From: an uncultured Dehalococcoidia bacterium | GTDB lineage: Bacteria > Chloroflexota > Dehalococcoidia > Lucifugimonadales > Australimonadaceae | Direction of reading: 5' to 3' | Length of the DNA stretch: 64,000 bases | Assembly (NCBI GenBank): GCA_958295525.1 | Contig: OY282355.1 | Coordinates: forward strand, 1,915,931 to 1,979,930 | Shown: piece by piece, positions 1-64,000 of the stretch | Layout: every line of letters starts with the position of its first letter | Position numbering within the stretch: position 1 is the first letter of the stretch | Notes under the pieces: generated by a model | Seen by the model: only the letters and a program-made list of their open reading frames with translations | Databases searched by the model: none | What the model was told of the DNA's origin: nothing | Translations under genes and position numbers: made by a program

Positions 1-2
1 GC

Positions 3-1181
3 GACGACATTGTTCCCGGCGTCTACGTCAGCGCCGCCCTGACCGAACCGTGCGAATGGAGCAGACGCCGCGACTTCCGCGGCCGCCCCAATTCCGTCAT
101 CGGCGAGGGCGCGCTTGCGAGCGGCGTCCTCCGCCTCGCCGTTTTGCCCACCGACGGCGCCGTCAGGATTTCTCAGGGGTGCGGCGTTCTCTCGCTCGAA
201 ACGCAGGCGGGCGACTCCGCGCGCGGGGTCGCCGCTACGGAGCGCCGCCGCTCCGTGACGCTCAGCAGCGGCGTAAGCCATACCTGCGCGCTCACGCCGG
301 AAGGCGAAGCCGTTTGCTGGGGCAGCGACGCCCAAAAGCAATCGTCCCTTCCCGAACTGAAGGACGCGAAAGGAACCCCTGTCCCGCCGGAGACGCTCCG
401 CTTCACCTCCATCAGCGCGGGGAGTTTCCACACCTGCGCCATCCGCGACGGGCACGAGCCCCTATGCTGGGGCGACGACAAGGACGGGCAATCCTCGCCA
501 CCGGCGCGCGACCAGTTCGTCACGCTCGACAGCGGCGACCTCCACGTTTGCGCGCTCCGGCTCCAGGGCGTCACCGTGTGCTGGGGCAGCGACGGCGGCG
601 CGCTCGCGGGCGTCCCCACGCCCACCCCGACCTCCCGCGAGTCCCACTACTACGACGGACTCCGCCGCGCCACGCCCCCGCCCGACGAGCGGTTCGCCTC
701 CGTTAGCGCGGGCGGCCAGCACACTTGCGCCCTCCACTCCGACGGAACGCCCCGCTGCTGGGGCGCCAACCGCTACGGCCAGACCGGCCCGCCCGGAGGC
801 GAGCGTTTCGCGTCGATCAGCAGCGGCAGCCTGCACACCTGCGCCCTCAAGTTCGACGGAACGGCCGTCTGCTGGGGCAACGACGCCTACGGACAGGCGT
901 CGCCTCCGGCGGGGCAAACGTTCTTCGCCATAAGCAGCGGCAGGCAGCACACGTGCGCTCTCCGGCCCGACGGCGCCGCAGTCTGCTGGGGCAGCGACGC
1001 CGAAGGCCAGGCGTCGCCCCCCGATCCCGACGACCGCTACGCCGCAGTCAGCAGCGGCGCGCTCCATACTTGCGCCCTCCGGCTGGACGGCGCCGCCGTC
1101 TGCTGGGGCGCCGACACGCACGGGGAAGCCTCGCCTCCCGAAGCCGCCCGCTTCGCCGTCGGCGGCGCAACCGCCGGCTGA
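3..1181 (+). CDS. RCC1-repeat (beta-propeller) protein, 5' end outside window
   Basis: The frame stays open from the window edge to TGA at 1179-1181. It holds seven tandem repeats of the form xHTCAL-x-x-DG-x-x-x-CWG-x-x-x-x-GQ-x-x-PP, the RCC1-like signature. Confidence 0.8.
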   Translation, partial: DDIVPGVYVSAALTEPCEWSRRRDFRGRPNSVIGEGALASGVLRLAVLPTDGAVRISQGCGVLSLETQAGDSARGVAATERRRSVTLSSGVSHTCALTPEGEAVCWGSDAQKQSSLPELKDAKGTPVPPETLRFTSISAGSFHTCAIRDGHEPLCWGDDKDGQSSPPARDQFVTLDSGDLHVCALRLQGVTVCWGSDGGALAGVPTPTPTSRESHYYDGLRRATPPPDERFASVSAGGQHTCALHSDGTPRCWGANRYGQTGPPGGERFASISSGSLHTCALKFDGTAVCWGNDAYGQASPPAGQTFFAISSGRQHTCALRPDGAAVCWGSDAEGQASPPDPDDRYAAVSSGALHTCALRLDGAAVCWGADTHGEASPPEAARFAVGGATAG

Positions 1182-1186
1182 GCGGG

Positions 1187-1221
1187 CAATCGGACACGCG
1201 CCCCGTTGCGCGGCGCGCCCC
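1187..1221. repeat. 35-nt intergenic palindromic repeat, copy 1 (CAATCGGACACGCGCCCCGTTGCGCGGCGCGCCCC)
   Basis: Near-identical to 1977-2010, differing by one C. Contains the inverted repeat CGCGCC(n9)GGCGCG. Lies directly after a stop codon. Confidence 0.7.
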
Positions 1222-1232
1222 GCGCGCAGAAG

Positions 1233-1260
1233 TTGACACGCCCGAACAATATGTTAGGAT
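1233..1260 (+). promoter_or_regulatory. candidate sigma70-type promoter (TTGACA-16 nt-TAGGAT)
   Basis: Hexamers read directly in an AT-richer patch about 40 nt upstream of the ATG at 1301. No experimental support. Confidence 0.3.
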
Positions 1261-1300
1261 GATGTTAGGATTTATTGAAATGACGCGCAGGAGGCTTCCG

Positions 1301-1648
1301 ATGCCCAGCGAAAAGGTCGTTGTCCAGACCTCGCTCTCCATTGAGTGGCGGCAGGATGGCGGGATGTGCGCCGCCCACCTGAACGGGCTGGGGCTCACCG
1401 CCTACGGGCGCGGGAGGGACGAAGCGCGGGAGGGCGTCAAGCGCCTGTTCAAGACCTGGGTGGACGGCTACCGCAGGCTGGGCGTCCTCGAGCAGCGGCT
1501 CGACCGCATCGGCGCGGACTGGCGCTGGTACGACGACTACAAGGGCGACGTCCCTGTCGAGGATACGACGTCCGGCGGCCAAGCCCCGTTCGATGCCGTC
1601 GAGAGCATGCAGGTTGCGGCGGACGAGCCCGTCGCGATGGCGGCGTAG
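1301..1648 (+). CDS. hypothetical protein, HicB/UPF0150-like fold (tentative antitoxin)
   Basis: ATG at 1301 preceded by AGGAGG 6 nt upstream. It is the 3' part of track ORF 725..1648. The segment SLSIEWRQDGGMCAAHLNGLGLTAYGRGRDEAREGVKRLFKTWV resembles the HicB N-terminal pattern. The family call is weak. Confidence 0.5.
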   Translation: MPSEKVVVQTSLSIEWRQDGGMCAAHLNGLGLTAYGRGRDEAREGVKRLFKTWVDGYRRLGVLEQRLDRIGADWRWYDDYKGDVPVEDTTSGGQAPFDAVESMQVAADEPVAMAA

Positions 1649-1656
1649 CCTCCGCT

Positions 1657-1923
1657 ATGCAGGAGGATCGGCTCTCAGTCGTCCGCATCTCAACGGTCCG
1701 GAAGGCGTTGGAAGAGGCGGGGTTCGTCGAAGAAGCGCCTTGCGTATTCCTTTACTACGACGGCTTGCAAGGGGAGCCGTGGCAATTGGTCTTGGCGCCC
1801 GACCCCGACGGCGACGTGGTTATCCGGCACGTTCTGCGCGACATCGCGGAGCAAATCCCCATCCTCTCGGTTGAAGTCCGCAACTGGATCGCGCGGAATT
1901 TCGAGATAGAGACGGAACCCTAG
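1657..1923 (+). CDS. hypothetical protein (possibly HicA-like; weak)
   Basis: ATG at 1657, 9 nt after the upstream stop, in frame with the tail of track ORF 1345..1923. The motif VRKALEEAGFVEE recalls the HicA N-terminus, but the GSH motif is absent. Confidence 0.45.
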   Translation: MQEDRLSVVRISTVRKALEEAGFVEEAPCVFLYYDGLQGEPWQLVLAPDPDGDVVIRHVLRDIAEQIPILSVEVRNWIARNFEIETEP

Positions 1924-1976
1924 TCAGCCAAGTTAGGGGCGCCCTCCCCTCCGCCTGCGCCGCCCCGAATCCCCTG

Positions 1977-2010
1977 CAATCGGACACGCGCCCGTTGCGC
2001 GGCGCGCCCC
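1977..2010. repeat. 35-nt intergenic palindromic repeat, copy 2
   Basis: CAATCGGACACGCGCCCGTTGCGCGGCGCGCCCC, matching 1187-1221. Again sits between a stop codon and the next gene. Confidence 0.7.
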
Positions 2011-2051
2011 TCGCCGTGCTATCGTATGCCCGACGCGCAGGAGGTTGCCCC

Positions 2052-2546
2052 GTGAACATTGACGCCGTGCACCAAAAGATCGCCGACGATGAGGCGTTGC
2101 CGAAGGCGGAGGCGTTCGGCGAGGCGGTGAGCGATGCGCTATTCGCGTACACCTGCGCGACGGAAAGCGTTGAGGACTGCTATCGCGCCCTCGACCCGCA
2201 AGGGAACGAGGAGGCCGCCGCCCTGCTGAGGGAGGTCTACGAGACCGCCGCCCAGTCCTTGAACGCGATTGACGACGCCCTCCGCGACTACAACGCCGCC
2301 TTTCGGAAACTCGCCGGTTTCGCGCGTCCCCTCGAACCTAGAGACCTCCACGGCATGGCTGCTGTTGACGCGCTCTACGCGCTCGGCGGCAGCGCTCCCA
2401 TCGAAGACGTCATCGAGCGCGTCAATGGCCGGCTGGCCGCCGCCGGAGAGACGGCGTGGGCGGGGACGGTGGCGCGCGCTCGGCCGGTACAGGCGGATCG
2501 TCTACCCCAGGTAGCGAGTCACCTTGTCCGGTCGAACTCCTCGTGA
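2052..2546 (+). CDS. hypothetical protein
   Basis: GTG at 2052 with AGGAGG 6 nt upstream, inside track ORF 1995..2546. Helical, acidic protein with no motif recognised. Its 3' end overlaps the convergent restriction gene by 28 nt. Confidence 0.45.
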   Translation: MNIDAVHQKIADDEALPKAEAFGEAVSDALFAYTCATESVEDCYRALDPQGNEEAAALLREVYETAAQSLNAIDDALRDYNAAFRKLAGFARPLEPRDLHGMAAVDALYALGGSAPIEDVIERVNGRLAAAGETAWAGTVARARPVQADRLPQVASHLVRSNSS

Positions 2547-3217
2547 TGATGGTATAGGGTGTGCAGATCGGCGGAATTGACCCTGAACTTCGTTCCGTGG
2601 TTGCGAAGCCCGCTCCCGTTGGTTGTGCGCGCGTCAAAGTCTATGGCGACGACGCCTCGCTCTATCGCGTCGATGAATCGCGTGATCTGCGGCTCCTTGT
2701 ACAAACGCGCCGAATCGTAGCGAACGGCCTTCTGCTGCTTGGCCCCGGTGACGGTGATCAGTTGCCTGAACTTCGCCGCGAACGCATTGATGAGTCTGTC
2801 ATGCGTCCAATATGGCCAGTCTATGTCCCCTACGTCGTTTTTCACGTAGATGCGTTCGCCCTCGTTGACCACGTAAAACCCGCGCTTTGAGCGGCCTCTC
2901 AAGGTGTGCCGAAAGTTCGTCTGGCCGTGCTTCCCTTCCCAGCCGAATTTCTTAATGAGGTCGTGCATGTACCCGGGAGGCTCAGCCTCCATGTGGAACA
3001 ATGTGAGCAGGGTCTTTCCCGTGTGGAACTTAATCTCCCACTTTCCCGCGTCGGGCATGGAATAGTTCCGTCCGCTGATCTCCAGCAGGTCTTCGAGAAG
3101 CCGACCGGGCGCGCCAGAGCCGCCATAGCCCGTCTCTTCGGGTATCGGAATCCAGTCACGCTCCAAGACTCCTCGGAGCCGCGCGTAGAGTTCGTTATCG
3201 GGAACGAACAGCGTCAT
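2519..3217 (-). CDS. type II restriction endonuclease, MvaI/BcnI family
   Basis: 232 aa. PDAGKWEIKFH followed by LLTLFHMEA matches the D..E-x-K core and the LTLFH block remembered from BcnI/MvaI. The C-terminal GVVAIDFD...NHGTKFRV...LHTLY block is also family-like. The ATG overlaps the methylase stop (ATGA). Confidence 0.8.
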   Translation of the reverse strand: MTLFVPDNELYARLRGVLERDWIPIPEETGYGGSGAPGRLLEDLLEISGRNYSMPDAGKWEIKFHTGKTLLTLFHMEAEPPGYMHDLIKKFGWEGKHGQTNFRHTLRGRSKRGFYVVNEGERIYVKNDVGDIDWPYWTHDRLINAFAAKFRQLITVTGAKQQKAVRYDSARLYKEPQITRFIDAIERGVVAIDFDARTTNGSGLRNHGTKFRVNSADLHTLYHHHEEFDRTR

Positions 3218-4002
3218 TTTTGCACTCCCGCCCCGCGCTCCAAGCGGTCGTAGGCCAATTCCACGTACTCAGGGGCTTTCTCAATGCCGATCCAGCCCAC
3301 CCCTGCCCGCTCCGCCGCTATTGCCGTTGTGCCGCTCCCCATAAACGGATCGAGGACAGGCCCAGCCCCAACGGATTCTATACACCTCGCCGCCAGGTCA
3401 ACAGGGAAGGGCGCCGGGTGAGGATTATTGCTCTCTTGCTTGATTCTCCACACGCAGCCGACCGCGTTCGCCTTCGGCGCGAGTTTGAAATCCGGTTTGG
3501 CGATCAGGTACACCACCTCGTAGTCGGGCAGGAAGTAGCCCGGATTGAAATTGATCCCCCCCGCCCTATGCCAAATGATGATCTGACGCACAGGGAACCC
3601 CTCGACGATCTCGTGCCGGTCTTGGAGCAGTCCATTCTGGACGCGCCATTTATGGTTGTAGAAGATTGCCCCGTCGGAGCGGAGCACGCGCAGCATCTCG
3701 GACAGGCACTCCCGCTGCCAGGCTACGTACTCGTCGTAGGGGAGAGCGTCATCGTGGAGCGCGTAGCCGTCCTGCAACGCCGCTTTCGGCCATTTGCCGC
3801 CGTTGGCGTTCTTCAGCCCGTTGCCCGTGCTGTTCTTGATGTTGTAGGGCGGAGAGGTCACCACCACGCGCACGGACTGGTTCGGCATCGTCCGCATAAT
3901 ATCGAGGCAGTCGCCGCGCAGGATGACGCCCCGAAGCCCAAGCGACGGAGCGGGCTCGGGCTCGGCGGCTGTCTCTATGGAGTCTGGAACCGGGTGAACC
4001 AT
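3214..4002 (-). CDS. DNA methyltransferase, N4/N6 beta class (TSPPY motif, probably m4C)
   Basis: 262 aa. Motif IV VVTSPPYN precedes motif I DPFMGSGTT, the beta-class order. SPPY is typical of N4-cytosine enzymes. Translationally coupled to the R gene. Confidence 0.9.
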   Translation of the reverse strand: MVHPVPDSIETAAEPEPAPSLGLRGVILRGDCLDIMRTMPNQSVRVVVTSPPYNIKNSTGNGLKNANGGKWPKAALQDGYALHDDALPYDEYVAWQRECLSEMLRVLRSDGAIFYNHKWRVQNGLLQDRHEIVEGFPVRQIIIWHRAGGINFNPGYFLPDYEVVYLIAKPDFKLAPKANAVGCVWRIKQESNNPHPAPFPVDLAARCIESVGAGPVLDPFMGSGTTAIAAERAGVGWIGIEKAPEYVELAYDRLERGAGVQK

Positions 4003-4074
4003 GCAGGAGAGACTACTCCGCTATCGTAGGATATGGCAACAGGCCATACGCTGCGCTTGGTACGTCTACTACTC

Positions 4075-4317
4075 CTAGTAGTGGACGACGTAAACGAACC
4101 ACATGTCGAATTCAGGCCCGTCCCCTCCCGGGTGGGCTACGCATCCTCGCAGGGCAGCCTCTATGTTCTCCAACCGCTGCGCCTCGGCTTTCGAGTAGCT
4201 GGTGTGGAGAAGCTGCCAAGAGAGCCGCGGGTACGTGGTTCTCCATTCAGCTACTCGCTCGTTAAGCCTGGTAGTCATGCCTATTCTGCAAGCCACGGGT
4301 TCCTCCTTGAGGAACAA
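4075..4317 (-). CDS. small hypothetical protein (degenerate GIY-YIG-like?), start 4317 or 4278
   Basis: 80-aa ORF directly upstream of the methylase gene. IGMTTRLNERVAEW...SKAEAQRLENIEAAL...WFVYVV resembles small GIY-YIG-like proteins only loosely. Confidence 0.35.
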   Translation of the reverse strand: MFLKEEPVACRIGMTTRLNERVAEWRTTYPRLSWQLLHTSYSKAEAQRLENIEAALRGCVAHPGGDGPEFDMWFVYVVHY

Positions 4318-4402
4318 TGATGTAGAACAAACATACTACGCCGACTCTGTGTTGTCAACCCCCGACTGCATTGTTCCGCTTGTCCTCCCCGCCGCTCCCT
4401 CA

Positions 4403-4432
4403 TTGACAGCCCCGCCGCCGCGCCGCTACGCT
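4403..4432 (+). promoter_or_regulatory. candidate promoter (TTGACA-18 nt-TACGCT)
   Basis: Hexamers read directly. The -10 element lies inside the 44-nt repeat 4422-4465. Confidence 0.3.
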
Positions 4433-4465
4433 AGGCGTAACCGCAGAGACGAGGAAGGAACGCCT
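4422..4465 (+). repeat. 44-nt direct repeat, copy 1 (GCCGCTACGCTAGGCGTAACCGCAGAGACGAGGAAGGAACGCCT)
   Basis: Matches 4874-4916 apart from a 1-nt indel. Contains an SD-like GAGGAAGG. Confidence 0.7.
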
Positions 4466-4580
4466 TGCGTGTGAGGGAGATTTCAGGATCGGGACAGTCG
4501 GCGGCGCGGCTGACAACCAGTGCCCGGAGGCGCGGGAGACACGCCTCGCTCGTAGAGCAAGAGAGGAAGGAGACGGAGCA

Positions 4581-4796
4581 ATGTACAGGTATCTGAAACT
4601 CGGCGAGTCGCCCGGACATTGGTTCGCCTGCGACGACCACGGCGGCGCCACTCACTGGAGCATCCTCGCGACCGTCCGCAAGAATCCCGCGGACGGCCTC
4701 TGGCACGCCAGCGCCGTGGAAGAGCGTTGGAAAGCGCCCCAGACCGGCAAGACGCGGGACGAGGCGGTGCGCGCCGCGCTCGCTCCTGTCGCGTAG
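4581..4796 (+). CDS. small hypothetical protein
   Basis: 71 aa with ATG preceded by GGAAGGAGACGGAGCA. Lies between the two 44-nt repeats. No motif recognised. Confidence 0.4.
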   Translation: MYRYLKLGESPGHWFACDDHGGATHWSILATVRKNPADGLWHASAVEERWKAPQTGKTRDEAVRAALAPVA

Positions 4797-4873
4797 CCAG
4801 GAGGAGCGGGCTGCGATACGCGCCAAGTTCCGCAAGCCTCGGGCGGCGGCGAGGCCGGCGTGCCTACGCCCGT

Positions 4874-4916
4874 GCCGCTACGCTAGGCGTACCGCAGAGA
4901 CGAGGAAGGAACGCCT
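4874..4916 (+). repeat. 44-nt direct repeat, copy 2
   Basis: GCCGCTACGCTAGGCGTACCGCAGAGACGAGGAAGGAACGCCT, followed at once by an ATG opening only a 12-codon ORF. Confidence 0.7.
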
Positions 4917-5233
4917 ATGCGCCCGCCCCACAGCGTGTTGGACGTCGCGGAGTAGGACTGACGCCAGCGCATCCCCGCCCCAAAGATGACATCTACGACG
5001 CTTCATTGAAAGCCTGATCCGCATTAGGCGGGAACCCGCCGCGCCTGCTTCCTGCTCGCCATCACGACAATTTCCTATGCGCCGCGCGCTGCGACATTCG
5101 CCCATTGCGCGATGGCGCGCCCGTTCCTTACGATGGAGCCGCGTCAACCGGAGCGCGAAGCCAGCGGGGGAAGCCTCGGATGACCTACTGAGACAACCAA
5201 GAGCGGCCAACTGACGAGAGGAGCGCCAACGCG

Positions 5234-6496
5234 ATGAACCACCCTCCCCTGAACGTGAACCGCGAGCGGCTGGACGCCGACATCCGCCGCCTCGCCGAAT
5301 TCACCGACCCCAACTTGCCTTACACCCGCCGGGCCTTCTCGCCCGAGTACGCCGCCGCGCGCGAGTGGCTCGCCGAGCGCTTCCGCGACGCTGGACTCGA
5401 CACGCGGGTGGACGCCGCCGGCAACCTCATCGGACGGCTCGGCGCAGGGGGCGGGCCCGTCCTGATGCTCGGCTCCCACATAGACACCGTGGAGGCGGGC
5501 GGACGCTTCGACGGCGTCGTGGGCGTCCTCGGCGCGCTCGAAATCGCCCGCCGCCTGCGCGAGTCCGGCGCCGCGCTTGCGCGCCCTCTCGAAATCGTGG
5601 ACTTCGTCTGCGAGGAGCCGACGATCGTTGATCTGAGCCCGCTCGGCAGCCGCGTTATGGCGGGCGACGTAACCGCCGAAATGATCGCCGCCGCCGCCGT
5701 TCCGTCCGGCGAACCGCTCGGCGAGGCGATAGCGCGGCTCGGCGGCGACCCTGCCCGGCTCCACGAGGCGCGCCGCAAGCCCGGCGAAACGCTCGCCTAC
5801 CTGGAGTTGCACATCGAGCAGGGCCCCGTACTGGAGCGCGCGGGAGCGGACGTCGGAATCGTCACCGTCATCGCCGCGCCTTGCCGCGCGGTCGTCTCGC
5901 TCACCGGCGTCGCCGATCACGCGGGCGCGACCTCGATGGCCGACCGCCGCGACGCGCTCGCGGGCGCCGCCGAACTGATCCTCGCCGTCGAGCGCGCCGC
6001 AAGCGCCCCCGACCTCGCGCAGGAAAGCGTCGGCACTGTCGGCTTTCTGCGCGTCAGCCCCAATATGGTCAACGTCATCCCCGGCCGCGTGGACCTCACG
6101 GTGGAGGCGCGAAGCACGCAGAGCGAGGCGCTTCTGTGGGCCCGCGAGGAGATCGAGCGTTCGCTCCGCGAGATAGCCGCCCGCCGCGGCCTCGACGCAA
6201 CGCTCGAATGGCGTCATTTGGAGGAACCCGTCCCAATCCCCGTCGAAATGCAAGATGTCATTGCGGAATCCGCAACGGACTTGCGGATTCGCGCGATGCG
6301 TCTGCCCAGCCGCGCATCCCACGACGCCGCCCGCCTCGCCCCCGTCGCCCCCGTCGGAATGGTGTTCATCCCTTGCAAAGACGGGCGAAGCCATTGCCCA
6401 GAGGAGTGGGCGGAGACGGACGACGTCGCCGCCGGAGCGGAGGTCTTGGCGCGCGCGCTCCTCGAACTCGACGCCCAGTCCCGCGCCGTCCGTTAA
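5234..6496 (+). CDS. M20-family Zn-dependent amidohydrolase (allantoate amidohydrolase / N-carbamoyl-L-amino-acid hydrolase type)
   Basis: 420 aa. Contains LPYTRRAFS, DAAGNLIGR, GSHIDTV..GGRFDGVVGV and a C-terminal SRASHDA...FIPCKDGRSHCPEEW, all typical of the hydantoinase/carbamoylase amidase family. Confidence 0.9.
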   Translation: MNHPPLNVNRERLDADIRRLAEFTDPNLPYTRRAFSPEYAAAREWLAERFRDAGLDTRVDAAGNLIGRLGAGGGPVLMLGSHIDTVEAGGRFDGVVGVLGALEIARRLRESGAALARPLEIVDFVCEEPTIVDLSPLGSRVMAGDVTAEMIAAAAVPSGEPLGEAIARLGGDPARLHEARRKPGETLAYLELHIEQGPVLERAGADVGIVTVIAAPCRAVVSLTGVADHAGATSMADRRDALAGAAELILAVERAASAPDLAQESVGTVGFLRVSPNMVNVIPGRVDLTVEARSTQSEALLWAREEIERSLREIAARRGLDATLEWRHLEEPVPIPVEMQDVIAESATDLRIRAMRLPSRASHDAARLAPVAPVGMVFIPCKDGRSHCPEEWAETDDVAAGAEVLARALLELDAQSRAVR

Positions 6497-6527
6497 TAAA
6501 GATAGCGCAAAATCGTAACAAAAACGC

Positions 6528-6556
6528 TTGATTCCGCTATTCGGGCGTCGTATACT
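6528..6556 (+). promoter_or_regulatory. near-consensus promoter (TTGATT-17 nt-TATACT)
   Basis: Read directly in the only AT-rich patch after the amidase gene, about 75 nt upstream of the ATG at 6633. Confidence 0.4.
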
Positions 6557-6632
6557 GACGTCGTCGGCTGAATCGTGGCGCCACTGAGGACTGCCGGAGA
6601 CGAGCGGAAAGCACGGAGAAAGGGACAAGACG

Positions 6633-6848
6633 ATGTTGCAAGCGATCATAGGAATGTTCAGCGCTTTTGCAGAGGGGCTGGCCCTCGCGCGGGTCGCCGG
6701 CCGCCACGAGAACGACCCCGGCAAGATGACCGGCGCGATCCAGAACGCGCTCGCTCAGCGGCGCGCTCCGGCGGCGCCTTCCCTGATCCTCGCCTCGGTC
6801 CTCGATGAGCCCATCGAGACCAGGGAACCGGAGAAGGCGGCGGCCTAA
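6633..6848 (+). CDS. small hypothetical protein
   Basis: 71-aa ORF downstream of the candidate promoter with a weak SD (GGAGAAAGGGA). No recognisable family. Confidence 0.3.
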   Translation: MLQAIIGMFSAFAEGLALARVAGRHENDPGKMTGAIQNALAQRRAPAAPSLILASVLDEPIETREPEKAAA

Positions 6849-6879
6849 CGAGCGCCGGCGCGCAAGGCAACGTTACTGC

Positions 6880-6906
6880 CGTCATTCCCGCGTAGCCGGG
6901 AATCTC
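6880..6906 (-). repeat. REP-like palindromic element (inverted orientation)
   Basis: The reverse complement reads GAGATTCCCGGCTACGCGGGAATGACG, the same family as 18715, 31547 and the other copies. Confidence 0.75.
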
Positions 6907-6990
6907 GCCTGACCTCACTCCCGACGGCGGGAGGGAATAGGGCGAGGGCAGGAACGAAACGCGAAAGAACGAAGAAAGGAGGGGAAAGAG

Positions 6991-7143
6991 ATGATTCTCC
7001 TCAAGGCATGCGCCCACTGCGGCGGCGACGTTCAGTGCAGGAAGGGCATAGATGGCCTCGAGTGCCAGTGCCTCCTGTGCAGCCGCGCGCTCGACCTGAA
7101 AACCGCCGCCGCCCTCATCCAGCAGCGCAAGACCGCTGCCTAG
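6991..7143 (+). CDS. 50-aa zinc-ribbon-like small protein (below the ORF-track size cut-off)
   Basis: ATG at 6991 preceded by GAAAGGAGGGGAAAGAG. The translation is MILLKACAHCGGDVQCRKGIDGLECQCLLCSRALDLKTAAALIQQRKTAA, with CxxC...CxC..C cysteines. Confidence 0.45.
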   Translation: MILLKACAHCGGDVQCRKGIDGLECQCLLCSRALDLKTAAALIQQRKTAA

Positions 7144-7204
7144 CCCCGGCTTCCCATAAAGCCAACGGCGAGAGCCGGCGCAACGCGCGCCGGCTCTCGT
7201 CGAC

Positions 7205-8023
7205 TTACGCGCCCCGCAGCAGAAACTCCCGCGCGACTTCCGCGTAGACGTCCGGGTATTCCAAGTGCGCCCAGTGGCCTCCGCCCGGAATCTCTGCGAG
7301 TTCGCAATTCGGAATGGCCGCTTGCATCCGCTCCGCGACGTCGCGCCGCAGCAGCGTGCTCTCCGCCCCGCGCACGATGAGCGTCGGCGCGCCGACTTCC
7401 GGCAGGCGGCTCCATACGTCGGGCCTGTCGTACATCGTGACGACGTCGCGGCTGCGCTTCCAAGTCCGCCGCCCGCCGCCTATCCCGACCGTGAGCGCGT
7501 CCGCGTTCCGCCGCAGTTCCGCGTCGCTTGCGTTCGGCTGCCGCGACCGCAGGCGCTCCACGACCGCCTCCACGCTCTCGTATTCGTCCGACTCGCCTTT
7601 GTAGCGCGAAATCATTGCGACGGAGCCGGGGTTGTAGGAGTCCGGGTCCATATCCGTGATGACGAGTTTGGAGGCGATGCCGGGGTTGTCGGCGATGCAG
7701 AGCCATGCGTTCTTGCTCCCCGCCGAGTGCCCGATCAGCGCGGGCTTGTCGAGGCCGAGGCCGCGGATGACGTCCCGCGTCTCGGCGACGTAGTCGGCCA
7801 GCCGGTAGGAGTCCGCGCGCGGGCTGTCGCCGTGCCCGCGATGGTCGAGCGCGAGCATGTGGAACTCGTCGCGCACGGACTCGGCGAATGTCCCCCAGAG
7901 CGCGGCGGAGTCCTGCAGCCCGTGCAGCAGAAGGATGGGCGGCGCGGAGGCGTTGCCCCAATCCAAGCAATGCAGGTCGAGTCCCTGGGCGTTCACGCGA
8001 CGGGAAATCGGGGGCGTCGTCAT
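7205..8023 (-). CDS. alpha/beta-fold hydrolase
   Basis: ILLLHGLQDSA and the nucleophile elbow GHSAGS are present. Start is taken at ATG 8023 (GGAG about 10 nt upstream); the track ORF extends to 8092. Confidence 0.85.
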   Translation of the reverse strand: MTTPPISRRVNAQGLDLHCLDWGNASAPPILLLHGLQDSAALWGTFAESVRDEFHMLALDHRGHGDSPRADSYRLADYVAETRDVIRGLGLDKPALIGHSAGSKNAWLCIADNPGIASKLVITDMDPDSYNPGSVAMISRYKGESDEYESVEAVVERLRSRQPNASDAELRRNADALTVGIGGGRRTWKRSRDVVTMYDRPDVWSRLPEVGAPTLIVRGAESTLLRRDVAERMQAAIPNCELAEIPGGGHWAHLEYPDVYAEVAREFLLRGA

Positions 8024-8128
8024 TGGCGTATTGCTCCAAGCCGGTGGAATCGGCGCGCCGCGAGGGTGGGGAAGCCGGACGCGCTCCCGCAAATCGTAGC
8101 GCCTGCGCCCTGACCTCGCAGGCGACCC

Positions 8129-9097
8129 TTACGGGGTCAGCAGCAGTTTGCCCGTCGTTTCGCGCCCTTCGAGGCGGCGGTGGGCTTCGGCGGCTTCGGC
8201 GAGAGGGAAGGTTCCGCCGATATGCACGTTGAGCGAGCCGTCGGCGACCCAGCCGAAGATTTCGCCCGCGCGCCACTCCAGTTCCTCTCGCGTGAGGGCG
8301 TAACTGCCGAGCGTGGGGCGCGTGAGGAAGAGCGAGCCTTTGGCGTTGAGCGTTTGCGGGTCGACGGGCGGAACGCGCCCGCTGGACTGGCCGTAGAGCA
8401 CGAGATAGCCGCGCGGCGCGAGGCAGTCGAGGCTCCGCTCGAACGTGTCTTTGCCGACGGAGTCGTAGACGACCTGCAGACCCTCGCCGCGCGTGTGGCG
8501 CATAACCTCGGCGGCGAAGTCTTGCTCGCGGTAGAGGATGACCGCGTCGGCGCCGGCGCCGCGGGCGAGTTGGGCTTTCGCCTCCGTTCCGGCGGTTCCG
8601 ATGACACGGGCGCCGCGCCTCTTGGCGATCTGCGTGAGGAGGAGGCCGACTCCGCCCGCCGCCGCGTGCACGAGGCAGGTATGCCCTTCCTGCAAGGGGA
8701 AGGTGGAGACGGCGAGGTAGTGGGCGGTCATCCCTTGCAGAATGACGGCGGCGGCGGTCGCGTCGTCCACCCCTTCGGGCAGGCGCACGGCGCGGGCCGC
8801 CGGGACGGCGACGCATTCGGCGTAGGACTCGCCGACGCCCGTGTAGGCGACGCGGTCGCCGACGGCGACGTTCTCGACGCCCTCGCCGAGCGCGACGACC
8901 TCGCCCGCGCCTTCCTGTCCCGCGACGTGGGGGAGCGGAACGTTGTAGGCGCCGGAGCGCTGGTAGGTGTCTATGAAGTTGACGCCGCACGCGGCGAGGC
9001 GGACGAGGATTTCGCCCTGCCCCGGAACGGGCTCGGGAACGTCCTCGAACCGCAGCGTCTCAGGCCCGCCGAACTCGTGAAACCGAACTGCCTTCAC
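8129..9097 (-). CDS. qor: NADPH:quinone oxidoreductase (MDR/zeta-crystallin family)
   Basis: VKAVRFHEFGGPETLRFEDVPEP...GVNFIDTYQRSG...AAGGVG. GTG at 9097 has GGGAGG upstream. The Arg-rich 5' extension of the track ORF is rejected. Confidence 0.9.
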   Translation of the reverse strand: MKAVRFHEFGGPETLRFEDVPEPVPGQGEILVRLAACGVNFIDTYQRSGAYNVPLPHVAGQEGAGEVVALGEGVENVAVGDRVAYTGVGESYAECVAVPAARAVRLPEGVDDATAAAVILQGMTAHYLAVSTFPLQEGHTCLVHAAAGGVGLLLTQIAKRRGARVIGTAGTEAKAQLARGAGADAVILYREQDFAAEVMRHTRGEGLQVVYDSVGKDTFERSLDCLAPRGYLVLYGQSSGRVPPVDPQTLNAKGSLFLTRPTLGSYALTREELEWRAGEIFGWVADGSLNVHIGGTFPLAEAAEAHRRLEGRETTGKLLLTP

Positions 9098-9216
9098 CTG
9101 CGCGCCTCCCGATCGAGCATTATCGGCGCGTAGTATAGCGGGGCGGCGCGGAGGATATTGCGCGTCGCCGCGCAAGCGGGAGCCCGCCGGGCGCCGAAGG
9201 TTGCGCGAGGGGCTCC

Positions 9217-10038
9217 CTAGCGGGCGCCGGGGCCGCCGTGCCGCTGCTGGCCAAGACGGTTGTAGGTCACAGGCGTCGTCGTCAGAAGACCGGCGTCGAC
9301 CGGCAGCACGACGCCGGTCACCCAGCGCGCTTCGTCGCTGGCGAGGTAGACCGCCGCCCATGCGACGTCCCACGCCGTGCCCTCCGTGCCGAGCGGAGCG
9401 GCTTGCCGCCGGATGCGGCGGAGGTCGTCGTCCATTCGAGGCGCGACCATCGGCGTATAGACGAGGCCGGGGGCGATGCAGTTCACGCGAATGCCGTCGC
9501 GCCCGTGATCGCCCGCCATTGACTTAGTGAGGCCGATGACCGCCGCTTTGGAGGCCGTGTAGGGAGCGCTGCTGTTGGCGCGCAGGCCGGCGATGGAGGA
9601 GACGGTGATGATCGCGCCGCCCCCGTTCCTCTTCATTTCAGGGACGGCGTGCTTGGAGGCGAGAACGATGCTCTTGACGTTGACGGCCATCACGTGGTCC
9701 CACTGCTCTTCCGTGACTTCGGTGACGTCGGCGCGGGTGGAGACGCCGACGTTGTTGTGGAGGACGTCGAGCCGTCCGTAGCGCTCGACCGCCGCGCGAA
9801 CCATCGCCGCGCAGTCGTCGGCGTTCGTGACGTCGGCGGCGATAGCGAAGGCGTCGCCGCCCTCGGCCTCGATCAGGGCGAGCGTCTCTTCGGCGCGCTC
9901 GAGTTCGCGGTCGGCGAGGACGACGCTCGCGCCCTCGCGGGCGAAGAGGATGGCGGCGGCTTTGCCGTTGCCCACGCCCTCGCCGCTGGATCCCGCGCCA
10001 GTCACGATGGCCGTTTTGCCCGCGAGCCTGTCGGTCAC
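9217..10038 (-). CDS. SDR-family oxidoreductase
   Basis: TGAGSSGEGVGNG Rossmann motif, NNVG, and the YTASKAA catalytic motif. GTG start with GAGGAGG upstream. Confidence 0.9.
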   Translation of the reverse strand: MTDRLAGKTAIVTGAGSSGEGVGNGKAAAILFAREGASVVLADRELERAEETLALIEAEGGDAFAIAADVTNADDCAAMVRAAVERYGRLDVLHNNVGVSTRADVTEVTEEQWDHVMAVNVKSIVLASKHAVPEMKRNGGGAIITVSSIAGLRANSSAPYTASKAAVIGLTKSMAGDHGRDGIRVNCIAPGLVYTPMVAPRMDDDLRRIRRQAAPLGTEGTAWDVAWAAVYLASDEARWVTGVVLPVDAGLLTTTPVTYNRLGQQRHGGPGAR

Positions 10039-10256
10039 GACGTTTCCTCCTCAGCCGCTTCGCCGTCTCCGGCGGCCGCGCTCACGGCGGGATGGCCCGC
10101 CAGCAGGCCGGACATTTCGGTTACGCGGCCTTCGAACACGCGGCCCTCGTAGGCCGACTCGATCAGGGCGTACCAGCCGTCGCTCAGTTTGTAGAGGTTG
10201 ATGGTGAGATGGCCGTCCCGAACGACGATCTCGTCCGCCGCTTCCGGCCATCGCAT
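10035..10256 (-). CDS. small hypothetical protein, translationally coupled to the SDR gene
   Basis: ATG at 10256 with GGAGG 8 nt upstream. Its stop overlaps the SDR GTG start (GTGA). No family recognised. Confidence 0.45.
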   Translation of the reverse strand: MRWPEAADEIVVRDGHLTINLYKLSDGWYALIESAYEGRVFEGRVTEMSGLLAGHPAVSAAAGDGEAAEEETS

Positions 10257-10415
10257 AATCGCGCCTCCGTTCGCAGGCAATCTTGCCCTATCGGAAGGCG
10301 GAGCGCAAGGGCGCGCACTCGTTCAACACAGATGGACTATCTGCGAGGAACTTGGAGGACTGCGGCCTTATGCGGGCGGCGGGTAGCCGGAACGCTATGC
10401 GCCTTGCGCGTTCGG

Positions 10416-10811
10416 CTACCCGCCGCCCGCGTCCAATTGCCTGACGAGCGCTTTCGGAGCGACGGCGCGGTAACTTTCCTCGACGCACTCCAAAAGCAGG
10501 TCGAGCGGAGGCGCCTCGCCGCCGCTTTCTCCGAACGCCACCTCCACCCAGCCGCTTTTGCCCAGCCCGTACCCCATCGGGCGCGCGAACGGCGTCGAGA
10601 GGAGCGCTCCGCCGGATTCGGGCAGTTTCACGCCCATCCTTCCGAAGCCGGGGCCGGGCGCTCCGAGAAACGCGAACACCTTGCCGCCGGCTTTGATCGC
10701 GCTCTCGCCCCACGGGTGGTCCTCCCAGGCGCCGGGCAGACCCAGCGCGAACGCGCGGACGGCCTCTTTCGCCGAATCAGACGCCGCCCCTCCTTTCGCC
10801 TCGCCGCCCAT
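10416..10811 (-). CDS. MmcQ/YjbR-family protein
   Basis: 131 aa. HPWGESAIKAGGKVFAFL and later GWVEV blocks are typical of YjbR-like proteins. Confidence 0.75.
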   Translation of the reverse strand: MGGEAKGGAASDSAKEAVRAFALGLPGAWEDHPWGESAIKAGGKVFAFLGAPGPGFGRMGVKLPESGGALLSTPFARPMGYGLGKSGWVEVAFGESGGEAPPLDLLLECVEESYRAVAPKALVRQLDAGGG

Positions 10812-10814
10812 TCG

Positions 10815-11945
10815 CTACCCGGACCACTTCCGCATAATCCACTCGAGCGGGCCCCGGTCGAATCGCTTGCGCCACAGAACGGCGAACGCGACGGCGAGAG
10901 CGTAGAACGCTGCGGACGCCGCCGCCGCGAACGGAAGCGATTGATTCTCCAGCCGCCCGACGGCGGACAGCCCGCCCATTCCAATCAGCACGTGGGCGAC
11001 GTAGATGGTCAGCGCGAGTTGCCCCGCGGCGACGAGCGCGCGAGTCCACAGCGCGCCGGGGAACCGCTGCGCGAAAGCGACGGCGAGCATAATGACCGCC
11101 ACGGCCGTGCCTCCGCCCGCGAGCATATAGAAGGGCATCGGCGGCAGAGCCTCGGAGCCGAGCAGCGCGGTTATCACTTCGGCGTCTTCCGGGGACGCTC
11201 CCCGCGTCAACAGCGCGACCAGCGCGGCGGAGACAATCTCCGCCGTCAGCGCGACGGCGGCCCCGCCGATGAACAGCCGCCTCCTCACGGCGGAGTCGAG
11301 GACGTTTTGCCTCCCAAGCCAGATTCCGAGCAGCAGGAAAGCGAGCCACGGCACGACGGGATGGAATCCGTTGAAGAACAGATGCCGCGCCTGTCCCGCC
11401 GGGGTCCAGAATCCTTCGTAGGCGAGCGTGTCCGGATTCCATTCCGCATCGTAGGCGAACGTCATCAGCAGTATCGGAAACGCGAGCAATAAGAGCGCCG
11501 CCGCGCCAAGCAGCGCTCTGTTTGGGAAGGCGATCAGCAGCGCGCCGATGCCAATGTACCAGCCGTAGAAGTGCAGAATGTCGGCCTCCCAGACCGTTGC
11601 GAAGAGAAGCCCGCCGAGAAAGAGGAAAGCGGCGCGTTTCCAGAGCGTCTTGCGCGCGGCGGAGAGCGCGCTCCGGTCGCCCGACGCGACTGCACGGCGC
11701 GCCCCCAGCGCGACGCCCGCGCCCGCCAGAACGACGAACGTCGCCGCGGCGCGCCCGTCGAGCAGCCCCGTCAGGAATTGCAGCCAGCCGGGGCCCGACT
11801 GGGTTTCCAGCGGCCAGCCTCCGGCTCCCATCACGATCCTGAAGTTGACCACCACCATTCCGAAGATAGCGAGCGCGCGGGCGAGGTCGTACCCTTCGAT
11901 GCGGCCCGTTCCGCTCGCTCGCGCGGCGTCTCCCAAGCCGGACAT
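10815..11945 (-). CDS. DUF418/YeiB-like integral membrane protein
   Basis: Multi-pass hydrophobic protein with GYDLARALAIFGMVVVNF near the N-terminus and a C-terminal RFDRGPLEWIMRKW. ATG at 11945 has GGAGG upstream. Confidence 0.8.
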   Translation of the reverse strand: MSGLGDAARASGTGRIEGYDLARALAIFGMVVVNFRIVMGAGGWPLETQSGPGWLQFLTGLLDGRAAATFVVLAGAGVALGARRAVASGDRSALSAARKTLWKRAAFLFLGGLLFATVWEADILHFYGWYIGIGALLIAFPNRALLGAAALLLLAFPILLMTFAYDAEWNPDTLAYEGFWTPAGQARHLFFNGFHPVVPWLAFLLLGIWLGRQNVLDSAVRRRLFIGGAAVALTAEIVSAALVALLTRGASPEDAEVITALLGSEALPPMPFYMLAGGGTAVAVIMLAVAFAQRFPGALWTRALVAAGQLALTIYVAHVLIGMGGLSAVGRLENQSLPFAAAASAAFYALAVAFAVLWRKRFDRGPLEWIMRKWSG

Positions 11946-12035
11946 TGCGCCTCCTCTCCGGCGCCCGCCGTCCGCTGGGCGCGGCGCGTTGCTATCATAC
12001 CCCCGCCCCAACTCCCATCAGTGAAGGAGCATCCT

Positions 12036-12674
12036 ATGGCCCTCGTCTACGACGGCGCGCATCTCGTCTTCAAGGTGGCGGGAATGGGCCCCTACGACAA
12101 CAATGGCTACGTCATCGCCGACCCCGCCACAAGGGAGGCGTATCTCGTGGACGCGCCCGCCGAAGTCGAGCGGCTCATCGCCGAGGCGGACGGCTTCGAC
12201 GTGAAGGGCGTCGTCGTAACGCACACGCACCCCGACCACGTCGCGGGCTACGCCGACCTCAAGCGGCTGACCGGCCTCCCCGTCGCCGTTCACGAGAGCG
12301 ACGCGGGCAGGCTGCCCGGCGAGCCCGATTCGCTGCTCGCCCACAACGACGAACTCCGGGTGGGGGCTGCGCGCGTCCGCGTTCTTCATACCCCCGGGCA
12401 CACGCCGGGCGCGCTCTGCCTCTACGCCGACGGCTCGCTCGTCTCCGGCGACACGCTCTTCCCCGGCGGCCCCGGCCGCACCAACACGCCGGACGACCTG
12501 CGTCAAATCGTCGGCAGCATCGAGGAGCGCCTGCTGACGCTGCCGGACGGCTCGCTCGTGCTCCCCGGGCACGGCGCCGACACGACCATCGCCGCATCGA
12601 GGGAAGAGTACGCGGTGTTCAAGAGCAAGCCGCGCCCAGGTGGTCTGCACGGCCACGTCTCTTGGCTCGGCTAG
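12036..12674 (+). CDS. MBL-fold metallo-hydrolase (glyoxalase II-like)
   Basis: THTHPDH motif, HTPGHTPG, and GDTLF..G.GR. ATG at 12036 preceded by GAAGGAG. The upstream part of track ORF 11571..12674 is rejected. Confidence 0.9.
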   Translation: MALVYDGAHLVFKVAGMGPYDNNGYVIADPATREAYLVDAPAEVERLIAEADGFDVKGVVVTHTHPDHVAGYADLKRLTGLPVAVHESDAGRLPGEPDSLLAHNDELRVGAARVRVLHTPGHTPGALCLYADGSLVSGDTLFPGGPGRTNTPDDLRQIVGSIEERLLTLPDGSLVLPGHGADTTIAASREEYAVFKSKPRPGGLHGHVSWLG

Positions 12675-12688
12675 GAGCGCCGCTCCGC

Positions 12689-15616
12689 CTAGCGCAGGGC
12701 TTCGGCGAGGCGCTCCGCCCAGTGGCTCGGGGTCTTGCTCGTGAAGTGGCCGATCTGCTGCCGACAGGAGACGCCGGAGACGACGACCGGCCAGCCGCGC
12801 TTCTCCGGATCCTCCACGGCGGGGAAGAGTTTGAGCGAGCCCATCGCCTTTGACGTTTCGTAGTGCTCTTTCTCGAACCCGAACGTTCCGGCCATCCCGC
12901 AGCAGGCCGAGTCTATGAGTTCCGGCTCGTAGCCCGCGGCGCGGAGCGCCTCCAGCGTCGGCCCCGCGCCGACGATCGCTTTCTGGTGGCAGTGGCCGTG
13001 CACCTGCACGTTCGCCTGCCCCCGGAGCGCGAACGCGGCGCGGATTTCCTCCGGCTCCTGCGCCGCGAGTTGGGCGACGAGTTCGTCAAGCATCAGCGCT
13101 TTGCCCGCCACGACCCGCGACGCATCGTCGCGCAGCAGTTCCGGGTATTCGTCGCGGAGCGTGAGTAGGCAGGACGGCTCCGTGCCGACGATGAGCGCGC
13201 CGCGGCGGGCGTGAGGCGCGAGAACGTCCACGTTGGCGCGCGCCCAGCGCTTCGCCTTCCCCAGTTGCCCCTTCGAGATAAGCGGCCTGCCGCAGCAGCC
13301 GCGCCGCGTCTCGATCCGAACGGCGTAGCCCAGCGCCTCCAGCACGCGCACGGCGGCCCGGCCGACCTCAGGATGCATATATTCGGTGAACGTGTCGTGG
13401 AAGTAGACAGCCTCCCCGCGCGTTCCGGTTTGCGAGCGCGGGCGGCGGGCGAACCACGACGAGAAGCGGCGGCGGGCGAACTTGGGCAGCGGGCGCCGGC
13501 GCGAGACGCCCAGCAGCCGCTCCGCGGCGGCCCTGGCCGGAGGGAGGCTGCTGAGCAAGTTCGTGAGCGGCGCCGCGGCCTGCCCGATCCTGCTCAGCCG
13601 GGCGACCTCGCCGAACACCCGGGCGCGGAGCGGAACGCCGTGCTTCTCGTAGTATTTGCTCAGCGTTTCGGACTTGAGTTTGGCCATATCCACGTTGGAC
13701 GGGCACTCCGCCTTGCACGCCTTGCACTCGACGCAGAGGTCCATCGTGTCGTAGAGGCGCTTGCCCGTCAGTTCGTCGGCGGGCAGTTTGCCGCTGATGA
13801 TCATCCGCAGCATCGTGGCGCGCGCGCGCGTCGAGTGCTCCTCCTCCCGCGTGGCCATAAACGACGGGCACATGCCGCCGTCCAACTTGCGGCAGGCGCC
13901 CTGGCTGTTGCACATCTCCACGTGCCCCGCGAACCCGCCGTCCGCGCTGAAGTCCAAGTATGTGGGAACGTCGACCGCCCGGTACGCAGGGCCGATGCGG
14001 AGATTCTCCCGAATGCCGGGCGTCTCGATGATCTTCCCCGGGTTCATCACGGAGTCCGGGTCGAACGCCTGCTTGAGTTCCTTGAACGCCTGATATAACT
14101 CGGAGCCGAACATCTTCTCGGTGAAGACGCCCCGCACGATGCCGTCGCCGTGCTCGCCCGTGAGGCTGCCGCCGAACTCCAGCACCAGATCGGCGATATC
14201 CTCCGCGATGGAGGCCATCGTCTCGACGCCTTCCTCTTGCTTGACGTTGACGACGGGGCGAATGTGGAGGCAGCCGGTGGAGGCGTGCCCGTAGTAGGCG
14301 GCCTCCGTGCCGTGCCGCGCGACGATCTCCTCGAACCGCCGAACGTACTCCGGCAATTGCTCCGGCGAGACGGCGGTGTCCTCGACGTAGGGCAGCGGCT
14401 TCGCGTCGCCCTTGAGCGCCATCGCAAGGCCGAGCCCCGCCTCGCGCAGGGCGTACCAGCGCTGCTGCTCCCCGGGGTCGTTCGTGATCATCGTCGCGTA
14501 GCCGTGCCTGCGGCGCTCCATATCCGCCTTCAGCGCATCGAGTTTCCCCTGCACTTCCCGGGGGGAGTCGCCGTAGAACTCGACGAACAGCAACTCGCGC
14601 GGCTCGCCGATGAAATAGTCGAGCAGCCGCCGGTAGCCGGGGTTCACCTTGCAGTTGTCAATGATCATGTGCCCGACCAGTTCCACCGCCGACGGGCTGT
14701 GCTCCAGAATCGGAACCGACGCCTCCATGCAGGCGATCAGGTCGGTGAAGTGGACGACGCCGAGCCCCTTATGCTTAGGCAGCGGCACGAGGTTCACCCG
14801 CGCCTCCGTGACCGCCGCGAGCGTTCCTTCCGACCCCACCACCGCCCGCGTGAGGTTCATCGGGCCGTCGCCGGTGAAATCGTCGAGGTTGTAGCCCATC
14901 ACGCGGCGCAGAATGCGCGGGAAGCGTGCGGCGATCTCGCCGGCGTTCTCCCAGGCGAGGCGGCGCGTCTCGCGGTAGATCGCGCCCTCCAGGTCGTTGC
15001 GGGCGAACTTGTCCTCCAGCGCCTCGCCGTTCACGGGGGCGAAACGCGCGCGGCTGCCGTCGGACAGCACGGCGTCCACCTCCAGAATGTGGTCGAGCGT
15101 CTTGCCGTAGATGACGGAATGCGGCCCGCAGGAGTTGTTGCCGATGCCTCCGCCGACCGTCGCGCGCGCGCTCGTCACCGGGTCGGGCCCGTACATCAGC
15201 CCGTATTGGCGCGCCGCCGCCGAAAGGTGGTTGTTGACGATGCCGGGCTGCACGCGCGCCCACCGCTCCTCCGGCGCGATCTCCAGCACGCTCCGCATAT
15301 GCTTGGAGAAGTCCATCACGACGGCGTGGTTGGTCGTCTGTCCGGCGAGGGCGGTGCCCCCGCCCCGCGGCATCACCGGCACGCCGTGCTCCCGCGCCGT
15401 TCGGATGGTCGCCTCAACGTCGTCCGCGCTCCGGGGCAGCACGACGCCGACGGGCGTCATCTGATAGATCGAGGCGTCGGTGGAGTACATCAGGCGGTCG
15501 TAGGAGTCCATTCGGACTTCGCCCGCGATGCGGCCCCGCAACTTCTCGGCGATGGCACGGACTTCGGAGTCGGCGATGGTCGCGCCTTTGCGCGTCGTTT
15601 CGTGGAGCAGCGGCAT
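12689..15616 (-). CDS. FAD-binding oxidase fused to a (Fe-S)-binding/GlcF-like domain
   Basis: 975 aa. N-terminal FAD-linked oxidase (PRGGGTALAGQ), central CxxCxxCxxxCP ferredoxin-like motifs, and C-terminal Cys-rich CCG-type domains. Confidence 0.9.
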   Translation of the reverse strand: MPLLHETTRKGATIADSEVRAIAEKLRGRIAGEVRMDSYDRLMYSTDASIYQMTPVGVVLPRSADDVEATIRTAREHGVPVMPRGGGTALAGQTTNHAVVMDFSKHMRSVLEIAPEERWARVQPGIVNNHLSAAARQYGLMYGPDPVTSARATVGGGIGNNSCGPHSVIYGKTLDHILEVDAVLSDGSRARFAPVNGEALEDKFARNDLEGAIYRETRRLAWENAGEIAARFPRILRRVMGYNLDDFTGDGPMNLTRAVVGSEGTLAAVTEARVNLVPLPKHKGLGVVHFTDLIACMEASVPILEHSPSAVELVGHMIIDNCKVNPGYRRLLDYFIGEPRELLFVEFYGDSPREVQGKLDALKADMERRRHGYATMITNDPGEQQRWYALREAGLGLAMALKGDAKPLPYVEDTAVSPEQLPEYVRRFEEIVARHGTEAAYYGHASTGCLHIRPVVNVKQEEGVETMASIAEDIADLVLEFGGSLTGEHGDGIVRGVFTEKMFGSELYQAFKELKQAFDPDSVMNPGKIIETPGIRENLRIGPAYRAVDVPTYLDFSADGGFAGHVEMCNSQGACRKLDGGMCPSFMATREEEHSTRARATMLRMIISGKLPADELTGKRLYDTMDLCVECKACKAECPSNVDMAKLKSETLSKYYEKHGVPLRARVFGEVARLSRIGQAAAPLTNLLSSLPPARAAAERLLGVSRRRPLPKFARRRFSSWFARRPRSQTGTRGEAVYFHDTFTEYMHPEVGRAAVRVLEALGYAVRIETRRGCCGRPLISKGQLGKAKRWARANVDVLAPHARRGALIVGTEPSCLLTLRDEYPELLRDDASRVVAGKALMLDELVAQLAAQEPEEIRAAFALRGQANVQVHGHCHQKAIVGAGPTLEALRAAGYEPELIDSACCGMAGTFGFEKEHYETSKAMGSLKLFPAVEDPEKRGWPVVVSGVSCRQQIGHFTSKTPSHWAERLAEALR

Positions 15617-15802
15617 AAATGCGTTCCTCTTCCTCTTGCGCGCCCCTCTTGCCGGGGGACTTCCCTAATCTTACGGGATAGCGCGCAATCGGTCATTGGG
15701 AGGGACGCTCGTCCGCAGCGGAAGCGTAAGCGCAGCGCAATGGTCATCCGCAAATGCTTGACAGGCGCCGAGCGCGGCTCTTACCTTACATAAGCCCCGC
15801 GC

Positions 15803-16324
15803 TTGGCGCGGCGGCGGCGGAAACGGCGCAAATTGGCGACGGCGCGTAAGCATCTCCCCACCTCGTTGGGGCCACTGGAGGCCCGGCTGATGGACGCGGC
15901 CTGGGCCGCCAGCCGCCCGCTGTCGGTTCAGGAAACGGCGAACGCCATCGGCGGGGGCAACTATAAGACCGTGACGACGGTGCTCAACCGCCTCGTCGAG
16001 AAGGAACTTCTCGCCCGCGAATTGGACGGGCGCGCCTACCGCTATCGCCCGGCGATGGAGCGCGGGGCGTTTCTGCGCGCCGCAGCCGACGGCCTCGCGC
16101 GCGACTTCCTGGCCGCGTTCGGCGAGGACGCGGCGCGCCACCTCGCGGAGGCGGCGGGCGGGGCCGCGCCCCAGCCGCCCGCTCCTATCCCGCCTCCGCC
16201 GCCTCCGCCCATGTATCACATTTATCAGCCGCCCGCCCCCCGCCCGATTCCGCTGGCCGCCGCCGCGCTGGCCGCCGCAATCGCGGCGGGGGTCGTCGTT
16301 CTCGTCCGGCGGCGGGGCGGCTAG
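15803..16324 (+). CDS. BlaI/MecI/CopY-family winged-helix regulator with a C-terminal hydrophobic segment
   Basis: LGPLEARLMDAAWAASRPLSVQETANAI...KTVTTVLNRLVEKELLAR...YRYRP matches the penicillinase-repressor fold. It ends with a Pro-rich stretch and then PLAAAALAAAIAAGVVVLV. Confidence 0.7.
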   Translation: MARRRRKRRKLATARKHLPTSLGPLEARLMDAAWAASRPLSVQETANAIGGGNYKTVTTVLNRLVEKELLARELDGRAYRYRPAMERGAFLRAAADGLARDFLAAFGEDAARHLAEAAGGAAPQPPAPIPPPPPPPMYHIYQPPAPRPIPLAAAALAAAIAAGVVVLVRRRGG

Positions 16325-16407
16325 CGATCAGCGCGCCGATAGATTGGGACGAACTCCGCGAGGCCGCCGCGGCGGTCGGCGCGCCGCTCTCATCCGATCA
16401 GACCGCC

Positions 16408-17058
16408 TTGCTCGATCGGATGGCGGCGATGCTGCGCTCCGCCAACGCGAGGGCGTCGCTGATGTCGGAGGCCGGGCTGGCCGACTTGCTGCGCTTGCAT
16501 ATCTTCGACGCGCTCACGCTGGCGCCGCTCCTGCGGGAAGCGCATCTCGCGGAGGGGCGGCTTATGGACGTCGGGACGGGCGCGGGCTTCCCTGGCCTCG
16601 TTCTCAAGATCGCGGAGCCTGGCCTGCGGGTTACGCTGATGGACGCGACGCGCAAGAAGACCGCCTACCTGCAAGAGGCGTCGGCGGCGCTGGGGCTTGA
16701 CGCGGACGTAAGGAACGCGCGCGCCGAGGACGCCGCCCGCGACCCGTCGCTGCGCGATGCGTTCGACGCGGCGGTCTGCCGCGCGCTCGGCCCCTGGCCC
16801 GTCGCGCTGGAGTTGACGCTGCCCTTCTGCCGCGTCGGGGGGTTGCTCCTCGGCCAGCGCGGGGCGGACGCCCAGCGAGAGGCGGCGGCGCAGGAGGAGA
16901 CGGCGGCGCTGCTCGGGGGGCGCGTCTTGGGCGTGCGTCGCGTCGGAGCGGAGGGAGGGCTGGAGGCGCGGCACGTCGTGGTCGTCGAGAAAGCGTCGCC
17001 CACGCCCGCCGGTTATCCGCGCAAGACGGGGATACCCGCCAAGCGTCCGCTGGGGTAG
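16408..17058 (+). CDS. rsmG: 16S rRNA (guanine527-N7)-methyltransferase; true start probably upstream
   Basis: HIFDAL, DVGTGAGFPGL, and RA....L.E family blocks are present. The conserved N-terminal helix (WDELREAAAAVGAPLSSDQ) is encoded in frame upstream of the TTG at 16408 without any ATG/GTG/TTG. Confidence 0.85.
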   Translation: MLDRMAAMLRSANARASLMSEAGLADLLRLHIFDALTLAPLLREAHLAEGRLMDVGTGAGFPGLVLKIAEPGLRVTLMDATRKKTAYLQEASAALGLDADVRNARAEDAARDPSLRDAFDAAVCRALGPWPVALELTLPFCRVGGLLLGQRGADAQREAAAQEETAALLGGRVLGVRRVGAEGGLEARHVVVVEKASPTPAGYPRKTGIPAKRPLG

Positions 17059-17071
17059 GCTTTAACGCGCC

Positions 17072-18121
17072 GTGGCAGACGTCTCCCGCTCCGACGAAGT
17101 CAATCCGCTAAAGCGCAGGCTTCTCTCTCGACGCGCCGCGCTGTCGCTCGCCGCGCTCGCCGTCGTCGTCGCGCTGCTGGTCACGCAGGTCGACATTGGC
17201 TGGGGCGACACGTGGGGCGCGATCAGGACGCTCAATCCCTGGTGGTACGCCGCCGCGCTCGTCACGAACTACGCGACTTTTCTGTTCAAGGGCGCGCGCT
17301 GGCGCGTTCTGATCGCCAACGCGCAGCGCGACGGGGGGGCGCCCGCCCCTTCTCTGCGCTACGCCTCGTGGATCGTGCTGATCAGTTGGTTCATCAATTC
17401 CGTGACGTGGTTTCGGATGGGCGACGCCTACCGCGCCTACGCCTACGCTTCGGACAGCAAGACGAGTTTCTCGCGCAGCGCAGGGATCGTGCTCGCGGAC
17501 CGGGCGGTGGAGGTGGTGACGGTCGCGTTTCTGGTCGGCGTGGGCGTGGCCGCGCTGATTATCGAAGGGGGGATTGATCCGCCGTTGCCGCTCGCGGCGG
17601 CGGCGGTCGGCGTTCTCGCTTTGATGGCCGGCGGGCTGCTTGCGATGGCGGCGGCGCGGCGGTGGGTAATGCGTCATCTGCCGCCGCGCTTGCAGGGGAT
17701 ATACAACCGCATCTACTCGGGGACGATGGGCAGTTTCGGGCGCTCGCCGCTCGTGTTCGCGCTCGCGTTGGGGGCGTGGGCGTGCGAGGTTGGGCGGCTC
17801 TTCTTCGTCGTCTTGGCGCTAGGAACGCCAATCGCCGTTGGGCTGGTGATTCTCGCGCCGATGGCGCACGGCCTGCTCGCCGCCGCGCCGCTCACGCCGG
17901 GCGGCATAGGCGTGGCGGAGGCGGGGCTCACGGGGCTGCTGCAACTCGACTTGGCGGTGGAGGCGGCGCTCGCGGTCGCGCTGGTGGACAGGAGCATCAG
18001 TTATCTGAGCACGATCGTCGTCGGGGGCGGGGCGTTCGCCGCGCGGCAGTTCGCGCAGGCGCGGCGCGCGCGCCGGGGGGAGACAAGCAATGTAGACTTG
18101 GGGCGGCTAGGCGCCCAGTAG
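17072..18121 (+). CDS. UPF0104 / lysylphosphatidylglycerol-synthase-TM-like (flippase-like) membrane protein
   Basis: 349 aa, multi-pass. Has the ARWRVL block, the C-terminal PLTPGGIGVAEAGL motif, and an overall topology typical of this family. Confidence 0.7.
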   Translation: MADVSRSDEVNPLKRRLLSRRAALSLAALAVVVALLVTQVDIGWGDTWGAIRTLNPWWYAAALVTNYATFLFKGARWRVLIANAQRDGGAPAPSLRYASWIVLISWFINSVTWFRMGDAYRAYAYASDSKTSFSRSAGIVLADRAVEVVTVAFLVGVGVAALIIEGGIDPPLPLAAAAVGVLALMAGGLLAMAAARRWVMRHLPPRLQGIYNRIYSGTMGSFGRSPLVFALALGAWACEVGRLFFVVLALGTPIAVGLVILAPMAHGLLAAAPLTPGGIGVAEAGLTGLLQLDLAVEAALAVALVDRSISYLSTIVVGGGAFAARQFAQARRARRGETSNVDLGRLGAQ

Positions 18122-18252
18122 GCTCCCGCTTTCGCGGTCAGGACGCGGCGCTAGGGTGAGAGTGGAGCGGCGCTTGCGCCGCCTGCCGGATTCCTGTTCG
18201 CGCGCGCTTATTGGGCGCCCGCTGAGGCGGACGAAAAGAAGGAGGCAGGGCG

Positions 18253-18693
18253 ATGGAAGTGAAGGAACTGGGGCACGTGGTGTTGTTCGTGAAGGACGTG
18301 GAACGCTCGCGGCGTTTCTACGGGGACGTGCTCGGATGGCGGGAGGTGCGGCGCGAGGGGGCGCGTCCGAACACGGCGATGTTCTCGACCGGGCGCACGC
18401 ATCACGAGTTGTACTTGATGCAAGTGGGGGAAGACGCCCAGCCGGTTCAGCAGGGCCACCGGCTCGGGCTGTACCACATTGGCGTGAAGATCGGGACGAC
18501 CGACGAGGAACTGCGGGACGCGCTGGCGGAATTGCAAGAGGCGGGAGCGCAGGTCGTGGGCTCGAACGATCACGGCTTCACGCACAGCCTGTACATTCTC
18601 GACCCGGACGGGAACGAGGTGGAGTTGTACATCGACGTGCAGCCGGAGACGTGGCGGGAGGAGTTCGCGGAGCCTGCGGGGGCGCTCCGGTAG
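18253..18693 (+). CDS. VOC-family (glyoxalase/dioxygenase-like) protein
   Basis: LGHVVLFVKDVERSRRFYGDVLGW...GLYHIG...HSLYILDPDGNEVELY. AAGGAGG lies upstream of the ATG. Confidence 0.85.
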   Translation: MEVKELGHVVLFVKDVERSRRFYGDVLGWREVRREGARPNTAMFSTGRTHHELYLMQVGEDAQPVQQGHRLGLYHIGVKIGTTDEELRDALAELQEAGAQVVGSNDHGFTHSLYILDPDGNEVELYIDVQPETWREEFAEPAGALR

Positions 18694-18714
18694 GGGAATG
18701 GCGGAGGTGGGGGC

Positions 18715-18741
18715 GAGATTCCCGCCTACGCGGGAATGACG
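18715..18741 (+). repeat. REP-like palindromic element
   Basis: GAGATTCCCGCCTACGCGGGAATGACG. The 8-bp stem is ATTCCCGC/GCGGGAAT with a 4-nt loop. Confidence 0.8.
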
Positions 18742-18803
18742 TAGTGCTGCGGGAAGGGCGGAGCCGTCCGCCGTCCGCAACCAGCCACAGCAGGAGGGAA
18801 CGA

Positions 18804-19571
18804 ATGATCAACGGAGCGCTGAGGGCGCGGCTGAAGGCCGGGGAGCCCCTTGTCGGGGTGTTCGTCAGCATCGAGTCGCCGACGACGGTGGAGTTGCTCG
18901 CGGTCGCGGGCGTGGATTACGTGATGATCGACGGCGAGCATAACCCCATCGGCCCGGCGGACGCCGCAGCGATGATCCGCGCCGCCGACGCGATAGGCGT
19001 TCCGGCGATGGCCCGCGTCGGGGAGAACGCGCAGCAGGTGATGGCGAAGTACCTCGACGCGGGCGCGCTGGGCGTGATGATTCCAATGGTGAACTCGGCG
19101 GCGGACGCGCGCTACGTCGTGGACTCCGTGAAGTATCCGCCGGCGGGCAAGCGCGGACTCGCGGGCGTGCGCGCCAACGACTACTCGACGAGCCCGGGCT
19201 ATACGGAAGCCGCGAACGAGGCGACGGTCGTGATGGCGCAGATCGAGACGCGCGAGGGCATCGAGAACGCGGACGGGATCATCACGACGGAGGGCGTGGA
19301 CGCCGTGTTTTTGGGCCCGTCCGATCTGTCGGTCGCGCTGGGTGTCCCGGGCGAGACGAAGCATCCCCGCGTGCTGGAGACGATCGAACGTCTCACGGAG
19401 AAGATCGTCGGGGCGGGCAAGACGGCGGGCACCATCGCGCGGGCTCCGGAGGACTACGCATACTGGCGCGACCGGGGCGTGCAACTCTTCCTCACGGGGG
19501 CGAACGCGCTGCTGCTGGGGGCGGCGAAAGCCTACGTGGAGGGCGCCCGCGCCGCCGAGGAGGGGCGGTGA
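18804..19571 (+). CDS. HpcH/HpaI-family 2-keto-3-deoxy-acid aldolase
   Basis: Contains GVDYVMIDGEHNP, VMAQIET and GPSDLS. ATG at 18804 preceded by AGGAGGG. The upstream part of track ORF 18156..19571 is rejected. Confidence 0.9.
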   Translation: MINGALRARLKAGEPLVGVFVSIESPTTVELLAVAGVDYVMIDGEHNPIGPADAAAMIRAADAIGVPAMARVGENAQQVMAKYLDAGALGVMIPMVNSAADARYVVDSVKYPPAGKRGLAGVRANDYSTSPGYTEAANEATVVMAQIETREGIENADGIITTEGVDAVFLGPSDLSVALGVPGETKHPRVLETIERLTEKIVGAGKTAGTIARAPEDYAYWRDRGVQLFLTGANALLLGAAKAYVEGARAAEEGR

Positions 19572-20482
19572 TGGCCGAGCGGGAATCCATCGGCTTCGTC
19601 GGAACGGGGATTATGGGCGCGCCGATGGCGCGCAACCTGGCGAAGGCGGGCTTTCAGGTGACGGCGTACAACCGCACCGCCGCCAAGGCGGAGGCGCTGC
19701 GCGAGCACGGCGTCGCCGTCGCGGGGTCGCTCGCCGAAGTCGCGCGGAGCGCGTCCGTCGTCATTACGATGGTGCCGGACACGCCCGACGCGCTGGCGGT
19801 CGTGGAGGGCGAGGGCGGCCTCGCGGAGGCGATGGCGCCGGGGAGCGCGCTCGTGGATATGAGCACGATTTCGCCCGGCGAAACGCGCGCGCTGGCGGAG
19901 CGGCTCGCGGGGCGCGGCGTTGCGATGCTCGACGCGCCGGTCAGCGGCGGCTCGTGGGGCGCGGAGCAGGGGACGCTCACGATTATGGCCGGCGGCGAGC
20001 GCGAGACGTTCGAGCGATGCATGCCTGTGTTCGAGGCGATGGGCAAGACGATCACGCTGATGGGGCCGTCGGGCATGGGGCAGACGACGAAACTCGTTAA
20101 CCAGATCCTCGTCGCGGGAACGTGCGCGGCGGTGGCCGAGGCGCTCGTGTTCGCGGCGTCGCAAGGGGCGGATTTGCTCAGGACGATAGAGGCGGTCTCA
20201 GGCGGCGCGGCGGGCTCGTGGCAACTGGCCAACCTGGGCCCTCGGATGGCGCGGCGCGACTTTGCGCCCGGCTTTATGGTGAAACTGCAGCAGAAAGACC
20301 TCCGCCTCATCTTGGAGGCCGCGCAGGAGCGTCACACGCCGCTCGCCATCACGAGCCTCGCCCGGCAATACCTCACCGCCGTAGAGGCGATGGGGCTTGG
20401 CGACGAGGGAACGCAGGCCGTCGTCAAGGCGGTGGAGGCGCTGGCCGGAGTCGAGGCGCGGCAGGAAGGCGGCGCGGACTGA
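19568..20482 (+). CDS. NAD(P)-dependent 3-hydroxyisobutyrate / tartronate-semialdehyde reductase family
   Basis: IGFVGTGIMGAPMARNL, DAPVSGG, and GQTTKLVNQ. The start (GTG 19568 or ATG 19571) overlaps the aldolase stop. Confidence 0.9.
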   Translation: MMAERESIGFVGTGIMGAPMARNLAKAGFQVTAYNRTAAKAEALREHGVAVAGSLAEVARSASVVITMVPDTPDALAVVEGEGGLAEAMAPGSALVDMSTISPGETRALAERLAGRGVAMLDAPVSGGSWGAEQGTLTIMAGGERETFERCMPVFEAMGKTITLMGPSGMGQTTKLVNQILVAGTCAAVAEALVFAASQGADLLRTIEAVSGGAAGSWQLANLGPRMARRDFAPGFMVKLQQKDLRLILEAAQERHTPLAITSLARQYLTAVEAMGLGDEGTQAVVKAVEALAGVEARQEGGAD

Positions 20483-20553
20483 CGGGGCGCTCCGGGGAAG
20501 CGCCGCCGCCGGGGCGCGTCCGCCGCGCTTGGGAGCGCGCCCACTACCCGGTC

Positions 20554-20811
20554 GTGATGCTCGTCTTCGCGGTCAACGGCTCGCTCACGGCGTTGCTGGG
20601 ACGGTGGCTGCTGAGCGACGTCATCGGGTTGGAGGGATCGCTGTGGTCGGGGCCGTGGGGCTACCGGCTCGCCTACATTGCGCTCATCACGCCGCTCTAC
20701 TCTGCGCTGCTGATGGCGACGGGCGCGCTCTTCGGCAAAGGCGCCTACTTCCGCAGCCGCGTCCGACGGATATGGGGCGCGCTGCTTCCTCTGCGCCGAT
20801 TGCGCGAGTGA
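20554..20811 (+). CDS. small two-TM membrane protein, start uncertain
   Basis: The tail of track ORF 20122..20811 reads VMLVFAVNGSLTALLGRWLL...YIALITPLYSALLMATGALFG. Conserved-looking residues (RRAWERAHYP) lie upstream without a canonical start codon. Confidence 0.45.
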   Translation: MMLVFAVNGSLTALLGRWLLSDVIGLEGSLWSGPWGYRLAYIALITPLYSALLMATGALFGKGAYFRSRVRRIWGALLPLRRLRE

Positions 20812-20978
20812 ACGCGAGCGCGTCCGCTGAGGATAGCCCGCGCCTTACGCTCTCCGGCAAGGCCCCGCCGCCTGCGGAATTCCGGCTTGCGCGGAGCGGC
20901 GGCGCGTTACGCAAGGTCGAAGACCAAGATCGAAAACGAGGGACACGGCGCTATGATTGGGCGCGCAAGGAGTCTGCG

Positions 20979-21431
20979 ATGAGCATCCGTTACGCCGCAA
21001 TCGCCGCCGCGCTGATCGTCTGCGCCGCCGCCTGCGCGCCGCCTACGCCTACGCCGACGCTCATTCCCGCGGCGCCGCCCACTCCCGCGCCGCCCGCGAA
21101 CTGGGCGGCGCTCACCGGCGAGATTACGTTCGTGGGCGACCCCGCCATTCCGGCGGGCGCAATCGTCGAGGCGCAACTGCGCGACGTCTCGCTGCAAGAC
21201 GTCGCGTCCGTGCTCATCGCGTCGCAGACGATCGAGAGACCCGAACGCTTTCCCGTTCCGTTCGCCATTCGCTACGACCCTGCGGAGATAGACGAACGCC
21301 GCGTCTACGGCATGCAAGTCTCCATCACCGTCGGCGGCGAACTCGTTTACGTCAACGACACGGCGTTCGACGTTCTCACGGGCGGCTATCCTTCGCGGGA
21401 CGTTGCGGTGGAAGTGGTGAAAATCCGGTAG
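20979..21431 (+). CDS. YbaY-like lipoprotein
   Basis: ATG at 20979 with AAGGAG 6 nt upstream. The signal peptide carries a lipobox (LIVCAAAC). The LRDVSLQDVASVLIASQTI...RVYGMQVSI pattern is YbaY-like. Confidence 0.7.
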   Translation: MSIRYAAIAAALIVCAAACAPPTPTPTLIPAAPPTPAPPANWAALTGEITFVGDPAIPAGAIVEAQLRDVSLQDVASVLIASQTIERPERFPVPFAIRYDPAEIDERRVYGMQVSITVGGELVYVNDTAFDVLTGGYPSRDVAVEVVKIR

Positions 21432-21449
21432 GCGCGCGCGGGGCGGCGC

Positions 21450-24400
21450 TCACGCGGCGGAGGGCTCGACGCTGACGGCGGCGCCTGCGGGGAGCATATC
21501 GGAGAGTTGGGCCTCGAGTTCGCCACAGTAGTTGGTGCGGATGAGCGGCATTTCGATGCGCCAGTAGCGGCCCTCGCTGTGCACGAGCAGATTCACCTCG
21601 TCGGGGCCGGGATAATCCAGCAGCGTCGCCAGCACGCGCTTGAGGAGGATCTGGTCTTCGGACGGCTTGTTGGTCTCCGTCATTCGGATGAGCAGTTTGC
21701 GGCGCTCGTCCTGCGCGCCGGAGTCCGCAGGAACGGCGGCGCCGCCGTTCGCCGACGGGGCCGCCGTTGCGCCGTTGGCCGAAGGAGCGGGAGGATTCGC
21801 GGCGGAGCCGTTGGTTGCGTGGGCGGCGCCGTTGGATGCGGGAGCGCCGTTGGCCGGAGGAGCCGATGGGGTCGCCGTGGCGTGGGCGGCGCCGTTGGTT
21901 GCGTGGGAGCCGTTCGGCGAGGACGGCGCGGCAGGGGGCTGCGCGGCGGGCGGCGGGGGCGTCCATTCGGCGACTTTGGGCGTTCCCTGCGCGTCCGCAA
22001 TTGCGGAGGAGGGGGCGCCCTCGGGCTCCGGCGCGGCGTATTCGACGGCCTCGTCGCAGTGGACGGACGCCTCCTCGCCGCGCCGCCGCAGCGTTCCGCG
22101 CAGTTGGACGAGCGCGCCCTCCGTCCATAGGGGCCCGGTCTGCTCGAGGACGCGGCTCCAGACGGCGACGTCGGCCACGTAGCCGTCGAATATCTCGACG
22201 CCGGCGAAGCAGATCTGCCGCCCTTGCTTGTCCGTTGCGAAGCGCACGGAGGCGACTTCTCCGGCGAGGAGCGTCTTCTCGCCGTCGGCGCAGGCTTCCA
22301 ACTCCTCGCGGGAGAGAATTGCGCCGGCGGGGGCGTGGCGCGGGTCGAGGATGCGCCGCCCCAAAGCGACGCCGATCAGTTCCCGTTCCCACGCGACGAG
22401 TTCGCGGAGGGACGGCTCCGGCGCGTCGATCAGTTCTATCTCGCCGAGCGGCGTGGGAGTCTCCGCGCCGAAGATGTCGAACATAGTGGACTGGCCGCTG
22501 TCGCGGAGGCGCGCCTCGCGCTGCATCAGCCGGACGATGTTGTCGGCGCTTGCGGCGAGGCGTCCGCGCGGGCCGAAAGCGTCGAGCGCGCCGGCCTTGA
22601 CGATGCTCTCGATGACGCGCTTGTTGGCGGCGTCCTCGCCTGCGCGTTTGCAGAAGTCCTCCAGCGCGGCGAAGCGCCCGCGCGCCTCCCGCTCCGCCAC
22701 GAGCGACTCGACCGCGGACTCGCCGACGTTTTTGATGGAGGCGAGGCCGAAACGGACGGCGGGCTTGCCGTCGGCGGCCTTGTCCACCGTGAACTCGACG
22801 CCGCTGCGGTTGACGTCGGGCGGGAGCACGGCGATGCCGAGCCGCTGGCATTCGGCGACGGCGGAGCCAACGCGGTCGTTCGCTTGGTAGGCGTTGAGGA
22901 CGCACGTCATAAACTCAACGGTGTAGTTGGCCTTGAAATAGGCCGTCCAGTAGGCGACGACGGCGTAACTCACGCTGTGGGCTTTGTTGAAGGCGTAGCC
23001 GGCGAACGGCTCGATGAGGTCGAAAACGGCCTTGGCGTCGGATTCAGCGTAACCCAGTTGGCGGGCGCCCGCGACGAAGTTCTCGCGCTCCTCCTCCATC
23101 AGAGCGGCGATCTTCTTGCCCATCGCCTTGCGGACGATGTCGGCCTCGCCGAGCGAATAGCCCGCGAACTTCCGCATAATGTGGAGCACCTGGTCCTGGT
23201 AGACGATGACGCCGTAGGTTTCGCGGAGGATCTCCTCCAGGTCGGAGTGGGGGTAGGCGATGGGCGCGCGGCCATGCTTGGCGTCTATGTAGCGGCTGAT
23301 GTGCTCCATCGGGCCGGGGCGGTAGAGGGCGATCATCGCCGCGAGTTCGCCGAGCGTGCCGGGGCGCAGTTCCTTGATGTAGCGCCGCATCCCCGAACTT
23401 TCCAATTGGAACACGGCGGTCGTCTCGGCGCTGGCGAGCAGTTCATAGGTGGCCGGGTCGTCGAACGGAATGTCGGGGAGGCGGATGCGCTCCCCGCGCC
23501 GCTCGCCCACCAGCCGGATCGTTTTGCTCAGAATGGAGTAGTTGATCAGGCCGAGGAAGTCCATTTTGAGGAGGCCGAGTTTGGCGACGGGCTCCATCGC
23601 GTACTGGGTCATCGCCATGCTGGACTCGCCGCCTTTGGACGCCCGCTGGAGGGGCACGTGCTCGATGAGCGGGTCTTCGGAAATGACGACGCCGGCGGCG
23701 TGCGTGCTCGCGTGGCGCGTCACGCCCTCCAAGCCTTTGGCGGTGTCTATCAGTTTCCGCAGTTGCTCGTCCTGCTCGTAGGCTTCCTTCATCTCCGGCG
23801 ACTGATCGAAGGCGCCGTCAATGGTCATTCCGACGCGGGCGGGGACGAGGCGGGCGATGCGGTCGACGTCGGCGTAGGACATGCCGAGGGCGCGGCCCGA
23901 GTCGCGTATGGCCGCTTTCGCGCCGAGCGTGCCGAACGTGATGATCTGCGCGACGTGCTCCGTTCCGTACTTTCCGGTTACGTACTGGATCGCCTCCTCG
24001 CGGCGGTCGTCCTGAAAGTCCATGTCAATGTCGGGCATCTCTTTGCGCTCGACGTTGAGGAAGCGCTCGAACACGAGGTCGTAGTCGAGCGGGTCTATCT
24101 CGGTGACGCCGAGGCAGTAGAGGGCGAGGGACGACGCGGCGCTCCCCCGCACTCCGAACACGATGTCGTTCTCGCGGGCGAACTCCGCGATGTCCCACAC
24201 GACGAGGAAGTAGTTGGGGTACTGGGTTTTGGTGATGACGTCCAACTCGTAGCCGAGCCGCTCGCGCTTGTCCGGCGGCGCGCCGTTCGGGTAGCGCGCC
24301 TCGAAACCCTGCCAGCAGCGCTTGCGGAGGTAGGAATCGGCGTCCTCGCCCTCCGGCGCGCGGTACTGAGGGAGGTGGAGCGTCGAGAAGTCCAGTTCCA

Positions 24401-25274
24401 CGTTGGTGGAGTCGGCGATAGCCTGCGTCTCCATGACGGCCTCGGGGAGGTCGTGGAAGAGGTCGGCCATCTCCGTGGGGCTCTTGAGGTAGAAGGAGTC
24501 GGCGGAGAAGCGGAAGCGGTTCTCGTCGTGGATGGTGGCGTTGGTGCCGATGCAGAGGAGCGCGTCGTGCAGGCTCGCGTCGCTCTGGTCCACGTAGTGG
24601 AGGTCGTTGGTGGCGACGATGCGGACGCGCATCTCGTCGGCGAGGGTGAGAATGCCGTTGTTGAGGCGTTCGAGGAAATCCAGGTTCTTGTGGCGTTGCA
24701 TCTCCAAGTAGAAGGCGGGGAAGGTGGCCTTGCACCAGCGAATGATTTCGCGCGCGCGGGTGTAGTCGTCGTCTATGAGCGCGGTGGAAATTTCGGAACT
24801 GGGGCAGCCGGAGAGCACGATGAGGCCGTCGGCGTGCTTTTCGAGGAGCGCGCGGTCGACCCGGGGCTTGTAGTAGAAGCCCTCGAGGTGGGCTTTGGAG
24901 GAGAGTTGCATCAGGTTGCGGTAGCCCGTGTTGTTCTGCGCGAGGACGGTGAGGTGCGTGTAGTTCTTGTCGGCGGGGCCGCGGTCGCGCATATCGCCCC
25001 GGGCGACGTACAACTCGCAGCCGATGACCGGCTTGATGCCCGCCTCCTTGCAGGCGAGGTAGAAGTCCACGACGCCGTACATCGAGCCGTGGTCGGTGAT
25101 GCCGAGCGCGGTCATGCCGAGTTCTTTGGCCCGGCCGACCATCGCCGGAATGCGGCTGAGGCCGTCCAGCAGGCTGTATTCCGAGTGAACGTGGAGGTGA
25201 GCGAATTCGGCCAAGCGCGAGGCTCCGTGGGAGTGAATGGGCGCATTATACGGACGGCGCGCCCGGACGGCCAA
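21450..25274 (-). CDS. dnaE: DNA polymerase III alpha subunit with an unusual C-terminal extension
   Basis: PHP domain FAHLHVHSEYSLLDG, then polymerase core, HhH and OB-fold blocks throughout. The start may instead be TTG at 25214. Confidence 0.95.
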   Translation of the reverse strand: MAVRARRPYNAPIHSHGASRLAEFAHLHVHSEYSLLDGLSRIPAMVGRAKELGMTALGITDHGSMYGVVDFYLACKEAGIKPVIGCELYVARGDMRDRGPADKNYTHLTVLAQNNTGYRNLMQLSSKAHLEGFYYKPRVDRALLEKHADGLIVLSGCPSSEISTALIDDDYTRAREIIRWCKATFPAFYLEMQRHKNLDFLERLNNGILTLADEMRVRIVATNDLHYVDQSDASLHDALLCIGTNATIHDENRFRFSADSFYLKSPTEMADLFHDLPEAVMETQAIADSTNVELDFSTLHLPQYRAPEGEDADSYLRKRCWQGFEARYPNGAPPDKRERLGYELDVITKTQYPNYFLVVWDIAEFARENDIVFGVRGSAASSLALYCLGVTEIDPLDYDLVFERFLNVERKEMPDIDMDFQDDRREEAIQYVTGKYGTEHVAQIITFGTLGAKAAIRDSGRALGMSYADVDRIARLVPARVGMTIDGAFDQSPEMKEAYEQDEQLRKLIDTAKGLEGVTRHASTHAAGVVISEDPLIEHVPLQRASKGGESSMAMTQYAMEPVAKLGLLKMDFLGLINYSILSKTIRLVGERRGERIRLPDIPFDDPATYELLASAETTAVFQLESSGMRRYIKELRPGTLGELAAMIALYRPGPMEHISRYIDAKHGRAPIAYPHSDLEEILRETYGVIVYQDQVLHIMRKFAGYSLGEADIVRKAMGKKIAALMEEERENFVAGARQLGYAESDAKAVFDLIEPFAGYAFNKAHSVSYAVVAYWTAYFKANYTVEFMTCVLNAYQANDRVGSAVAECQRLGIAVLPPDVNRSGVEFTVDKAADGKPAVRFGLASIKNVGESAVESLVAEREARGRFAALEDFCKRAGEDAANKRVIESIVKAGALDAFGPRGRLAASADNIVRLMQREARLRDSGQSTMFDIFGAETPTPLGEIELIDAPEPSLRELVAWERELIGVALGRRILDPRHAPAGAILSREELEACADGEKTLLAGEVASVRFATDKQGRQICFAGVEIFDGYVADVAVWSRVLEQTGPLWTEGALVQLRGTLRRRGEEASVHCDEAVEYAAPEPEGAPSSAIADAQGTPKVAEWTPPPPAAQPPAAPSSPNGSHATNGAAHATATPSAPPANGAPASNGAAHATNGSAANPPAPSANGATAAPSANGGAAVPADSGAQDERRKLLIRMTETNKPSEDQILLKRVLATLLDYPGPDEVNLLVHSEGRYWRIEMPLIRTNYCGELEAQLSDMLPAGAAVSVEPSAA

Positions 25275-25578
25275 CGCGGATTACGCAAGATTTGGCGCTC
25301 CTGCGCGTTGCGCCCACAGGATGGCGTAGGTTATGGAGGGAGGCCTCCGCGCGTCCCCGTCGGGCGTCCCTGTCGGGAGGCCTGCGCGCCTCAGTCCTTC
25401 CCGCCGTGGGCGGCGGGTTCTCTCTTCGCGGGTCAGGGCGGGAGGTTACGCGAATGGCCTCCTGATTCAGGTAAGGGCTGCCTGCTAGCCGCAGACTCTT
25501 CACGCCGCCGCGCGCGTCTGCTAGACTAGGAACTCGCGCCGGCGCCTCGCGCGCGGCAGGCTGATACAGAGAGAAGGA

Positions 25579-26940
25579 ATGCTCCGCCAACTTCGCTGGA
25601 AATCGCTCCTTGCGATTATCGTCATCGTCGGGCTTGCGTCGTCCGCGCTCTTCGTTCCGAACTACCGCATCCCCTTCATTGGGGAGCGCGGCGCGGGCGA
25701 CATCCTCGGCCTGCGCCTCGGCCTCGACCTTGCGGGCGGCACGCAACTCGTCTATCAGGCGGGGTCGGACGACCTCGCGCCGACGGACGAGCAGATGGAG
25801 GGGCTGGTCGGCACGATCACGCGGCGGATAGACCGGCTCGGGGTCGCGGAGCCCAGCATTCAGCGGCTCGGCGACGACCGCCTCCTCATTCAGTTGCCCG
25901 GCGTCGAGGACGTTCAGCAGGCGAAAGACCTCATCGGGCAGACCGCGCAATTGGAGATCGTCGAGCGCGTCTGCAGCGACATCGCCTGTCAGAACTACGA
26001 GGACATTGCGACCGGGCTGAGCGGCGCGGATATGGAGCGCGCCTCTCCCGTGCAGGATCAGACGACGGGGCAGTCCGTGCTGAGTTTCGAACTGAAGCGG
26101 AGCGCGGCGCAGCAGTTCGCGATCCTTACGCAGCGCATCTTCTCGACTTTGAGCACGGAGAGCCCCGACCAACTGGCGTTCGTGCTGGACGGAGAGGCGC
26201 TGGTGGCTGCGGTGGTCAGGAGCCCGATTCTCGCAGGGCTTGGCCAAATCGAGGGCAATTTCACGCCGGAAGAGGCGCGGCAACTGGCCATTCAGGTGGA
26301 GTCGGGGCGCCTGCCGGTGGACATCACGGAACTTTCGTCCAGCCTCGTGGCCGCGTCGCTTGGCGCGCAATCGCTCGAGAACGCGCTCGCCGCGGGCGGC
26401 GTCGGCCTCATCCTCGTGTTCTTCTTTATGGCGGCGTACTACAGGGTTTCGGGCCTCGTCGCGGGAATTGCGCTCGTCGCCTACATCATTCTCGTGCTCG
26501 CGGTCTTCAAACTGATTCCCGTAACGCTCACGCTGGCGGGGCTCGCCGGATTCATTCTCTCGCTGGGAATGGCGGTGGACGCCAACATTCTCATCTTCGA
26601 GCGCGTGAAAGAGGAACTGCAGGTGGGGCGGACGGTGCAACTGGCGATGCAGACCGGCTTCAACCGGGCGTGGCCGTCGATCCGCGACGGGAACGTCTCC
26701 ACGATTCTGATCGCGCTCGTGCTCTTCTTCTTCGGCAGCGGCTCCGCGAACTCGGCGGTGACCGGATTCGCCGTGTCGCTGCTGATCGGCGTTCTCCTCA
26801 GTATGTTCACGGCCATACTCATCAGCCGGAACCTGTTAGGGATCGCCGCCGCGACGCCGGGTTTGCGCCGGGCGGTGCGGCTTTTCACGCCTGACGCGGG
26901 CCGCCGGCGCGGCGCGGCGCAAGCGGGGAGGGGCGGCTGA
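25579..26940 (+). CDS. secD: protein translocase subunit SecD
   Basis: 453 aa. Carries the LGLDLAGG motif and C-terminal 6-TM RND-like region. GAGAAGGA lies upstream of the ATG. Confidence 0.95.
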   Translation: MLRQLRWKSLLAIIVIVGLASSALFVPNYRIPFIGERGAGDILGLRLGLDLAGGTQLVYQAGSDDLAPTDEQMEGLVGTITRRIDRLGVAEPSIQRLGDDRLLIQLPGVEDVQQAKDLIGQTAQLEIVERVCSDIACQNYEDIATGLSGADMERASPVQDQTTGQSVLSFELKRSAAQQFAILTQRIFSTLSTESPDQLAFVLDGEALVAAVVRSPILAGLGQIEGNFTPEEARQLAIQVESGRLPVDITELSSSLVAASLGAQSLENALAAGGVGLILVFFFMAAYYRVSGLVAGIALVAYIILVLAVFKLIPVTLTLAGLAGFILSLGMAVDANILIFERVKEELQVGRTVQLAMQTGFNRAWPSIRDGNVSTILIALVLFFFGSGSANSAVTGFAVSLLIGVLLSMFTAILISRNLLGIAAATPGLRRAVRLFTPDAGRRRGAAQAGRGG

Positions 26941-27881
26941 TGCGCGTCGCAACCTACCGCAAGTGGTTTTTCGGGTTCTCCGCGCTGCTCGTGCTGCTCT
27001 CCGCCGCCGCGCTCGTCGCGTTCCGCCTGAACCCGGGCATCGATTTCACGGGAGGCGCGGCCATCACGGCCGTCTACGAGACGGAGACGCAGGCTCAGCA
27101 GGTCGCCGACGCGCTCGACTCGGCTGGGCAGCCAGACGCCATTCTGCAGGCCGCCGAGGGCAACACGTTCTTCATCCGGCTCGGCATCTTGGAGTTGGAC
27201 GAGCGCGACGCGGCGGGAACGGTCACCCGGCGCGGGGACGAGTCCCGGGTGCGGGACGCGCTGGCGGCGGTCGGCCCCGTCGAGATCAGTTCGTTCGACT
27301 CCATCTCCGGCATCATCGGGGCGCAGAACGTGCGGAACGCCGCAATCGCGGCGCTGGTGGCGTCCATCGTCATTCTCGTCTACGTGACTTGGGCGTTCCG
27401 GCGGGCGCCGTCGCCGTTCCGCTACGGAGTGGCCGCCGTCGTCGCGCTGGCGCACGACGTGTTCATCGTGCTGGGCGTCTTCTCCGTGCTCGGCGAGACG
27501 ATCAACTTGGAAGTCAACGCGATGTTCATCACGGGCGTGCTCACCACCATCGGCTACAGCGTCAACGACACCATCGTCGTGTTCGACCGCTTGCGCGAGA
27601 ACGGGGCGCGCTACTCCGGCGCGACGACGCGGGAACTGGTTAACCTGAGCATCCGCGAGACGATAGCCCGCTCGCTCAACACGTCCATCACGCTCTTGGT
27701 GGTCGTGGCGGCGCTGATGCTGTTCGCCGGGCCGGCGATACGCCCGCTGCTGTACGTGCTGCTCGCGGGCGTCGCCGTTGGAACGTATAGTTCCATCTTC
27801 ATCGCCAGCCTGATGCTCGTCTCGTGGGACGAGGGAGAAATCGGGCGCTTCTGGCGGCGCGCGCGCTTCAAGAGGGCGTAG
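26940..27881 (+). CDS. secF: protein translocase subunit SecF
   Basis: The ATG overlaps the secD stop (ATGA-type). GIDFTGG and IVVFDRLREN motifs are present. Confidence 0.95.
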   Translation: MRVATYRKWFFGFSALLVLLSAAALVAFRLNPGIDFTGGAAITAVYETETQAQQVADALDSAGQPDAILQAAEGNTFFIRLGILELDERDAAGTVTRRGDESRVRDALAAVGPVEISSFDSISGIIGAQNVRNAAIAALVASIVILVYVTWAFRRAPSPFRYGVAAVVALAHDVFIVLGVFSVLGETINLEVNAMFITGVLTTIGYSVNDTIVVFDRLRENGARYSGATTRELVNLSIRETIARSLNTSITLLVVVAALMLFAGPAIRPLLYVLLAGVAVGTYSSIFIASLMLVSWDEGEIGRFWRRARFKRA

Positions 27882-27985
27882 GCGACTGCCGCGCCATTCT
27901 TGCAGGGAGTAGTCTTACTCCACGTAAGCGGCATTACGCCGCGCCGCCGCCACGCAGGGGCCTATCCCCATTGGAACGGGAGCGA

Positions 27986-30900
27986 ATGCAGGACATATCC
28001 GGGCAGATCAAGTTGTCGGCGAGCGACCTGGCGAACCACCTGGCTTGCCGTCATCTCACAAATCTCAACCTCGCCCTGGCGGAGGGCAAGGTCAAGGCGC
28101 CGCGTCCGACGGGCGCGGACGACGAGATAGAGGAGTTGATCGAGAAGGGCGTCCGGCACGAGCAGGCGTACATCGAGCATCTGCAGGCGGAGAAACCCGG
28201 CGTCAGCGTGATCTCGTTCGAGGACGGAACGTCATCGGCGGACACGGCGCGGGCGATGCGGGACGGCGTGGACGTCATCGCGCAGGCGAGCCTCGAGAGC
28301 GGACGGTGGCGCGGGCGCGCCGACATTCTGCGCCGCGTCGAGCGTCCGAGCGCGCTCGGCGATTGGTCTTACGAGGTCACGGACACGAAACTCGCCCGCG
28401 AAACGAAAGCCGGAACGGTTCTGCAGATCGCGCTCTACTCCGCCATCGTGGGGGAGATTCAAGGCAAGACGCCGGAGATGATGCACGTCGTCACCCCGGG
28501 CATCGAGGAAGATGCCCCGTTCCTCACGGAATCGTTTCGCGCGCAGGATTACCTCGCCTACTACCGGCTGATGCGGGGCAAGTTGGAGGAGGCGGTCGGC
28601 GAAGGGCGCGGGCGCGAGGCGCATGCGATCCCGACGTATCCGGAGCCCGTTCCGCATTGCGACGTTTGCCGGTGGCGGCTGGATTGCGGCGGGCGGCGGC
28701 GGCGGGACGACCACCTCTCGCTCGTGGCGGGGTTCTCCACCGGCCAGCAGCGCGAGGCGCAAGGTTGGGGCATCGCCACGCTGGCGGGACTCGCCAAAGA
28801 GCCGCTTCCGTTCGTTCACCGGCCAAAGCACGGCTCGGTCGCGCCCTACGAACGCGCCCGCGAGCAGGCGCGCGTCCATCTGGAGGGGCGCGAGCGGGGC
28901 GCGCCTTACTACGAATTGCGGCCGCGCGAGCCGGAGCGCGGGCTCGCGCGCTTGCCGGAGCCGTCGCCCGGCGACGTCTTCTTCGACATTGAGGGCGCGC
29001 CGTTCGTGGGGACGCAGGGCTTCGAGTATCTGTTCGGCTGGGCGACGCTCGGCGCGGACGGACAGCCGGAGTACCGCGCGCGCTGGGCGTTCGGGGCGGA
29101 CGGCGCGGGCGGGAGTTTCGCCGCCGGGGAGCGCGCGATTTTCGAGGAGTTCGCGGATTACGTCGAGGCGCGCAGGAAAGCGCATCCCGACTTGCACATC
29201 TTCCATTTCGCGCCCTATGAGCCGAGCGCGCTCAAGCGGCTGATGGGCCGTTACGCGACGCGAGAGGAGGAAGTGGACGGCATGCTGCGCGCCGAACTCT
29301 TCGTTGACTTGCATACGGCGGCGCGGCAAGCCGTTTTCGCCAGCGTCGAGCGCTACTCCATCAAGGACTTGGAGCAGTTCTACGGCTATGCGCGGGAGGT
29401 CGAACTCCACGCCGCCAACGACAACCGCCACTTGCTCGAGCGTCAATTGGAGACGGGGCGGATCCTCGAATTGGAGGCCGACGCGGAGACGCGGGGCGCG
29501 GTCGAGAATATGCGGAACGTCGTGCAGGAGTACAACCGCGACGATTGCGTCTCGACGCTCCGCCTCCGCGACTGGCTGGAGGAACTGCGGCGCGAGCGCA
29601 TTGCGAGCGGCGAGGAGATCGCGCGTCCGGTCGTTGAGATTCCTACGCCGAAGCCGCTCACGGATCGCCAACGGAAAGTGCAGGCGCTGAAAAAACGCCT
29701 GCTTGACGGCGTGCCCGACGGCGGCGAACGCTCGGACGAGGAAGAGGCGCGCTGGCTGACGGCGCACCTGCTGGACTGGCATCGCCGTGAGGCGAAATCC
29801 ACGTGGTGGGAGTACTTCCGCTTGGGCGACCTCGGCGAGGACGAGTTGCGCGACGAGAAGGCCGGGCTCACGGGGCTCACGTTCTCGGGGCGCGACGGCG
29901 GCACCGACAAGGCTCCCGTTCACTGCTATAAGTTCGAGACGCAGGATTCCGCCGTCGGCAAGGGCGACGATGTCCATCAGGTTGGCGGCGAGGCGCTCGG
30001 AACCGTGGAGGCGATTGACTACCTCCAACGGACGGTCGCCATCAAGAAGAGGATGGCGGCGGCGGAAGCCCATCCGACCGCGCTCTACGCCGCCAATCGT
30101 CCCCTCACGACGGACGCGCACGAGGAGTCGCTGCTGCGGATCGGCGAATGGGTCGCCGACAACGGCGTGGACGCGCTGGCCGCGAACTACCGGGCCGCGC
30201 GCGACTTGCTGCTCGCCCGGACGCCCCGCCTATCGCCCGCGCCGGCCAGCGGCGCGCCGCTGTACCTCGAGAAAGAAGAGAACGCGGATGAAGGGGAGAA
30301 GGCGCTGGACGCCGCCAAGCGGCTCGCGCTTCAACTGGACGGCGGCGTCCTCCCGATTCAGGGCCCGCCGGGCACGGGCAAGACCTACACCGCCGCGCGA
30401 ATGATCTGCGAACTCGTCCGCAGCGGCAAGAAGGTCGGCGTCACGGCGAACAGCCACAGCGTGATTCGCAAGCTGCTCGACGCGGTGGTGGAGGCCGCCC
30501 AAGAGAAAGGGCTGGAACTGCGCTGCGTTCAGAAGGTGAGCGAAGCGCCCGAAAACGCGGAAGGCAACCCGATCACGGAGACCGACGCGAACGACGTCCT
30601 GCTGAACCTGCTCGCCGACGGCCAGGCGCAGGTCGGCGCGGGAACGTCGTGGGTTTGGTCAAGGGAAGAGTTCGCGGATTCCCTTGACGCGCTCTTCATA
30701 GACGAGGCGGGGCAAATGTCGCTGGCGAACGCGCTCGCGGTCGCGCCCGCCGCCGCGAACATCGTGCTGCTCGGCGACCCGCAGCAACTGGAGCAGCCGC
30801 AGCAGGGAAGCCACCCGGAGGGCGCGGACGCCTCGGCGTTGGAGCGCTTGCTCGGCGGGCGGCAAACCATCCCGCCCGACCGGGGCATCTTCCTCCGCAA

Positions 30901-31525
30901 AACCTTCCGAATGCACCCGAACATCTGCGCGTTCACGTCGGAACTCTTCTACGACAACCTGCTGACCTCGCAGCCCGATCTCGTGCATCAGGCGGTCAGC
31001 GGAGCGGGCGAGTTGGACGGCGCCGGACTGCGGCTGATTCCCGTGGCGCACGAGGGCAATCAGAGTTCGTCGGTCGAGGAGGCGGAGCGCGTAGCCGCCC
31101 TCCACCGCCAACTGATGAGCGGCGGCGCGGAGTGGACGGACATGCATGGCGAATCGCGTCCGCTCACGGAAGAGGACATTCTCATCGTCGCGCCGTACAA
31201 CGCGCACTTGGCGGAGATCGGGAAACTGCTGCCCCGCGGCGCCCGCTTCGGCACCGTCGACAAGTTTCAGGGGCAAGAGGCGCCGGTCGTGATCTACTCA
31301 ATGGCCACGTCGTCGCCGGAGGAAGCGCCGCGCGGGATGGAGTTCTTGTACAGCCTCAACCGGCTGAACGTCGCGACGTCGCGGGCGCGGTGCGTCAGCG
31401 TTCTCGCCGCCAGCCCGCTCCTCTTCGAGCCGGAATGCAAGACGCCCCGTCAGATGCGGCTCGCCAACGCGCTCTGCCGCTACTTGGAGATCGTAAAGGC
31501 GCAAAGCGCCCTCCATCCCGCATAG
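27986..31525 (+). CDS. RecB-like (TM0106-type) PD-(D/E)XK nuclease / RNase H-like domain / SF1B (Upf1-Dna2-like) helicase fusion
   Basis: ATG at 27986. The N-terminus has GRADIL...YEVTDTKLA (D..D/E-x-K) and the HCDVCRWRLDC cysteines. The middle has VFFDIEGAP...HIFHFAPYEPSALKRL. The C-terminus has GPPGTGKT, FIDEAGQ, GDPQQL, TVDKFQGQE and VATSRAR. Confidence 0.85.
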   Translation: MQDISGQIKLSASDLANHLACRHLTNLNLALAEGKVKAPRPTGADDEIEELIEKGVRHEQAYIEHLQAEKPGVSVISFEDGTSSADTARAMRDGVDVIAQASLESGRWRGRADILRRVERPSALGDWSYEVTDTKLARETKAGTVLQIALYSAIVGEIQGKTPEMMHVVTPGIEEDAPFLTESFRAQDYLAYYRLMRGKLEEAVGEGRGREAHAIPTYPEPVPHCDVCRWRLDCGGRRRRDDHLSLVAGFSTGQQREAQGWGIATLAGLAKEPLPFVHRPKHGSVAPYERAREQARVHLEGRERGAPYYELRPREPERGLARLPEPSPGDVFFDIEGAPFVGTQGFEYLFGWATLGADGQPEYRARWAFGADGAGGSFAAGERAIFEEFADYVEARRKAHPDLHIFHFAPYEPSALKRLMGRYATREEEVDGMLRAELFVDLHTAARQAVFASVERYSIKDLEQFYGYAREVELHAANDNRHLLERQLETGRILELEADAETRGAVENMRNVVQEYNRDDCVSTLRLRDWLEELRRERIASGEEIARPVVEIPTPKPLTDRQRKVQALKKRLLDGVPDGGERSDEEEARWLTAHLLDWHRREAKSTWWEYFRLGDLGEDELRDEKAGLTGLTFSGRDGGTDKAPVHCYKFETQDSAVGKGDDVHQVGGEALGTVEAIDYLQRTVAIKKRMAAAEAHPTALYAANRPLTTDAHEESLLRIGEWVADNGVDALAANYRAARDLLLARTPRLSPAPASGAPLYLEKEENADEGEKALDAAKRLALQLDGGVLPIQGPPGTGKTYTAARMICELVRSGKKVGVTANSHSVIRKLLDAVVEAAQEKGLELRCVQKVSEAPENAEGNPITETDANDVLLNLLADGQAQVGAGTSWVWSREEFADSLDALFIDEAGQMSLANALAVAPAAANIVLLGDPQQLEQPQQGSHPEGADASALERLLGGRQTIPPDRGIFLRKTFRMHPNICAFTSELFYDNLLTSQPDLVHQAVSGAGELDGAGLRLIPVAHEGNQSSSVEEAERVAALHRQLMSGGAEWTDMHGESRPLTEEDILIVAPYNAHLAEIGKLLPRGARFGTVDKFQGQEAPVVIYSMATSSPEEAPRGMEFLYSLNRLNVATSRARCVSVLAASPLLFEPECKTPRQMRLANALCRYLEIVKAQSALHPA

Positions 31526-31546
31526 GCGGGAACGACCGATGGGGGC

Positions 31547-31659
31547 GGGAATCCCGCCTTCGCGGGATGACGGGCAAGGGGCGAGATTCCCGCCTTCGCG
31601 GGAATGACGGACATGGGGACTGCGCGCCCGACTGGATTCCCGCCTTCGCGGGAATGACG
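31547..31659 (+). repeat. cluster of three REP-like palindromic elements
   Basis: Copies at 31547-31572, 31583-31609 and 31632-31659. All carry loop CTTC: (G)ATTCCCGCCTTCGCGGGAATGACG (the first copy lacks one stem base, GCGGGAT). Confidence 0.85.
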
Positions 31660-31711
31660 GCAAGGATGGGACGACGACGGGGCAAGGAGGCGGCAAGGCG
31701 TTCCTCGAAAG

Positions 31712-33757
31712 TTACAGCGGCGGCATGCCGCCGCCGAGCGCGAACTCCGCGCTCCAAACCTCGCCTTGCGGGCCGAACTGCCCCGTTCGGATGGACACGA
31801 CGGGATACTCCGGCAACGAAACCGTCGCTACGCACTTCCCATCGAACAGCGCGCCATTGAGAAAGAAATCAAAGTCCAAGTTGTCGAAGCCGTGCTCGCG
31901 CCGCTCCTGCGGCAAGTCGTCCGTCCGCTCCGGGACGATATGCAGAAAGAAGCGATGCCCCGTATCTTCCTGAGCGCACTCCTCTTTGACGTACGTCAAC
32001 TGGCCGTCCGTCATGTGCAGATCGAATACGGAGCGCGCCACGGGCTCACCCGCTGCTGCGGCGCGGTAGGCCGCGCGGTAGGGTTCGGGATTCAGCCGGA
32101 CATTCGCGCTCCACAGGTCGCTCTCGTCCTGCGGGTTCCGCTGCCCCGTTCGGAAGGCGGCGATGGAGTAGTCGGGCAAAGGAACGAGCGCGACGCACGC
32201 GCCGTTCAACAGCATCCCATAGTGACGGAATTCGAAATCGAAGATGGAGTAGCCGGCCTCGCGCCGCTCCTGAAGCAAATCATCCATCCTCTCAGGGGCG
32301 ATATGCAGAAAGAAGCGCTTCTCCGCGTCTTCCTGATCGCACTCTTCTTTGACGTACACCAAACGTCCGTCCGTGAGGTGCAGATCGAATACGGAGCGCG
32401 CCACAGGCTCGCCCGCCACCACGGTTCGGTAGGCCGTCTGGTAGTAGGGCGTCAAGTCCAGCCCTCGGAGCCCCGGATAGTCAGGCGCGTAACGATAGGC
32501 GCGATAGACCAGGTCGTAGCCCAATTCGGGATTCACGAACTCCCAGACCATCTCGCCTTCCCGCGTGACCTCGAAAATTCGTTCGGCATCCCCGGCGGTG
32601 ATTAGCGTGTCGCCGTTCGGCAGCCGCTGCGCGCCCGACGATCTATGAGCGTAAAAGGCATCGGGCGGATCGGCGGCGTATGTCCAAACGCGCTCGTTAG
32701 GGCCGTAGGTGGAGCCTTCGTCCAAGCGATAGTTGTAGCCGTCGGCGGGCAAGGATATCTCGTCCACGGACGAGTAGCCGCGCTCCATTCCGGGATATTC
32801 CGATCCGTTATTGAAAATGAGAACGTTGCCTGCGCCCGGCAATCCTTCCGGAATCCAGTGGGCGTTGTGCGGCCAGAAGAGGCGCTGATCGGCTAATGTT
32901 CCCCTTTGGTATGCGCGCGGGTTGCCCCAGCGGTAGAGCAGGTCGCCGCCTTTGCCGCTGTTCCCGCCGGCGCTCCCGGCGGCCTCTTCCGCGTTCGTGG
33001 AGTGATCAATGATCCATATCTCGCTGAAATGCCGGACGGTGAGCATAATTTGATCCAAATCCTCGTTGTAGTCCAATGCATTAGCATGCTGCCAGTTGAG
33101 ATGGCGACCCCTAGAGCAAGTCTCTTCGGCGAGCGCAAAATTGATGTCTATGCGTTCAGGGTGGTCCACGACGACTCCGTAGTTCGATTTCTCCGGATCG
33201 AAGTCCTGGATGGTGTGGTCGAACGTCGACCATTGCCAGACGATCTCGCCGTCCACCGGTCCCGTAGGCCGAATTTCGACAATATGCGTTGCCCTTAGGG
33301 CGGGACAAGCAATCGAGCCCGGGTTGGCGCCGAGCGCGATAGCCTCCTCGCGCGAAATGAAGACGTGGGACAGGCTGAGTATGTTCCCATTCGGCATTTT
33401 GAGAAGGTCGTGATGCTGGAGGTAACGATAATTCCAAACGGCGTTCCCGTCAGCGTCAAATATCCTGTTGCCGCTTGTCAGCAAGTTCCCGTCATCGAGC
33501 AGTTTCACTAGACGCGGGTTATGCCTCAATGTCCACGTGTGAACAACTCGTCCGTGGTTGTCGATCAGGTAAGCAAGGCCTGAAAACCGTGGAGTGAAGA
33601 GGGTATAGCCATCGAACGCCTCCGGTTCGTTCACAAGCAGCCCTGTTGCCCGATGGGTCGGCTCCGGCGCAGCAGTGGGAGTGGGCGTAGGGGCGAGCGT
33701 AGGCGTCGGCGCAGGCGATGGAGCGCCGGCGGAGCATGCGGCGAGCAGCGCAGGCAA
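31712..33757 (-). CDS. arylsulfotransferase (ASST)-family beta-propeller protein, probable lipoprotein, with two C-terminal 120-aa repeats; start unresolved
   Basis: ASST-like blocks include HHDLLKMPNGN, WQHANALDYNEDLDQIMLTVRHFSEIWIIDH, LYRWGNP, and GAQRLPNGDTLIT. The first canonical start (TTG 33757) truncates the signal peptide. Confidence 0.8.
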   Translation of the reverse strand: MPALLAACSAGAPSPAPTPTLAPTPTPTAAPEPTHRATGLLVNEPEAFDGYTLFTPRFSGLAYLIDNHGRVVHTWTLRHNPRLVKLLDDGNLLTSGNRIFDADGNAVWNYRYLQHHDLLKMPNGNILSLSHVFISREEAIALGANPGSIACPALRATHIVEIRPTGPVDGEIVWQWSTFDHTIQDFDPEKSNYGVVVDHPERIDINFALAEETCSRGRHLNWQHANALDYNEDLDQIMLTVRHFSEIWIIDHSTNAEEAAGSAGGNSGKGGDLLYRWGNPRAYQRGTLADQRLFWPHNAHWIPEGLPGAGNVLIFNNGSEYPGMERGYSSVDEISLPADGYNYRLDEGSTYGPNERVWTYAADPPDAFYAHRSSGAQRLPNGDTLITAGDAERIFEVTREGEMVWEFVNPELGYDLVYRAYRYAPDYPGLRGLDLTPYYQTAYRTVVAGEPVARSVFDLHLTDGRLVYVKEECDQEDAEKRFFLHIAPERMDDLLQERREAGYSIFDFEFRHYGMLLNGACVALVPLPDYSIAAFRTGQRNPQDESDLWSANVRLNPEPYRAAYRAAAAGEPVARSVFDLHMTDGQLTYVKEECAQEDTGHRFFLHIVPERTDDLPQERREHGFDNLDFDFFLNGALFDGKCVATVSLPEYPVVSIRTGQFGPQGEVWSAEFALGGGMPPL

Positions 33758-33810
33758 GAGCGCTGATGCGATTCCTCTCCAAATGGGCGCCGGAATACGA
33801 AATTCGCAAC

Positions 33811-33824
33811 GGGGGGGGGGGGGG
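33811..33824. repeat. G14 homopolymer (C14 on the ASST coding strand)
   Basis: Counted directly: positions 33811-33824 are all G. Confidence 0.95.
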
Positions 33825-33946
33825 TAATGGAGTATACAGTCATTTTACGGTGACTTATGACGTATTTCGTAATCGGCAGGCGCTGCGGCCGCCTGCGGCG
33901 CAGGAACATTGTAGCACGGCGCTCAGCGCGGGAGGGAGTCGGGGGC

Positions 33947-34141
33947 GAGATTCCCGCCTACGCGGGAATGACGAGGGAGGGGGACGAGATTCCCGCCTGC
34001 GCGGGAATGACGGGGCACAGGGGCGAGATTCCCGCCTACGCGGGAATGACGAGGGAGGGGGACGAGGTTCCCGCCTACGCGGGAATGACGGGGCAAGGGC
34101 GCTTGCGCGCCGACTGGATTCCCGCCTGCGCGGGAATGACG
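33947..34141 (+). repeat. tandem array of five REP-like palindromic elements (periods 39, 39, 39, 50 nt)
   Basis: Copies at 33947-33973, 33986-34012, 34025-34051, 34064-34090 and 34114-34141. Positions 33943-34020 and 34021-34098 form a 78-bp tandem duplication with about 4 mismatches. Confidence 0.9.
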
Positions 34142-34164
34142 GACATGGGGGCGAGGCGAGGCGC

Positions 34165-35121
34165 CTATTCCCTGCCCAGGTACGCTAGGAGCGCTTCTCT
34201 CGACGAGTGGGCGAAGCGATGGCCCGTCTCCGCTGCGACTCGCTCGGCGCTGACCATCCAAGGCCAGCGGATGAACGCCAGCCCGGCGGCGGGGGCGTCG
34301 CTTTGCAGGCGCGTCCGCCACGCGAGTTCCGTGAGGCCGGACGCGAGCGGCGCCGGCATCGGGACGATGCGCTTTCCCGCGAGCGCGGCGGCTTCGCGCC
34401 AGCGCACGCTCCCCTGCCCTGCGACGTTGTACGCGCCCGGGTGGTCTTCCATCAGAAAGCGGACGAGCAGCGCGGCGAGGTCATCCTCGTGAACGAATTG
34501 CATCGGCGGGTCGGCTCCCCGGAGGGCGATGAGAACGGGCTTGCCGAGCGCGGCGGTTATGAAGTTGTCCGCGTTCGGCCCCATCACGACGCAGGCGCGC
34601 AGGACGGAGAGGCAGACGTCAGGGCTCTCCTGCGCCATTGCGCGGAACGCCGCCTCCGCCTCCGCCTTGTCCTCGGCGTAGGCGAATCCGGGGGGCGGGC
34701 GCAGGGGCGCGTCCTCCGTCAGCAACGGCGGATTGTCCGGCCATGCGCCGTAGACCGTCGCGCTGGACATAAGAACGGCGCGCCGGACGCCCGCGTTCGC
34801 GCAGGCGCGCGCCGCGTTCTCCGCGCCGCCGACGTTGACGCGCTTGCCCTCGGCCCGGTCGCGCGGCTGGCGCATCAGAAACGCCAAGTGGGCCATCGCG
34901 TCCGCGCCTGCGAACGCGGCGTCCAGCGGCGCGCAAACGTCCTGCCGGAAGTGCGCGTACCGCTCGTCGTGAACGGCGGCGGGGCGGACGTCCACTCCGG
35001 CGACGCGCTCGATTTCCGGCTCGGCGAGCAGCCTTCGGACGAGCAAGGCGCCGAGATAGCCGGACGCGCCGGTGACGGCGACTTTCCGGGTCCGGGGGCC
35101 GGAGCCGCGCGAAGCGTCCAT
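34165..35121 (-). CDS. NAD-dependent epimerase/dehydratase-family (extended SDR) protein
   Basis: VAVTGASGYLGALLVRRLL Rossmann motif, with size and layout typical of the family. Confidence 0.85.
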   Translation of the reverse strand: MDASRGSGPRTRKVAVTGASGYLGALLVRRLLAEPEIERVAGVDVRPAAVHDERYAHFRQDVCAPLDAAFAGADAMAHLAFLMRQPRDRAEGKRVNVGGAENAARACANAGVRRAVLMSSATVYGAWPDNPPLLTEDAPLRPPPGFAYAEDKAEAEAAFRAMAQESPDVCLSVLRACVVMGPNADNFITAALGKPVLIALRGADPPMQFVHEDDLAALLVRFLMEDHPGAYNVAGQGSVRWREAAALAGKRIVPMPAPLASGLTELAWRTRLQSDAPAAGLAFIRWPWMVSAERVAAETGHRFAHSSREALLAYLGRE

Positions 35122-35123
35122 CG

Positions 35124-35492
35124 TTAGCCGGACGCGGCCTCGTCCGTGAACGTGAAGCCGAGTTCGCCCAGCCCCGCCACTTCGAACGACATCCCCACTG
35201 CGTGGGGCCCGGGCGCGATCGGGCCGCCCCGGTAGGCGATGGTCGTCGTTTTGTTGAGGGCGAGCGTGAACGGCGTGGACTCGGAAACGGCGTCGAACCG
35301 CGTCTCTTTCCCCTCGATGGCGAACGTGGTCGCGGCGGCGTCCAGCGGCTCGCCGTCCAGGGTCAGGGGAAAGAGCCGCCTGGCGTAGCCTGCGCCAAGC
35401 CGGTTCAGCAATTGGAACGTGAAGCCGTTCGGCGTCGCCGCGAGGCTTCCCTTCACGTAGAGCCGCCGCAACAGGAATGCCGGAACCTTCAC
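35124..35492 (-). CDS. hypothetical protein (operonic with aldolase and epimerase)
   Basis: 122 aa. The start overlaps the aldolase stop by 4 nt, and the gene ends 2 nt before the epimerase start. No family recognised. Confidence 0.55.
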   Translation of the reverse strand: MKVPAFLLRRLYVKGSLAATPNGFTFQLLNRLGAGYARRLFPLTLDGEPLDAAATTFAIEGKETRFDAVSESTPFTLALNKTTTIAYRGGPIAPGPHAVGMSFEVAGLGELGFTFTDEAASG

Positions 35493-36160
35493 TTTCCGCC
35501 CGCCTCGCGCCGCATACGGAACAGCGCCGTCTCGGTCTCGACCGCGTCTGGGGGCAGCGGCGCGGGCGCGCCGAACGATTTGGCGGCGGCGTAGATATGC
35601 GCGATGCGCTCCGCCATTTCGCAGACGCGCAACGCCTCCGCGAGCGTCGCGCCCACTCCGACGAGGCCGTGATTGCGGATCAGCGCCGCGTTCCGCTCCC
35701 CCAGCGCCTCGACGACCGCCGCGCCCAACTCCTCCGTGCCGGGGAATGCGTAGGCGGACACCGCTATGCCGCCGCCAATGCCGACGACCATTTCGTCTAT
35801 CAGGGGCGGCAGCGGCTCTCCGGCCACTGCGAGCGCGCTCGCGTAGACCGAGTGCGTGTGCATCACGGCGCGGACGTCGGGGCGCGCCCGGTAGACCGCC
35901 GTGTGCAGCAGCATTTCCGTGGACGGCAGCCCCTCGCCCTCGACCGGCTCGCCGTCGAAATCAACGGCCACGACCTCGCCGAGTCCCATCGCGGCGTAGT
36001 CCTTGCCCGCCGTCGTGATCGCCAGCAAGTCGGCCCCCGGGGGCCCGACGCGGGCGCTGACGTTGCCGGAGGAGACCGCGACCAGCCCGGCGCGATGCAT
36101 CGCCCGCGCCGCGTCCAGCACGGCGCGGCGCTCCGATTCGTAGACGTTCGCCGCAGTCAT
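35489..36160 (-). CDS. class II aldolase/adducin-family protein
   Basis: SSGNVSARV, MHTHS and HGLVGVG motifs. Start is taken at the internal ATG 36160 (MTAANVYESERRAV). Confidence 0.85.
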   Translation of the reverse strand: MTAANVYESERRAVLDAARAMHRAGLVAVSSGNVSARVGPPGADLLAITTAGKDYAAMGLGEVVAVDFDGEPVEGEGLPSTEMLLHTAVYRARPDVRAVMHTHSVYASALAVAGEPLPPLIDEMVVGIGGGIAVSAYAFPGTEELGAAVVEALGERNAALIRNHGLVGVGATLAEALRVCEMAERIAHIYAAAKSFGAPAPLPPDAVETETALFRMRREAGGK

Positions 36161-36354
36161 CGGCGAAAGGATAGCAGGCGCGGGCGGGCGCAGTGAGGCG
36201 CGGGAGCGCGAGCGAGACCGGGCGGGCGGGGCAATTGCATTGTCGCGTTGTCTTGGCAGGCGACGCTCCATGCCGATTCGCAGAATAGGGCGGGGTGCGG
36301 GCTCCCGCTGGCTGGGACTTCCGGCGAGGGCGTTCGCGGGTTAGGCGGGGGCAG

Positions 36355-36380
36355 GGGGCTCCGCCTGCGCAGGCATGACG
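36355..36380 (+). repeat. degenerate REP-like element
   Basis: GGGGGCTCCGCCTGCGCAGGCATGACG keeps the loop and GACG tail, but the stem is eroded. Confidence 0.3.
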
Positions 36381-36412
36381 CGGCAAGGCTAGGCTCCGCG
36401 CGGCGGCTCCCG

Positions 36413-37897
36413 TTACAACTCGTTCGCCATTGCGTCCAGCCGCTCGCGGAGGCGCAGCCATCGCCGGTAAGCCTCGCGGAGTTCAGGGGAGCGCGGGCCC
36501 GGTTCGACGCGCGCTCCTCGCGCCGCGAACGCGGCGGCGCGCTCCGCGAGTTCCTCAGGCGGCGTCATCGCCAGCGCAGCCGCGCCCGCCGCCGTCGCGT
36601 TTCGGTGAACGCTCAGCGGCTCGCCTAAAACGTCGGCGAGGAGTTGCGGGAACAACGCGCTTTCCGCCATTCCGCCGCTGAGCGCGGCGCCTTCCGCAGG
36701 GGCGCCCGCGACGCTCCGCGCAAGCGCGAGGCTCTCGCAGACGGCGAACGCGGCGTTTTCGAACGCCGCCCGCGCGACGCTCGCCAAGTCCAGCCCTTCC
36801 TGCGTAACCGGCGCGGGCAGCAGCAGCCCGCCCATCGTCATCCCCGGATTGGAAAGGTCGAGCGCGCGCGGGCCGAGAAACGCCGCGACGGGCGCCCCGC
36901 TCTCCGGCGCCGACGCCGCCATCGCCGCGAAGCGGGCGGGCGAGGCGCGGGGCGCGAGCAGGCGTCGGACGGCGTCGAGCGTTCGCCCCGTATCGCCCGG
37001 GTTCGCCTCGACAATCCATCCGCCTGCGAGCGCGCTCAGGGTTGTCCACGTCCGCCGTTGCGGATCGAACACGGGCGAGGCGGTCGCAACTTGCGCGGGG
37101 GCGCTCCATCCGGCGCACACCGCCGCCGCGCCGGGCTCGACGGCGCCGCAGCCGAGGGCGGCGGCTTGCGCGTCCGGCCCCGCGAGCCGGATGTCGACCG
37201 TCTCCGGCAGTCCGGCGGCGTCCGCGGCTTCCTGCGTGAGGCGCCCGACCGCCGCGCCGCGGGGGATGGTCGGCGGCAGGAGATCCAGCGGAACGTTCAG
37301 CCGTCTCAGCAGCGCCTCCGCCGGTTCGCCGGACGCGACGTCCAGCAGCCCGGCTTCGGCGAGTCCGCCGGCGGTTTCCGCGAGCGTTCCGGTCAGTTGC
37401 AGCGCGGCCCAGGCGTCCAGTCCGGCGGCTTTGGCGACGCGCTCCGCCGCTCGCGGGCGGTTCTCCCGCAGCCACGCCAACTTGGCCGGTACGAACAGCA
37501 GCGAAGGCAGATGCCCGGTCGTCCGGTGGATTTCCGCGCTATGCGCCTCGTCTATCGCGCTTCCCTGAAAGACTGCGCGGACATCGGAGTTCGGCCATGC
37601 GCTCACGGCGGCGAGCCGCGCGTCGAGGAAACACGCCGCTCCGCGCTGCGCCGTAACCGCGACGGCGCGGACGTTGCGGGGCCCCGCCGCCTGCGCGCCC
37701 TGCGCCAGCGCTCGCAGCAAACGCTCGCGCAGCAAACGCGGATTGAATCCCCGGGCCAGCGCTCCGGCGCGGGCGTTCGCCGCAGGATACGGAGCGGACG
37801 CCGCTTCGTAAGGGGCGCCTGCGCCATCCGCCTGAACGACGGCGCACCGCAGGCGGCTGCTCCCCAGGTCCAGCACGAGAACGGCGGCTTGCATCAC
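36413..37897 (-). CDS. FGGY-family carbohydrate kinase
   Basis: 494 aa. Has an N-terminal LVLDLGSSRLR actin-like ATPase motif and a two-domain FGGY layout. The substrate cannot be inferred. Confidence 0.8.
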   Translation of the reverse strand: MMQAAVLVLDLGSSRLRCAVVQADGAGAPYEAASAPYPAANARAGALARGFNPRLLRERLLRALAQGAQAAGPRNVRAVAVTAQRGAACFLDARLAAVSAWPNSDVRAVFQGSAIDEAHSAEIHRTTGHLPSLLFVPAKLAWLRENRPRAAERVAKAAGLDAWAALQLTGTLAETAGGLAEAGLLDVASGEPAEALLRRLNVPLDLLPPTIPRGAAVGRLTQEAADAAGLPETVDIRLAGPDAQAAALGCGAVEPGAAAVCAGWSAPAQVATASPVFDPQRRTWTTLSALAGGWIVEANPGDTGRTLDAVRRLLAPRASPARFAAMAASAPESGAPVAAFLGPRALDLSNPGMTMGGLLLPAPVTQEGLDLASVARAAFENAAFAVCESLALARSVAGAPAEGAALSGGMAESALFPQLLADVLGEPLSVHRNATAAGAAALAMTPPEELAERAAAFAARGARVEPGPRSPELREAYRRWLRLRERLDAMANEL

Positions 37898-37929
37898 GCC
37901 TGCCTATCGCCGGATCCGCGCAACCGCCG

Positions 37930-38292
37930 CTACTCCGCCGGAACGAACCGCATCGAGAGGGAGTTGACGCAGTGGCGCGCGTTGGTCGGCGTGAAGCCCT
38001 CGCCCATAAAGACGTGCCCCAGGTGCCCGCCGCAGTTCGCGCACGTAATCTCCGTGCGGAAGCCGTCCGGGTCGGGCTCGCGGCTCACCGCGCCCTCCAC
38101 CTCTTTGTCGAACGCGGGCCAGCCGCAATGCGCGTCGAATTTGTCGGCGGAGCGGTAGAGCGCCGCGTCGCACCGGCGGCAGAGGTACGTCCCTTCCTCG
38201 TAGAAGTCGTCGTACTCCCCCGTGAACGGGCGCTCCGTTCCCTTCCGCTCGATGACGTAACGCTCATCCGGGGTCAGTTCGTTGTAGGCCAC
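37930..38292 (-). CDS. msrB: peptide-methionine (R)-S-oxide reductase
   Basis: CxxC...CxxC zinc site ([20 protein letters not shown]) and the catalytic RHCVNS. Confidence 0.95.
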
Positions 38293-38349
38293 GGCGCTCC
38301 TCCTTCCGTTGAGAGGATGAGTCTACCGCAGCGCGGGGCTTGCGGACTG

Positions 38350-39441
38350 CTACGCGAACGCGGGGATGACCTCCTTGCCGAAGAGCGCGATGGACGACTC
38401 CACCATCGCGTGAGGCATCCGCCCGACGTGGAACTTGCCGGCGAAATGGTCGTAGCCGATGCGCTCGCGGCCTTCGGCGACGCGGCGGGCGACGGTCTCC
38501 GGGCTGCCGACGAGCGCGAGGCCGTTGTCGATCCAAAAGTCGTAGGAGCGGACGCACTCGCGGAAGATGCGCCCGCGCTCGCGGATGTCCTCGCTGTCCT
38601 CGCTGCCCATTCCGCGCGGGTGGGAGCCGAAGCCGACCCGGCTCGCGGCGACCAACTCGCGCCCCAGCGTGTTCGCCTCCAGCAGGTATTGGCGCGCTTG
38701 CTCGTGGGCTTTGGCGTCCGTCTCCGCGACGTGGACGACGCGCATCAGAAACTGGCGCGGCATCGGGCCGTCGTGCCCGTGGGACTTCCACGCGCCGCGC
38801 CACTCGGCGAATTTGCGCTCCATTGAATCGTCGGTGTCTATGTTCTGCGCCATGTGATAGCCGCGCCGCGCGGCGAACGCTATCGCGCGCGAACTGTGCA
38901 CCGCCGCCCATATCGGCGGGCGCGGCCTCTGGTAGGGCATCGGCTGAACGAGCGCCTCGTCGATCCGCCAAAACTTGCCTTCGTAGGTGACCGAGCCGTC
39001 TCCGCGCCACGCGGCCTCAATGATGTCCAGCGCCTCTTCGCTCATCTCTTGGCGGGCGTAGAAGTCCATCCCCCAGCGCAGGAACTCGTGCTCGTGAACG
39101 CCGATGCCGGTTCCGAACTCGGCGCGCCCGCCGGAGAGGTGGTCGAGCATCGCCACGTCCTGCGCGAGGCGCACCGGATGATGGAAGGGCAGTTGCCATA
39201 TCATCGTGCCGAGCCGGAGGGACTCGGTGTGGCGGGCGACGGCCGTGAGGAATATCTGCGGAGAGGTCACCGCGCCGACGTAGGAGCCCTGGTGCTCCAG
39301 CGTCCAGTAGTAGCCGAAACCGGCGCGCTCCATCAGTTGCGCCTGCCGGATGTGCGTCTCGTAGACCTCGGCGGCGGTGGCCGCGTGGAGCGTCTCGTAG
39401 GTCTGCATCTGATCCCATACGCCGAACTCGATCCGCGTCAT
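38350..39441 (-). CDS. LLM-class (luciferase-like) flavin-dependent oxidoreductase
   Basis: MTRIEFGVW..., LDHLSGGRAEFGTG. ATG at 39441 with GGAGG 8 nt upstream. The 5' extension in the track is rejected. Confidence 0.9.
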   Translation of the reverse strand: MTRIEFGVWDQMQTYETLHAATAAEVYETHIRQAQLMERAGFGYYWTLEHQGSYVGAVTSPQIFLTAVARHTESLRLGTMIWQLPFHHPVRLAQDVAMLDHLSGGRAEFGTGIGVHEHEFLRWGMDFYARQEMSEEALDIIEAAWRGDGSVTYEGKFWRIDEALVQPMPYQRPRPPIWAAVHSSRAIAFAARRGYHMAQNIDTDDSMERKFAEWRGAWKSHGHDGPMPRQFLMRVVHVAETDAKAHEQARQYLLEANTLGRELVAASRVGFGSHPRGMGSEDSEDIRERGRIFRECVRSYDFWIDNGLALVGSPETVARRVAEGRERIGYDHFAGKFHVGRMPHAMVESSIALFGKEVIPAFA

Positions 39442-39693
39442 TCGCAACGCCTCCAGGCAAACAGCGGCGCTAATGCTACCGCAAGAACGCCGCGCCACGC
39501 CCTTATCCGTCAGCGGTCGTTGCGGCGCTCTTTGCGCTCCGTGACGACGAGGGCGCCGTGCGCGTCCCGCGCCTCGTCGAACACGACGCGGCTCTTCTTG
39601 CCCCCGTGTATCTGCGGCTCCTGCGCCAAGTTTGCGGCGGGGCAGGTCCACGGGGCCGTTCTCCGCAACGATGGGGTTACGCGAATCTCCTCG

Positions 39694-40938
39694 TCAGTAA
39701 TCCAGCCCCGGCGCGGGGAAGCGCGAGGCCAGTTGCGCCGCCTCGTCGGCGACGGCGCGCAGCGCAGAGGCGTCGTCCCGGCTGTCGAGCGTCCGGGCGA
39801 TGAGTCGCGCGACCACTTGGCACTCCTCCGCGCCGAAGCCGCGCGAAGTTACGGCGGGCGTCCCGATCCGCAAGCCGCTCGTCACCCGCGGGGGCTGCGG
39901 GTCGTTCGGAATCGCGTTCTTGTTCACCGTGATGCCCACGCCGCCGAGCGCCGCTTCCGCGTCTTGCCCCGTCCATCCGACGGGGCGCAAGTCCACGAGC
40001 ATGAGGTGGTTGTCCGTGCCGCCGGAGACGATCCGCAGCCCCTCGCCCTCCAGCGCCGCCGCCATCGCGCGGGCGTTCTCGACGATCCGCCGTCCGTAGT
40101 CCGCGAAATCGGGGCGGAGCGCCTCGCCGAAGCAGACCGCCTTCGCGGCGATGGCGTGCATAAACGGCCCGCCCTGCGCGTAGGGGAACACGGCGCGGTC
40201 AACCGCCCGCCGCCGCTCCTCGCCGCACAGAATGAACGCCCCGCGAGGCCCGCGCAGCGACTTGTGCGTCGTGCTCGTCACCACCGCGGCGTGAGGCAGG
40301 GGAGAGGGGTGCGCGCCCGCCGCGACGAGCCCTGCGATGTGCGCCATATCCACCATCAGAACCGCGCCGGACTCCTCCGCGATTTCGGCGAATCTGGCGA
40401 AGTCTATGGAGCGCGAGTAGGCGGTGAACCCCGCGACGATGACTTTCGGCCTGCGCTCCCGCGCCTGCTGCGCGATGGCGTCGTAGTCCAACTGCTCCGT
40501 CTCAGGGTCGAGCCCGTAGGACGCGAAGTCGTACAACTTGGCGGAGAAGTTGACGGGGCTGCCATGCGTGAGATGGCCGCCCTGGTCCAGTTGCAACCCC
40601 ATTATCGTGTCGCCGGGCTCGCAGAGGGCGGCGTACGCCTCCATATTGGCCGCCGCGCCCGCGTGGGGCTGGACGTTGGCGTGCTCCGCCCCGAAGAGTT
40701 CCTTCGCGCGGTCTATCGCGAGTTGCTCCGCCGCGTCCACGAACTCGCAGGAGCCGTAATAGCGGCGGCCGGGATAGCCTTCGGCGTACTTGTTGGTCAG
40801 CGGAGAGCCCTGCGCCTCCATTACGGCGCGGCTCGCGTAGTTCTCGGATGCGATGAGCACGATGTCGCGGCGCTGGCGCTCCGCCTCCTGCCGCACCGCC
40901 TCCGCGACCTCCGGGTCTTGTTCAGTCAAAGCGCTCAA
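39694..40938 (-). CDS. glyA: serine hydroxymethyltransferase
   Basis: [15 protein letters not shown], the [16 protein letters not shown]-lysine block, and [14 protein letters not shown] start with GGAGG 8 nt upstream. Confidence 0.95.
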
Positions 40939-41323
40939 CAGCGTCGCCTCCGGTGATGGGAATGCGCGGGCGCAATGATCAGCGCCGCCAAGCGCGTCTG
41001 AGCGCTGCTGAGCGCGGGCAAGTCCGCGAAAGCCCTGATCAAGCCTCTACAGGATACGGCGCGCGCGCGCAAGCGCGCAATCAGCGCTGGTTCGCGCAGG
41101 CGAATAGGGAGGGGCGGCGGGCGGCGCGGAGCGGAATGGGCAAGCCACTCGCAAGCGATGAGGAGGCAACAATAAGCGCCAATGAGTGCAATGCCACGCG
41201 GCGCTTGCGCGCCGCCGCCGCGACCGCCTACGATGAGCGTATGAGCGATTGGCTTCCCTTTCCGCCTGACAATCCCCATGGGCGGCGCGGGCGCGGTTGC
41301 GGGCACGGGGGCGAGGGCTGAGC

Positions 41324-42205
41324 GTGGGAGCAGGCGCGGTCTATCTGTGGCTGGGCTTCGGCGTCGTTTGCGTGTCGTTCGCGTCCATTTTCATCCGGCT
41401 CGCCGACGCGCCGCCGCTCACGGTCGCGGCTTACCGGATGAGCATCGCCGCTTTGGTGGTGGGGGTTGCGGCGGGCGCGACGGCGCGGCGGCGGTTCGGG
41501 GCGATTCGCCGTTCCGATTTGCCTATTCTGGCGTTCTCCGGCGTATGCCTCGCGGCGCACTTCGCGCTATGGATCACGTCGCTGTCCCTGACCTCGGTGG
41601 CGAGTTCCGCGTTGTTCGTGACCGCCACGCCGGTCTTCGCCGCGGCGGGGGCGCGCTTCCTGCGCGTGGACCGCATAGGACGGCTGACCGCGGCCGCAGT
41701 CGCAGTCAGCATTGCGGGGGGCGCGGTGATCGCGCTGGGGGACTGGGACGCGGGCGGGCGGCGGCTCATGGGCGACGCGCTCGCGCTCGGCGGGGCCGCC
41801 GCGGTCGCGGGCTACTTGCTGGTTGGGCGCCGCGTTCGTGGGCGCATTCCGAATTTGCCGTACATCGCCGTCGTCTACGCGGCGGCGGCCATTGCGCTGC
41901 TCGCCTTCGCCGCGGCGAACGGCTCGCCGCTGACCGGCCTTCCCGCCAAGTCCTACCTGTGGATGGCGCTCGCCGCGCTCGTTCCGCAGGCCGTCGGCCA
42001 TACGATTCTGAACTGGGCGCTGGGCTACGTGCCCGTCGTGAACCTCACGCTAGCGGTGCGCGCCGAGCCTGTGCTGGCGACGCTTCTCGCCATTCCGATC
42101 CTCGCGGAGATTCCGCCGTGGACGGTCGTCCCGGGCGGCGCGCTGCTTTTGCTGGGGGTCTATCTCGCCGTCCGCAGCGAGGACGCCCGCCGGCGCGACG
42201 TATAA
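41324..42205 (+). CDS. DMT-superfamily (EamA-like) transporter
   Basis: Ten hydrophobic segments in a duplicated EamA pattern. The start is uncertain (GTG 41324 or TTG 41297). Confidence 0.8.
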   Translation: MGAGAVYLWLGFGVVCVSFASIFIRLADAPPLTVAAYRMSIAALVVGVAAGATARRRFGAIRRSDLPILAFSGVCLAAHFALWITSLSLTSVASSALFVTATPVFAAAGARFLRVDRIGRLTAAAVAVSIAGGAVIALGDWDAGGRRLMGDALALGGAAAVAGYLLVGRRVRGRIPNLPYIAVVYAAAAIALLAFAAANGSPLTGLPAKSYLWMALAALVPQAVGHTILNWALGYVPVVNLTLAVRAEPVLATLLAIPILAEIPPWTVVPGGALLLLGVYLAVRSEDARRRDV

Positions 42206-42216
42206 TCCGCAGGCCG

Positions 42217-43941
42217 ATGCTCGTCGAACTCGCTGTCCGCAACTTGGCCGTGATAGAGGAGACCCGGCTCGTTTTCGGGCCGGGGTTGAACGTCATTACG
42301 GGCGAGACGGGCGCAGGGAAGTCGCTGCTGGTGGACGCGCTGGCGTTCGCGCTGGGCGGCCCGGCGGACAAGGGGATGATGCGGCGCGGCGCGGCGTCGA
42401 TGAGCGTCGAGGCTATTTTCGACGCGCGCGGGGCGCCGTTCGCTAGGGAGCGGCTGGCGGAACTCGGCGTCGAGGCGGACGAGGACGACGGCGTGGTCGC
42501 GTTGCGCCGCGAGGCGCATCGGGAAGGGCGCGCCGTCTCCCGCCTGAACGGGCGCGCCGCGCCGGTGAGCGTTCTGCGGAGCGCGGGCGGCGCGCTCGTG
42601 GACATCCACGGGCAGGGCGACAGCCTTTCGCTGTTCGACCCGCGCTTCCAACTGCGCGCGCTGGACGCTTTCGCCGGGCTAGCGGAGCGGCGCGCCGCCG
42701 TCGAGAGCGCCGTCGCGGAGGCGCGGCGCAGGAAGCGGGAAGCCGCCGACGCCGAGTCCGCCGCTCTAGAGGCGGGGCGGCAGCGCGACCTGCTCGAGTT
42801 TCAGGCCAACGAGATCGAGGCCGCCGCGCCGTTGGACGGCGAGGAGGCATCGCTGCTGCGCGAGCGCGATCTGCTGCGGCATGCGGAGGACGTGCGCGGC
42901 GCGTGCGAGGCGGCATGGCTCGCGCTGAGCGAGGGCGAGCCCAACGCCGCGGGCCTCGCGGGCGAGGCCGCCCGCCTGCTTCGCCACGCGCCGGGCGCGG
43001 ACGACCTGCTGCGCGCTCCGCTGGACGCCGTCGAATCCGCCGCCGCGCAACTCCCCGACGCCGCCCGCGAAATCCGCGGCGTCGGGGAGGCCGCCGAGCC
43101 CGACCCGGCGCGCCTCGCGGAAATCGAGGAGCGCGTCGAGACGCTCCGGCGTCTCAAGCGCAAGTACGGCGGCTCTGAGGCCGCCGTCATCGCGTTCGCG
43201 GAAGACGCGCGTCGCCGGCTGGAGCGCATCGAGGGCGCGGACGCCCGTCAGGAGGCGTTGGAGCGCGCGCTGGCGGACGCGCTCAGGGAGGCCGGAGCGC
43301 TCGCGTGGGAACTGTCGCAGGCGCGCCGGGCCGCCGCGGGCGCGCTGAGCGAGGCCGTCGCCGCCGAGTTGCGCGAGGTCGGCTTGGAGCGCGCCGCCAT
43401 CGCCGTCGCGGTGGAGCAGGAGGAAGCGGAGGACGGCCTGCCCGCGCCGGACGGCAGGCGGCTCGCTGCGCAGCACGGCGGGATTGACCGCGTGACGTTC
43501 ATCGCGCGCACGAACCCGGGGGAGGACGCGAGGCCGCTGGCGAAGGCGGCGTCCGGCGGCGAGACGTCGCGGATGATGCTGGCGCTCAACGGCGCGCTGC
43601 GGACGGTTTCCGGCGCGGCGTCGCTCGTGTTCGACGAGGTGGACGCGGGCATCGGCGCCCGCGCCGGAGAGGTGGTAGGCAGGAAACTTTGGACGGTGGG
43701 GCAACGGGCGCAGACGCTGTGCGTGACGCATCTTCCGCAGATAGCGGCGTGGGCGGACGCGCACTTTCGCGTGGGGAAGGCGGTGCGCGGCGGGCGCGCC
43801 TATTCGGGCGCGGAGGCGCTTGCGGGCGAGCGGCGCGTGGAGGAGATCGCCGGAATGCTGGGCGGCGGCGACCGCTTGACGCAGGCGGCGCGGGAGATGC
43901 TGGACCGGGCGGAGCGCGCTAAGCGCGAGGCGATGACATAG
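42217..43941 (+). CDS. recN: DNA repair protein RecN
   Basis: MLVELAVRNLAVIEE...LNVITGETGAGKS, a long coiled coil, and a C-terminal SGGETSR...FDEVDAGIG. The track ORF 41278..43941 over-extends 5'. Confidence 0.95.
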   Translation: MLVELAVRNLAVIEETRLVFGPGLNVITGETGAGKSLLVDALAFALGGPADKGMMRRGAASMSVEAIFDARGAPFARERLAELGVEADEDDGVVALRREAHREGRAVSRLNGRAAPVSVLRSAGGALVDIHGQGDSLSLFDPRFQLRALDAFAGLAERRAAVESAVAEARRRKREAADAESAALEAGRQRDLLEFQANEIEAAAPLDGEEASLLRERDLLRHAEDVRGACEAAWLALSEGEPNAAGLAGEAARLLRHAPGADDLLRAPLDAVESAAAQLPDAAREIRGVGEAAEPDPARLAEIEERVETLRRLKRKYGGSEAAVIAFAEDARRRLERIEGADARQEALERALADALREAGALAWELSQARRAAAGALSEAVAAELREVGLERAAIAVAVEQEEAEDGLPAPDGRRLAAQHGGIDRVTFIARTNPGEDARPLAKAASGGETSRMMLALNGALRTVSGAASLVFDEVDAGIGARAGEVVGRKLWTVGQRAQTLCVTHLPQIAAWADAHFRVGKAVRGGRAYSGAEALAGERRVEEIAGMLGGGDRLTQAAREMLDRAERAKREAMT

Positions 43942-44032
43942 CGGCGGCCGAGCCGCCCCGTAGGGCCACGCCCAAGCGCGAGCCGAAGTCTGCGCGGTCA
44001 TGGCGCTTCTCACGCTTGCTGACCCGCCTACG

Positions 44033-44947
44033 CTAGGCCGCGGCGGCGGCCTCCGCTGCAGCGTCGGCTTCGATGGCGGCGTTCATCGCGGCGATGGCGA
44101 CTTCGATCTGGCCGTCGTCCGGCGGGCGGGTCGTGAACGATTGGAGGGCGAGGCTGGGGAGCGACAGCGCGCGGACGAGGGCGTTCGCGCTGTGGGCGGC
44201 GTTGAGGCGGATCACCTCGTAGGAGACGCCCGCTATCACGGGGATGAGGACGATGCGGGATGCGATTCGCCAGGGCAGGTCGGGCGTGCCGAGGAACACG
44301 AACACGATGATGGAGACGATCATCACGGTGAGCAGGAACGCGGTGCCGCAGCGGGGGTGCGCCGCCGGAAAGCGCCGGACGTTGCCGCGCTCCAGCGGCA
44401 GGGCCGCCTCGTGGGTGTGGACGGCCATGTGCTCCGCCGCGTGGTAGCCGAACACTCGCTTGATGCTGGGCATCATTCCAATGAGGCCGAGGTAGAGGAA
44501 GAAGATGACGAGGCGGAGAACGCCCTCCGCCGTGTTGCTGAGGATGGAGTTGTCGGTGAAGCGGTCTACGAATCCGGCGGTGATGAGGAGGGGAAGGATG
44601 AAGAAGAGGCCGACGCCGAGTCCGAGCGAGAGGGCGAGCGTGACGGCCAGGGCGGCGGGCGGAATAGGCTGCTCGTCGTCGTCGTTCTCGCCGGAGGCGA
44701 CCTGCGCCGACCACGTGAGCGCGCGCATACCGACGACGAGGGACTCGGAGAGGACGAGCGTTCCGCGAATGAAGGGGATTCGCCGCCAGCGGTTGACGCT
44801 CCACGATGGGACGGGGCGGACGACGGTTTTGATGGCGCCGGTGGGGTGGCGGGCGGCGATGGAGTAGACGCGCCGACCGCGAATCATCACGCCTTCGATG
44901 ACGGCTTGGCCGCCGTAAGCGGAATGCTGCCGATGTGCTTGCGCCAT
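44033..44947 (-). CDS. DUF1385-domain membrane protein
   Basis: YGGQAVIEGVMIRG and HAAEHM motifs. Sits next to rpmE, as in many genomes. Confidence 0.85.
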   Translation of the reverse strand: MAQAHRQHSAYGGQAVIEGVMIRGRRVYSIAARHPTGAIKTVVRPVPSWSVNRWRRIPFIRGTLVLSESLVVGMRALTWSAQVASGENDDDEQPIPPAALAVTLALSLGLGVGLFFILPLLITAGFVDRFTDNSILSNTAEGVLRLVIFFLYLGLIGMMPSIKRVFGYHAAEHMAVHTHEAALPLERGNVRRFPAAHPRCGTAFLLTVMIVSIIVFVFLGTPDLPWRIASRIVLIPVIAGVSYEVIRLNAAHSANALVRALSLPSLALQSFTTRPPDDGQIEVAIAAMNAAIEADAAAEAAAAA

Positions 44948-45015
44948 AGCCTCGCGCCGATCTCCCGCGCCCCCCAGGGCGACCCGCTATGCGCCGGGAG
45001 GGCGCGCGGAAGGGG

Positions 45016-45219
45016 CTATTGCAGGTTGAACCGCCGCTTCAAGCGCTCGACGCGCCCCTCGGTGTCCACGATGCGCTGCTCGCCAGTGAAGAACGGATGG
45101 CAGGAACTGCATATCTCCACCTTGATCTGCGGCTTGGCGGCGCCCGTGGTGAACGTGTTCCCGCAAGAGCAGGTCACCACGGCCTCGGGGTAGTAGGTTG
45201 GATGGATGTCGGTTTTCAT
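45016..45219 (-). CDS. rpmE: 50S ribosomal protein L31
   Basis: [10 protein letters not shown]...CSCGNTF...[10 protein letters not shown]. Confidence 0.95.
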
Positions 45220-45244
45220 CGCCGCGTCTCGTTGAGGATTCAGG

Positions 45245-45499
45245 TTAGGCGGGCCGGACGTTCGCCCGCTTGCGGAGTTGGGTCGCGTGGTCGAACTCGA
45301 CGCGCCCGTCCACGAGAGCGTAGAGGGTGAAGTCGCGCCCGATTCCGACGTTCACGCCGGGGCGGATCTTCGTTCCGCGCTGCCGCGCGATGATCGTCCC
45401 TGCGCGGACGCTCTCGCCCGCGAACCGCTTGACGCCCAGCCGCTGGCCGTGGCTGTCTCTGCCGTTCCGGCTGCTTCCGCCCGCTTTCTTGTGGGCCAC
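45245..45499 (-). CDS. rpmA: 50S ribosomal protein L27
   Basis: [22 protein letters not shown]...IIARQRGTK. Confidence 0.95.
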
Positions 45500-45524
45500 G
45501 AGTCCGCCTCCCGTTCCGGCGCGC

Positions 45525-45848
45525 TTACGCTTGGCCGGCGAGTATTCGCTTGATGGAGAGTTGCGTCACCTGCTGCCGGTGCCCGTTCTTCACGTGATGG
45601 CGCGTCTTGGGCTTGTACTTGAGGACGGCGATCTTGTCCGCCTTGCCCTGCCGCGCGACCTCCGCGAGCACTTTTGCGCCCTCGACCGTCGGCTGGCCGA
45701 CGGTGACCTGCGCGTCTTTCGAGACGAGCAGCACGTCGTTCAACTCGACGGCGTCGCCCTCCGCGCCCGGGAGTTTCTCCACCGTGATGGAGTCGCCCTG
45801 CCGCACGCGATACTGCTTGCCGCCCGTTCGCACGATTGCGTAATCCAT
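45525..45848 (-). CDS. rplU: 50S ribosomal protein L21
   Basis: [15 protein letters not shown]...KVLAEV...GKADKI.VLKYKPK. Confidence 0.95.
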
Positions 45849-46130
45849 AGCAATCAGGGATTCTACCGCGTTTCCCCGCAGTCGTCAAATTTGCGTATTC
45901 GTCCCATACACAGAAGACGGCGGGGTTAGGAGACCGCCTCTGAGCGCCGCTTCGCAAGGCGCTCGACGGCGTCAGCCAACCAGGCGGACGCCCTGACCCG
46001 GCGCGCATCCTCGAACGCTCCGTGAAACGCGGATAGCCTAACGGGAAGGGCACGCGCTCAACGACCGCGCCAAGGAATTAGCGGCTCTCGCCGCGTCCGT
46101 GCGCCGTTCCGTATTCGCCGCGAACGCCGT

Positions 46131-46319
46131 CTACAGGTATTGCCCGGGGTCCGCGGCGAACGCTTCGCGGCAACCCGGGGCGCAGAAGTAGTACGTCTCC
46201 CCCTCGTGCTCGCACGTTCCGCCCGGCGGCGCAGATTTCGCCACCGTCATCTTGCACACCGGATCCGACGCCATGCCGTCCGGCTCCGCGCTCCCGAACA
46301 CCACGTCCAGTTTAGCCAT
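46131..46319 (-). CDS. YHS/TRASH-domain metal-binding small protein
   Basis: ATG at 46319 with AAGGAGG upstream. DPVCKMTV...YYFCAPGCREAF is the YHS signature. Confidence 0.8.
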   Translation of the reverse strand: MAKLDVVFGSAEPDGMASDPVCKMTVAKSAPPGGTCEHEGETYYFCAPGCREAFAADPGQYL

Positions 46320-46557
46320 CGTCGTTGCCTCCTTATGCTCAACCGGAAAGGGCGGAATCCTGCGCTCCGCGCCTGCCATTACAACGCCTAAGCCGGTGGC
46401 CAGGAGTTGCGGTGGAGCGTCTGATCGCACACCACCGCAAGCCCGAGGACCCGGTGTCCGAGAAGTCGCAGCGTCCACTCTACCGCGCCAACTCGTGGAA
46501 GGTCAAAGTGTCCGCCGCATCCCCTACCCCCCAGCCCAATGCTGATAGCATGAGACT

Positions 46558-48459
46558 ATGGTTGCAGCGCCGCCGGACGCCCCCGGTCTCCTCACCCTCG
46601 AACTGACCGCCCTCGGCAGGCAGGGCGAGGCGCTCGCCGAAACCGGCGACGGGAAGCCCGTCTTCGTTTTCGGCGGCGTCCCCGGCGAGACCGTGACGGC
46701 GGAGATCGTCGCCGAGCGCAGGGGCTACGCCGCCGCCCGCGTCGTCGAAACGCTGACCGCATCGCCCCACCGCGTCGAGCCCGAGTGCCGCTACTTCGGC
46801 GCGTGCACCGGCTGCCAGTGGCAGCATATCGCCTACGAGCGCCAGTTGGAGATGAAGCGCGAACTGCTGGCCGACGCCTTCCGCCGCGTCGGCGCCCTCG
46901 ACGTCGAGCCGCTGCCCACGCTGCCCAGCCCCGACCGGCTCGGCTACCGCAACCACGCGCGCTTCACCGTCAGCAAGGAGGGCGGCAGGCTGGGCTACGT
47001 CCACAAGGAGCGGCGGCGGCACGTGGAGGTGGACGAGTGCCTGCTGATGGCTCCATGGATCAACGAGGCGCTCGCCGCGCTGCAAGGCCGCGCCGCCGAG
47101 ACGACGCAACTATCGCTCCGCTACGGCGTGAACACCGGCGACTACCTCCTCCAGCCCACGCTCCAAAACCCCGAAATCCCGCTCGCGTCCGGCCAGAAGC
47201 ATTACGAGGAGGAGTTGCTGGGGCGCCGCTTCCGCGTAAGTTCCCCGTCGTTCTTTCAAGTGAACACGCGGCAGGCCGAGCGCATGGCCGAACTCGCGAT
47301 GGAGCAACTGGGGCTCGACGGCTCGCAGACCGTGGTGGACGCCTACGCGGGCGTCGCCGTGTTCGCCGTGCTCATGGCCGGGCGCGCCAAGCGCGTGATC
47401 GCGGTCGAAGAGTCCGCGGCGGCGCTCGCGGACGCCCGCGTGAACGTCGAGGGCGTTCCGAACGTGGAGTTGCGGCAAGCGCGCACGGAGGACGCCCTGC
47501 TGGAACTCGCCTCCGCCGGAGCGGACGCCGTGCTGCTGGATCCGCCCCGCGCCGGATGTATGCCAGGCGCGCTCGACGCCTTGCTGGACGCGCCCCCGCC
47601 CCGCGTCGTCTACGTCTCGTGCGACCCGGAGACGCTTGCGCGAGACCTCGCGGTTCTCACGGCGGGTCCCTTCCGCATCGAGCAGGCGCAGCCCGTTGAT
47701 ATGTTTCCGCAAACCCACCACGTGGAAGCCGTCGTAACGCTCGTCCGCGACGACGAGCGGCTGGCCCGGCTGCGGGCGCGGGAGGAGGTCGTCCTCGCGT
47801 CCGTCTCGCCGCGCCGCGCCGCGATTCTGCGCCGCTTGGGCGTCGCGTTCGAGACGGCCGATCCCGGGTTCGCCGAGGCGGAGGCGGACGCAAGCGCAGG
47901 CGCCGCCGACGCCGCCGACCTCGCGCAGTTGCGCGCGCTCGCCAAAGCGGAGGCCGTCGCCTCGCGTCGCGGCTCAGGAACGGTAATTGGAGCGGACACG
48001 GTCGTCGAGTTGGACGGCGCGCCGCTCGGCAAGCCGCGGGACGCCGCCGACGCGGCGCGGATGCTGCGCGCGCTGCGGGGGCGCGAGCACCGCGTCGTCA
48101 CCGCCGTCGCGTTCGTGGACGCGGCGACGGGCGAGTCGGCGGTCGGGCATCGCGCCTCCCGCGTGCTGATGCGCGCCTACGGCGACGGCGAAATCGCGGC
48201 CTACGCCGCGTCGGGCGCGCCGATGGACAAAGCAGGCGCCTACGGCGTTCAGGACGCGGCGTTCGCTCCGGCGGCGGAGGTTCGCGGCTGCTATCTCAAC
48301 GTCGTGGGCTTGCCCCCGTGCGAAACGCTGCAACTGGCGGAGCGGTTCGGCCTGCGGCTGCGTCCCAAGCCGGAACCGCCCTGGCCGGAGTTGGAAAGTT
48401 GCCCCGCCTGCGCGAAACGCGCGCTTCCTCCAACCCTGAGCGGACACGGCAAGCGATGA
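46558..48459 (+). CDS. fusion of 23S rRNA (uracil-5)-methyltransferase RlmD/RumA-like and Maf-like nucleotide pyrophosphatase
   Basis: A single 633-aa ORF. The N-terminal ~400 aa have TRAM, the CRYFGACTGCQWQH Fe-S cysteines, the SAM fold (DAYAGVAVF, LLDPPRAG) and a C-terminal DMFPQTHHVE. The C-terminal ~220 aa have VLASVSPRRAAIL, GADTVV, GKP and AGAYGVQD (Maf). Confidence 0.85.
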   Translation: MVAAPPDAPGLLTLELTALGRQGEALAETGDGKPVFVFGGVPGETVTAEIVAERRGYAAARVVETLTASPHRVEPECRYFGACTGCQWQHIAYERQLEMKRELLADAFRRVGALDVEPLPTLPSPDRLGYRNHARFTVSKEGGRLGYVHKERRRHVEVDECLLMAPWINEALAALQGRAAETTQLSLRYGVNTGDYLLQPTLQNPEIPLASGQKHYEEELLGRRFRVSSPSFFQVNTRQAERMAELAMEQLGLDGSQTVVDAYAGVAVFAVLMAGRAKRVIAVEESAAALADARVNVEGVPNVELRQARTEDALLELASAGADAVLLDPPRAGCMPGALDALLDAPPPRVVYVSCDPETLARDLAVLTAGPFRIEQAQPVDMFPQTHHVEAVVTLVRDDERLARLRAREEVVLASVSPRRAAILRRLGVAFETADPGFAEAEADASAGAADAADLAQLRALAKAEAVASRRGSGTVIGADTVVELDGAPLGKPRDAADAARMLRALRGREHRVVTAVAFVDAATGESAVGHRASRVLMRAYGDGEIAAYAASGAPMDKAGAYGVQDAAFAPAAEVRGCYLNVVGLPPCETLQLAERFGLRLRPKPEPPWPELESCPACAKRALPPTLSGHGKR

Positions 48460-48767
48460 ACATCTTCGGCGTCGGCAATCTGGAACTGCTCTGGATTCTG
48501 CTGCTCGCGCTCGTCTTGCTGGGGCCGGGGCGGCTCGTGGACGCGGCGCGGACGGCGGGGAAGTTCTGGCGCGAGGCGCAGCACACTATCCGCTCCGTCG
48601 CGGACGCGGCCTCGATCAACCTCGACGCGCCGCCTCCGAAAATCGTTCCGCGCGAGCCGCTGCCCGCGCCCGACGACGCCATCGCGCGAGGCGAGGCGAA
48701 CGCCGCCGGCGGCGAGTCCGAACCGAACGCGGAGGACGACGGCGCGGCGCGGCGGGAGGCGTCGTAG
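48456..48767 (+). CDS. tatB: Tat translocase TatA/TatB-family protein (TatB-like by length and position)
   Basis: MNIFGVGNLELLWILLLALVLLGPGRL. The ATG overlaps the stop of the upstream fusion gene (ATGA), and the gene immediately precedes tatC. Confidence 0.75.
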   Translation: MNIFGVGNLELLWILLLALVLLGPGRLVDAARTAGKFWREAQHTIRSVADAASINLDAPPPKIVPREPLPAPDDAIARGEANAAGGESEPNAEDDGAARREAS

Positions 48768-48770
48768 GCG

Positions 48771-49619
48771 ATGGCCGAGCGCGAGATGACGCTCCGCGAT
48801 CACCTCGAGGAGTTGCGGCGGCGGCTCTTCATCGTGCTCATATTCATCGTTCTGGCGACGGCGGCGGCGTTCTTCTTCCGCGCCCGCATATTCGACTTCC
48901 TCCTCGCGCCCGGCTTCGACGAACTCGACGAGATGCCCATAGCCACCGAGGTGCTGGAGACGGTCGGCGTGACGTTCAAAGTGACGCTGATGGTCGCGTT
49001 CGCCGTGTCGCTTCCCGTCGCGCTCTACCAGGCGATTATGTTCGCGTCGCCCGGCCTCACGCGGCGCGAGCGGCTCTACGCCTTCCTCTTCCTGCCCGCC
49101 GTGCTCGCCGCGTTCGGCGCGGGAGTCGCCTTCGGCTACTACGTGCTCTTCCCGCCCGCCTTCTCGTTCCTCTTCAACTTCGCCGCCGAAACCGTGAATC
49201 CGGAGATACGCATATCCAGTTACGTCAACGTCATTACGTCGCTGATGTTTTGGATGGGCGTCGTCTTTCAGATTCCCGTCGCGCTGTTCGCGCTGGGGCG
49301 CTTGGGCGTCGTAAGCCCGCGATGGCTCGCCCGCAGATGGCGCTACGCCGTGCTGCTCGCGTTCATCCTCGCCGCCGTCATCACGCCGACGTTCGACCCG
49401 GTGAATCAGACGCTCGTCGCCGCGCCGATCATCGTGCTGTACCTGTTCGGCATCTTGCTGGCGCGTCTGGGCGAACGGCTGCGGCGCGGAGCGCAAGCCA
49501 AGCGCGAGCCCGGCCCGGGGAGGCTGCGCCGCGCCTGCCGGAAACTCGCATTCTGGCGGCGATGCCCGCTCCACCGGAAACTCGCGTTTTGGCGGAGGTT
49601 CAGACGCAGAGAAAACTAG
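48771..49619 (+). CDS. tatC: Tat translocase subunit TatC
   Basis: MTLRDHLEELRRRL, six TM segments, and the PTFDPVNQ block. Confidence 0.9.
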   Translation: MAEREMTLRDHLEELRRRLFIVLIFIVLATAAAFFFRARIFDFLLAPGFDELDEMPIATEVLETVGVTFKVTLMVAFAVSLPVALYQAIMFASPGLTRRERLYAFLFLPAVLAAFGAGVAFGYYVLFPPAFSFLFNFAAETVNPEIRISSYVNVITSLMFWMGVVFQIPVALFALGRLGVVSPRWLARRWRYAVLLAFILAAVITPTFDPVNQTLVAAPIIVLYLFGILLARLGERLRRGAQAKREPGPGRLRRACRKLAFWRRCPLHRKLAFWRRFRRREN

Positions 49620-49692
49620 GCGGCCTCACCGACCGCCGATTCCGCCGCGCCTGCGCTCACCCGCGCGGCTTCCCTTCGCGGAGGCGGAGGGG

Positions 49693-49914
49693 TCAACTTT
49701 TGGCGGAGGGCGCCTCTTCGGGCTTCTCTTGGGCGGCGGAATCGGCGGCGGGCTTGTCGCCCACGCTCTCCTTCACGTCGCTGACGGAGCCCTTGAATTC
49801 GCGGATGCCCTTGCCGAGCGCGCGCCCGATCTCCGGCACGCGGCTCGCCCCGAAGATGACGAGCACGATGACGAGAATGATCGTGAGTTCCGGCCAGCCT
49901 AGTCCGAACGGCAT
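49693..49914 (-). CDS. tatA: Tat translocase subunit TatA
   Basis: ATG at 49914 with AAGGAG upstream. MPFGLGWPELTIILVIVLVIFGASRVPEIGRALGKGIREFK. Confidence 0.9.
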   Translation of the reverse strand: MPFGLGWPELTIILVIVLVIFGASRVPEIGRALGKGIREFKGSVSDVKESVGDKPAADSAAQEKPEEAPSAKS

Positions 49915-50088
49915 CGAGGCGCTCCTTCCGGCTCGGCGCTGCGAGCGGATCCAGTATAGCACGGAGCGCGCGCTCAGTCCCCGCCCTGCGCTTTTACGCC
50001 TTCTCCACGCCCAGAGCAGCGGCGGTTTCCCGATGGCTTGATTTTTACGGACGTCTGCGCCTGAACGCAGGCGGGCGCGGGGAGCGCC

Positions 50089-51327
50089 TTACGCCGCCGG
50101 GGCCGCGGCAGGGCGGGGGCGCTTCACGAGCGTTTCGCGCGCGCCGAAAAGCAGCAGCGCCGCCGCGAGCAGCAAGACCGGGGCGTAGACGAAGAACGCG
50201 AGCCCCGCGCCGTAGGTCACGGCGAGGACGCCCCCGAGCAGCGGCCCGCCTATCGCGCCGACTTCGGCGAACGTCCGCCGCGCCGCCTGCAAGCGCGCCC
50301 GGGCCGCGTCGGGCACGACGTCGTAGGTGGACGTGGCCACCGATCCCAGCGACAGTCCGTTCGAGAAGCCCATCAGCACGGCTATCGCCGCGAGCGGCGC
50401 GAAACCGCCCGTCATTGGAATCAGCAGGAACGCGATGCCCGGGATCGCCGTGCTCGGCACCGTCGCCCACTTCCGCCCGACCTTGTCCACGACGAACCCC
50501 GCCGGAAGGATCATCACGAGCGAGCCCACCGTCATTACGGAGAACAGAACGCCTATTTCCCGCGACGACATGCCGATATCGTCCGCGTAGACCGGCAGGA
50601 TGCCCTGGTACGCCATTCGGTAGAGCATCATCGCCATCGTGGCGAACACGAGCGTGAGGTAGGTCGTCCGCAGAGCGGGGTCGATCTGCAGGAAGAGTCC
50701 CTTCAGCCGGACATACCAATTGCCGGGCGGCGGATCGTCGGACGCGCTCCGGCGCGGACTTGGCGCGCTCGACCCCTGCGTGTTGGGAATGAAAAGCCCC
50801 AGCAGGAAAACCGAGACGGCCAGCCCCGTGTAGATGACGAACACGGGACGGAAGCCGATCTCGTCGCCGAGGAATCCGCCCGTGAGCGCGCCGATTCCCA
50901 TTCCGACGGAGTTGAACCCCATAAACCCGCTCATCAGCCTGCCGCGCTGCTCCGGCTTCACAAGATCGACGCCCGCGACCTCGCGCCCCAGCATCCAGCC
51001 GCTGTCGGCGGCTCCGGCGATGAACAAGGCGACGAGCAGCGGCCACAGCCACGGCGTTACGACGCCCGCGAACACAGCCAGCGCGATGACCACCGGGCCG
51101 AACGTCACCGTCAAGCGCGTGCCGAAACGGTCGATCAGCACGCCGCCCAGCGGCTGCCCGACGAGTCGCCCGGCCGCGAACGCCGTCACCGTCTGGGCCG
51201 CGATGCCTCCCTCGACGGCGAACTCGCCCGCGATGAGCGGAATGACGGGGAACAGCATGCCATGCCCGACGCCCATCAGAATGGTCGTCAGGTACAGCAT
51301 CGTCAGCCCGCGCGCTATCCGCCCCAT
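50089..51327 (-). CDS. MFS transporter
   Basis: Twelve hydrophobic segments and a GRLVGQPLGGVLIDRFGTR-type loop motif. ATG at 51327 with GGAGG upstream. Confidence 0.85.
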   Translation of the reverse strand: MGRIARGLTMLYLTTILMGVGHGMLFPVIPLIAGEFAVEGGIAAQTVTAFAAGRLVGQPLGGVLIDRFGTRLTVTFGPVVIALAVFAGVVTPWLWPLLVALFIAGAADSGWMLGREVAGVDLVKPEQRGRLMSGFMGFNSVGMGIGALTGGFLGDEIGFRPVFVIYTGLAVSVFLLGLFIPNTQGSSAPSPRRSASDDPPPGNWYVRLKGLFLQIDPALRTTYLTLVFATMAMMLYRMAYQGILPVYADDIGMSSREIGVLFSVMTVGSLVMILPAGFVVDKVGRKWATVPSTAIPGIAFLLIPMTGGFAPLAAIAVLMGFSNGLSLGSVATSTYDVVPDAARARLQAARRTFAEVGAIGGPLLGGVLAVTYGAGLAFFVYAPVLLLAAALLLFGARETLVKRPRPAAAPAA

Positions 51328-51529
51328 CGAAACCTCCGCTCCGCCGCCGGAGCCTCGCTCCACTATACGCCGACGCCCGCTACGCCGCGGAGCGCGCGAC
51401 ACGCGAAGAGGGGGCGTGTAACTCCCCTCCGCCCTTCCGTGCAACGCCGTGCGCGCCTCTTTACCTTTCGCCGTCGGCGCGCTATCCTATCGGCTTGACC
51501 CGGCGCACCGCCCCTGAAGGAGGCTCCCT

Positions 51530-51988
51530 ATGGTTGACGTTGGCCAGCCCGCTCCCGACTTCGCGCTCAAGAGCCACGAAGGCGAGGACTTCTCCCTTGC
51601 CGGCGCGAGAGGCTCCTGGGTGATTCTGCATACCTTCCCCGCCGCCTTCACCGGAGGGTGAACGACGCAGACCTCCTCCTTCAACCGTGCGTTGAAGACG
51701 TTCGAAGACAAGAACGCCCAGTTGATCGGCCTCAGCGCCGACTCCCGCCCCTCGCTGCGGGCGTGGGCAGCCAATATGGGCGGCCTCAGGCACCCCCTCC
51801 TCTCCGACTTCTGGCCCCACGGCGCCGTCGCCGAAGCCTACGGCATCCTCAACCCCAACTCCGGGATGTGCGCCCGCTCCCTCTTCATCATCGACCCGGA
51901 CGGCCTCGTCCGCTACAAGGAACTCTACCAGGGCGCGCTGCCCGACCCGGACGTCATTCTCGGCGAACTGGCGCGGCTGCAGGGCTAG
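51530..51988 (+). CDS. AhpE-like 1-Cys peroxiredoxin with in-frame UGA (probable selenocysteine) at codon 44
   Basis: ATG at 51530 with GAAGGAGG 6 nt upstream. FPAAFTGG-TGA(51659-51661)-TTQ continues in the same frame into track ORF 51692..51988. PLLSDFWPHGAVAEAYGI closely matches the mycobacterial AhpE pattern. Confidence 0.75.
51679..51697 (+). promoter_or_regulatory. SECIS-like hairpin downstream of the in-frame UGA
   Basis: CTTCAAC-CGTGC-GTTGAAG: a perfect 7-bp stem with a 5-nt loop containing GU, starting 17 nt after the UGA. Confidence 0.45.
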
Positions 51989-52075
51989 CGCGGCTGCGTC
52001 GCGGAGGGCGGGGCGCGGGGCATTTCGCTCCGCCCTCCGCGTCCGGCCCAGCGCTGCGGCGCCGCAACGGCGACG

Positions 52076-52906
52076 ATGACCGCTTACAACGACGAAGCAA
52101 CCCTCAGGCGCGCCCCGTTCGCCGAAGGCGACGCCGTCCTCGTCTACGACCGGCGCAAACGCCGCTACCGCGTCGAACTGCGCGGCGGCGCGCTGCTGGA
52201 GACGCACCTCGGCTACGCCCCCCACGACGCGATCATCGGGCGGCGCGAGGGCTTCTTCCTCCGCACGAACAAAGGCCATCTCCTCTTCGTCATCCGCCCG
52301 CCGTTCGCCGACGCCGTGCGCGAACTTCCGCGCCAGAGCCAGGTCATCTACCCGAAAGACCTCGCCGCCCTCCTGATGCGCGCCGACATCCACCCCGGCG
52401 CGCGCGTAATCGAGATCGGCCTCGGGTCGGGGGCGGCGTCCGCCGCCCTGCTCCGCGCAGTCGGGCCGACCGGCGACTTGGTGACGCACGAGATGCGGGA
52501 GGAGATCGTCGCGCCCGCGCGGGCGAACGTCGCCAGCCTCGCGCCGAACGCGGCCAACCACCGCGTCGTCATCGGCGACGCCTACGAAAGCGGGCTCGGC
52601 GCGGACGAGGCCGACCGCGTCGTCGCCGACGTCCCTGAGCCGTGGCGTCTGCTCGAATCGGCGGCGGACGTCCTGCGGACGGGCGGCGTGTTCGCGGCTT
52701 ATCTGCCCACCGTGCTGCAAACGCACGAACTGATGATGCGCCTCGCGCGCGACGACCGCTGGCATTTCGCCGAGGTCGTCGAACTGCTGGAGCGCGCCTG
52801 GGCGTTCTCCGAAACGAGCGCCCGCCCGGACCACCGGATGATCGGCCACACGGGGTTCATCGCGACCGTCCGCCGCTGCGAGCCTCCTCCTCCGTCGCCT
52901 CAGTAG
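52076..52906 (+). CDS. trmI: tRNA (adenine58-N1)-methyltransferase (TrmI/Gcd14 family)
   Basis: QVIYPKD, EIGLGSGAAS, PEPW, RPDHRMIGHTGF blocks. Confidence 0.85.
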   Translation: MTAYNDEATLRRAPFAEGDAVLVYDRRKRRYRVELRGGALLETHLGYAPHDAIIGRREGFFLRTNKGHLLFVIRPPFADAVRELPRQSQVIYPKDLAALLMRADIHPGARVIEIGLGSGAASAALLRAVGPTGDLVTHEMREEIVAPARANVASLAPNAANHRVVIGDAYESGLGADEADRVVADVPEPWRLLESAADVLRTGGVFAAYLPTVLQTHELMMRLARDDRWHFAEVVELLERAWAFSETSARPDHRMIGHTGFIATVRRCEPPPPSPQ

Positions 52907-52954
52907 AGGGATTCATGGATTTCCGCATGCACGGGCAGGGCGGGGCAAGGGGGC

Positions 52955-52981
52955 GAGGTTCCCGCCTACGCGGGAACGACG
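52955..52981 (+). repeat. REP-like palindromic element (variant stem GTTCCCGC/GCGGGAAC)
   Basis: GAGGTTCCCGCCTACGCGGGAACGACG. The two substitutions are compensatory and preserve the stem. Confidence 0.75.
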
Positions 52982-53014
52982 GCAAGAGGGGCGCGGGCAG
53001 GGCGGGCGGGGCCG

Positions 53015-53977
53015 CTAGCCTCTGCTCCGCTGGCTCTCGGCCACTGAGCGGACGAGCGCCTCAGCGTTCTCCCGCGACTGCGCCATAGCAGCGTAGACCG
53101 TCCGCCCGTAGCGCGTGAGCATAACGTGCAGCCCGCGCTCTTCGAACGTTCGGTGGTAGGCCTCCTGCCCGTCCACGTCCGCCCGCTCGAGCCCTGCGCG
53201 GGATGCGAGCGTTCCGAAGAACAGGCGCAGCACGACCCCGGGGTAGCCGGATTCAGCGACCGCGAGCACGCCTATGTCCGCGTCGCGGAGGAAGTCGGCG
53301 CCCCGGTTGTAGGGCAGCGTGGCCATCTCTCCGTAGACGGCGAAGGCGGCGAGGTCCACGCGCGCGAACCCGAGCGCGGAGCCGATGCTTCCGGCGCTCA
53401 ATCCCGCCTCGCGCAGCATGCGCTCCGTCAGGTCGCTCCGGTTCCGCACGAAACCGAACGCGAGCGGCGGCGCCGGCGGATCGTCCGGCAGCAGGCTCCA
53501 GCCGCGCCATACGGCGGGCTCGCGCTCTTGCCACGAGACGCGGGTATTCCGCGCCCAGGCCGTCCGGATCGTCACCCCCCATTCTGCATTCCATCCGAGC
53601 ACGGACAGGTTCGCTCCGTCCCGTCCCTTCCAGCCGCCGAAGTCAACCTGATCGATCGCCGCCGCCGCGTCGTCCGCATTCGTGAACTGCAGCCGCGCGG
53701 CGTACCTTCCGCCCGGGCCGAGCGCGACGCCCTCCGCTCCTGCGATCGGCGCGCCCGTTTCGTCCGTGAGGGAGCGCAAGGGAATGGGAGCGTCCGGCAG
53801 AAGATAGACGACCATATTGGCCTCGACGTCCGGCATGCGCCAGTCCGCGAACTTGGGCGGGAGCGGGTCGCCGCCGGGGAGCGCGCGGTCTCCCCACGTG
53901 AGCGCGGCGGCGATAACCGGCAGAAGGATAACGACCGCCAGCGCTCCCAGAATGTAATGCCTTTTCTTCATCGTCAC
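53015..53977 (-). CDS. hypothetical membrane-anchored protein
   Basis: 320 aa with an N-terminal TM segment ([18 protein letters not shown]). Its start overlaps the uvrB stop by 4 nt. No family recognised. Confidence 0.6.
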
Positions 53978-56139
53978 CTCTTGCTTCGCCTGCGCCGTCC
54001 GGGTCTGCCGTAGGGCGCAGGGGCAGGTTCGTTTCCGGTGAAAGGAGCGGTCGCGGCGTCATCGGCGGCGAGGGTTCCTCTTTCGGCGACTTCCTGCGCG
54101 ACGAGGAGCCGCTTGAGATCGACCATCTCGTCGCGGAGCAGGGCCGCTTTCTCGAACTCCAATTGGCGGGCAGCCTCCCTCATTTCCGATTCCAACTGCT
54201 TGACGACGCGGGCGAGGTCGTCCTTGCTCATATCTTTGCGGACTCCATAGGCAGCGCGGGGCTCCGCGACTCTGCTGATGGACTCGGTGATGTCGCGTAT
54301 CGCCTTGCGGATGCCCTCGGGCCGGACGCCATGCGCCTCGTTGAACGCCGTTTGCAAGGCGCGGCGCCGCTCCGTCTCGTCCATCGCCCGCCGCATAGAG
54401 TCGGTGACCCGGTCCGCGTAGAGAATGACGTGGCCGTCCAAGTGGCGGGCGGCGCGGCCCATCGTCTGCACCAGCGAGGGGGCGGAGCGCAGGTAGCCCT
54501 CTTTGTCGGCGTCCAGCACGGCGACGAGGCTCACCTCCGGCAGATCGAGCCCCTCGCGCAGCAGGTTGATGCCCACCACGACGTCGTGGACGCCGAGCCG
54601 GAGGTCGCGGAGGATCTCGGTGCGCTTGAGCGTGTCCACCTCCGAATGCAGATAGTGCACCTTGACGTTCATCTCGCGCAGGTAGTCGGTCAACTCCTCG
54701 GCCATGCGCTTGGTCAGCGTGGTCACGAGCGCGCGCTCGCCTTTGGCCGTCCGGCGGCCTATCTGATCGAGCAGGTCGTCTATCTGGCCTTTCGTGGGTT
54801 TGACCTCAATCGTCGGATCGAGGAGGCCGGTTGGCCGGATGACCTGCTCGACGACCTGGGAACTTTGGGCGAGTTCGTAGGCGGCGGGCGTGGCGGAGAC
54901 GTAGACGACCTGGTTCACGCAGCGCTCGAACTCCTCGAAGTTCAGGGGGCGGTTGTCCCGCGCCGACGGCAGGCGGAACCCGAAGTCTATCAGGGAGTCT
55001 TTGCGCGACATCTCCCCGTGGAACATACCGCGCAACTGGGGAACGGCCATATGCGACTCGTCAATGATGAGCAGGTGGTCGTCGGGCAGGTAGTCCATCA
55101 GCGTCCACGGCGTGGAGCCGCGCGGGCGTCTGCCGAGCGGCTGCGAGTAGTTCTCGACGCCCGCGCAATAGCCGGTCTCGCGCAGCATCTCCAAGTCGTA
55201 GCGCGTCCGATGCTCCAGTCGCTGCGCCTCAAGCCCTTTGCCCTCTTCCTTGAGGACGGCGAGGCGCTCCGCGAGTTCCTCTTCTATCTCGACGACGCCT
55301 TCGTCCAACTTTTCGCGGGAGGTCACGAAGTGCTTGGCCGGATAGATATCGATCTGGTCGCGCTGGGCGAGCAGTTCTCCGGTCAGCGGGTCGAGTTCCA
55401 CGATGCGCTCGACGTCTTCGCCGAAGAACTCGACGCGGACGGCGACGTCCTCGTAGGCGGGCATAATTTCCAGGGTGTCGCCGCGGACGCGGAAGCGCGA
55501 GCGCGCCAGATCGTAGTCGTTGCGCTCGTACTGCATCTCGATGAGGCGGCGGGCCAGTTTTTGGCGGTTCGTCCGCTCGCCCTTCGTAATGCGCTCCACG
55601 AACGCGAAGTACTCCGAGGGCGAGCCCAAGCCGTATATGCAGGAGACGGATGCGACGACGAGCACGTCGCGCCGCGTCATCAGCGAGCGCGTGGCGGCGT
55701 GCCGGAGTTTGTCTATCTCCTCGTTGATGTCGGCTTCTTTCTCGATGTAGGTGTCGGTGGAGGGCACGTAGGCTTCGGGCTGGTAGTAGTCGTAGTAGGA
55801 GACGAAGTACTCGACGGCGTTTTCGGGGAAGAAATCGCGGAACTCTTGGGCGAGTTGCGCGGCGAGCGTCTTGTTCGGGGCGATGACGAGCGTCGGCTTT
55901 TGGACGGCCTCGACGGTTTTGGCCATCGTGTACGTCTTGCCGGAGCCGGTGACGCCCAGCAGCGTCTGGCGGCTCATTCCGTTCATCACGCCGGCCGCGA
56001 GGCGCTGAATCGCCTCCGGCTGATCGCCGCGCGGCTCGAAATCGGCGACGACGCGGAACTGCTTGCGCGGCGCGGCGGGATGCAGCGTCGGCAAGTCTCC
56101 AGCGTCCTTGCGGCGCGGCGGCGTGATGCTTCTAGGCAT
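53974..56139 (-). CDS. uvrB: excinuclease ABC subunit B
   Basis: [19 protein letters not shown], and a UVR domain ([13 protein letters not shown]) near the C-terminus. Confidence 0.95.
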
Positions 56140-57049
56140 AGATCTCGGCGAGGGCGGCGTTCAGGTCTTCGTATTGGAAATGATACCCGGAAGCGAGCGC
56201 CGCCGCAGGCGTCATACGGCGGCTGCTCAGCAGTTCCGACGCGAACTCGCCGAGCGCGAGCCGCAGCGCGAACCCGGGCGCGGGCAAGACTGCGGGACGG
56301 CGCAGCGCCCGCCCCAGCGCCCGCGCGAAATCCCGCTGCCTCGCCGGAGCGGGCGCGCAAACGTTGACGGGCCCGCTCATCGCGTCCGAATCTAGCCCAT
56401 GCGTGATCACGCCGACCACGTCGTCCAGATGCGCCCACGGCCACCATTGCCCCCCGGACGCGAGCGGGCCGGAGAGCCCGAATCGCGCGAGCCGCCCAAG
56501 CGGACCGAGCATGCCGCCCCCGCGCCCGAGAACGTGCCCCGTCCGCAGGAGCGCGACGCGAACTCCGCCGGCTTCCGCCTCCAGCGCCGCCGCTTCCCAC
56601 CGGACGCAGACGTCCGCGAGGAAGCCGTCGCCGGGCGCGGCGTCCTCCGTCAGAACGTCGCCGCCGCGGTCGCCGTAGTAGCCCAGAGCGCTCGCGCTCA
56701 GCAGCGTTCGCGGAGCCGCGCCGCCGCTCATTGCGTTCCGCATTCCCGCCGCGAGGTTGCGCGTTCCCGTCTCGCGCGACTCGAGAATCGCCCGCTTCTT
56801 GCCGCGCGTCCAGCGTCCCGCGACGCTCTCGCCCATCAGATGCACGACGGCGTCGGCGCCCGCGAACGCCTCCGCCGGGGCGGGCTCGCCGAGCGGACGC
56901 CAAGCGTAGGCGGCGGCCAGCGCCGGCAGCGCCGCGCGGGCGCGTTCGGGGTCGCGCGTCAGCGCGACGGCCTCGTCGCCGCGCTCCGCGAGCATCCGGG
57001 CCAGGGCGCTCCCGACGAATCCCGTCGCTCCGGTGATCAGCACGCGCAT
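56132..57049 (-). CDS. TIGR01777/YfcH-type epimerase-family (SDR39U1-like) protein
   Basis: [16 protein letters not shown] and a C-terminal DUF1731-like [13 protein letters not shown]. It overlaps the uvrB start by 8 nt. Confidence 0.85.
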
Positions 57050-57075
57050 AAGGGTTGGCGAATCTCCGGCGGCGG

Positions 57076-58227
57076 CTAGGCCAGCCGGAAGCAGCGGGCG
57101 GCGTTCTCCCACATCAGTTTCCGCATCCGCTCCTCGCCGAGGCTCTGCCAGCTTAAGACGATGTCGGCGGAGCGGGGGAAGCGGGACTCCGCATGCGGGT
57201 AGTCGGAGCCGAACATCAGCACGTGGTCGCCCATCAGTTCGGAGACCATTCGCGTGATCTCCTCGCCCTCGTGAATGACGATGCCCGCGAAGAACCGCCC
57301 GCCGGTCATATATTCCCGCATCGAGCCCAGTCCGTCGGCGACGTAGCCCATATAGCCCACTTGGTCTTCCATCCGCTTCATCCAGAAGGGCAGCCAGCCG
57401 AATCCGGACTCCAGGATGGCGAGGTTGAGGTTCGGGAACTTGTCCAGCAGCCCCGCGCCGAGGAAGGCGGCGATCATTCGCATCGCGGCCCACGGGTGCG
57501 ACGCCGTGCGTCCGATGAACGGATTGTCCCAGAGGTCGCGGTAGCCCGGATAGCCCGCGGCGAAACTATGGTGAACGATGCAGAGCCCGGCGTCGTCCGC
57601 CGCCGCCCAGATCGGATGCAGGTCGGGATGGTCGACCGGGTAGTCGAGGGGCAAGTTGACCCACACGCCCTTCGCCCAGCCGGAGTCCGCGTAGCGCTTG
57701 ATCTCGAGGACGGAGCCCTCCACGTCGCGCGCGGTGGCGAGGATGAGCGAGGCGAGGCGCCCCGGGTGGCGTCCGCAGACGTCGTCGAGGCAGCGGTGGA
57801 CGCTGCGGAGCATCGCCATATCCACGGCGGGGTTTTCGTGCCCTGCCGCCGCGCCGGGCACCATCAGATGGACGTCCACGCCTTCCTCGTCCATATCGCG
57901 GACGCGGGCGCCGGCGTCCCAGTCCGATCCGCCGGGCGTGGGGATCGTGAATCCCTGGAACTTTTGGAAATGGCGCTCGGCGTTGGGGCGGGGGCCCGCC
58001 TCGCCCAGGAAGCGGGGCGGCGACGCGCCCCATCCGCGCTCGTCGGCGAGCCGGTAGAGATGGGTGTAGGGCTGGGGCATCTCCTCGCCCGCCCAGCCGG
58101 TGCGGAACTCGCGCGTCTGCAGTTCCGCCTTCATCCCGCGCAGGACGGGGTCGAGATAAGGCTCGAGCGTCTCGGCGGACGCATGGAAATGCGTGTCCGC
58201 GTCGAATATGCGGTAGCCGTTTCGCAT
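57076..58227 (-). CDS. amidohydrolase-2 (ACMSD-like) family protein
   Basis: IFDADTHF near the N-terminus and MFGSDYPH near the C-terminus. ATG at 58227 with GGAGG upstream. Confidence 0.85.
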   Translation of the reverse strand: MRNGYRIFDADTHFHASAETLEPYLDPVLRGMKAELQTREFRTGWAGEEMPQPYTHLYRLADERGWGASPPRFLGEAGPRPNAERHFQKFQGFTIPTPGGSDWDAGARVRDMDEEGVDVHLMVPGAAAGHENPAVDMAMLRSVHRCLDDVCGRHPGRLASLILATARDVEGSVLEIKRYADSGWAKGVWVNLPLDYPVDHPDLHPIWAAADDAGLCIVHHSFAAGYPGYRDLWDNPFIGRTASHPWAAMRMIAAFLGAGLLDKFPNLNLAILESGFGWLPFWMKRMEDQVGYMGYVADGLGSMREYMTGGRFFAGIVIHEGEEITRMVSELMGDHVLMFGSDYPHAESRFPRSADIVLSWQSLGEERMRKLMWENAARCFRLA

Positions 58228-58334
58228 GGGCGGCGCCTCCGGCGCCATATTGCGCCACCGGAGAGTATAGGGCATTTTTACGCAGAGAACGCTGCGTTGG
58301 CGGGGGGAGGGGGGGCGCGGGGTGTCCGGGATTC

Positions 58335-58362
58335 CTGGATTCCCGCCTGCGCGGGAATGACG
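58335..58362 (+). repeat. REP-like palindromic element
   Basis: CTGGATTCCCGCCTGCGCGGGAATGACG. Confidence 0.8.
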
Positions 58363-58422
58363 ATTGCAGTAGGTCTCGCGCTCTCAGCGGCTGCGTTCGG
58401 CGTCGCTCATAGGAATAGTGTG

Positions 58423-59067
58423 CTAGGGCGAGGGGGCAGCGGTTTCGCCGAAGAGGTCGCGGAGCCAGTCGGTGAAGCGAACGCAAAGCGGGCCGTCAAC
58501 AGACAGGTCAAGCGACTTGATCGCCAGACCCGGCGGACGCGGCTCTTCTCTCGCGGCAAGCCAAGCGTGCACTTGCGCCCGCAAACGCTTGCCTTCTTTG
58601 AACTTCCGATGCCCTTTCGGGATGCCGTCAATGTAACTCTGCGCGAGCGGCCAGACTGCATCGTCGGCAGGGATCATTTTCTGCAGGAAATCCTCAAGTT
58701 CCCCGGGCGACTGGTTATCGGGCATCATCCAAACCCCAACGCGGGGCAGCCCAGTTGAGGGATCGCTGTCGACAATGGCGCCTGCTGACAGCGGGTTGAG
58801 AGGCAGATCGATCCCTGCGTCGTAGAGCCTGCCCCGCACTGCCTGCCACCTGTTCTCAGGATGGTCGTTCGCGTCGAGAATTATGCCCAGAACCGTCCGT
58901 TCCTCACTGGTGACCGCACGGTAGATGGCGTCCAACAACTGGTGAACGCCGTTCTTGGCCAGCACGGGGAATTCGGGAATCGGCGGAGACAAATTCGCGC
59001 AGATGTTGAGCGCAACGTGCTTATCGGTTTCGCCTTCCACGAGCAATAGTTTTTCAGGGTTAGCCAT
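58423..59067 (-). CDS. Toprim-like small protein (DUF3226/DUF4435/RloB-like class), partner of the upstream ATPase
   Basis: 214 aa. It starts LLLVEGETDKHV (conserved Glu) and later has GIILDANDH (DxD-like), the Toprim acidic signature. Lies 5 nt downstream of the ATPase gene. Confidence 0.7.
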   Translation of the reverse strand: MANPEKLLLVEGETDKHVALNICANLSPPIPEFPVLAKNGVHQLLDAIYRAVTSEERTVLGIILDANDHPENRWQAVRGRLYDAGIDLPLNPLSAGAIVDSDPSTGLPRVGVWMMPDNQSPGELEDFLQKMIPADDAVWPLAQSYIDGIPKGHRKFKEGKRLRAQVHAWLAAREEPRPPGLAIKSLDLSVDGPLCVRFTDWLRDLFGETAAPSP

Positions 59068-59072
59068 GCGGT

Positions 59073-60326
59073 TTACCGCACTTCCAGTCCTTGCTCATCG
59101 GGGATGGCAAGTTCGTGCTCGTCGTACTCGACCGCATGCAGCGTTCCGCCTTTTCTCGACAGGCGAACGAGAATGCCCTCAACCTCCTTGTTCTCATTCG
59201 CCGCATTCTCATTCGCCGCGATCGCTTCCGCGAAGCCGCGAATGCAATCCGCGCTGTGCGTCGTGGCGATCACCTGCACGTTGTTGGCCTGCGCGGTCTG
59301 CAAAACCATGCGCCAGAAGGCGCTCTGCACTGTGTAGTGCAAGCCGTTCTCCGCCTCGTCAATGAGCAGGAAGCCGTTCTTGCTGTTCGCAAGCGCTAGC
59401 GCAACGCTGTAGAGACGCAGCGCGCCATCGCCAAGACTTTTTAACGGCACTACAGGAGACGAACCATTCGAGGCGACCTTTACGACGGCTCTACGGCCGG
59501 ATCGTGTTTCTCTAGCATCGCCAACCATGTAAACGCTCTCCACCGCATCACCGAATATCATACTGAGAGGCTCTCTTGCGAAGGTATCCTCCCCTTCGTT
59601 GACGGCGTTGTCCCACAAACGCGCGAGCGTAGCGTTGGCTGGCAGTCCAGGGCCTAACATTTCGCATTTAATGGAGCGCGATGGCTCTTCCGTATCGATT
59701 GGCCGTCGGGTAGAGGCTCCACGATCAGCGAACGATGGCCGACGTCCAATTATTGCCCGCGGTATGCTTATTCCTTCACTTGAAAACAACCAAGGAATTA
59801 TCCATGTGCGTCCGCCAATCGTTGCCCTGAGCACGTACCATACTCCGTCCAAGACATGCGGAGAAAATCTCGCAAGGTCGATATAGGGGGATTCTAACTC
59901 GCTCGCAGGGCTAACCGTCACCGTTAGCATTCCGCTGCCCTGGCTCCCGATTGAAACACAAACTCCTTCTGACGGGGCGCGACCGTAAAAAAGCGCGGCG
60001 GCGTTCGTAGCGAGCACAGGATCGCCGTCCTCGTCAAGGCTAGTGACGGTCTCCTCGCGGCTCCTCAGTATCCCTGACAGGGCTTCAGCGCTCGCGCGCG
60101 CCGCATAGACGCGCACCGCCTCCAGCACGGTCGACTTCCCGATGCCGTTCTTGCCTGCGATGAGCGTGACGCGCCCCAGGCGGGGAATCGTGAGCGCGTC
60201 GATCCCCCGGAACCCCTCTATCGTGAGGTCCCGCAGGTGGAGCGGCGGCGCGTCGCCCGCGAGCCGTTCCTGCGGAGGTTGCTCCGTGATCGTCATAGGG
60301 GAGAGTGTAGCGCTTGGGGCGCCCAT
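59073..60326 (-). CDS. ABC-type AAA_15/AAA_21-family ATPase
   Basis: Walker A LIAGKNGIGKST, signature-like LKSLGDGALRL, Walker B FLLIDEAENGLH, and an H-loop ATTHS. The start could be ATG 60296. Confidence 0.85.
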   Translation of the reverse strand: MGAPSATLSPMTITEQPPQERLAGDAPPLHLRDLTIEGFRGIDALTIPRLGRVTLIAGKNGIGKSTVLEAVRVYAARASAEALSGILRSREETVTSLDEDGDPVLATNAAALFYGRAPSEGVCVSIGSQGSGMLTVTVSPASELESPYIDLARFSPHVLDGVWYVLRATIGGRTWIIPWLFSSEGISIPRAIIGRRPSFADRGASTRRPIDTEEPSRSIKCEMLGPGLPANATLARLWDNAVNEGEDTFAREPLSMIFGDAVESVYMVGDARETRSGRRAVVKVASNGSSPVVPLKSLGDGALRLYSVALALANSKNGFLLIDEAENGLHYTVQSAFWRMVLQTAQANNVQVIATTHSADCIRGFAEAIAANENAANENKEVEGILVRLSRKGGTLHAVEYDEHELAIPDEQGLEVR

Positions 60327-60392
60327 TGCAAGCCTTTGCGCCTGCGCCGTGCGGAAGGCTTCGGAGGCGCATTGGCGCGCTCCGATGGGCTA

Positions 60393-60420
60393 CGGGATTC
60401 CCGCCTGCGCGGGAATGACG
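60393..60420 (+). repeat. REP-like palindromic element
   Basis: CGGGATTCCCGCCTGCGCGGGAATGACG. Confidence 0.8.
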
Positions 60421-60468
60421 GAACAGGGGGCGGGAACGACGGCAGGGGGGCGGCGCGGCGCGGCGCAA

Positions 60469-60506
60469 AGAGAACGCCCCCGCCGTTGCCGGCGGGGGCG
60501 TTCTCT
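60469..60506 (-). terminator. strong hairpin, probable factor-independent terminator of the surface-protein gene
   Basis: Perfect 17-bp inverted repeat AGAGAACGCCCCCGCCG / CGGCGGGGGCGTTCTCT with a 4-nt loop, 29 nt after the stop at 60535. There is no clear U-tract. Confidence 0.55.
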
Positions 60507-60534
60507 GTTGCGCTTTCGCGGTTGCGCTTGGCGC

Positions 60535-63500
60535 TTACGGGACCAGCGTGCTGGGGCGCTGCGACCAGACCCAGTAGCCGGAGCCGTTCAGGATCTCGTT
60601 GTTGCAGACCTCAGGGGTGGTCGCGTCCTCATCGGCGTCCGAGCAGCCGACACTCGCTTTCGGCGTGTAGCGCGTCCAGACGCTCTGCTGCGTGTCGTAG
60701 GAGTAGGCGACCTTCCACGGGATGCTGTTGAAGTAGGTGTCCGCCTCGCCGTAGACCTCGGTGCCCGGCGCTTCGCCGGCCGCCTGCTGATCAATGTCTA
60801 TGACGCCGAGCAAGTTCCAGCCGGCGGTGACCGGCACCGTGGGCGGCGTGGACGCCGGGTCGATCTCCGTCAGCAGCGTCGAGATCGTCTCGAATGTCCG
60901 GGCGTTCACCCAGTAGCCGTAGCCGGCCGTGATGTCCGTCAGCGTCCCTTGCCAGCCGTCATCCGTGCGGCGAGCCGTCAGCCAGTCGCCGTTCTGGTAG
61001 GCGAGCACCGGAGTGAGGAACTCCGTCTTGGACAAGACGTTGGCGATGGCCGTGTCTTCGGGGTCGCCGGGCAGCGAGACCAAGTTCCAGCCAGGCTTGA
61101 CCTCGACTTTGTACGGCTTCCGGGCGATCACCTCGAAGGTGAACGAGCCGTCGTTGTACTCGTTCCCCGCGTCGTCCCTGGCCTTGTAGGTCAACTTGTA
61201 CCTGCCGACCTCTTTGTCGCGGAGCACCACCGAGAACTCATTCTTGGCCACGCGGCTCATTTGGCCGGTCACGTCCGCGCCGTCCAGTTCGATCTCGGTG
61301 ATTTCCACCGTGCCGTGGGAGTCTTTGAACGCGCCCTCGGCGTACTCGCTGCCTTCCTCTTTGAACTGCAGCCGGATGAACGGGTTGGGGCTCTCCGTCT
61401 TCTTCGTGTCGGCGCCGCTGCGCGGCGTCACGCTCTCGTCAAGGTTCGCGGAGGCGGAGCCGCCGTTGAACGCCGTGTCCACCTCCACGAGAAGGTCGGC
61501 GTCGTCCACCTTCTGCACGTCGAGCGGGGCGTTGAGGGCGATGGTGGGATTGATGTTGGCCCGATGCGCGATGTTCTCCAAGCCGGGCGTCATTCGGACG
61601 TTCCCTTCGCTGTCGTCGCGCGCGACCACGAACATTGCGATCAGTCCCTCGACTCCGCTCAAGTCGCTCACTTTGCAGTCGCGCTTCCAGTGGCGGTCGT
61701 CTTCCTGCGGCGTGAGGTTGCAATTCGGGTACGGGCTCGGGCTGTCCGCGGTGGCGTAGGTGTACCCGGTCGCCGGCTCCGTCTCTTCGTTGGCCTTGAT
61801 GGGCACGAACAAGACGCTGGGGCGCCCGTTCAAGTCCTCGTCCGAGCGCACCTCGACGGTGAACGAGCCCTTCGCGCTGTTGGCGACGGGGCGGTCGCCC
61901 TTGGCTCCGGTCACCGTGACCGTCAGCACGGGGGCGATCCAGTCGTCCGCGTCTTTTTCGACGGCCTTGTCGAGCGTGTTGCCGGCCAAGTCCTGCGCGA
62001 CGCCGCTGAGCAGCGCCACCGTGGGCGTGTCGTCGCTGCCGAGCGGAGTCGCCAACTGGATGTACACGCGCTGCCGCGGGTCGGGAAGTTGGCCGGCGTC
62101 GCCGGCGTCGGCTATGGCCTCGCCCGGGCACAGGTTCGGGTTGGGAATTTGCGCAGGGTGATTGGGGTTGGGAATCATATCGCCGGGGGCAGCGTTAGGG
62201 TCGGGGTCTTGAATCAGGGGGGCAGGGTCGGGGTTGGCGATCATCGCGTCCAGCGTGCAGTCCCCAGGGTCGACGTCGTCCGTCTGCCCGCGGAAGGTCT
62301 TCGGCCCTTGGTTGGGCTGAATCACTCCGGTGACCCGGTTGTCTGTGACGGTGATCTGGTCCAGGCGAATCTCGCCGGCCTTGATCGCCTCGTTGAACGT
62401 CAGCGCAATGGACGAAAGGTTGACAACCTCCCTGTTCTTGGCGTTGTCGTAGGAGATGCCCGTGCGGACGGCGCCGAGCGTGGGCTTCCCATCGTCCACG
62501 GTGAAGAGGTAAGGCTCTTTCGTGTCGGGGCTGTCGAGTTCGGCGTCCGAGGTCGCCAGGTTGCCGACGCGGTCCATCGCGGTTATCTGCAGGTTGTTCA
62601 CGCCGTCGGGGTAGGTGGCGCCGCTCGCCGAGAAGGCGTAGCCGAAGCCGGCGCGGCCGATGAGCGTCCACGCGCCCTGGTCGGTGATGTCTTCGCTGCG
62701 GTTCACGTTGGCGACCGCTCTATCCGTCAGCCTGTCGCCAACGGGGTCTCTGCTCCAATAGACGGCTTGGATTTCGGCGGCTTTGCCGTTGGTCAAACCG
62801 AAGAGCGCAGTGGGGGCGGCCATAGAGAGCGGCTCCGACGCGCGGTTGCCGTCGCGGTCGGGGTCGATGGAGCCGGGGTCGCCGTCCGAAGTGAGGGCGA
62901 GTTCGCCGTCGTGGCGCAGACCGGCGTCGTGGTCGCGAACTTCAAAGCGGAACGAGAGGTTGGACGAGCGGACGACGCTCGTGTCCACCGGGCTGATCAG
63001 GTTGATCTCGGGGGCTTCAGCGTCCACGACGAGGACGATGTTGCTTGGCTGGCCCTCGATGCGAACGTTCAGCCGGTCGTTGTGGCGCGCCCTGATCTGC
63101 CCGATCAGGTCCGGGTCGTCCAGGATAGGGTCGCCGTTGGCGTCCACAACCGGGATCTGGGAGCCGGGGCTGTCGGGGTCAGGCATCATGTCCTGAGCGC
63201 CGTCGTAGTTGGAGCAACGGGGCCCGTGGACGTCGCTCAGCGGGGTCGCCGCGTTCGCGTCCACGACCTTGAAGAACGCCTGCACGTCGCGGACAGCGGG
63301 GGTTCCGGTCGACAAGCCGCTGGTTTCGACGAGCGGAACGTTAATGCTCCCGCCGGTTCGCGGGTTGGAGACGATGGCTTTGGGGTAGAGCGCGCAACGG
63401 GTGGGGACCGTCGAGCCATCGGGGTTGTTCACCTTGTAACTGATGAGCGCCGTGTTGTAGGCCTCGTCGGTGTTGCCGATGTAGAGCAATCCGCCGGAGC

Positions 63501-63897
63501 GGGTGTTTCGGGTGTCAACGTAGCCCATCGTCAGGAAGGCGGGGTTGGTCACGTCGATCGTGCCGTCGGGGGTTGAAGGGGTGACGCCGGGGAATGTGCC
63601 GCCCACCACGAGGGAGCCGAGGGAGCCGTCGGCGTCAGCGGTGTCAGCGCCGGGCAGGTAGAACGGAATCGGGTTGCCGTCGCCATCCACGCGGTTGGTG
63701 TTGGTCGTTCGCACGAGGCGGACGGTCTGGGCGTCGGCCACGTCGTCGAAGACGCCGACTTGGAGGTCGCCGGTCTTCGTTCTGCCCTCCGTCTGAACGA
63801 TGTCGTCGTCCGTTTGGCCGAACGCAGGCATCAGGAAGAGCAGCGAGAGCGCCCCTGCCAGCAGTGTCGCTATGATCGGAATCCTCGTGAATCTCAC
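60535..63897 (-). CDS. large secreted cell-surface protein (S-layer/adhesin-like)
   Basis: 1120 aa. Signal peptide MRFTRIPIIATLLAGALSLLFLMPAFGQ, followed by an acidic, Thr/Asp/Gly/Pro-rich beta-type sequence. The C-terminal module is duplicated: GWNLVSLPG...GYGYWV and GWNLLGV...GSGYWVW. Confidence 0.8.
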   Translation of the reverse strand: MRFTRIPIIATLLAGALSLLFLMPAFGQTDDDIVQTEGRTKTGDLQVGVFDDVADAQTVRLVRTTNTNRVDGDGNPIPFYLPGADTADADGSLGSLVVGGTFPGVTPSTPDGTIDVTNPAFLTMGYVDTRNTRSGGLLYIGNTDEAYNTALISYKVNNPDGSTVPTRCALYPKAIVSNPRTGGSINVPLVETSGLSTGTPAVRDVQAFFKVVDANAATPLSDVHGPRCSNYDGAQDMMPDPDSPGSQIPVVDANGDPILDDPDLIGQIRARHNDRLNVRIEGQPSNIVLVVDAEAPEINLISPVDTSVVRSSNLSFRFEVRDHDAGLRHDGELALTSDGDPGSIDPDRDGNRASEPLSMAAPTALFGLTNGKAAEIQAVYWSRDPVGDRLTDRAVANVNRSEDITDQGAWTLIGRAGFGYAFSASGATYPDGVNNLQITAMDRVGNLATSDAELDSPDTKEPYLFTVDDGKPTLGAVRTGISYDNAKNREVVNLSSIALTFNEAIKAGEIRLDQITVTDNRVTGVIQPNQGPKTFRGQTDDVDPGDCTLDAMIANPDPAPLIQDPDPNAAPGDMIPNPNHPAQIPNPNLCPGEAIADAGDAGQLPDPRQRVYIQLATPLGSDDTPTVALLSGVAQDLAGNTLDKAVEKDADDWIAPVLTVTVTGAKGDRPVANSAKGSFTVEVRSDEDLNGRPSVLFVPIKANEETEPATGYTYATADSPSPYPNCNLTPQEDDRHWKRDCKVSDLSGVEGLIAMFVVARDDSEGNVRMTPGLENIAHRANINPTIALNAPLDVQKVDDADLLVEVDTAFNGGSASANLDESVTPRSGADTKKTESPNPFIRLQFKEEGSEYAEGAFKDSHGTVEITEIELDGADVTGQMSRVAKNEFSVVLRDKEVGRYKLTYKARDDAGNEYNDGSFTFEVIARKPYKVEVKPGWNLVSLPGDPEDTAIANVLSKTEFLTPVLAYQNGDWLTARRTDDGWQGTLTDITAGYGYWVNARTFETISTLLTEIDPASTPPTVPVTAGWNLLGVIDIDQQAAGEAPGTEVYGEADTYFNSIPWKVAYSYDTQQSVWTRYTPKASVGCSDADEDATTPEVCNNEILNGSGYWVWSQRPSTLVP

Positions 63898-64000
63898 TTC
63901 TACCCCCCTTGCGGAGCTGTGGTTCTAGGCTGCGCGCGCTCGGTTTGCGAGAGCAGGTTCCTTCGCGTCGTGTTCCGGCTTGCGCGCCCGCCAACGGACG

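Follow-up and report, generated by a model that had tools for sequence, protein, structure and literature searches.

A C14 homopolymer in the leader of an arylsulfotransferase lipoprotein gene from a sponge-associated Dehalococcoidia bacterium: a candidate contingency switch

The DNA analyzed here is a 64,000-nucleotide stretch (hereafter the window) from an uncultured Dehalococcoidia bacterium, which encodes an arylsulfotransferase (ASST) lipoprotein (Table 1). The protein matches the ASST family (PF05935) over residues 87-421 in a profile search (66.4 bits against a curated cut-off of 24.2, E = 3e-18), and a sequence search found no PDB relative. Genes for an aldolase, an HMG-CoA_red_N-like protein, an epimerase, the ASST and a helicase are syntenic in three orthologous loci, the window included. 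Many members of this ASST family are mis-started or truncated by gene callers.

Table 1. Features of the ASST locus, numbered from the first nucleotide of the window.
Feature	Position	Strand	Remark
ASST lipoprotein gene	31712..33843	-	PF05935 match; full open frame seen in L034
OFF-phase peptide, 70 aa, MTVYSITPPPPVANFVFRRPFGEES...	33631..33843	-	Predicted out-of-frame translation from ATG 33843
Lipobox L-A-A-C (CTC GCC GCA TGC)	33734..33745	-	Sequence and family N-termini
TTG, first canonical start in ASST frame	33755..33757	-	Leaves only MPALLAAC up to Cys
Conserved box GTTGCGAATTTCGTATTCC, near-palindrome TRCGNA-T-TTCGTA	33792..33810	-	Adjoins tract, downstream
C14 homopolymer (G14 on plus strand)	33811..33824	-	Codons 7-11 of ASST pre-lipoprotein; sets frame
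ATG, conserved proximal start of the family (M-T-V-Y-S-I-T...)	33841..33843	-	Out of ASST frame in this assembly
TACGAAAT, inverted partner of ATTTCGTA in box	33864..33871	-	Kept in window-type leaders only
TGCTACAAT, extended -10-like element	33908..33916	-	Family leader comparison

The homopolymer near the 5' end of the gene was called exceptional in the preliminary description, which is borne out by the sequence and by a first-order Markov model: it is the sole homopolymer longer than 7 in the window, where 0.001 G/C runs of at least 14 are expected. It also exceeds the slippage threshold for a perfect mononucleotide G/C run (about 8 or more). Lying after the conserved ATG, the run is positioned such that changes in its length would switch expression. 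With C15 the ASST frame extends over 710 aa, while the C14 copy is split at the tract into frame A, which begins at the ATG, and frame B, which holds the ASST body. The reading frames reported earlier were all recovered. TTG 33757 opens the sequence MPALLAACSAG, and upstream of it the ASST frame stays open as far as a TAA at 33847-33845 (...YPPPPRCEFRIPAPIWRGIASALLPALLAAC), with no ATG, GTG or TTG. The ATG at 33843 is off by one nucleotide, reading MTVYSITPPPP and then VANFVF... until the stop at 33631-33633. This ATG would be brought into the ASST frame by C15 or C12, and the N-terminus proposed for C15 (MTVYSITPPPPRCEFRIPAPIW...) is exactly the open frame of the orthologue L034, which has C15 and is otherwise 100% identical over 32800-33946 (1.1 kb). 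The promoter-like hexamers TAAAAT and TATACT, described as lying before the tract, are located on and after the ATG (TAAAATG; GTA TAC TCC) and therefore within the coding region, so that their role as promoter elements is not supported.

Lipoprotein signal peptides were judged by eye, from the motif [LVI][ASTVI][GAS]C after an h-region and a positively charged n-region. The ASST precursor (...RIPAPIWRGIASALLPALLAAC) has this pattern, with its h-region (GIASALLPALLA) and Arg-containing n-region both upstream of TTG 33757; without an upstream start the signal peptide would have no n-region, and such a start is therefore needed. Going by general knowledge of lipoprotein signal peptides, MPALLAAC is judged too short to serve as one. 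A purine motif, GGAGAGG (33780-33774), resembles a ribosome-binding site and is followed by a TTG at good spacing in L035 and L036; in the leader comparison it is missing from other clades. Both TTG 33757 and the TTG after GGAGAGG were rejected as the true start because the signal peptide would comprise only 8-11 residues and no n-region, the latter TTG being further disfavored by the lack of conservation of the motif. The homologous ATG is in frame in L034, L035, L036, L031, L001, L157, L032, L158, L159 and the X5 contig, supporting ATG 33843 as the predicted natural start of the gene and the codon that ribosomes presumably choose.

Comparison with related genomes, proposed as a check in the preliminary description, finds the tract in both other orthologues, as C15 in L034 and as C7TTC10 in L160, and its length differs between near-identical loci. 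The L034 frame is intact, and the tract is the only frame-breaking indel between L034 and the window in about 6 kb of coding DNA. The 19-nt variant of L160 leaves the proximal ATG out of frame. Diverged members of the family (about 60% amino acid identity, from other assemblies) carry runs of C9-C18 at the same codon position, namely C16 in L032, C18 in L033, C10 in L158 and L162, C4TC9 in L159 and C15 in the X5 contig. Among the leaders compared, a small and partly hand-picked set, the five tract-less copies (L031, L035, L036, L001 and L157) all have the proximal ATG in frame, and the conserved ATG is out of frame in three of the eight assembled long-tract copies (window, L160 and L033). The tract regions of in-frame copies differ in length by 6 or 9 nt (alignment A1), which points to a translated region. 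A second in-frame ATG follows the tract in L160, L031 and L001, and would blunt any switch. A long open reading frame in L033 (P0037) was considered as proof of an in-frame C18 and rejected, since it is opened only via an ATG within the -10 box, and the conserved MTLIAL start of L033 lies out of frame.

The prolines of the leader are encoded purely by CCC, a codon that makes up 33% of the Pro codons in the window, and all 13 other runs of at least three prolines in the window use mixed codons. In the roughly 125 kb examined, all homopolymer runs of at least 9 but one lie within ASST leaders. A pattern scan of metagenome contigs with GTTRCGNATTYCGTATTC gave chance matches only, from gut and soil.

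The box beside the tract encodes R-C-E-F-R-I-P in rare T-ending codons; given F-R-I, the choice of TTT-CGT-ATT has a chance of 0.0056 under the codon usage of the window. In L162 the box lies in a different reading frame from usual. This shift, together with nucleotide conservation in rare codons, indicates that something besides coding acts on the leader. The upstream inverted partner, TACGAAAT, may be an operator half-site or one arm of an RNA stem. The -10-like element (TGCTACAAT or GCTATAAT) occurs in 11 of 13 family leaders compared, a count in which L160 was not searched and the L162 match (TGCTATAAT) was called by eye, and is likely to be the promoter of the ASST gene, as predicted from sequence. 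A two-hexamer sigma-70 and terminator scan detected no full sigma-70 site in 33650-34200, did not pick up TGCTACAAT, and gave no terminator. Rfam yielded no match for the leader and, within REP repeats, weak chance matches only. Compared with shuffled sequences, its RNA fold has z = -1.98; after the C run, the predicted fold contains only a weak 4-bp hairpin and no stimulatory structure. Pairing of the tract with GGAGAGG, as an anti-Shine-Dalgarno partner, was considered and rejected: the predicted fold leaves the tract unpaired, and the purine motif is clade-specific.

Evidence on tract length in the likely source sample comes from assembler contigs (Logan) of public sequencing runs, not from raw reads. 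Contigs of X1 (depth 14) and X2 (24.9) contain G15 at full organism depth, and a contig of X3 (4.2) contains G14. In all other respects X1 agrees with the window. Both G14 and G15 are also linked to a second upstream flank variant. No contig spans the tract in X4 and X16 (15-22x), and none aligned over the tract region in X11 or in the sponge-metagenome runs X6-X9. The even depth of the runs across genes suggests that they represent DNA rather than transcripts. Homopolymers of 14-15 nt are miscounted on every sequencing platform, so the mixture of G14 and G15 could be technical, and since the best-matching run has G15, the C14 of this assembly may be a consensus error. The reads lean to C15 for the window copy, C14 being either a majority allele or a consensus miscall. 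The switch proposed below takes the difference between G14 and G15 within the sample to be biological rather than technical.

Three explanations were offered at the outset, namely an ON/OFF slipped-strand switch, a tract that modulates expression from the 5' leader, and an assembly indel. The orthologues, run contigs and family tracts best support the switch, and we assign a probability of roughly 0.6 to the tract acting as a slipped-strand contingency switch within the part of the gene that codes for the signal peptide. In the proposed mechanism, translation would begin at ATG 33843 and pass through the tract as CCC prolines and then through the R-C-E-F-R-I-P segment, followed by the Arg-containing n-region, the hydrophobic h-region and the lipobox LAAC. 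The frame would be set by the number of cytosines: C15 (or C12, C18) would give the full 710-aa pre-lipoprotein (ON), while C14 would give a 70-aa nonsense peptide and deprive the ASST body of a usable start (OFF). Slipped-strand mispairing during replication would frequently lengthen or shorten the run by a single base, so that cells of one lineage would flip the surface enzyme on and off at random. Since runs of this kind sit at the corresponding codons in other members, the set of paralogues expressed could vary in any genome that has several. A high rate of switching and selection on the variation are both presumed. Features of a contingency locus found here are the run length, its placement for switching, and the length difference among near-identical strains. 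A literature search found no report of such a switch in Dehalococcoidia or sponge symbionts.

Alternatively, the gene may contain a stable in-frame C15 that simply encodes four prolines, with C14 a miscount in the assembly and the strain differences a product of slow divergence. We regard this as unlikely, though it accounts well for the G15 of X1 and X2 and for the C15 of L034 within identical flanks. In addition, the related assemblies bear contig names typical of PacBio HiFi assemblers, and HiFi reads are less accurate in long homopolymers. A run that merely encodes prolines is expected to be in frame, as it is in most long-tract copies, and this counts against a switch. An assembly indel may yet explain the window copy, given G15 in two runs and G14 in one. 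The independent G14 of X3 is at odds with a miscount, and no other frame-breaking indel separates the window from L034 in about 6 kb of genes. A miscount cannot yield the 19-nt, out-of-frame C7TTC10 of L160, and L033 (C18) is likewise out of frame. Pure CCC runs of 9-18 nt in diverged copies are unlike selection for prolines, given the codon usage. Moreover, judging by what is generally known of simple-sequence repeats, C15 should have a high slippage rate regardless of its purpose.

It is improbable that the tract belongs to an untranslated or regulatory leader, with the true start downstream and tract length tuning transcription or translation, either through the spacing between the TACGAAAT half-site and TRCGNA-T-TTCGTA or through RNA structure. 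Control of this type is known from the promoter tracts of Bordetella fim and Neisseria opc/porA. The conserved palindromic box and its shifted frame in L162 are consistent with it, as are the downstream starts often picked by gene callers, the RBS-like GGAGAGG with its well-spaced TTG in L035 and L036, and a leader RNA that folds somewhat better than shuffles. Downstream starts would produce signal peptides of 8-12 residues without a charged n-region, however, and L032 has no possible start at all from the tract to the h-region. The 5' leader option is also disfavored by the ATG-to-Cys frame, which every tract-less homologue preserves while differing in length by multiples of three, by the 6-9 nt variation in inter-box spacing among copies, and by the absence of GGAGAGG from other clades and of an Rfam family for the leader. 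Least probable, and by our estimate very much so, is recoding, in which C14 is genuine and full-length protein is made at a constitutive low level by transcriptional slippage or -1 ribosomal frameshifting. The ASST frame indeed lies at -1 with respect to that of the ATG, the run provides a perfect slippery C CCC CCC, and polymerase slippage at long homopolymers is known, for example at poly(A) tracts of insect endosymbionts, where it provides rescue. Yet L034 and all tract-less paralogues have a single zero frame, arguing that there is no conserved recoding arrangement, and nothing stimulatory follows the run except the weak hairpin. Recoding would make a switch leaky rather than replace one.

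The slipped-strand switch favored here resembles several known phase-variable systems. Neisseria pilC1/pilC2 contain a poly-G tract in the signal-peptide coding region, and like the ASST gene have a G/C homopolymer longer than 10 nt among the opening codons for a secreted or surface protein, where a one-base slip throws the whole mature protein out of frame. The ASST gene differs in its host, an uncultured Dehalococcoidia-like (Chloroflexota) sponge symbiont rather than a mucosal pathogen, in its product, an enzyme lipoprotein rather than an adhesin, and in the position of the tract, within an unusual N-terminal extension ahead of the n-region, with switching here putative. The Neisseria opa genes form a multi-copy family with CTCTT pentamer repeats in the leader-peptide coding sequence. 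The ASST genes are likewise a multi-copy family in which copies have their own repeat in this region and could therefore switch independently, but the repeat is a homopolymer rather than a pentamer, and only some paralogues have a long run. Phase-variable repeats in Neisseria in general are covered in PMC5084427 and PMC5320596. Intragenic poly-G/C contingency genes of Campylobacter jejuni and Helicobacter (PMC8355987, PMC2823697) have runs of 8-18 nt that vary in length between near-identical strains, with in-frame and out-of-frame states mixed among genome assemblies, as in the ASST family. Their tracts occur in dozens of unrelated genes, in contrast to ASST leaders here (about 125 kb examined). 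In the Bordetella fim2/fim3 promoters (PMC1891110), a poly-C stretch of about 13-15 lies upstream of the surface-protein gene body and adjoins a regulator binding site, a layout similar to that of the ASST leader; in Bordetella the tract acts by spacing, from within the promoter, while for the ASST tract the evidence leans to a place in the translated sequence and to action via the frame. The palindrome beside the ASST tract also differs in having no known binding protein.

A broader reading, which we offer tentatively, is that the ASST lipoproteins of sponge-associated Dehalococcoidia constitute a multi-locus contingency system, with many paralogues switching independently via their own poly-C runs, each within an extended signal-peptide region. 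Slippery-repeat phase variation is considered a device of host-adapted pathogens and animal commensals. If the broader reading is correct, a clonal symbiont population would display changing subsets of surface sulfotransferases, whose targets might be host phenolic or sulfated metabolites, host recognition, or phages, and the conserved palindrome by the tract would add regulator-based control as a second layer. Repeat-driven phase variation would then be described for the first time in Chloroflexota and in a non-pathogenic marine symbiosis, extending the device to a new phylum and a mutualistic marine holobiont, and ASST enzymes would be marked as proteins with a surface presence subject to fluctuating selection. 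In genome annotation, a frameshift at such a tract would be better flagged as a possible switch state than silently treated as a pseudogene or 'corrected'. Outside the phylum, the ASST paralogue of Candidatus Azophilus (L003), known from a gammaproteobacterial MAG, carries G16 downstream of its membrane anchor, a hint that the same device evolved convergently. Some ASST paralogues contain pyrimidine stretches (CTTCTCTTC, CCTCTCCCC) at the tract position.

The coding (-) strand around the tract reads ...CCGTAAAATGACTGTATACTCCATTA-C14-GTTGCGAATTTCGTATTCCGGCGCCCATTTGGAGAGGAATCGCATCAGCGCTCTTGCCTGCGCTGCTCGCCGCATGCTCC..., and a first-order Markov model of the window predicts 0.001 G/C runs of at least 14. 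The frame of the arylsulfotransferase (ASST) gene stays open upstream as far as TAA 33847-33845, reading YPPPPRCEFRIPAPIWRGIASALLPALLAAC with no canonical start, while translation from ATG 33843 produces MTVYSITPPPP, departs from the ASST frame and stops at 33631 after 70 aa. Adding one C or removing two joins this ATG to the ASST frame. Re-reading of the coding strand bore out everything that the preliminary description said of the tract, starts and frames, and its view of a possible slipped-strand switch or homopolymer error is supported, an orthologue with identical flanks (L034) having C15 and an open frame from the ATG.

Features at the ASST locus (positions in the window)
Feature	Position	Strand	Description
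C14 run	33824-33811	-	sole homopolymer >7 in the 64-kb window
ASST ORF	31712..33757	-	TTG start, 681 aa; Pfam PF05935, E = 3e-18
Box TRCGNA-T-TTCGTA	33792-33810		near-palindrome directly 3' of the tract; same place in L031-L036 and L157-L162 (loci in other assemblies)
Half-site TACGAAAT	33871-33864		upstream match to the box
REP-like arrays GTCATTCCCGCGYAGGCGGGAAT...	33947-34141 and 31547-31659		both sides of the ASST gene

The best-matching database proteins are encoded on large circular contigs from ENA metagenome assemblies of sponge samples, and the named genome with the nearest match is a Dehalococcoidia MAG. L034, on a 2.53-Mb contig, shares the gene order of the window (class II aldolase, HMG-CoA_red_N-like 122-aa gene, epimerase, ASST, large nuclease-helicase) and 96.1% identity over 7.6 kb. 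From window 32800 to 33946 the sole difference is C15 in L034, whose ATG leads directly into MTVYSITPPPPRCEFRIPAPIWRGIASALLPALLAACSAG..., open to the gene end. Over the 7.6 kb, no coding indel other than the tract breaks a reading frame; the remaining indels are one of 3 nt within the ASST gene, those in REP elements, and three of 1, 4 and 5 nt 5' of the aldolase gene, probably in non-coding DNA. A third syntenic orthologue (L160/L161) has a 19-nt tract, an ATG out of frame, and an additional in-frame ATG (MGAWSGIA...) 3' of the tract. Compared with L034 across 31650-33946, the ASST gene is a mosaic, with 0 differences from 32800 to 33800 and 5-30 per 100 nt towards the 3' end, where the two C-terminal repeat modules are encoded; this pattern suggests recombination or gene conversion between paralogues.

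Besides the window, 13 homologous leaders were recovered, including a contig from a further run (X5), and all have one order of elements: a -10-like GCTA[CT]AAT (located in 11 of the 13; L160 lay outside the search, and L162 has TGCTATAAT by eye), the proximal ATG, then 6-13 codons, a poly-C or pyrimidine stretch, the box GTTRCGNATTTCGTATTC encoding R-[CY]-x-F-R-I-[PL], and an Arg/Trp-rich n-region, h-region and lipobox. In-frame copies differ in tract-region length by 6 or 9 nt, which, together with the in-frame copies lacking a tract, argues for translation of the tract region. Starts 3' of the tract give peptides of 8-12 residues without a charged n-region, and in L032 there is no possible start from the tract to the h-region, which also points to translation. 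In L162, a short-read scaffold, the conserved segments YSVTPPP, HYELRIP and MIGIAF (1040-1140) lie in three different frames with the ATG-to-ASST frame nevertheless open, implying putative compensated frameshifts around the C10 run. The called 792-aa protein of L033 is open solely via an ATG within the -10 box. Public gene calls shorten the family: for P0011 (L034 3001-4683) the call begins at an internal Met and gives 560 aa, within an open 710-aa frame, and the called starts of P0002, P0008 and P0007 (L035, L036, L159 set) fall within the h-region, with an upstream ATG in frame.

Tract and reading frame in ASST leaders
Leader	Tract	Proximal ATG in frame
Window	C14	no
L034	C15	yes
X5 contig	C15	yes
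L032	C16	yes
L033	C18	no
L158	C10	yes
L162	C10	yes overall
L159	C4TC9	yes
L160	C7TTC10	no
L031, L035, L036, L001, L157	none or interrupted	yes (5/5)

In 30 long window ORFs, CCC accounts for 33% and CCG for 44% of proline codons, and all 13 other runs of at least three prolines use mixed codons; the ASST leaders use CCC alone for their prolines across 9-18 nt, in copies that share just ~60% protein identity. In ~125 kb (window plus Dehalococcoidia loci), all homopolymers of at least 9 but one are in ASST leaders. Because of this purity and concentration, the run appears to be more than a proline linker, and has the hallmarks of a simple-sequence repeat that slippage maintains or re-creates, rather than those of selection for amino-acid sequence. 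The lone exception is an intergenic G11 (L158 627-637) adjoining an isoleucyl-tRNA synthetase gene.

Tract length in public runs was judged from Logan assembler contigs. The locus is present in five runs of one sample (X1-X4 and X16), whose even depth across genes suggests DNA. X1 matches the window except for one extra G (G15) in a 95-nt contig over 33798-33891 (depth 14; neighbouring contigs 11-14), X2 has G15 at depth 24.9, and X3 has exactly G14 in a 193-nt contig at depth 4.2. X4 and X16, at 15-22x, have no contig spanning 33796-33915, and we infer an assembly graph broken at the tract, with short stubs clipped. Past 33891, the X2 G15 and X3 G14 contigs both enter a second flank variant, and the window-type flank accompanies C14 in the window assembly and C15 in L034. 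Each flank background is thus seen with either length, as recurrent slippage predicts, a pattern that sequencing homopolymer noise could equally produce, the contigs not separating the two. This second variant, in X1-X3, occupies window 33892-33910, between the -10 element and 33891; its coding strand (...TACAATGGCCAACGCCGCCT joined to CGGCCGC...) stands in place of the window's CCTGCGCCGCAGG hairpin, and it reflects a different strain or paralogue.

We favor a genuine slipped-strand switch (probability about 0.62), in which mispairing at the C run would alter its length by one base, C15 allowing the pre-lipoprotein to be made (ON) and C14 giving the 70-aa nonsense peptide and an enzyme without a usable start (OFF). 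The window copy would represent either the OFF state or a one-base miscount. That C15 is stable and C14 merely miscounted fits the full-depth G15 of X1 and X2, which also inclines us slightly to C15 as the dominant length in the source population, but is an unlikely account overall. Less weight still is given to recoding by slippage and to a non-coding regulatory role of the tract, the latter opposed by the in-frame tract-less copies, the length steps and the poor downstream signal peptides. The known systems most like the proposed switch are in Neisseria, namely the pilC poly-G tract and the opa CTCTT repeats, both of which, like the ASST tract, are found where a signal or leader peptide is encoded; contingency genes with intragenic poly-G/C runs in Campylobacter and Helicobacter also come close. 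PMC5084427 and PMC5320596 treat the neisserial phase-variable repeats, and PMC8355987 and PMC2823697 the Campylobacter and Helicobacter genes. Full-text literature searches for phase variation or homopolymeric tracts together with sponge symbionts found no paper combining them among those listed, and phase variation with Dehalococcoidia returned one paper, with each term once and on an unrelated organism. The ASST tract would thus belong to a known class, slipped-strand contingency tracts within the coding part of a signal peptide, for which these searches gave no earlier description in the Chloroflexota phylum or the sponge-symbiont lifestyle.

The F-R-I of the box is encoded by TTT-CGT-ATT, rare T-ending codons with shares of 0.195, 0.133 and 0.216 in the window (joint 0.0056); variation in the box falls at second codon positions, and L162 retains the box in another reading frame. 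From these features, a DNA- or RNA-level function likely overlaps its coding function, e.g. as a candidate operator for a family-wide regulator. The predicted leader RNA fold pairs the box with TACGAAAT (z = -1.98), a pairing that the leader comparison did not find conserved beyond window-type leaders.

REP-like words reach a summed depth of 10^4 in the runs vs 12-30 for single-copy DNA, a mark of the element's extreme abundance in the sample. The core (ATTCCC-N8-GGGAAT) and the neisserial dRS3 repeat are alike in form only. An unrelated gammaproteobacterial MAG, Candidatus Azophilus (OZ241358.1), has an ASST paralogue (L003, 50% identical) with a coding-strand G16 (1374-1389) just after the N-terminal membrane anchor, and this anchor does not share the frame of the ASST domain; the run may be convergent with the Dehalococcoidia tracts. 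The sister paralogue of L003, L002, lacks such a run and is read in frame.

Follow-up and report, generated by a model that had tools for sequence, protein, structure and literature searches.

Peroxiredoxins with selenocysteine in a TxxU motif (Sec-peroxiredoxins) became known in 2001-2005 (PMC1088965, PMC13188914). The motif PxxxTxxU has been described for these enzymes (PMC13188914), and a Sec-peroxiredoxin with this motif from Eubacterium acidaminophilum is cited in the same source as experimentally verified. In the Sargasso Sea selenoproteome, Sec-peroxiredoxins account for 43 genes and form the second most abundant known selenoprotein family (PMC1088965). The bacterial SECIS (bSECIS) model describes an apical loop of 3-9 nt, an upper stem of 4-16 bp, a UGA-to-loop distance of 16-37 nt, a G in the first two loop positions and a minimum free energy (MFE) of -7.5 kcal/mol or lower (PMC13188914). 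The combination of a UGA at the column of a catalytic Cys and a hairpin with a G-U loop at SECIS distance is the signature of a bacterial selenoprotein gene (PMC13188914). With respect to the lineage discussed here, BSepDB ranks two Dehalococcoidia metagenome-assembled genomes (MAGs) among the ten bacteria richest in selenoproteins (49 and 46 selenoprotein genes), and SelA and SelB are enriched in the bins of sponge symbionts.

The locus described here lies in a 64-kb stretch of DNA from an uncultured Dehalococcoidia bacterium (hereafter the window; all features are on its plus strand unless marked otherwise). A frame of 152 codons, starting with ATG at 51530 and ending with the stop codon TAG at 51986-51988, encodes an AhpC/TSA peroxiredoxin in which codon 44 (51659-51661) is UGA. 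The start codon is preceded, at a distance of 6 nt, by the Shine-Dalgarno-like sequence GAAGGAGG (51516-51523). In the list of open reading frames (ORFs), the gene appears in two pieces, 51530-51661 (43 aa) and 51692-51988 (98 aa). The second piece begins at a TTG codon (Leu55, 51692-51694), a false start picked by ORF finders within the 3' arm of the hairpin described below; on inspection, no Shine-Dalgarno sequence precedes it. The positions that a preliminary description of the locus had assigned to the Shine-Dalgarno-like sequence, ATG, TGA, TAG and hairpin are exact to the base. In our reading, to which we assign a probability of about 0.9, the complete coding sequence 51530-51988 constitutes a single intact gene, its product being a 152-residue peroxiredoxin of the AhpE subfamily that uses Sec as its peroxidatic residue.

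Codon-usage screens of the 64-kb window identify the TGA at 51659-51661 as the sole in-frame TGA with coding signal on both sides, barring one from the minus strand (49408) that is an antisense artefact. An in-frame TGA at 39694 was likewise rejected as a selenoprotein site; it is the stop codon of the SHMT gene and is followed by a luciferase-like gene. No other selenoprotein candidates were found in the window by GC3 and codon-model screens, or in the flanks of related loci. Downstream of the prx gene lies a gene for a TrmI-like methyltransferase, which also adjoins prx in more distant loci. A GC-rich inverted repeat with 16-nt arms and a 10-nt spacer (52000-52041), starting 12 nt past the stop codon, is possibly a 3' stem-loop of the transcript, its membership in the prx gene being uncertain; the terminator scan does not call it because it has no T-tract.

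When the stop is replaced by Cys, the translation of 152 residues matches the Pfam family AhpC-TSA (PF00578) at 123.9 bits (cut-off, 26 bits; E 4.8e-36) over profile positions 1-123 of 124. As this match spans the TGA and covers almost the full profile, the homology crosses the stop codon. The best solved structures are seven chains of Mycobacterium tuberculosis AhpE (E 7.5e-29 to 5.6e-28), and the runner-up peroxiredoxin type in the structure search, Prx1/AhpC, follows ten orders of magnitude behind, at E values of about 5e-18 or weaker; AhpE thus comes before the Prx6, BCP and Tpx types as well. Identity to M. tuberculosis AhpE is 39% over 135 residues, both proteins contain the motif LLSDFWPHGAV, and Cys45, the peroxidatic residue of AhpE in the segment FPLAFTGIC, falls in the TGA column.

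The active-site motif P37-A-A-F-T41-G-G-U44 (51637-51661), a PxxxTxxU sequence, ends at the predicted Sec codon. P37, T41, column 44 and R116 are invariant in the clade alignment, and R116 aligns with an Arg of M. tuberculosis AhpE. Apart from column 44, the clade has no invariant Cys position; C114 of the window protein is replaced by Ala in most orthologues. Because a second conserved Cys is missing, recycling of the oxidized enzyme must use an external thiol partner. The window protein is a one-Sec, AhpE-type peroxiredoxin, the Sec being predicted from the codon and its alignment column. M. tuberculosis AhpE is recycled by the mycoredoxin-1/mycothiol system, which, to our knowledge, is not expected in Chloroflexota. 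Three Cys-containing homologues from Anaerolineae carry a fused glutaredoxin domain, a hint that the reductant may be glutaredoxin-like.

A search of protein databases returned many C-terminal fragments of 98 aa, at 53-92% identity and each covering only 64% of the query; a number of these entries start at the TTG codon of Leu55. We compared the DNA of the loci behind the protein-search matches together with 56 metagenome loci. All 41 unique full-length orthologues (at least 56% identity) have TGA at the same codon, and TGA is also found in a further six loci, among them L027, discussed below. Altogether, TGA occupies column 44 in all of the approximately 50 relatives at 56-92% amino acid identity, from genomes of 42-70% GC, and TGC or TGT occurs at this column in none of them. 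Fifteen more distant relatives, at 39-44% identity, have TGC or TGT at this column and no hairpin.

Purifying selection acts on both sides of the TGA. Expressed as mean pairwise Nei-Gojobori proportions, synonymous divergence (pS) and the pN/pS ratio are 0.71 and 0.31 for codons 2-43, 0.78 and 0.25 for codons 45-50, and 0.70 and 0.37 for codons 56-152; hence, all three parts are translated in one frame. At the level of comparative sequence analysis, this demonstrates one intact gene whose translation continues past a UGA that is conserved at the peroxidatic position. The neighboring SHMT, UvrB, DnaE and SecD ORFs end in TGA, and the genome therefore uses the standard genetic code.

Seventeen nucleotides after the TGA, a perfect 7-bp inverted repeat (CTTCAAC, 51679-51685; GTTGAAG, 51691-51697) encloses the loop CGTGC (51686-51690), which would give a SECIS-type RNA hairpin with the stem CUUCAAC/GUUGAAG and the loop CGUGC (51679-51697). 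Taken alone, this hairpin is not above chance: the single-sequence fold of 51655-51730 (76 nt) is not better than that of shuffled sequences (z = +0.57), and the surrounding 661 nt contain eight inverted repeats. Its significance is therefore to be judged solely by comparison with relatives. In the orthologues, codons 51-55 are each represented by one codon (TTC, AAC, CGT, GCG and TTG) in at least 39 of 41 genes, compared with four to six synonymous codons in further invariant columns for Leu, Arg, Pro and Gly. These five codons have the five lowest entropies among 54 conserved degenerate columns, with a pS of 0.064 versus about 0.7 elsewhere. The resulting near-invariant 16-nt core TTCAACCGTGCGTTGA (51680-51695) encodes F51-N-R-A-L55 and reaches one base into codon 56; it occurs only once in the window and is retained in genomes ranging from 42% to 70% GC.

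Across 39 distinct alignment rows, the 7-bp helix is paired in 88.6% of cells, compared with 21-48% in slid registers, and the RNAalifold consensus is a 5-bp core, UCAAC/GUUGA, with the loop CGUGC. The basal pair covaries in the same rows (CG 17, GC 3, UG 3, UA 2, unpaired 14). As the core hardly varies, most of the support comes from the suppression of synonymous change rather than from covariation, which in the strict sense is confined to the basal pair and a single variant. Three loci, L027, L030 and L046, keep the TGA and have different hairpins. In L046, coordinated changes from AAC to CAT and from TTG to ATG produce the stem CAUC/GAUG with the loop GUGC, placed atop a 7-bp lower stem. 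In L027 and L030, the same place is taken up by stem-loops that are unrelated and more stable, that of L030 with a loop (AACA) that does not have the G of the bSECIS model. The pattern of synonymous-site conservation demonstrates, on comparative grounds, that the hairpin is under RNA-level selection.

Other structures in this region did not hold up. A longer lower stem, formed by alignment columns 15-20 and 46-51, is 62% paired, no better than controls, and a rival pairing of 51663-51669 with 51688-51694, the MFE structure in the window lineage, is not conserved in other orthologues. The window contains no match at the gathering score to any Rfam family, SECIS models included, and only unrelated matches at chance level were obtained within 51600-51800.

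The hairpin agrees with the bSECIS model in its geometry. Its loop of 5 nt, its stem of 7 bp (5 bp in the conserved core) and its UGA-to-loop distance of 24 nt all fall within the ranges given above, and the loop has G at position 2, in agreement with the G rule, followed by U at position 3. The MFE is -6.0 kcal/mol for the bare 19-mer and -7.5 kcal/mol with two flanking nucleotides on each side, which places it directly at the threshold of the model. The preliminary description had called the hairpin compatible with a bacterial SECIS, and the published rules bear this out, with the energy as a borderline value. Its further suggestions, that the gene is AhpE-like, that the TGA occupies the peroxidatic Cys column and that UGA-containing orthologues might conserve the hairpin, agree with the structure matches, with the alignment to Cys45 of AhpE and with the synonymous sites of codons 51-55, respectively. 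The alignment of homologues it had proposed yields TGA in all close relatives and TGC or TGT in distant ones. Its overall designation as a probable selenoprotein is supported by the TGA in 41 of 41 unique orthologues, the conserved hairpin, the fit to the SECIS rules and the AhpE Cys column.

The following sequence of events would account for these features. A ribosome arriving at UGA-44 would encounter the 19-nt hairpin 17 nt downstream, which, with its stem of 5-7 bp and the G-U at positions 2-3 of the loop CGUGC, would serve as a bacterial SECIS. SelB·GTP·Sec-tRNA(Sec), with SelB as the presumed ligand of the hairpin, would deliver Sec in competition with release factor 2, and translation would run on to the TAG at 51986-51988. 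In the folded protein, T41 and R116 in the PxxxTxxU pocket would activate the selenolate of U44, which would reduce peroxide and be converted to a selenenic acid. Recycling would then depend on a separate thiol protein, probably thioredoxin or a protein of the glutaredoxin/mycoredoxin kind. That Sec is the residue inserted, and that SelB binds the hairpin, we consider very probable.

Several other readings of the locus have to be weighed against this one. The TGA might be a nonsense mutation, or a miscalled TGC or TGT in the sequencing or assembly, such that no full-length protein exists; gene callers and the NCBI annotation indeed give only fragments (43 aa and 98 aa, the latter a "redoxin domain-containing protein"), and the single-sequence fold is unremarkable. 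However, the same TGA, never TGC or TGT, recurs across some 50 independent assemblies (56-92% identity), both flanks are under purifying selection while synonymous change is saturating, and the catalytic residues P37, T41 and R116 are invariant, making a pseudogene or an error extremely improbable. Hardly more credible is a split protein, in which a 43-aa peptide would be made alongside a 98-aa fragment starting from TTG 51692, with the 16-mer as a translation-initiation element. The TTG is invariant and is taken as a start by ORF finders, but it has no Shine-Dalgarno sequence, the fragment would be without the catalytic residue, and Cys-type homologues are single chains. Moreover, codons 45-50, which lie between the two pieces, show conservation at the protein level (pN/pS 0.25, with Q47 invariant and T48 kept in 35 of 41 genes) while synonymous change runs free (pS 0.78), and are therefore translated in frame.

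Two further readings accept translation across the UGA and differ in how it would be achieved. The UGA could be read through without Sec, either by a reassigned code (Trp or Gly) or because the hairpin promotes near-cognate read-through or read-through as Cys. One database translation of 152 aa (P0002) does show W at this position, but its DNA reads TGA, the W stems from a gene caller that used another code, and no match to the query is obtained under table 11. Reassignment as in codes 4 or 25 is further contradicted by the TGA codons that terminate neighboring housekeeping genes in the window, and an enzyme with Trp or Gly in place of the peroxidatic residue would be dead, in conflict with the strong constraint on the active site. 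Bacterial selenoprotein genes are, in addition, defined by this very combination of a UGA at the catalytic Cys column and a G-U loop hairpin at SECIS distance, and we regard decoding by other means as very improbable. Alternatively, insertion of Sec could depend on a different or larger SECIS, with the 16-mer preserved for an unrelated function, for example in mRNA stability or as a binding site for an sRNA or a protein. This would be in line with the conservation of the core as sequence rather than through covariation, with the position of the hairpin at the weak end of the energy range of the model, and with the 12.6% of bacterial selenoprotein genes in BSepDB that have no canonical SECIS. 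Against it, the conserved element accompanies the TGA and is missing from homologues with Cys, both its position and its loop agree with the bSECIS model, those variants that lost the consensus gained other hairpins at the same place, and no alternative conserved structure was found. A separate role of the 16-mer thus appears quite unlikely, somewhat more so than read-through without Sec, and Sec insertion directed by the hairpin is the reading that we retain.

With regard to the Sec-insertion machinery, Pfam scans of 56 window ORFs and a motif scan found no selA, selB or selD in the 64-kb window, and ARAGORN found no tRNA-Sec there. In 51 related loci, ARAGORN detected tRNA-Ser and tRNA-Met only and no tRNA-Sec, and the fetched flanks of related loci likewise contain neither sel genes nor tRNA-Sec. 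Among genomes, two Dehalococcoidia MAG chromosomes come closest (89-91% identity), and each carries the TGA and an identical hairpin. The host genomes of the clade include MAGs labeled Dehalococcoidia, Gammaproteobacteria and Pseudomonadales. In NCBI MAGs with the latter two labels, members of the clade are recorded as separate "redoxin domain-containing proteins" of 43 aa and 98 aa.

Since Sec-peroxiredoxins with PxxxTxxU, the bacterial SECIS and selenoprotein-rich Dehalococcoidia are all established, the window gene adds to a known kind and leaves knowledge of how selenocysteine is decoded unchanged. The AhpE-type clade is a new, mis-annotated addition to the known Sec-peroxiredoxins. It stands out by its AhpE-type scaffold and by an unusually compact, sequence-invariant hairpin, predicted to act as the SECIS, that doubles as the FNRAL codons. 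More tentatively, the clade could constitute a previously uncatalogued selenoprotein subfamily, that of a one-Sec AhpE-type peroxiredoxin with a minimal SECIS whose core TTCAACCGTGCGTTGA is near-invariant across 42-70% GC, although we put this at somewhat below even odds. If true, this would point either to a cassette of gene and SECIS that has spread horizontally among marine and sponge-associated bacteria or to an unusually strict recognition sequence for SelB.

There are also practical consequences for annotation. Public records show this antioxidant gene as two fragments or as a pseudogene, for example in the pair MBV1876807.1 and MBV1876808.1 and in many 98-aa entries, and no NCBIfam model captures the clade. 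A clade-specific model would mend dozens of split records, and probably many more. The gene also supports the picture of a selenium-rich redox metabolism in marine and sponge-associated Dehalococcoidia, and a predicted natural SECIS of 19 nt in which coding and RNA constraints overlap could serve studies of SelB recognition or the engineering of Sec insertion.

Compared with SECIS elements of the Escherichia coli fdhF type, the window hairpin is similar in being a stem-loop within the coding sequence just 3' of the UGA, with a small apical loop containing G and then U. It differs from these elements and from the bSECISearch model in being very short, in barely reaching -7.5 kcal/mol and in having no supported lower stem. 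Relative to bacterial SECIS elements in general, its 16-nt core is unusual in being kept as primary sequence across genomes of 42-70% GC.

At the protein level, M. tuberculosis AhpE (Rv2238c; PDB: 1XXU, 1XVW and 4X0X) is the closest structure and has in common with the window protein the pattern FP-x-AFTG-x-C/U and the absence of a conserved resolving Cys. The two proteins also correspond in length (153 aa in AhpE) and in a chemistry based on one redox residue. They differ at the catalytic position, where AhpE has Cys45 and the window gene has UGA, for the predicted Sec. We know of no SECIS in the AhpE mRNA.

The Sargasso Sea Sec-peroxiredoxins (Zhang, Fomenko & Gladyshev 2005) resemble the window gene in their TxxU motif, in a UGA at about codon 43-44 and in their marine metagenomic origin. 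They are, however, of the BCP/PrxQ type (WFYPKASTPGU..., COG1225), and the FNRAL segment occurs in none of the 43. Finally, PrxU of E. acidaminophilum (Söhling et al. 2001; NF040737) has the same combination of a peroxidatic Sec, a UGA within PxxxTxxU and a downstream bacterial SECIS. It belongs to another peroxiredoxin subfamily, and the window protein, with 152 residues versus the 233 positions of the PrxU profile, scores 69.7 bits against NF040737, below the cut-off of 270. The window gene, with its Sec function predicted, would work like PrxU, yet lies outside the PrxU equivalog.

In the MFE fold of both the window and L001, a fetched locus carrying a relative of the AhpE-type peroxiredoxin gene (prx; 51530-51988, +), the segment CGACGCA (51663-51669) pairs with UGCGUUG (51688-51694), an arrangement that competes with the SECIS hairpin (51679-51697). 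This pairing is lineage-specific and is not conserved among the other orthologues. Three further prx loci, L027, L030 and L046, keep the TGA (at locus positions ~753, 1633 and 1633, respectively) and carry different stem-loops in place of the consensus hairpin; the apical loop at L030 is AACA, lacking the G that the SECIS model requires. These stem-loops may represent a second SECIS type, or the genes that contain them may be decaying.

The C-terminal prx fragment entered in the database as P0007 is common to two contigs, whose prx regions (507-983 of L010 and 2182-2640 of L011) differ further upstream. The N-terminal part encoded at L010 (…TPAPA-KWVVLHTFP…) is ~17 residues shorter than its counterpart at L011, a gap that stems from a deletion preserving the frame or else from an assembly artefact.

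Beginning 12 nt past the prx stop, between prx and the downstream TrmI-like methyltransferase gene, is a GC-rich inverted repeat (52000-52041) whose 16-nt arms, CGCGGAGGGCGGGGCG and CGCTCCGCCCTCCGCG, are 94% complementary and separated by a 10-nt spacer. The terminator scan made no call at this repeat because it has no T-tract.

Within 38350-41046 (-), an apparent in-frame UGA (39694-39696) ends the SHMT gene (39697-41046, -), and a luciferase-like monooxygenase ORF adjoins the stop in the same frame. This candidate was rejected: because the luciferase domain begins 89 codons in, the two are ordinary, separate adjacent genes. Elsewhere in the window lies a type II restriction-modification pair (2519-4020, -), in which the endonuclease (2522-3268, -) belongs to the MvaI/BcnI family and its partner (3217-4020, -) is an N4/N6 DNA methylase. 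The pair's third-position GC of 0.73-0.78, compared with ~0.87 elsewhere, suggests a mobile insert. The gene for a DUF3226 protein (58423-59094, -; E 9e-49) has a third-position GC of 0.70, low relative to its neighbours, and is possibly foreign DNA. Near the two ends lie an RCC1-repeat protein gene (3-1181, +), which extends past the left window edge, and a 1130-aa ORF (60535-63924, -) whose sole match, to the bacterial Ig-like domain Big_13, is marginal.

In public records, NCBI MAGs that bear the labels Pseudomonadales and Gammaproteobacteria contain prx orthologues whose annotation divides the gene into 'redoxin domain-containing' ORFs (MBV1876807.1, 43 aa, with MBV1876808.1, 98 aa; MXY54339.1; MYB35835.1; MYE24270.1). 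One ENA translation, entry P0002, has W at the UGA position. The prx clade thus appears to cross phylum labels with its SECIS core staying identical. At three more distant Sec-prx loci (L005, L008 and L009; 5.1-9.7 kb), prx lies directly 3' of a glycine-cleavage operon (gcvT, gcvH, gcvPA and gcvPB) and is followed by a TrmI-like gene, whereas the upstream neighbour of prx in the window is a divergently transcribed MFS transporter gene.

Follow-up and report, generated by a model that had tools for sequence, protein, structure and literature searches.

The combination of an ABC ATPase with a Toprim nuclease is a very common plan in prokaryotic immunity, implemented in OLD, Gabija, PARIS and AbiL as well as in retron effectors, of which, to our knowledge, only a few branches have been investigated. 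The OLD family is divided into class 1 and class 2, and its examples include Old of phage P2 and the OLD proteins of B. pseudomallei and X. campestris. PARIS consists of the ABC ATPase AriA and the DUF4435 Toprim tRNase AriB, with phage anti-restriction proteins as trigger and host tRNA as target, and AbiL, found on lactococcal plasmids, consists of the ATPase AbiLi and the RloB-like Toprim protein AbiLii. Mechanistically, the hexameric ATPase of PARIS sequesters the effector and frees it on sensing phage proteins (PMC12409363). Dyads of OLD-ABC and TOPRIM proteins have also been described as backup effectors that are embedded in BREX and DUF499 systems (PMC12839542).

The locus analysed here, which is part of a DNA stretch of 64,000 nucleotides (the window), follows the same general plan. 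The ORF list contains, exactly where the original prediction had placed them, two co-directional minus-strand genes that are separated by 5 nt, with the gene of a 417-aa ATPase first and the gene of a 214-aa protein second:

59073..60326 (minus strand): gene of the ABC-type (OLD/SMC-like) ATPase, 417 aa, PDC-M38A (ORF, Pfam, PADLOC, AF2 and Foldseek)
58423..59067 (minus strand): DUF3226 gene, 214 aa, predicted Toprim-plus-helical nuclease effector, PDC-M38B (Pfam, PADLOC, AF2 and Foldseek)

Both proteins match the family HMMs of the PADLOC candidate PDC-M38 strongly and over their full length, and the genes are adjacent, co-directional and tightly spaced, as they are in 83 relatives. As judged from these sequence matches, the pair is a member of PDC-M38 and has no structural difference from that family. 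PDC systems are candidates that were derived from guilt-by-embedding, their defence function being predicted only (bioRxiv 10.1101/2024.01.29.577857). A full-text literature search retrieved no experimental study of PDC-M38 or of any DUF3226 protein, and two other PADLOC candidates gave no defence in a native host. We consider it probable that the two genes are one horizontally mobile operon that encodes a two-component anti-phage module of the class combining an OLD-ABC ATPase with a Toprim nuclease, the defence function of the pair being a prediction.

For the ATPase, the HMM searches that had been proposed returned AAA_15 (3.6e-19) and AAA_21 (3e-18) in Pfam, together with weak matches to SMC_N and RecF models. 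In PADLOC, the PDC-M38A model PDLC04611 was matched at 7.5e-69 (231 bits) and four more PDC-M38A models at 1e-22 to 1e-31; the match to the AbiLi model PDLC02336 was weaker (1.1e-40, 138 bits), and matches to AriA models (6.7e-22 and 1.1e-18) were far weaker than those to PDC-M38A and AbiLi. HEC-01A was matched at 4.7e-16, and GajA models matched with their ATPase part only (5.8e-16). The motifs by which the gene had been recognised as an ABC ATPase can all be read in the translation, and their columns are invariant or nearly so, both in 67 ORFs of related loci and in 38 homologues:

60129..60155 (minus strand): Walker A/P-loop GKNGIGKST, residues 58-66; G58, N60, G63 and K64 invariant in the 38 homologues
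59424..59438 (minus strand): ABC signature SLGDG, residues 297-301, within LKSLGDGALRL (residues 295-305); S297, L298, G299 and D300 invariant in the 38 homologues, the signature being kept also in the 67 ORFs
59355..59372 (minus strand): Walker B FLLIDE, residues 319-324, then a conserved ENGxH, the stretch LLIDEAENGLH being residues 320-330; D323, E324, E326, N327 and H330 invariant in the 38 homologues
59253..59264 (minus strand): H-loop TTHS, residues 355-358; T355 and T356 invariant and H357 nearly so in the 38 homologues

The AF2 model of the ATPase (pLDDT 80.7) found its best Foldseek matches in SMC/Rad50 heads and in PtuA (E about 1e-11). At the position where SMC proteins have their coiled coil, the model has a beta-rich insertion (about residues 93-225), and there is no coiled coil. 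The N-terminus is atypically long, and as its first 28 residues are unconserved and poorly modelled, the true start codon is uncertain. The closeness to SMC/Rad50 heads, the SMC_N and RecF matches and a uvrB gene that lies two genes from the pair in the window would agree with a housekeeping ATPase-nuclease pair for DNA repair or recombination, which would act in the manner of SbcCD, RecF/RecN or Rad50-Mre11 and would be located near uvrB through its repair role. The lack of a coiled coil speaks against such a function, as do the composition and the distribution of the pair that are described below, and we regard it as very improbable.

The 214-aa protein, which initially could not be assigned to any named subfamily, belongs to Pfam DUF3226 (PF11536; 8e-49, 166.7 bits vs a cut-off of 27, profile positions 2-207 of 208) and to PADLOC PDC-M38B (PDLC04624, 1.2e-37, residues 5-206; PDLC04623, 9.1e-24), and PDC-M38B is matched by all 40 DUF3226 relatives. 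Its AF2 model (pLDDT 91.9, pTM 0.86) shows a beta-alpha-beta-alpha-beta-alpha-beta arrangement with a four-stranded parallel sheet and flanking helices, which is the Toprim fold. The best Foldseek matches were the C-terminal regions of class 2 OLD proteins (6njx, 6njv and 6nk8; prob 0.97-1.0, TM 0.46-0.50), and weaker ones were the PARIS complex, the RNase M5 Toprim, the small Toprim protein 2fcj, topoisomerase I and gyrase; the E-values for the Toprim match are weak, ranging from 4e-3 (best) to 0.3, and the TM of about 0.5 is borderline. On the basis of this model, the small protein is predicted to comprise a Toprim domain and a helical domain, as in the catalytic region of class 2 OLD. HMM and fold results, i.e. 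DUF3226 and an OLD-type Toprim-plus-helical fold, therefore did not lead to a non-nuclease family. When all PDB chains were searched by sequence with the protein and its 40-sequence profile, no meaningful match was obtained, and the link to OLD and Toprim proteins hence comes from fold comparison only. PF20469 (OLD-like_TOPRIM) is weakly matched by 12 of the 40 family members (best E 0.012) and HEC-01B, again weakly, by 11 of the 40, with the small protein itself matching HEC-01B at E 0.016 over 60 residues. Among predicted structures of viral proteins, Foldseek found no significant match and only weak ones to primase Toprim domains.

Both acidic motifs that had suggested a Toprim-type protein are present, the first one, LLLVEGETDKHV, at residues 7-18 and the second one, GIILDANDH, at residues 61-69, and E11 and D65 therein are invariant in the family. 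The conserved segments are:

59023..59049 (minus strand): Toprim motif 1, LLLVEGETD, residues 7-15; strand beta-1, then the Toprim glutamate E11 and the acidic D15 (model and conservation)
58864..58875 (minus strand): Toprim motif 2, D65-A-N67-D68, at the DxD position, end of strand beta-3 (residues 59-66) (model and conservation)
58687..58725 (minus strand): acidic segment MPDNQSPGELEDF, residues 115-127, where Toprim strand beta-4 meets the helical domain at its first helix (conservation)

In the model, E11 follows the strand formed by residues 6-10. All 40 sequences have E11 and G12, which plasmid homologues of 25-32% identity share, and D15 is present in nearly all of these homologues as well. 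Position 67 is always D or N in the 40 sequences and in distant homologues, so that the motif can be written D-x-D/N, the third position being Asn in the window protein and in most close relatives. M115, P116, N118, G122 and E125 are invariant even among distant family members. Down to 25-32% identity, E11, D15, D65, D/N67, N118 and E125 are thus kept, and R/K163 is usually basic. G40 (in KNG), which follows the strand of residues 35-37 at the position of the Toprim glycine after strand 2, is a majority residue and not invariant in the family.

The family-conserved residues fit the two-metal site of OLD. The catalytic scheme of B. pseudomallei OLD comprises E400, E404, D455, D457, E508 and K562, with T506 and E508 as metal-B ligands (PMC6755086). 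Mapped by position and not by superposition, E11/D15 would correspond to E400/E404, D65/N67 to D455/D457, and E125 and R/K163 to E508 and K562, and the placement of MPDNQSPGELEDF agrees with T506/E508 (PMC6755086). By this positional mapping, DUF3226 would have equivalents of the ligands of both metals, A and B, and a basic residue within its helical domain.

How does the pair compare with the described systems? The original prediction of a PARIS-, AbiL- or OLD-like defence candidate holds in so far as an ABC ATPase is combined with a separate Toprim-like effector, but strictly speaking the pair is neither PARIS nor AbiL nor a fused OLD, since its effector comes from another family and ATPase and effector are encoded by two genes. 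With OLD, it shares the combination of ABC ATPase and Toprim nuclease, and the Toprim-plus-helical region of class 2 is the best fold match to the DUF3226 model. However, OLD is a single polypeptide, whereas ATPase and Toprim protein have their own genes here and in 83/83 loci, the sequence similarity to OLD-like_TOPRIM is marginal, and class 2 OLD has an adjacent UvrD/PcrA-like helicase, whereas the pair has none and is followed by an Amidohydro_2 gene. PARIS has the same split two-gene plan, with the ATPase preceding the Toprim effector, and the ATPase has weaker matches to AriA models, but neither the small protein nor any of its 40 relatives matches AriB/DUF4435, even when E values of up to 10 are allowed, the PARIS complex (8ux9_A) is matched in Foldseek at prob 0.21 and TM 0.26 only, the effector has 214 aa vs about 300 in AriB, and the ATPase fits PDC-M38A and AbiLi far better than AriA. 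AbiL likewise consists of two genes, one for an ATPase and one for a Toprim-like protein, and its AbiLi model is strongly matched, but the small protein has no match to AbiLii, which a single one of the 40 relatives matches (E 0.023), nor to RloB-type Pfam families. Gabija differs as GajA is a fused ATPase-Toprim protein that is accompanied by the helicase GajB, whereas the pair is split and has no helicase neighbour. HEC-01 (Hma-embedded candidate 01) resembles the pair in its ABC ATPase and TOPRIM plan and in being embedded in DUF1156/DUF499 “Hma”/BREX-related operons, and the HMM matches, albeit weak, are recurrent (HEC-01A and HEC-01B, see above), but both HEC-01 subunits belong to another HMM family. 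HEC-01 gave no protection in its original test (bioRxiv 10.1101/2024.01.29.577857), and the experimental results on it conflict.

With respect to composition, the low GC content that had been noticed was found: the module has a GC of 0.599 in a window with a mean of 0.681, it belongs to the lowest 1.3% of the window's 1.9-kb windows, and the GC3 of the two genes is 0.67-0.71 vs 0.86-0.89 in the UvrB, amidohydrolase and surface-protein genes, i.e. about 0.2 lower. This GC3 supports a foreign origin of the pair, in agreement with the earlier view of an acquired accessory insertion, and argues against a housekeeping repair function. That view had also been based on flanking REP elements, and indeed an exact 26-nt repeat, GGATTCCCGCCTGCGCGGGAATGACG, is present on both sides of the pair in the same orientation:

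58337..58362 (plus strand): REP copy downstream of the pair; exact 26-nt repeat, flanking context and not a functional part
60395..60420 (plus strand): REP copy upstream of the pair; exact 26-nt repeat in the 208-nt intergenic region, flanking context

The identical copies do bracket the pair, 2 nt inside the borders initially given. A degenerate partial copy lies at about 60430, and 11 copies with <=3 mismatches occur in the window, at six intergenic sites, where none is expected by chance. The REP element is a dispersed genome-wide repeat and not a feature of the module. We therefore rejected the idea that the module, or a mobile element, ends in the REP copies, and taken alone these copies are weak evidence for an insertion. 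The REP sequence was absent from all other fetched loci. Of the three segments with the lowest GC in the window, two have same-orientation REP copies on both sides, and as a second, weaker possibility, this pattern might reflect REP-associated sites of foreign-gene capture.

The pair is located, as had been described, between an Amidohydro_2 gene on its downstream side and the gene of a 1120-aa surface protein with weak Ig-like matches. The neighbours are housekeeping genes (UvrB, epimerase and amidohydrolase), and there is no defence island around the pair, which would be compatible with a recently acquired passenger that is non-functional or silent in this genome, and that is intact by chance or weakly expressed. 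The promoter of the pair must sit in the upstream intergenic region of 208 nt, which is occupied by the REP element and by the terminator hairpin of the neighbour, and in which no sigma-70-like promoter was found. Together with the atypically long N-terminus of the ATPase and with the frameshifted ATPase genes in the homologous loci L007, L025, L026 and L079, this could point to a non-functional or silent copy. However, the promoter scan used an E. coli-type consensus that may not be that of the host, both ORFs are intact with every catalytic and nucleotide-binding residue kept, and the identical sequence is present in a second, independent metagenome assembly, so that we regard a mere passenger as quite unlikely. 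The contig from that assembly (L086) encodes an identical DUF3226 protein, but as contig and window share 6,962 bp at 100% identity, it provides no independent context. A terminator consensus scan at the locus was uninformative, and an Rfam scan of the whole window had no matches, indicating that there is neither an RNA component nor a taxonomic marker.

The related loci come from many phyla, and every one of the 83 encodes an ATPase homologue directly upstream in the same orientation, the spacing in annotated examples lying between a 4-nt overlap and +5 nt. The context survey, which covered 80 GTDB species loci, revealed no third conserved gene; the pair itself is strictly conserved, and its surroundings vary and frequently include defence genes. 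Eco57I-type IIG restriction-modification genes lie within 10 kb of the pair in 22 of the 80 loci, in six, a DUF1156 methylase gene and a HEPN-DUF499 gene of BREX-related operons enclose the pair, and a phage portal gene is nearby in six; other loci contain a CAP12-type TIR gene, toxin-antitoxin pairs or transposases. The pair is also found on small Acinetobacter plasmids, including clinical ones, and on a Plesiomonas megaplasmid, where it lies beside phage tail genes. On average, its GC is 5.5 points below that of its flanks (75 loci). The pair is thus strictly co-inherited, tightly spaced and of atypical composition, and it turns up repeatedly on plasmids, near prophage genes and at restriction-modification and BREX-related loci, either beside or within them.

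A profile search of 1.84 billion representatives yielded 3,814 clusters at 50% identity in the DUF3226 branch; the best 150 representatives are stand-alone proteins of 145-274 aa, with no ATPase-DUF3226 fusion among them. Among 185,579 GTDB species genomes, 464 matching stretches were found, sporadically and in unrelated phyla, and the branch is especially common in uncultured marine or symbiont lineages of Chloroflexota, Latescibacterota and Gemmatimonadota. A tblastn search of 50,697 phage genomes gave no match; the family is not common on sequenced phages, though a phage portal gene adjoins it in some genomes and phage tail genes do so in one megaplasmid. The sporadic spread is not what would be expected for a housekeeping repair pair, and synteny does not favour such a pair either. 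The search for empty sites and synteny used 65 metagenome loci with relatives of the neighbouring amidohydrolase gene; relatives of even 86-87% identity had no other gene in common with the window, and near 25 amidohydrolase relatives neither the pair nor uvrB nor other window neighbours ever occurred. Hence it was not possible to demonstrate an empty site or a conserved operon, and the computations gave no indication of a conserved housekeeping operon. An exact-protein look-up of the 399-aa amidohydrolase ORF had no match. In the 80 surveyed loci, uvrB is never beside the pair, and no helicase cluster recurs there.

Could the pair be maintained for selfish reasons? In an addiction cassette that resembles toxin-antitoxin or plasmid stabilisation systems, the ATPase would restrain a nuclease toxin, and the pair would be kept because its loss is harmful and not because it protects from phages. 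The occurrence of the pair on very small Acinetobacter plasmids, such as one of 9.7 kb that carries little besides replication genes, tet(39) and the pair, would suit such a cassette, as would the consistently low GC and the variable contexts near transposases and toxin-antitoxin pairs, and Pfam describes the AAA_21 family itself as a “putative AbiEii toxin” domain. Recurrence in or beside restriction-modification and BREX-related operons, however, is a signature by which defence genes are predicted, and the architecture is like that of the proven defence systems PARIS, Gabija and OLD. We therefore hold pure addiction to be unlikely, noting that addiction and abortive-infection defence are not mutually exclusive, which makes this in part a question of emphasis.

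Points against the anti-phage module that we favour are the weak Toprim match, the Asn in the DxD motif, the housekeeping neighbourhood and the unrecognisable promoter, together with the negative tests of HEC-01 and of two other PADLOC candidates. A mechanism for this module can be proposed in analogy to PARIS, Gabija and OLD. The ATPase, which is the predicted sensor or regulator subunit, would form an oligomer that restrains the nuclease and detects a sign of infection. Once triggered, it would release or activate the predicted two-metal nuclease DUF3226, which would cut nucleic acid and thereby halt phage replication, probably sacrificing the cell. As substrate, DNA may be slightly favoured because the fold is closest to the DNase region of OLD, but tRNA or other RNA, as in AriB, would also be possible.

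Beyond the existing PADLOC and comparative-genomics predictions, the conceptual gain is small. The practical value lies in a well-annotated PDC-M38 candidate, for which K64 and D323/E324 in the ATPase and E11, D15, D65, N67 and E125 in the effector are targets for mutation, and the locus is a clean, intact, minimal and clonable example. The DUF3226 branch to which it belongs is large, extending over many phyla and to clinical Acinetobacter plasmids. Whether the PDC-M38 pair is by itself a working immune module appears to us evenly balanced: it would have the smallest OLD-like Toprim effector, the beta-rich insertion (about residues 93-225) could sense a trigger unlike those of PARIS, Gabija and OLD, and the target, DNA or a specific RNA, would perhaps differ as well. 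If this is true, the characterisation of PDC-M38 would bring a further named system, represented by thousands of homologues.

Two co-directional genes on the minus strand, 5 nt apart as had been noted, are best explained as a predicted two-component anti-phage module. What the analysis shows is the family of both proteins, their fold, the conservation of catalytic and nucleotide-binding residues, a strict linkage of the two genes, a foreign composition and contexts of the defence type. Every motif that the original prediction had quoted for the ATPase and for the small protein was found in the translations:

59,073-60,326, minus strand: upstream gene of the pair, ATPase ORF, 417 aa
58,423-59,067, minus strand: downstream gene of the pair, DUF3226 ORF, 214 aa
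ATPase residues 58-66: Walker A, GKNGIGKST
ATPase residues 295-305: LKSLGDGALRL, which contains the ABC signature
ATPase residues 320-330: Walker B, LLIDEAENGLH
ATPase residues 355-358: H-loop, TTHS

The ATPase motif columns are invariant or near-invariant across two sets, 67 homologous ORFs of related loci and 38 homologues taken from databases, and the small protein contains LLLVEGETDKHV and GIILDANDH, with E11 and D65 being invariant. The annotated start of the ATPase gene is uncertain, as the first 28 residues of its ORF lack conservation and the model is poor there.

In HMM searches, the ATPase matches Pfam AAA_15 and AAA_21, and its best match in PADLOC-DB is PDC-M38A (7.5e-69), the ATPase component of a phage defence candidate, followed by the weaker matches AbiLi (1.1e-40), AriA (6.7e-22), and then GajA, PtuA and HEC-01A. 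The small protein belongs over its full length to Pfam DUF3226 (8e-49, 166.7 bits versus a cut-off of 27) and matches PDC-M38B (1.2e-37); no model for it was found in NCBIfam or PHROGs, and sequence searches found no solved structure. Everything by which membership in DUF3226 and PDC-M38 can be tested is present in the pair. The AlphaFold model of the ATPase (pLDDT 80.7) matches the head domains of SMC and Rad50 as well as the Septu/retron ATPase PtuA (E ~1e-11), and the protein thus has an ABC-type head and not an AAA+ fold. Between Walker A and the signature motif, at the position of the SMC coiled coil, the model has an insertion (residues ~93-225) that is mostly beta-strand, partly of low confidence, and predicted to be neither coiled coil nor helical. 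This insertion, part of which (191-212) is disordered, is little conserved across the family and is a candidate for the trigger-sensing region.

The small protein had been described as a Toprim-like effector, and its confident AlphaFold model (pLDDT 91.9, pTM 0.86) is in line with a Toprim fold. The model has a beta-alpha-beta-alpha-beta-alpha-beta core that is followed by helices, and the three PDB entries that match it best are all C-terminal catalytic regions, from the class 2 OLD nucleases of X. campestris and B. pseudomallei (prob 0.97-1.0, TM 0.46-0.50, full-length alignments). Lesser matches are a PARIS complex, the RNase M5 Toprim domain, a small Toprim protein, topoisomerase I and gyrase. 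The OLD/Toprim fold signal is consistent despite the weak E-values of these PDB matches (best 4e-3), and there is an independent echo at the sequence level, as 12 out of 40 DUF3226 family members have sub-threshold matches to PF20469 (OLD-like_TOPRIM); HEC-01B is matched by 11 of the 40.

In the class 2 OLD nuclease of B. pseudomallei (Bp OLD), the ligands of metal A are the Toprim glutamate (E400) and the DxD residues D455/D457, and those of metal B are E404, T506 and E508, where the helical domain begins; a lysine of this domain, K562, is required as well (Schiltz et al., PMC6755086). By position in the predicted secondary structure, the following counterparts were assigned in the DUF3226 protein:

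E11, directly after strand 1: counterpart of Bp OLD E400
D15, four residues past E11: counterpart of Bp OLD E404
D65-x-N67, end of strand 3: counterpart of Bp OLD D455/D457
G122-E-L-E125, just after strand 4: counterpart of Bp OLD T506/E508
basic residue before A164, helical part: counterpart of Bp OLD K562

E11, D65, N118, G122 and E125 are invariant even when plasmid-borne homologues with 25-32% identity are included, and in the same set position 15 is always acidic and position 67 always D or N. The basic residue before A164 is R163 in the window protein and K in distant members, and there is also K160. This conservation pattern is that expected of an active two-metal Toprim nuclease. The pair may also be a silent passenger in this particular genome, a less well supported reading, but every functional residue is intact.

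How does the pair relate to known systems? It had been proposed to be PARIS-, AbiL- or OLD-like, and the common plan of an ATPase and a Toprim protein stands, but the pair is a member of none of these systems, as its effector is of another family (DUF3226/PDC-M38B) and its genes are split. OLD requires a fused polypeptide, whereas the window pair consists of two separate genes; class 2 OLD further requires a neighbouring helicase, PARIS an AriB/DUF4435 effector, and AbiL the AbiLii protein, all of which the window pair lacks, although its ATPase resembles AbiLi. The pair is nevertheless predicted to work like these systems. In PARIS, an ATPase hexamer sequesters the Toprim effector AriB, a two-metal tRNase, and releases it on sensing phage proteins (PMC12409363). 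In the window pair, the ATPase would be an ABC-type sensor or regulator and the DUF3226 protein an OLD-like Toprim nuclease effector, which the ATPase would keep in check until it receives a cue of infection. The nuclease, once freed of this restraint, would cut nucleic acid, with abortive infection as the likely outcome. DNA is slightly favoured as substrate, as the effector aligns over its full length with the DNase region of OLD, whereas its alignment with AriB is poor.

With a profile built from 40 DUF3226 proteins, we found 464 DUF3226-encoding stretches in GTDB species-representative genomes, in Dehalococcoidia and other Chloroflexota, Latescibacterota, Gemmatimonadota, Rhodothermales, Spirochaetia, Acidimicrobiales, Binatia, Alphaproteobacteria and others. 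Among 1.84 billion representative proteins, 3,814 clusters at 50% identity match the profile, and the best 150 of these are all stand-alone proteins of 145-274 aa. No match was found in 50,697 phage genomes. An ATPase homologue lies directly upstream on the same strand in all 83 fetched loci, with a few being frameshifted, and the distance between the two genes, as read from annotated examples, varies between a 4-nt overlap and +5 nt. Clustering of all flanking ORFs of 80 species loci revealed no third conserved gene.

The commonest specific neighbours are Eco57I-type IIG restriction-modification enzymes (22 of 80 loci). In six of the 80 (L046, L047, L058, L067, L038 and L065; about 5,000-15,000 in each), mostly from Latescibacterota, plus Caldilineaceae, Rhodothermales and Azotimanducaceae MAGs, the pair is enclosed on the same strand by an upstream DUF1156 methylase and a downstream HEPN_Swt1-DUF499 ATPase gene, and is therefore embedded in an 'Hma'/BREX-related operon. 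The 145 PDC candidates of PADLOC were derived by such 'guilt-by-embedding' from cassettes in BREX, DISARM and type I restriction-modification systems (bioRxiv 10.1101/2024.01.29.577857), and the six loci reproduce this signal independently. HEC-01, an ABC ATPase and TOPRIM pair embedded in DUF1156/DUF499 'Hma' systems, gave no protection in the original authors' assay (same preprint), and a 2026 comparative study describes OLD-ABC and TOPRIM dyads as pervasive backup effectors in BREX/DUF499-centred systems (PMC12839542). Two other PADLOC candidates gave no defence in a native host, which cautions against taking candidate status as proof; our full-text literature search for DUF3226 and PDC-M38 found no papers and no experimental test.

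A phage portal gene occurs in six of the 80 loci and lies directly upstream of the pair in four (L016, L050, L054 and L069, all Dehalococcoidia), on the same strand and ending ~90-130 nt before the ATPase start, which suggests that the pair is carried at a moron or hotspot site of a prophage. Elsewhere, the neighbours include a CAP12-type TIR gene, toxin-antitoxin genes (PhdYeFM/PIN and HicB), GmrSD_C, methylases and transposases. More distant members, in which the ATPase gene likewise comes first, were found on small plasmids of Acinetobacter and, beside P2-like tail genes, on a megaplasmid of Plesiomonas. The Acinetobacter cumulans plasmid p4_060092 (9.7 kb, tet(39) resistance) carries such a pair at 343-2180, with the two genes overlapping by 4 nt, and five further Acinetobacter plasmids carry related copies. 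An addiction or stabilisation cassette is a less well supported reading, which overlaps with the anti-phage reading and does not exclude defence.

The module had been noted to be lower in GC than its flanks, and its GC of 0.599 versus 0.681 for the window is within the lowest 1.3% of equal-size windows. GC3 agrees, with 0.67-0.71 for the pair versus 0.86-0.89 for uvrB, the amidohydrolase and the large surface-protein gene, and the module is thus compositionally foreign. Across 75 loci, the GC of the pair is on average 5.5 points below that of the flanks, and it is lower in 88%. Near 25 relatives of the adjacent amidohydrolase gene (49-87% identity), neither the pair nor the other window neighbours were ever found. 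Linkage, variable neighbours, composition and synteny exclude a conserved housekeeping operon; a housekeeping repair pair, likewise less well supported, is contradicted by distribution, composition and missing synteny. Together, linkage, context, composition and synteny fit a mobile, defence-associated cassette.

Of the proposed bracketing by REP elements, the identical copy on each side is real:

58,337-58,362, plus strand: 26-nt REP copy, identical to the copy across the module
60,395-60,420, plus strand: 26-nt REP copy, identical to the copy across the module

As the window contains 11 copies at six intergenic sites, the REP is a dispersed genome repeat, which rules it out as a repeat that marks the module ends. 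Of these six sites, four flank two of the three lowest-GC segments of the window, including the defence module, and REPs may mark, or accumulate at, gene-acquisition sites. The other REP-flanked segment is an arylsulfotransferase-like gene (681 aa, 31712-33757, minus strand) with same-orientation REPs at 31526-31659 and 33948-34141, two or three upstream and a five-copy head-to-tail array downstream (spacing 39 nt, the last 51 nt). Just short of the first REP pair ends a gene for a 1233-aa protein (27824-31525, plus strand) with an RNase_H_2-type nuclease domain and an SF1 helicase (AAA_11/AAA_12). The remaining low-GC patch (2519-4002, minus strand, GC ~0.59-0.60) encodes a type II restriction-modification pair, the genes of which share 4 nt and which looks like another horizontally acquired defence module:

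2519-3217, minus strand: MvaI/BcnI-family endonuclease (2.4e-26)
3214-4002, minus strand: N6_N4 methylase (6.3e-35)

Upstream of the ATPase gene, a perfect G+C-rich inverted repeat (60469-60506; 17 bp, 4-nt loop) lies 29 nt past the stop (60535) of the 1120-aa surface-protein gene and is probably its terminator. This leaves ~140 nt for a promoter before the ATPase start, part of which is filled by the REP. The 1120-aa protein (60535-63897, minus strand) has Ig-like matches (Big_13, CopC) that are all sub-threshold, and the next two genes past the window end (252 and 958 aa; 154-4234 of L086, a second contig identical to the window over 6,962 bp) have no Pfam match; the three form a run of uncharacterised proteins that are probably secreted or at the surface.

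The original observation is hence confirmed and its interpretation supported, with the described corrections. The pair belongs to an already catalogued kind, PDC-M38, for which it is a clean test case and not a surprise, and the Acinetobacter plasmid pairs are cultured, clonable representatives of the family.
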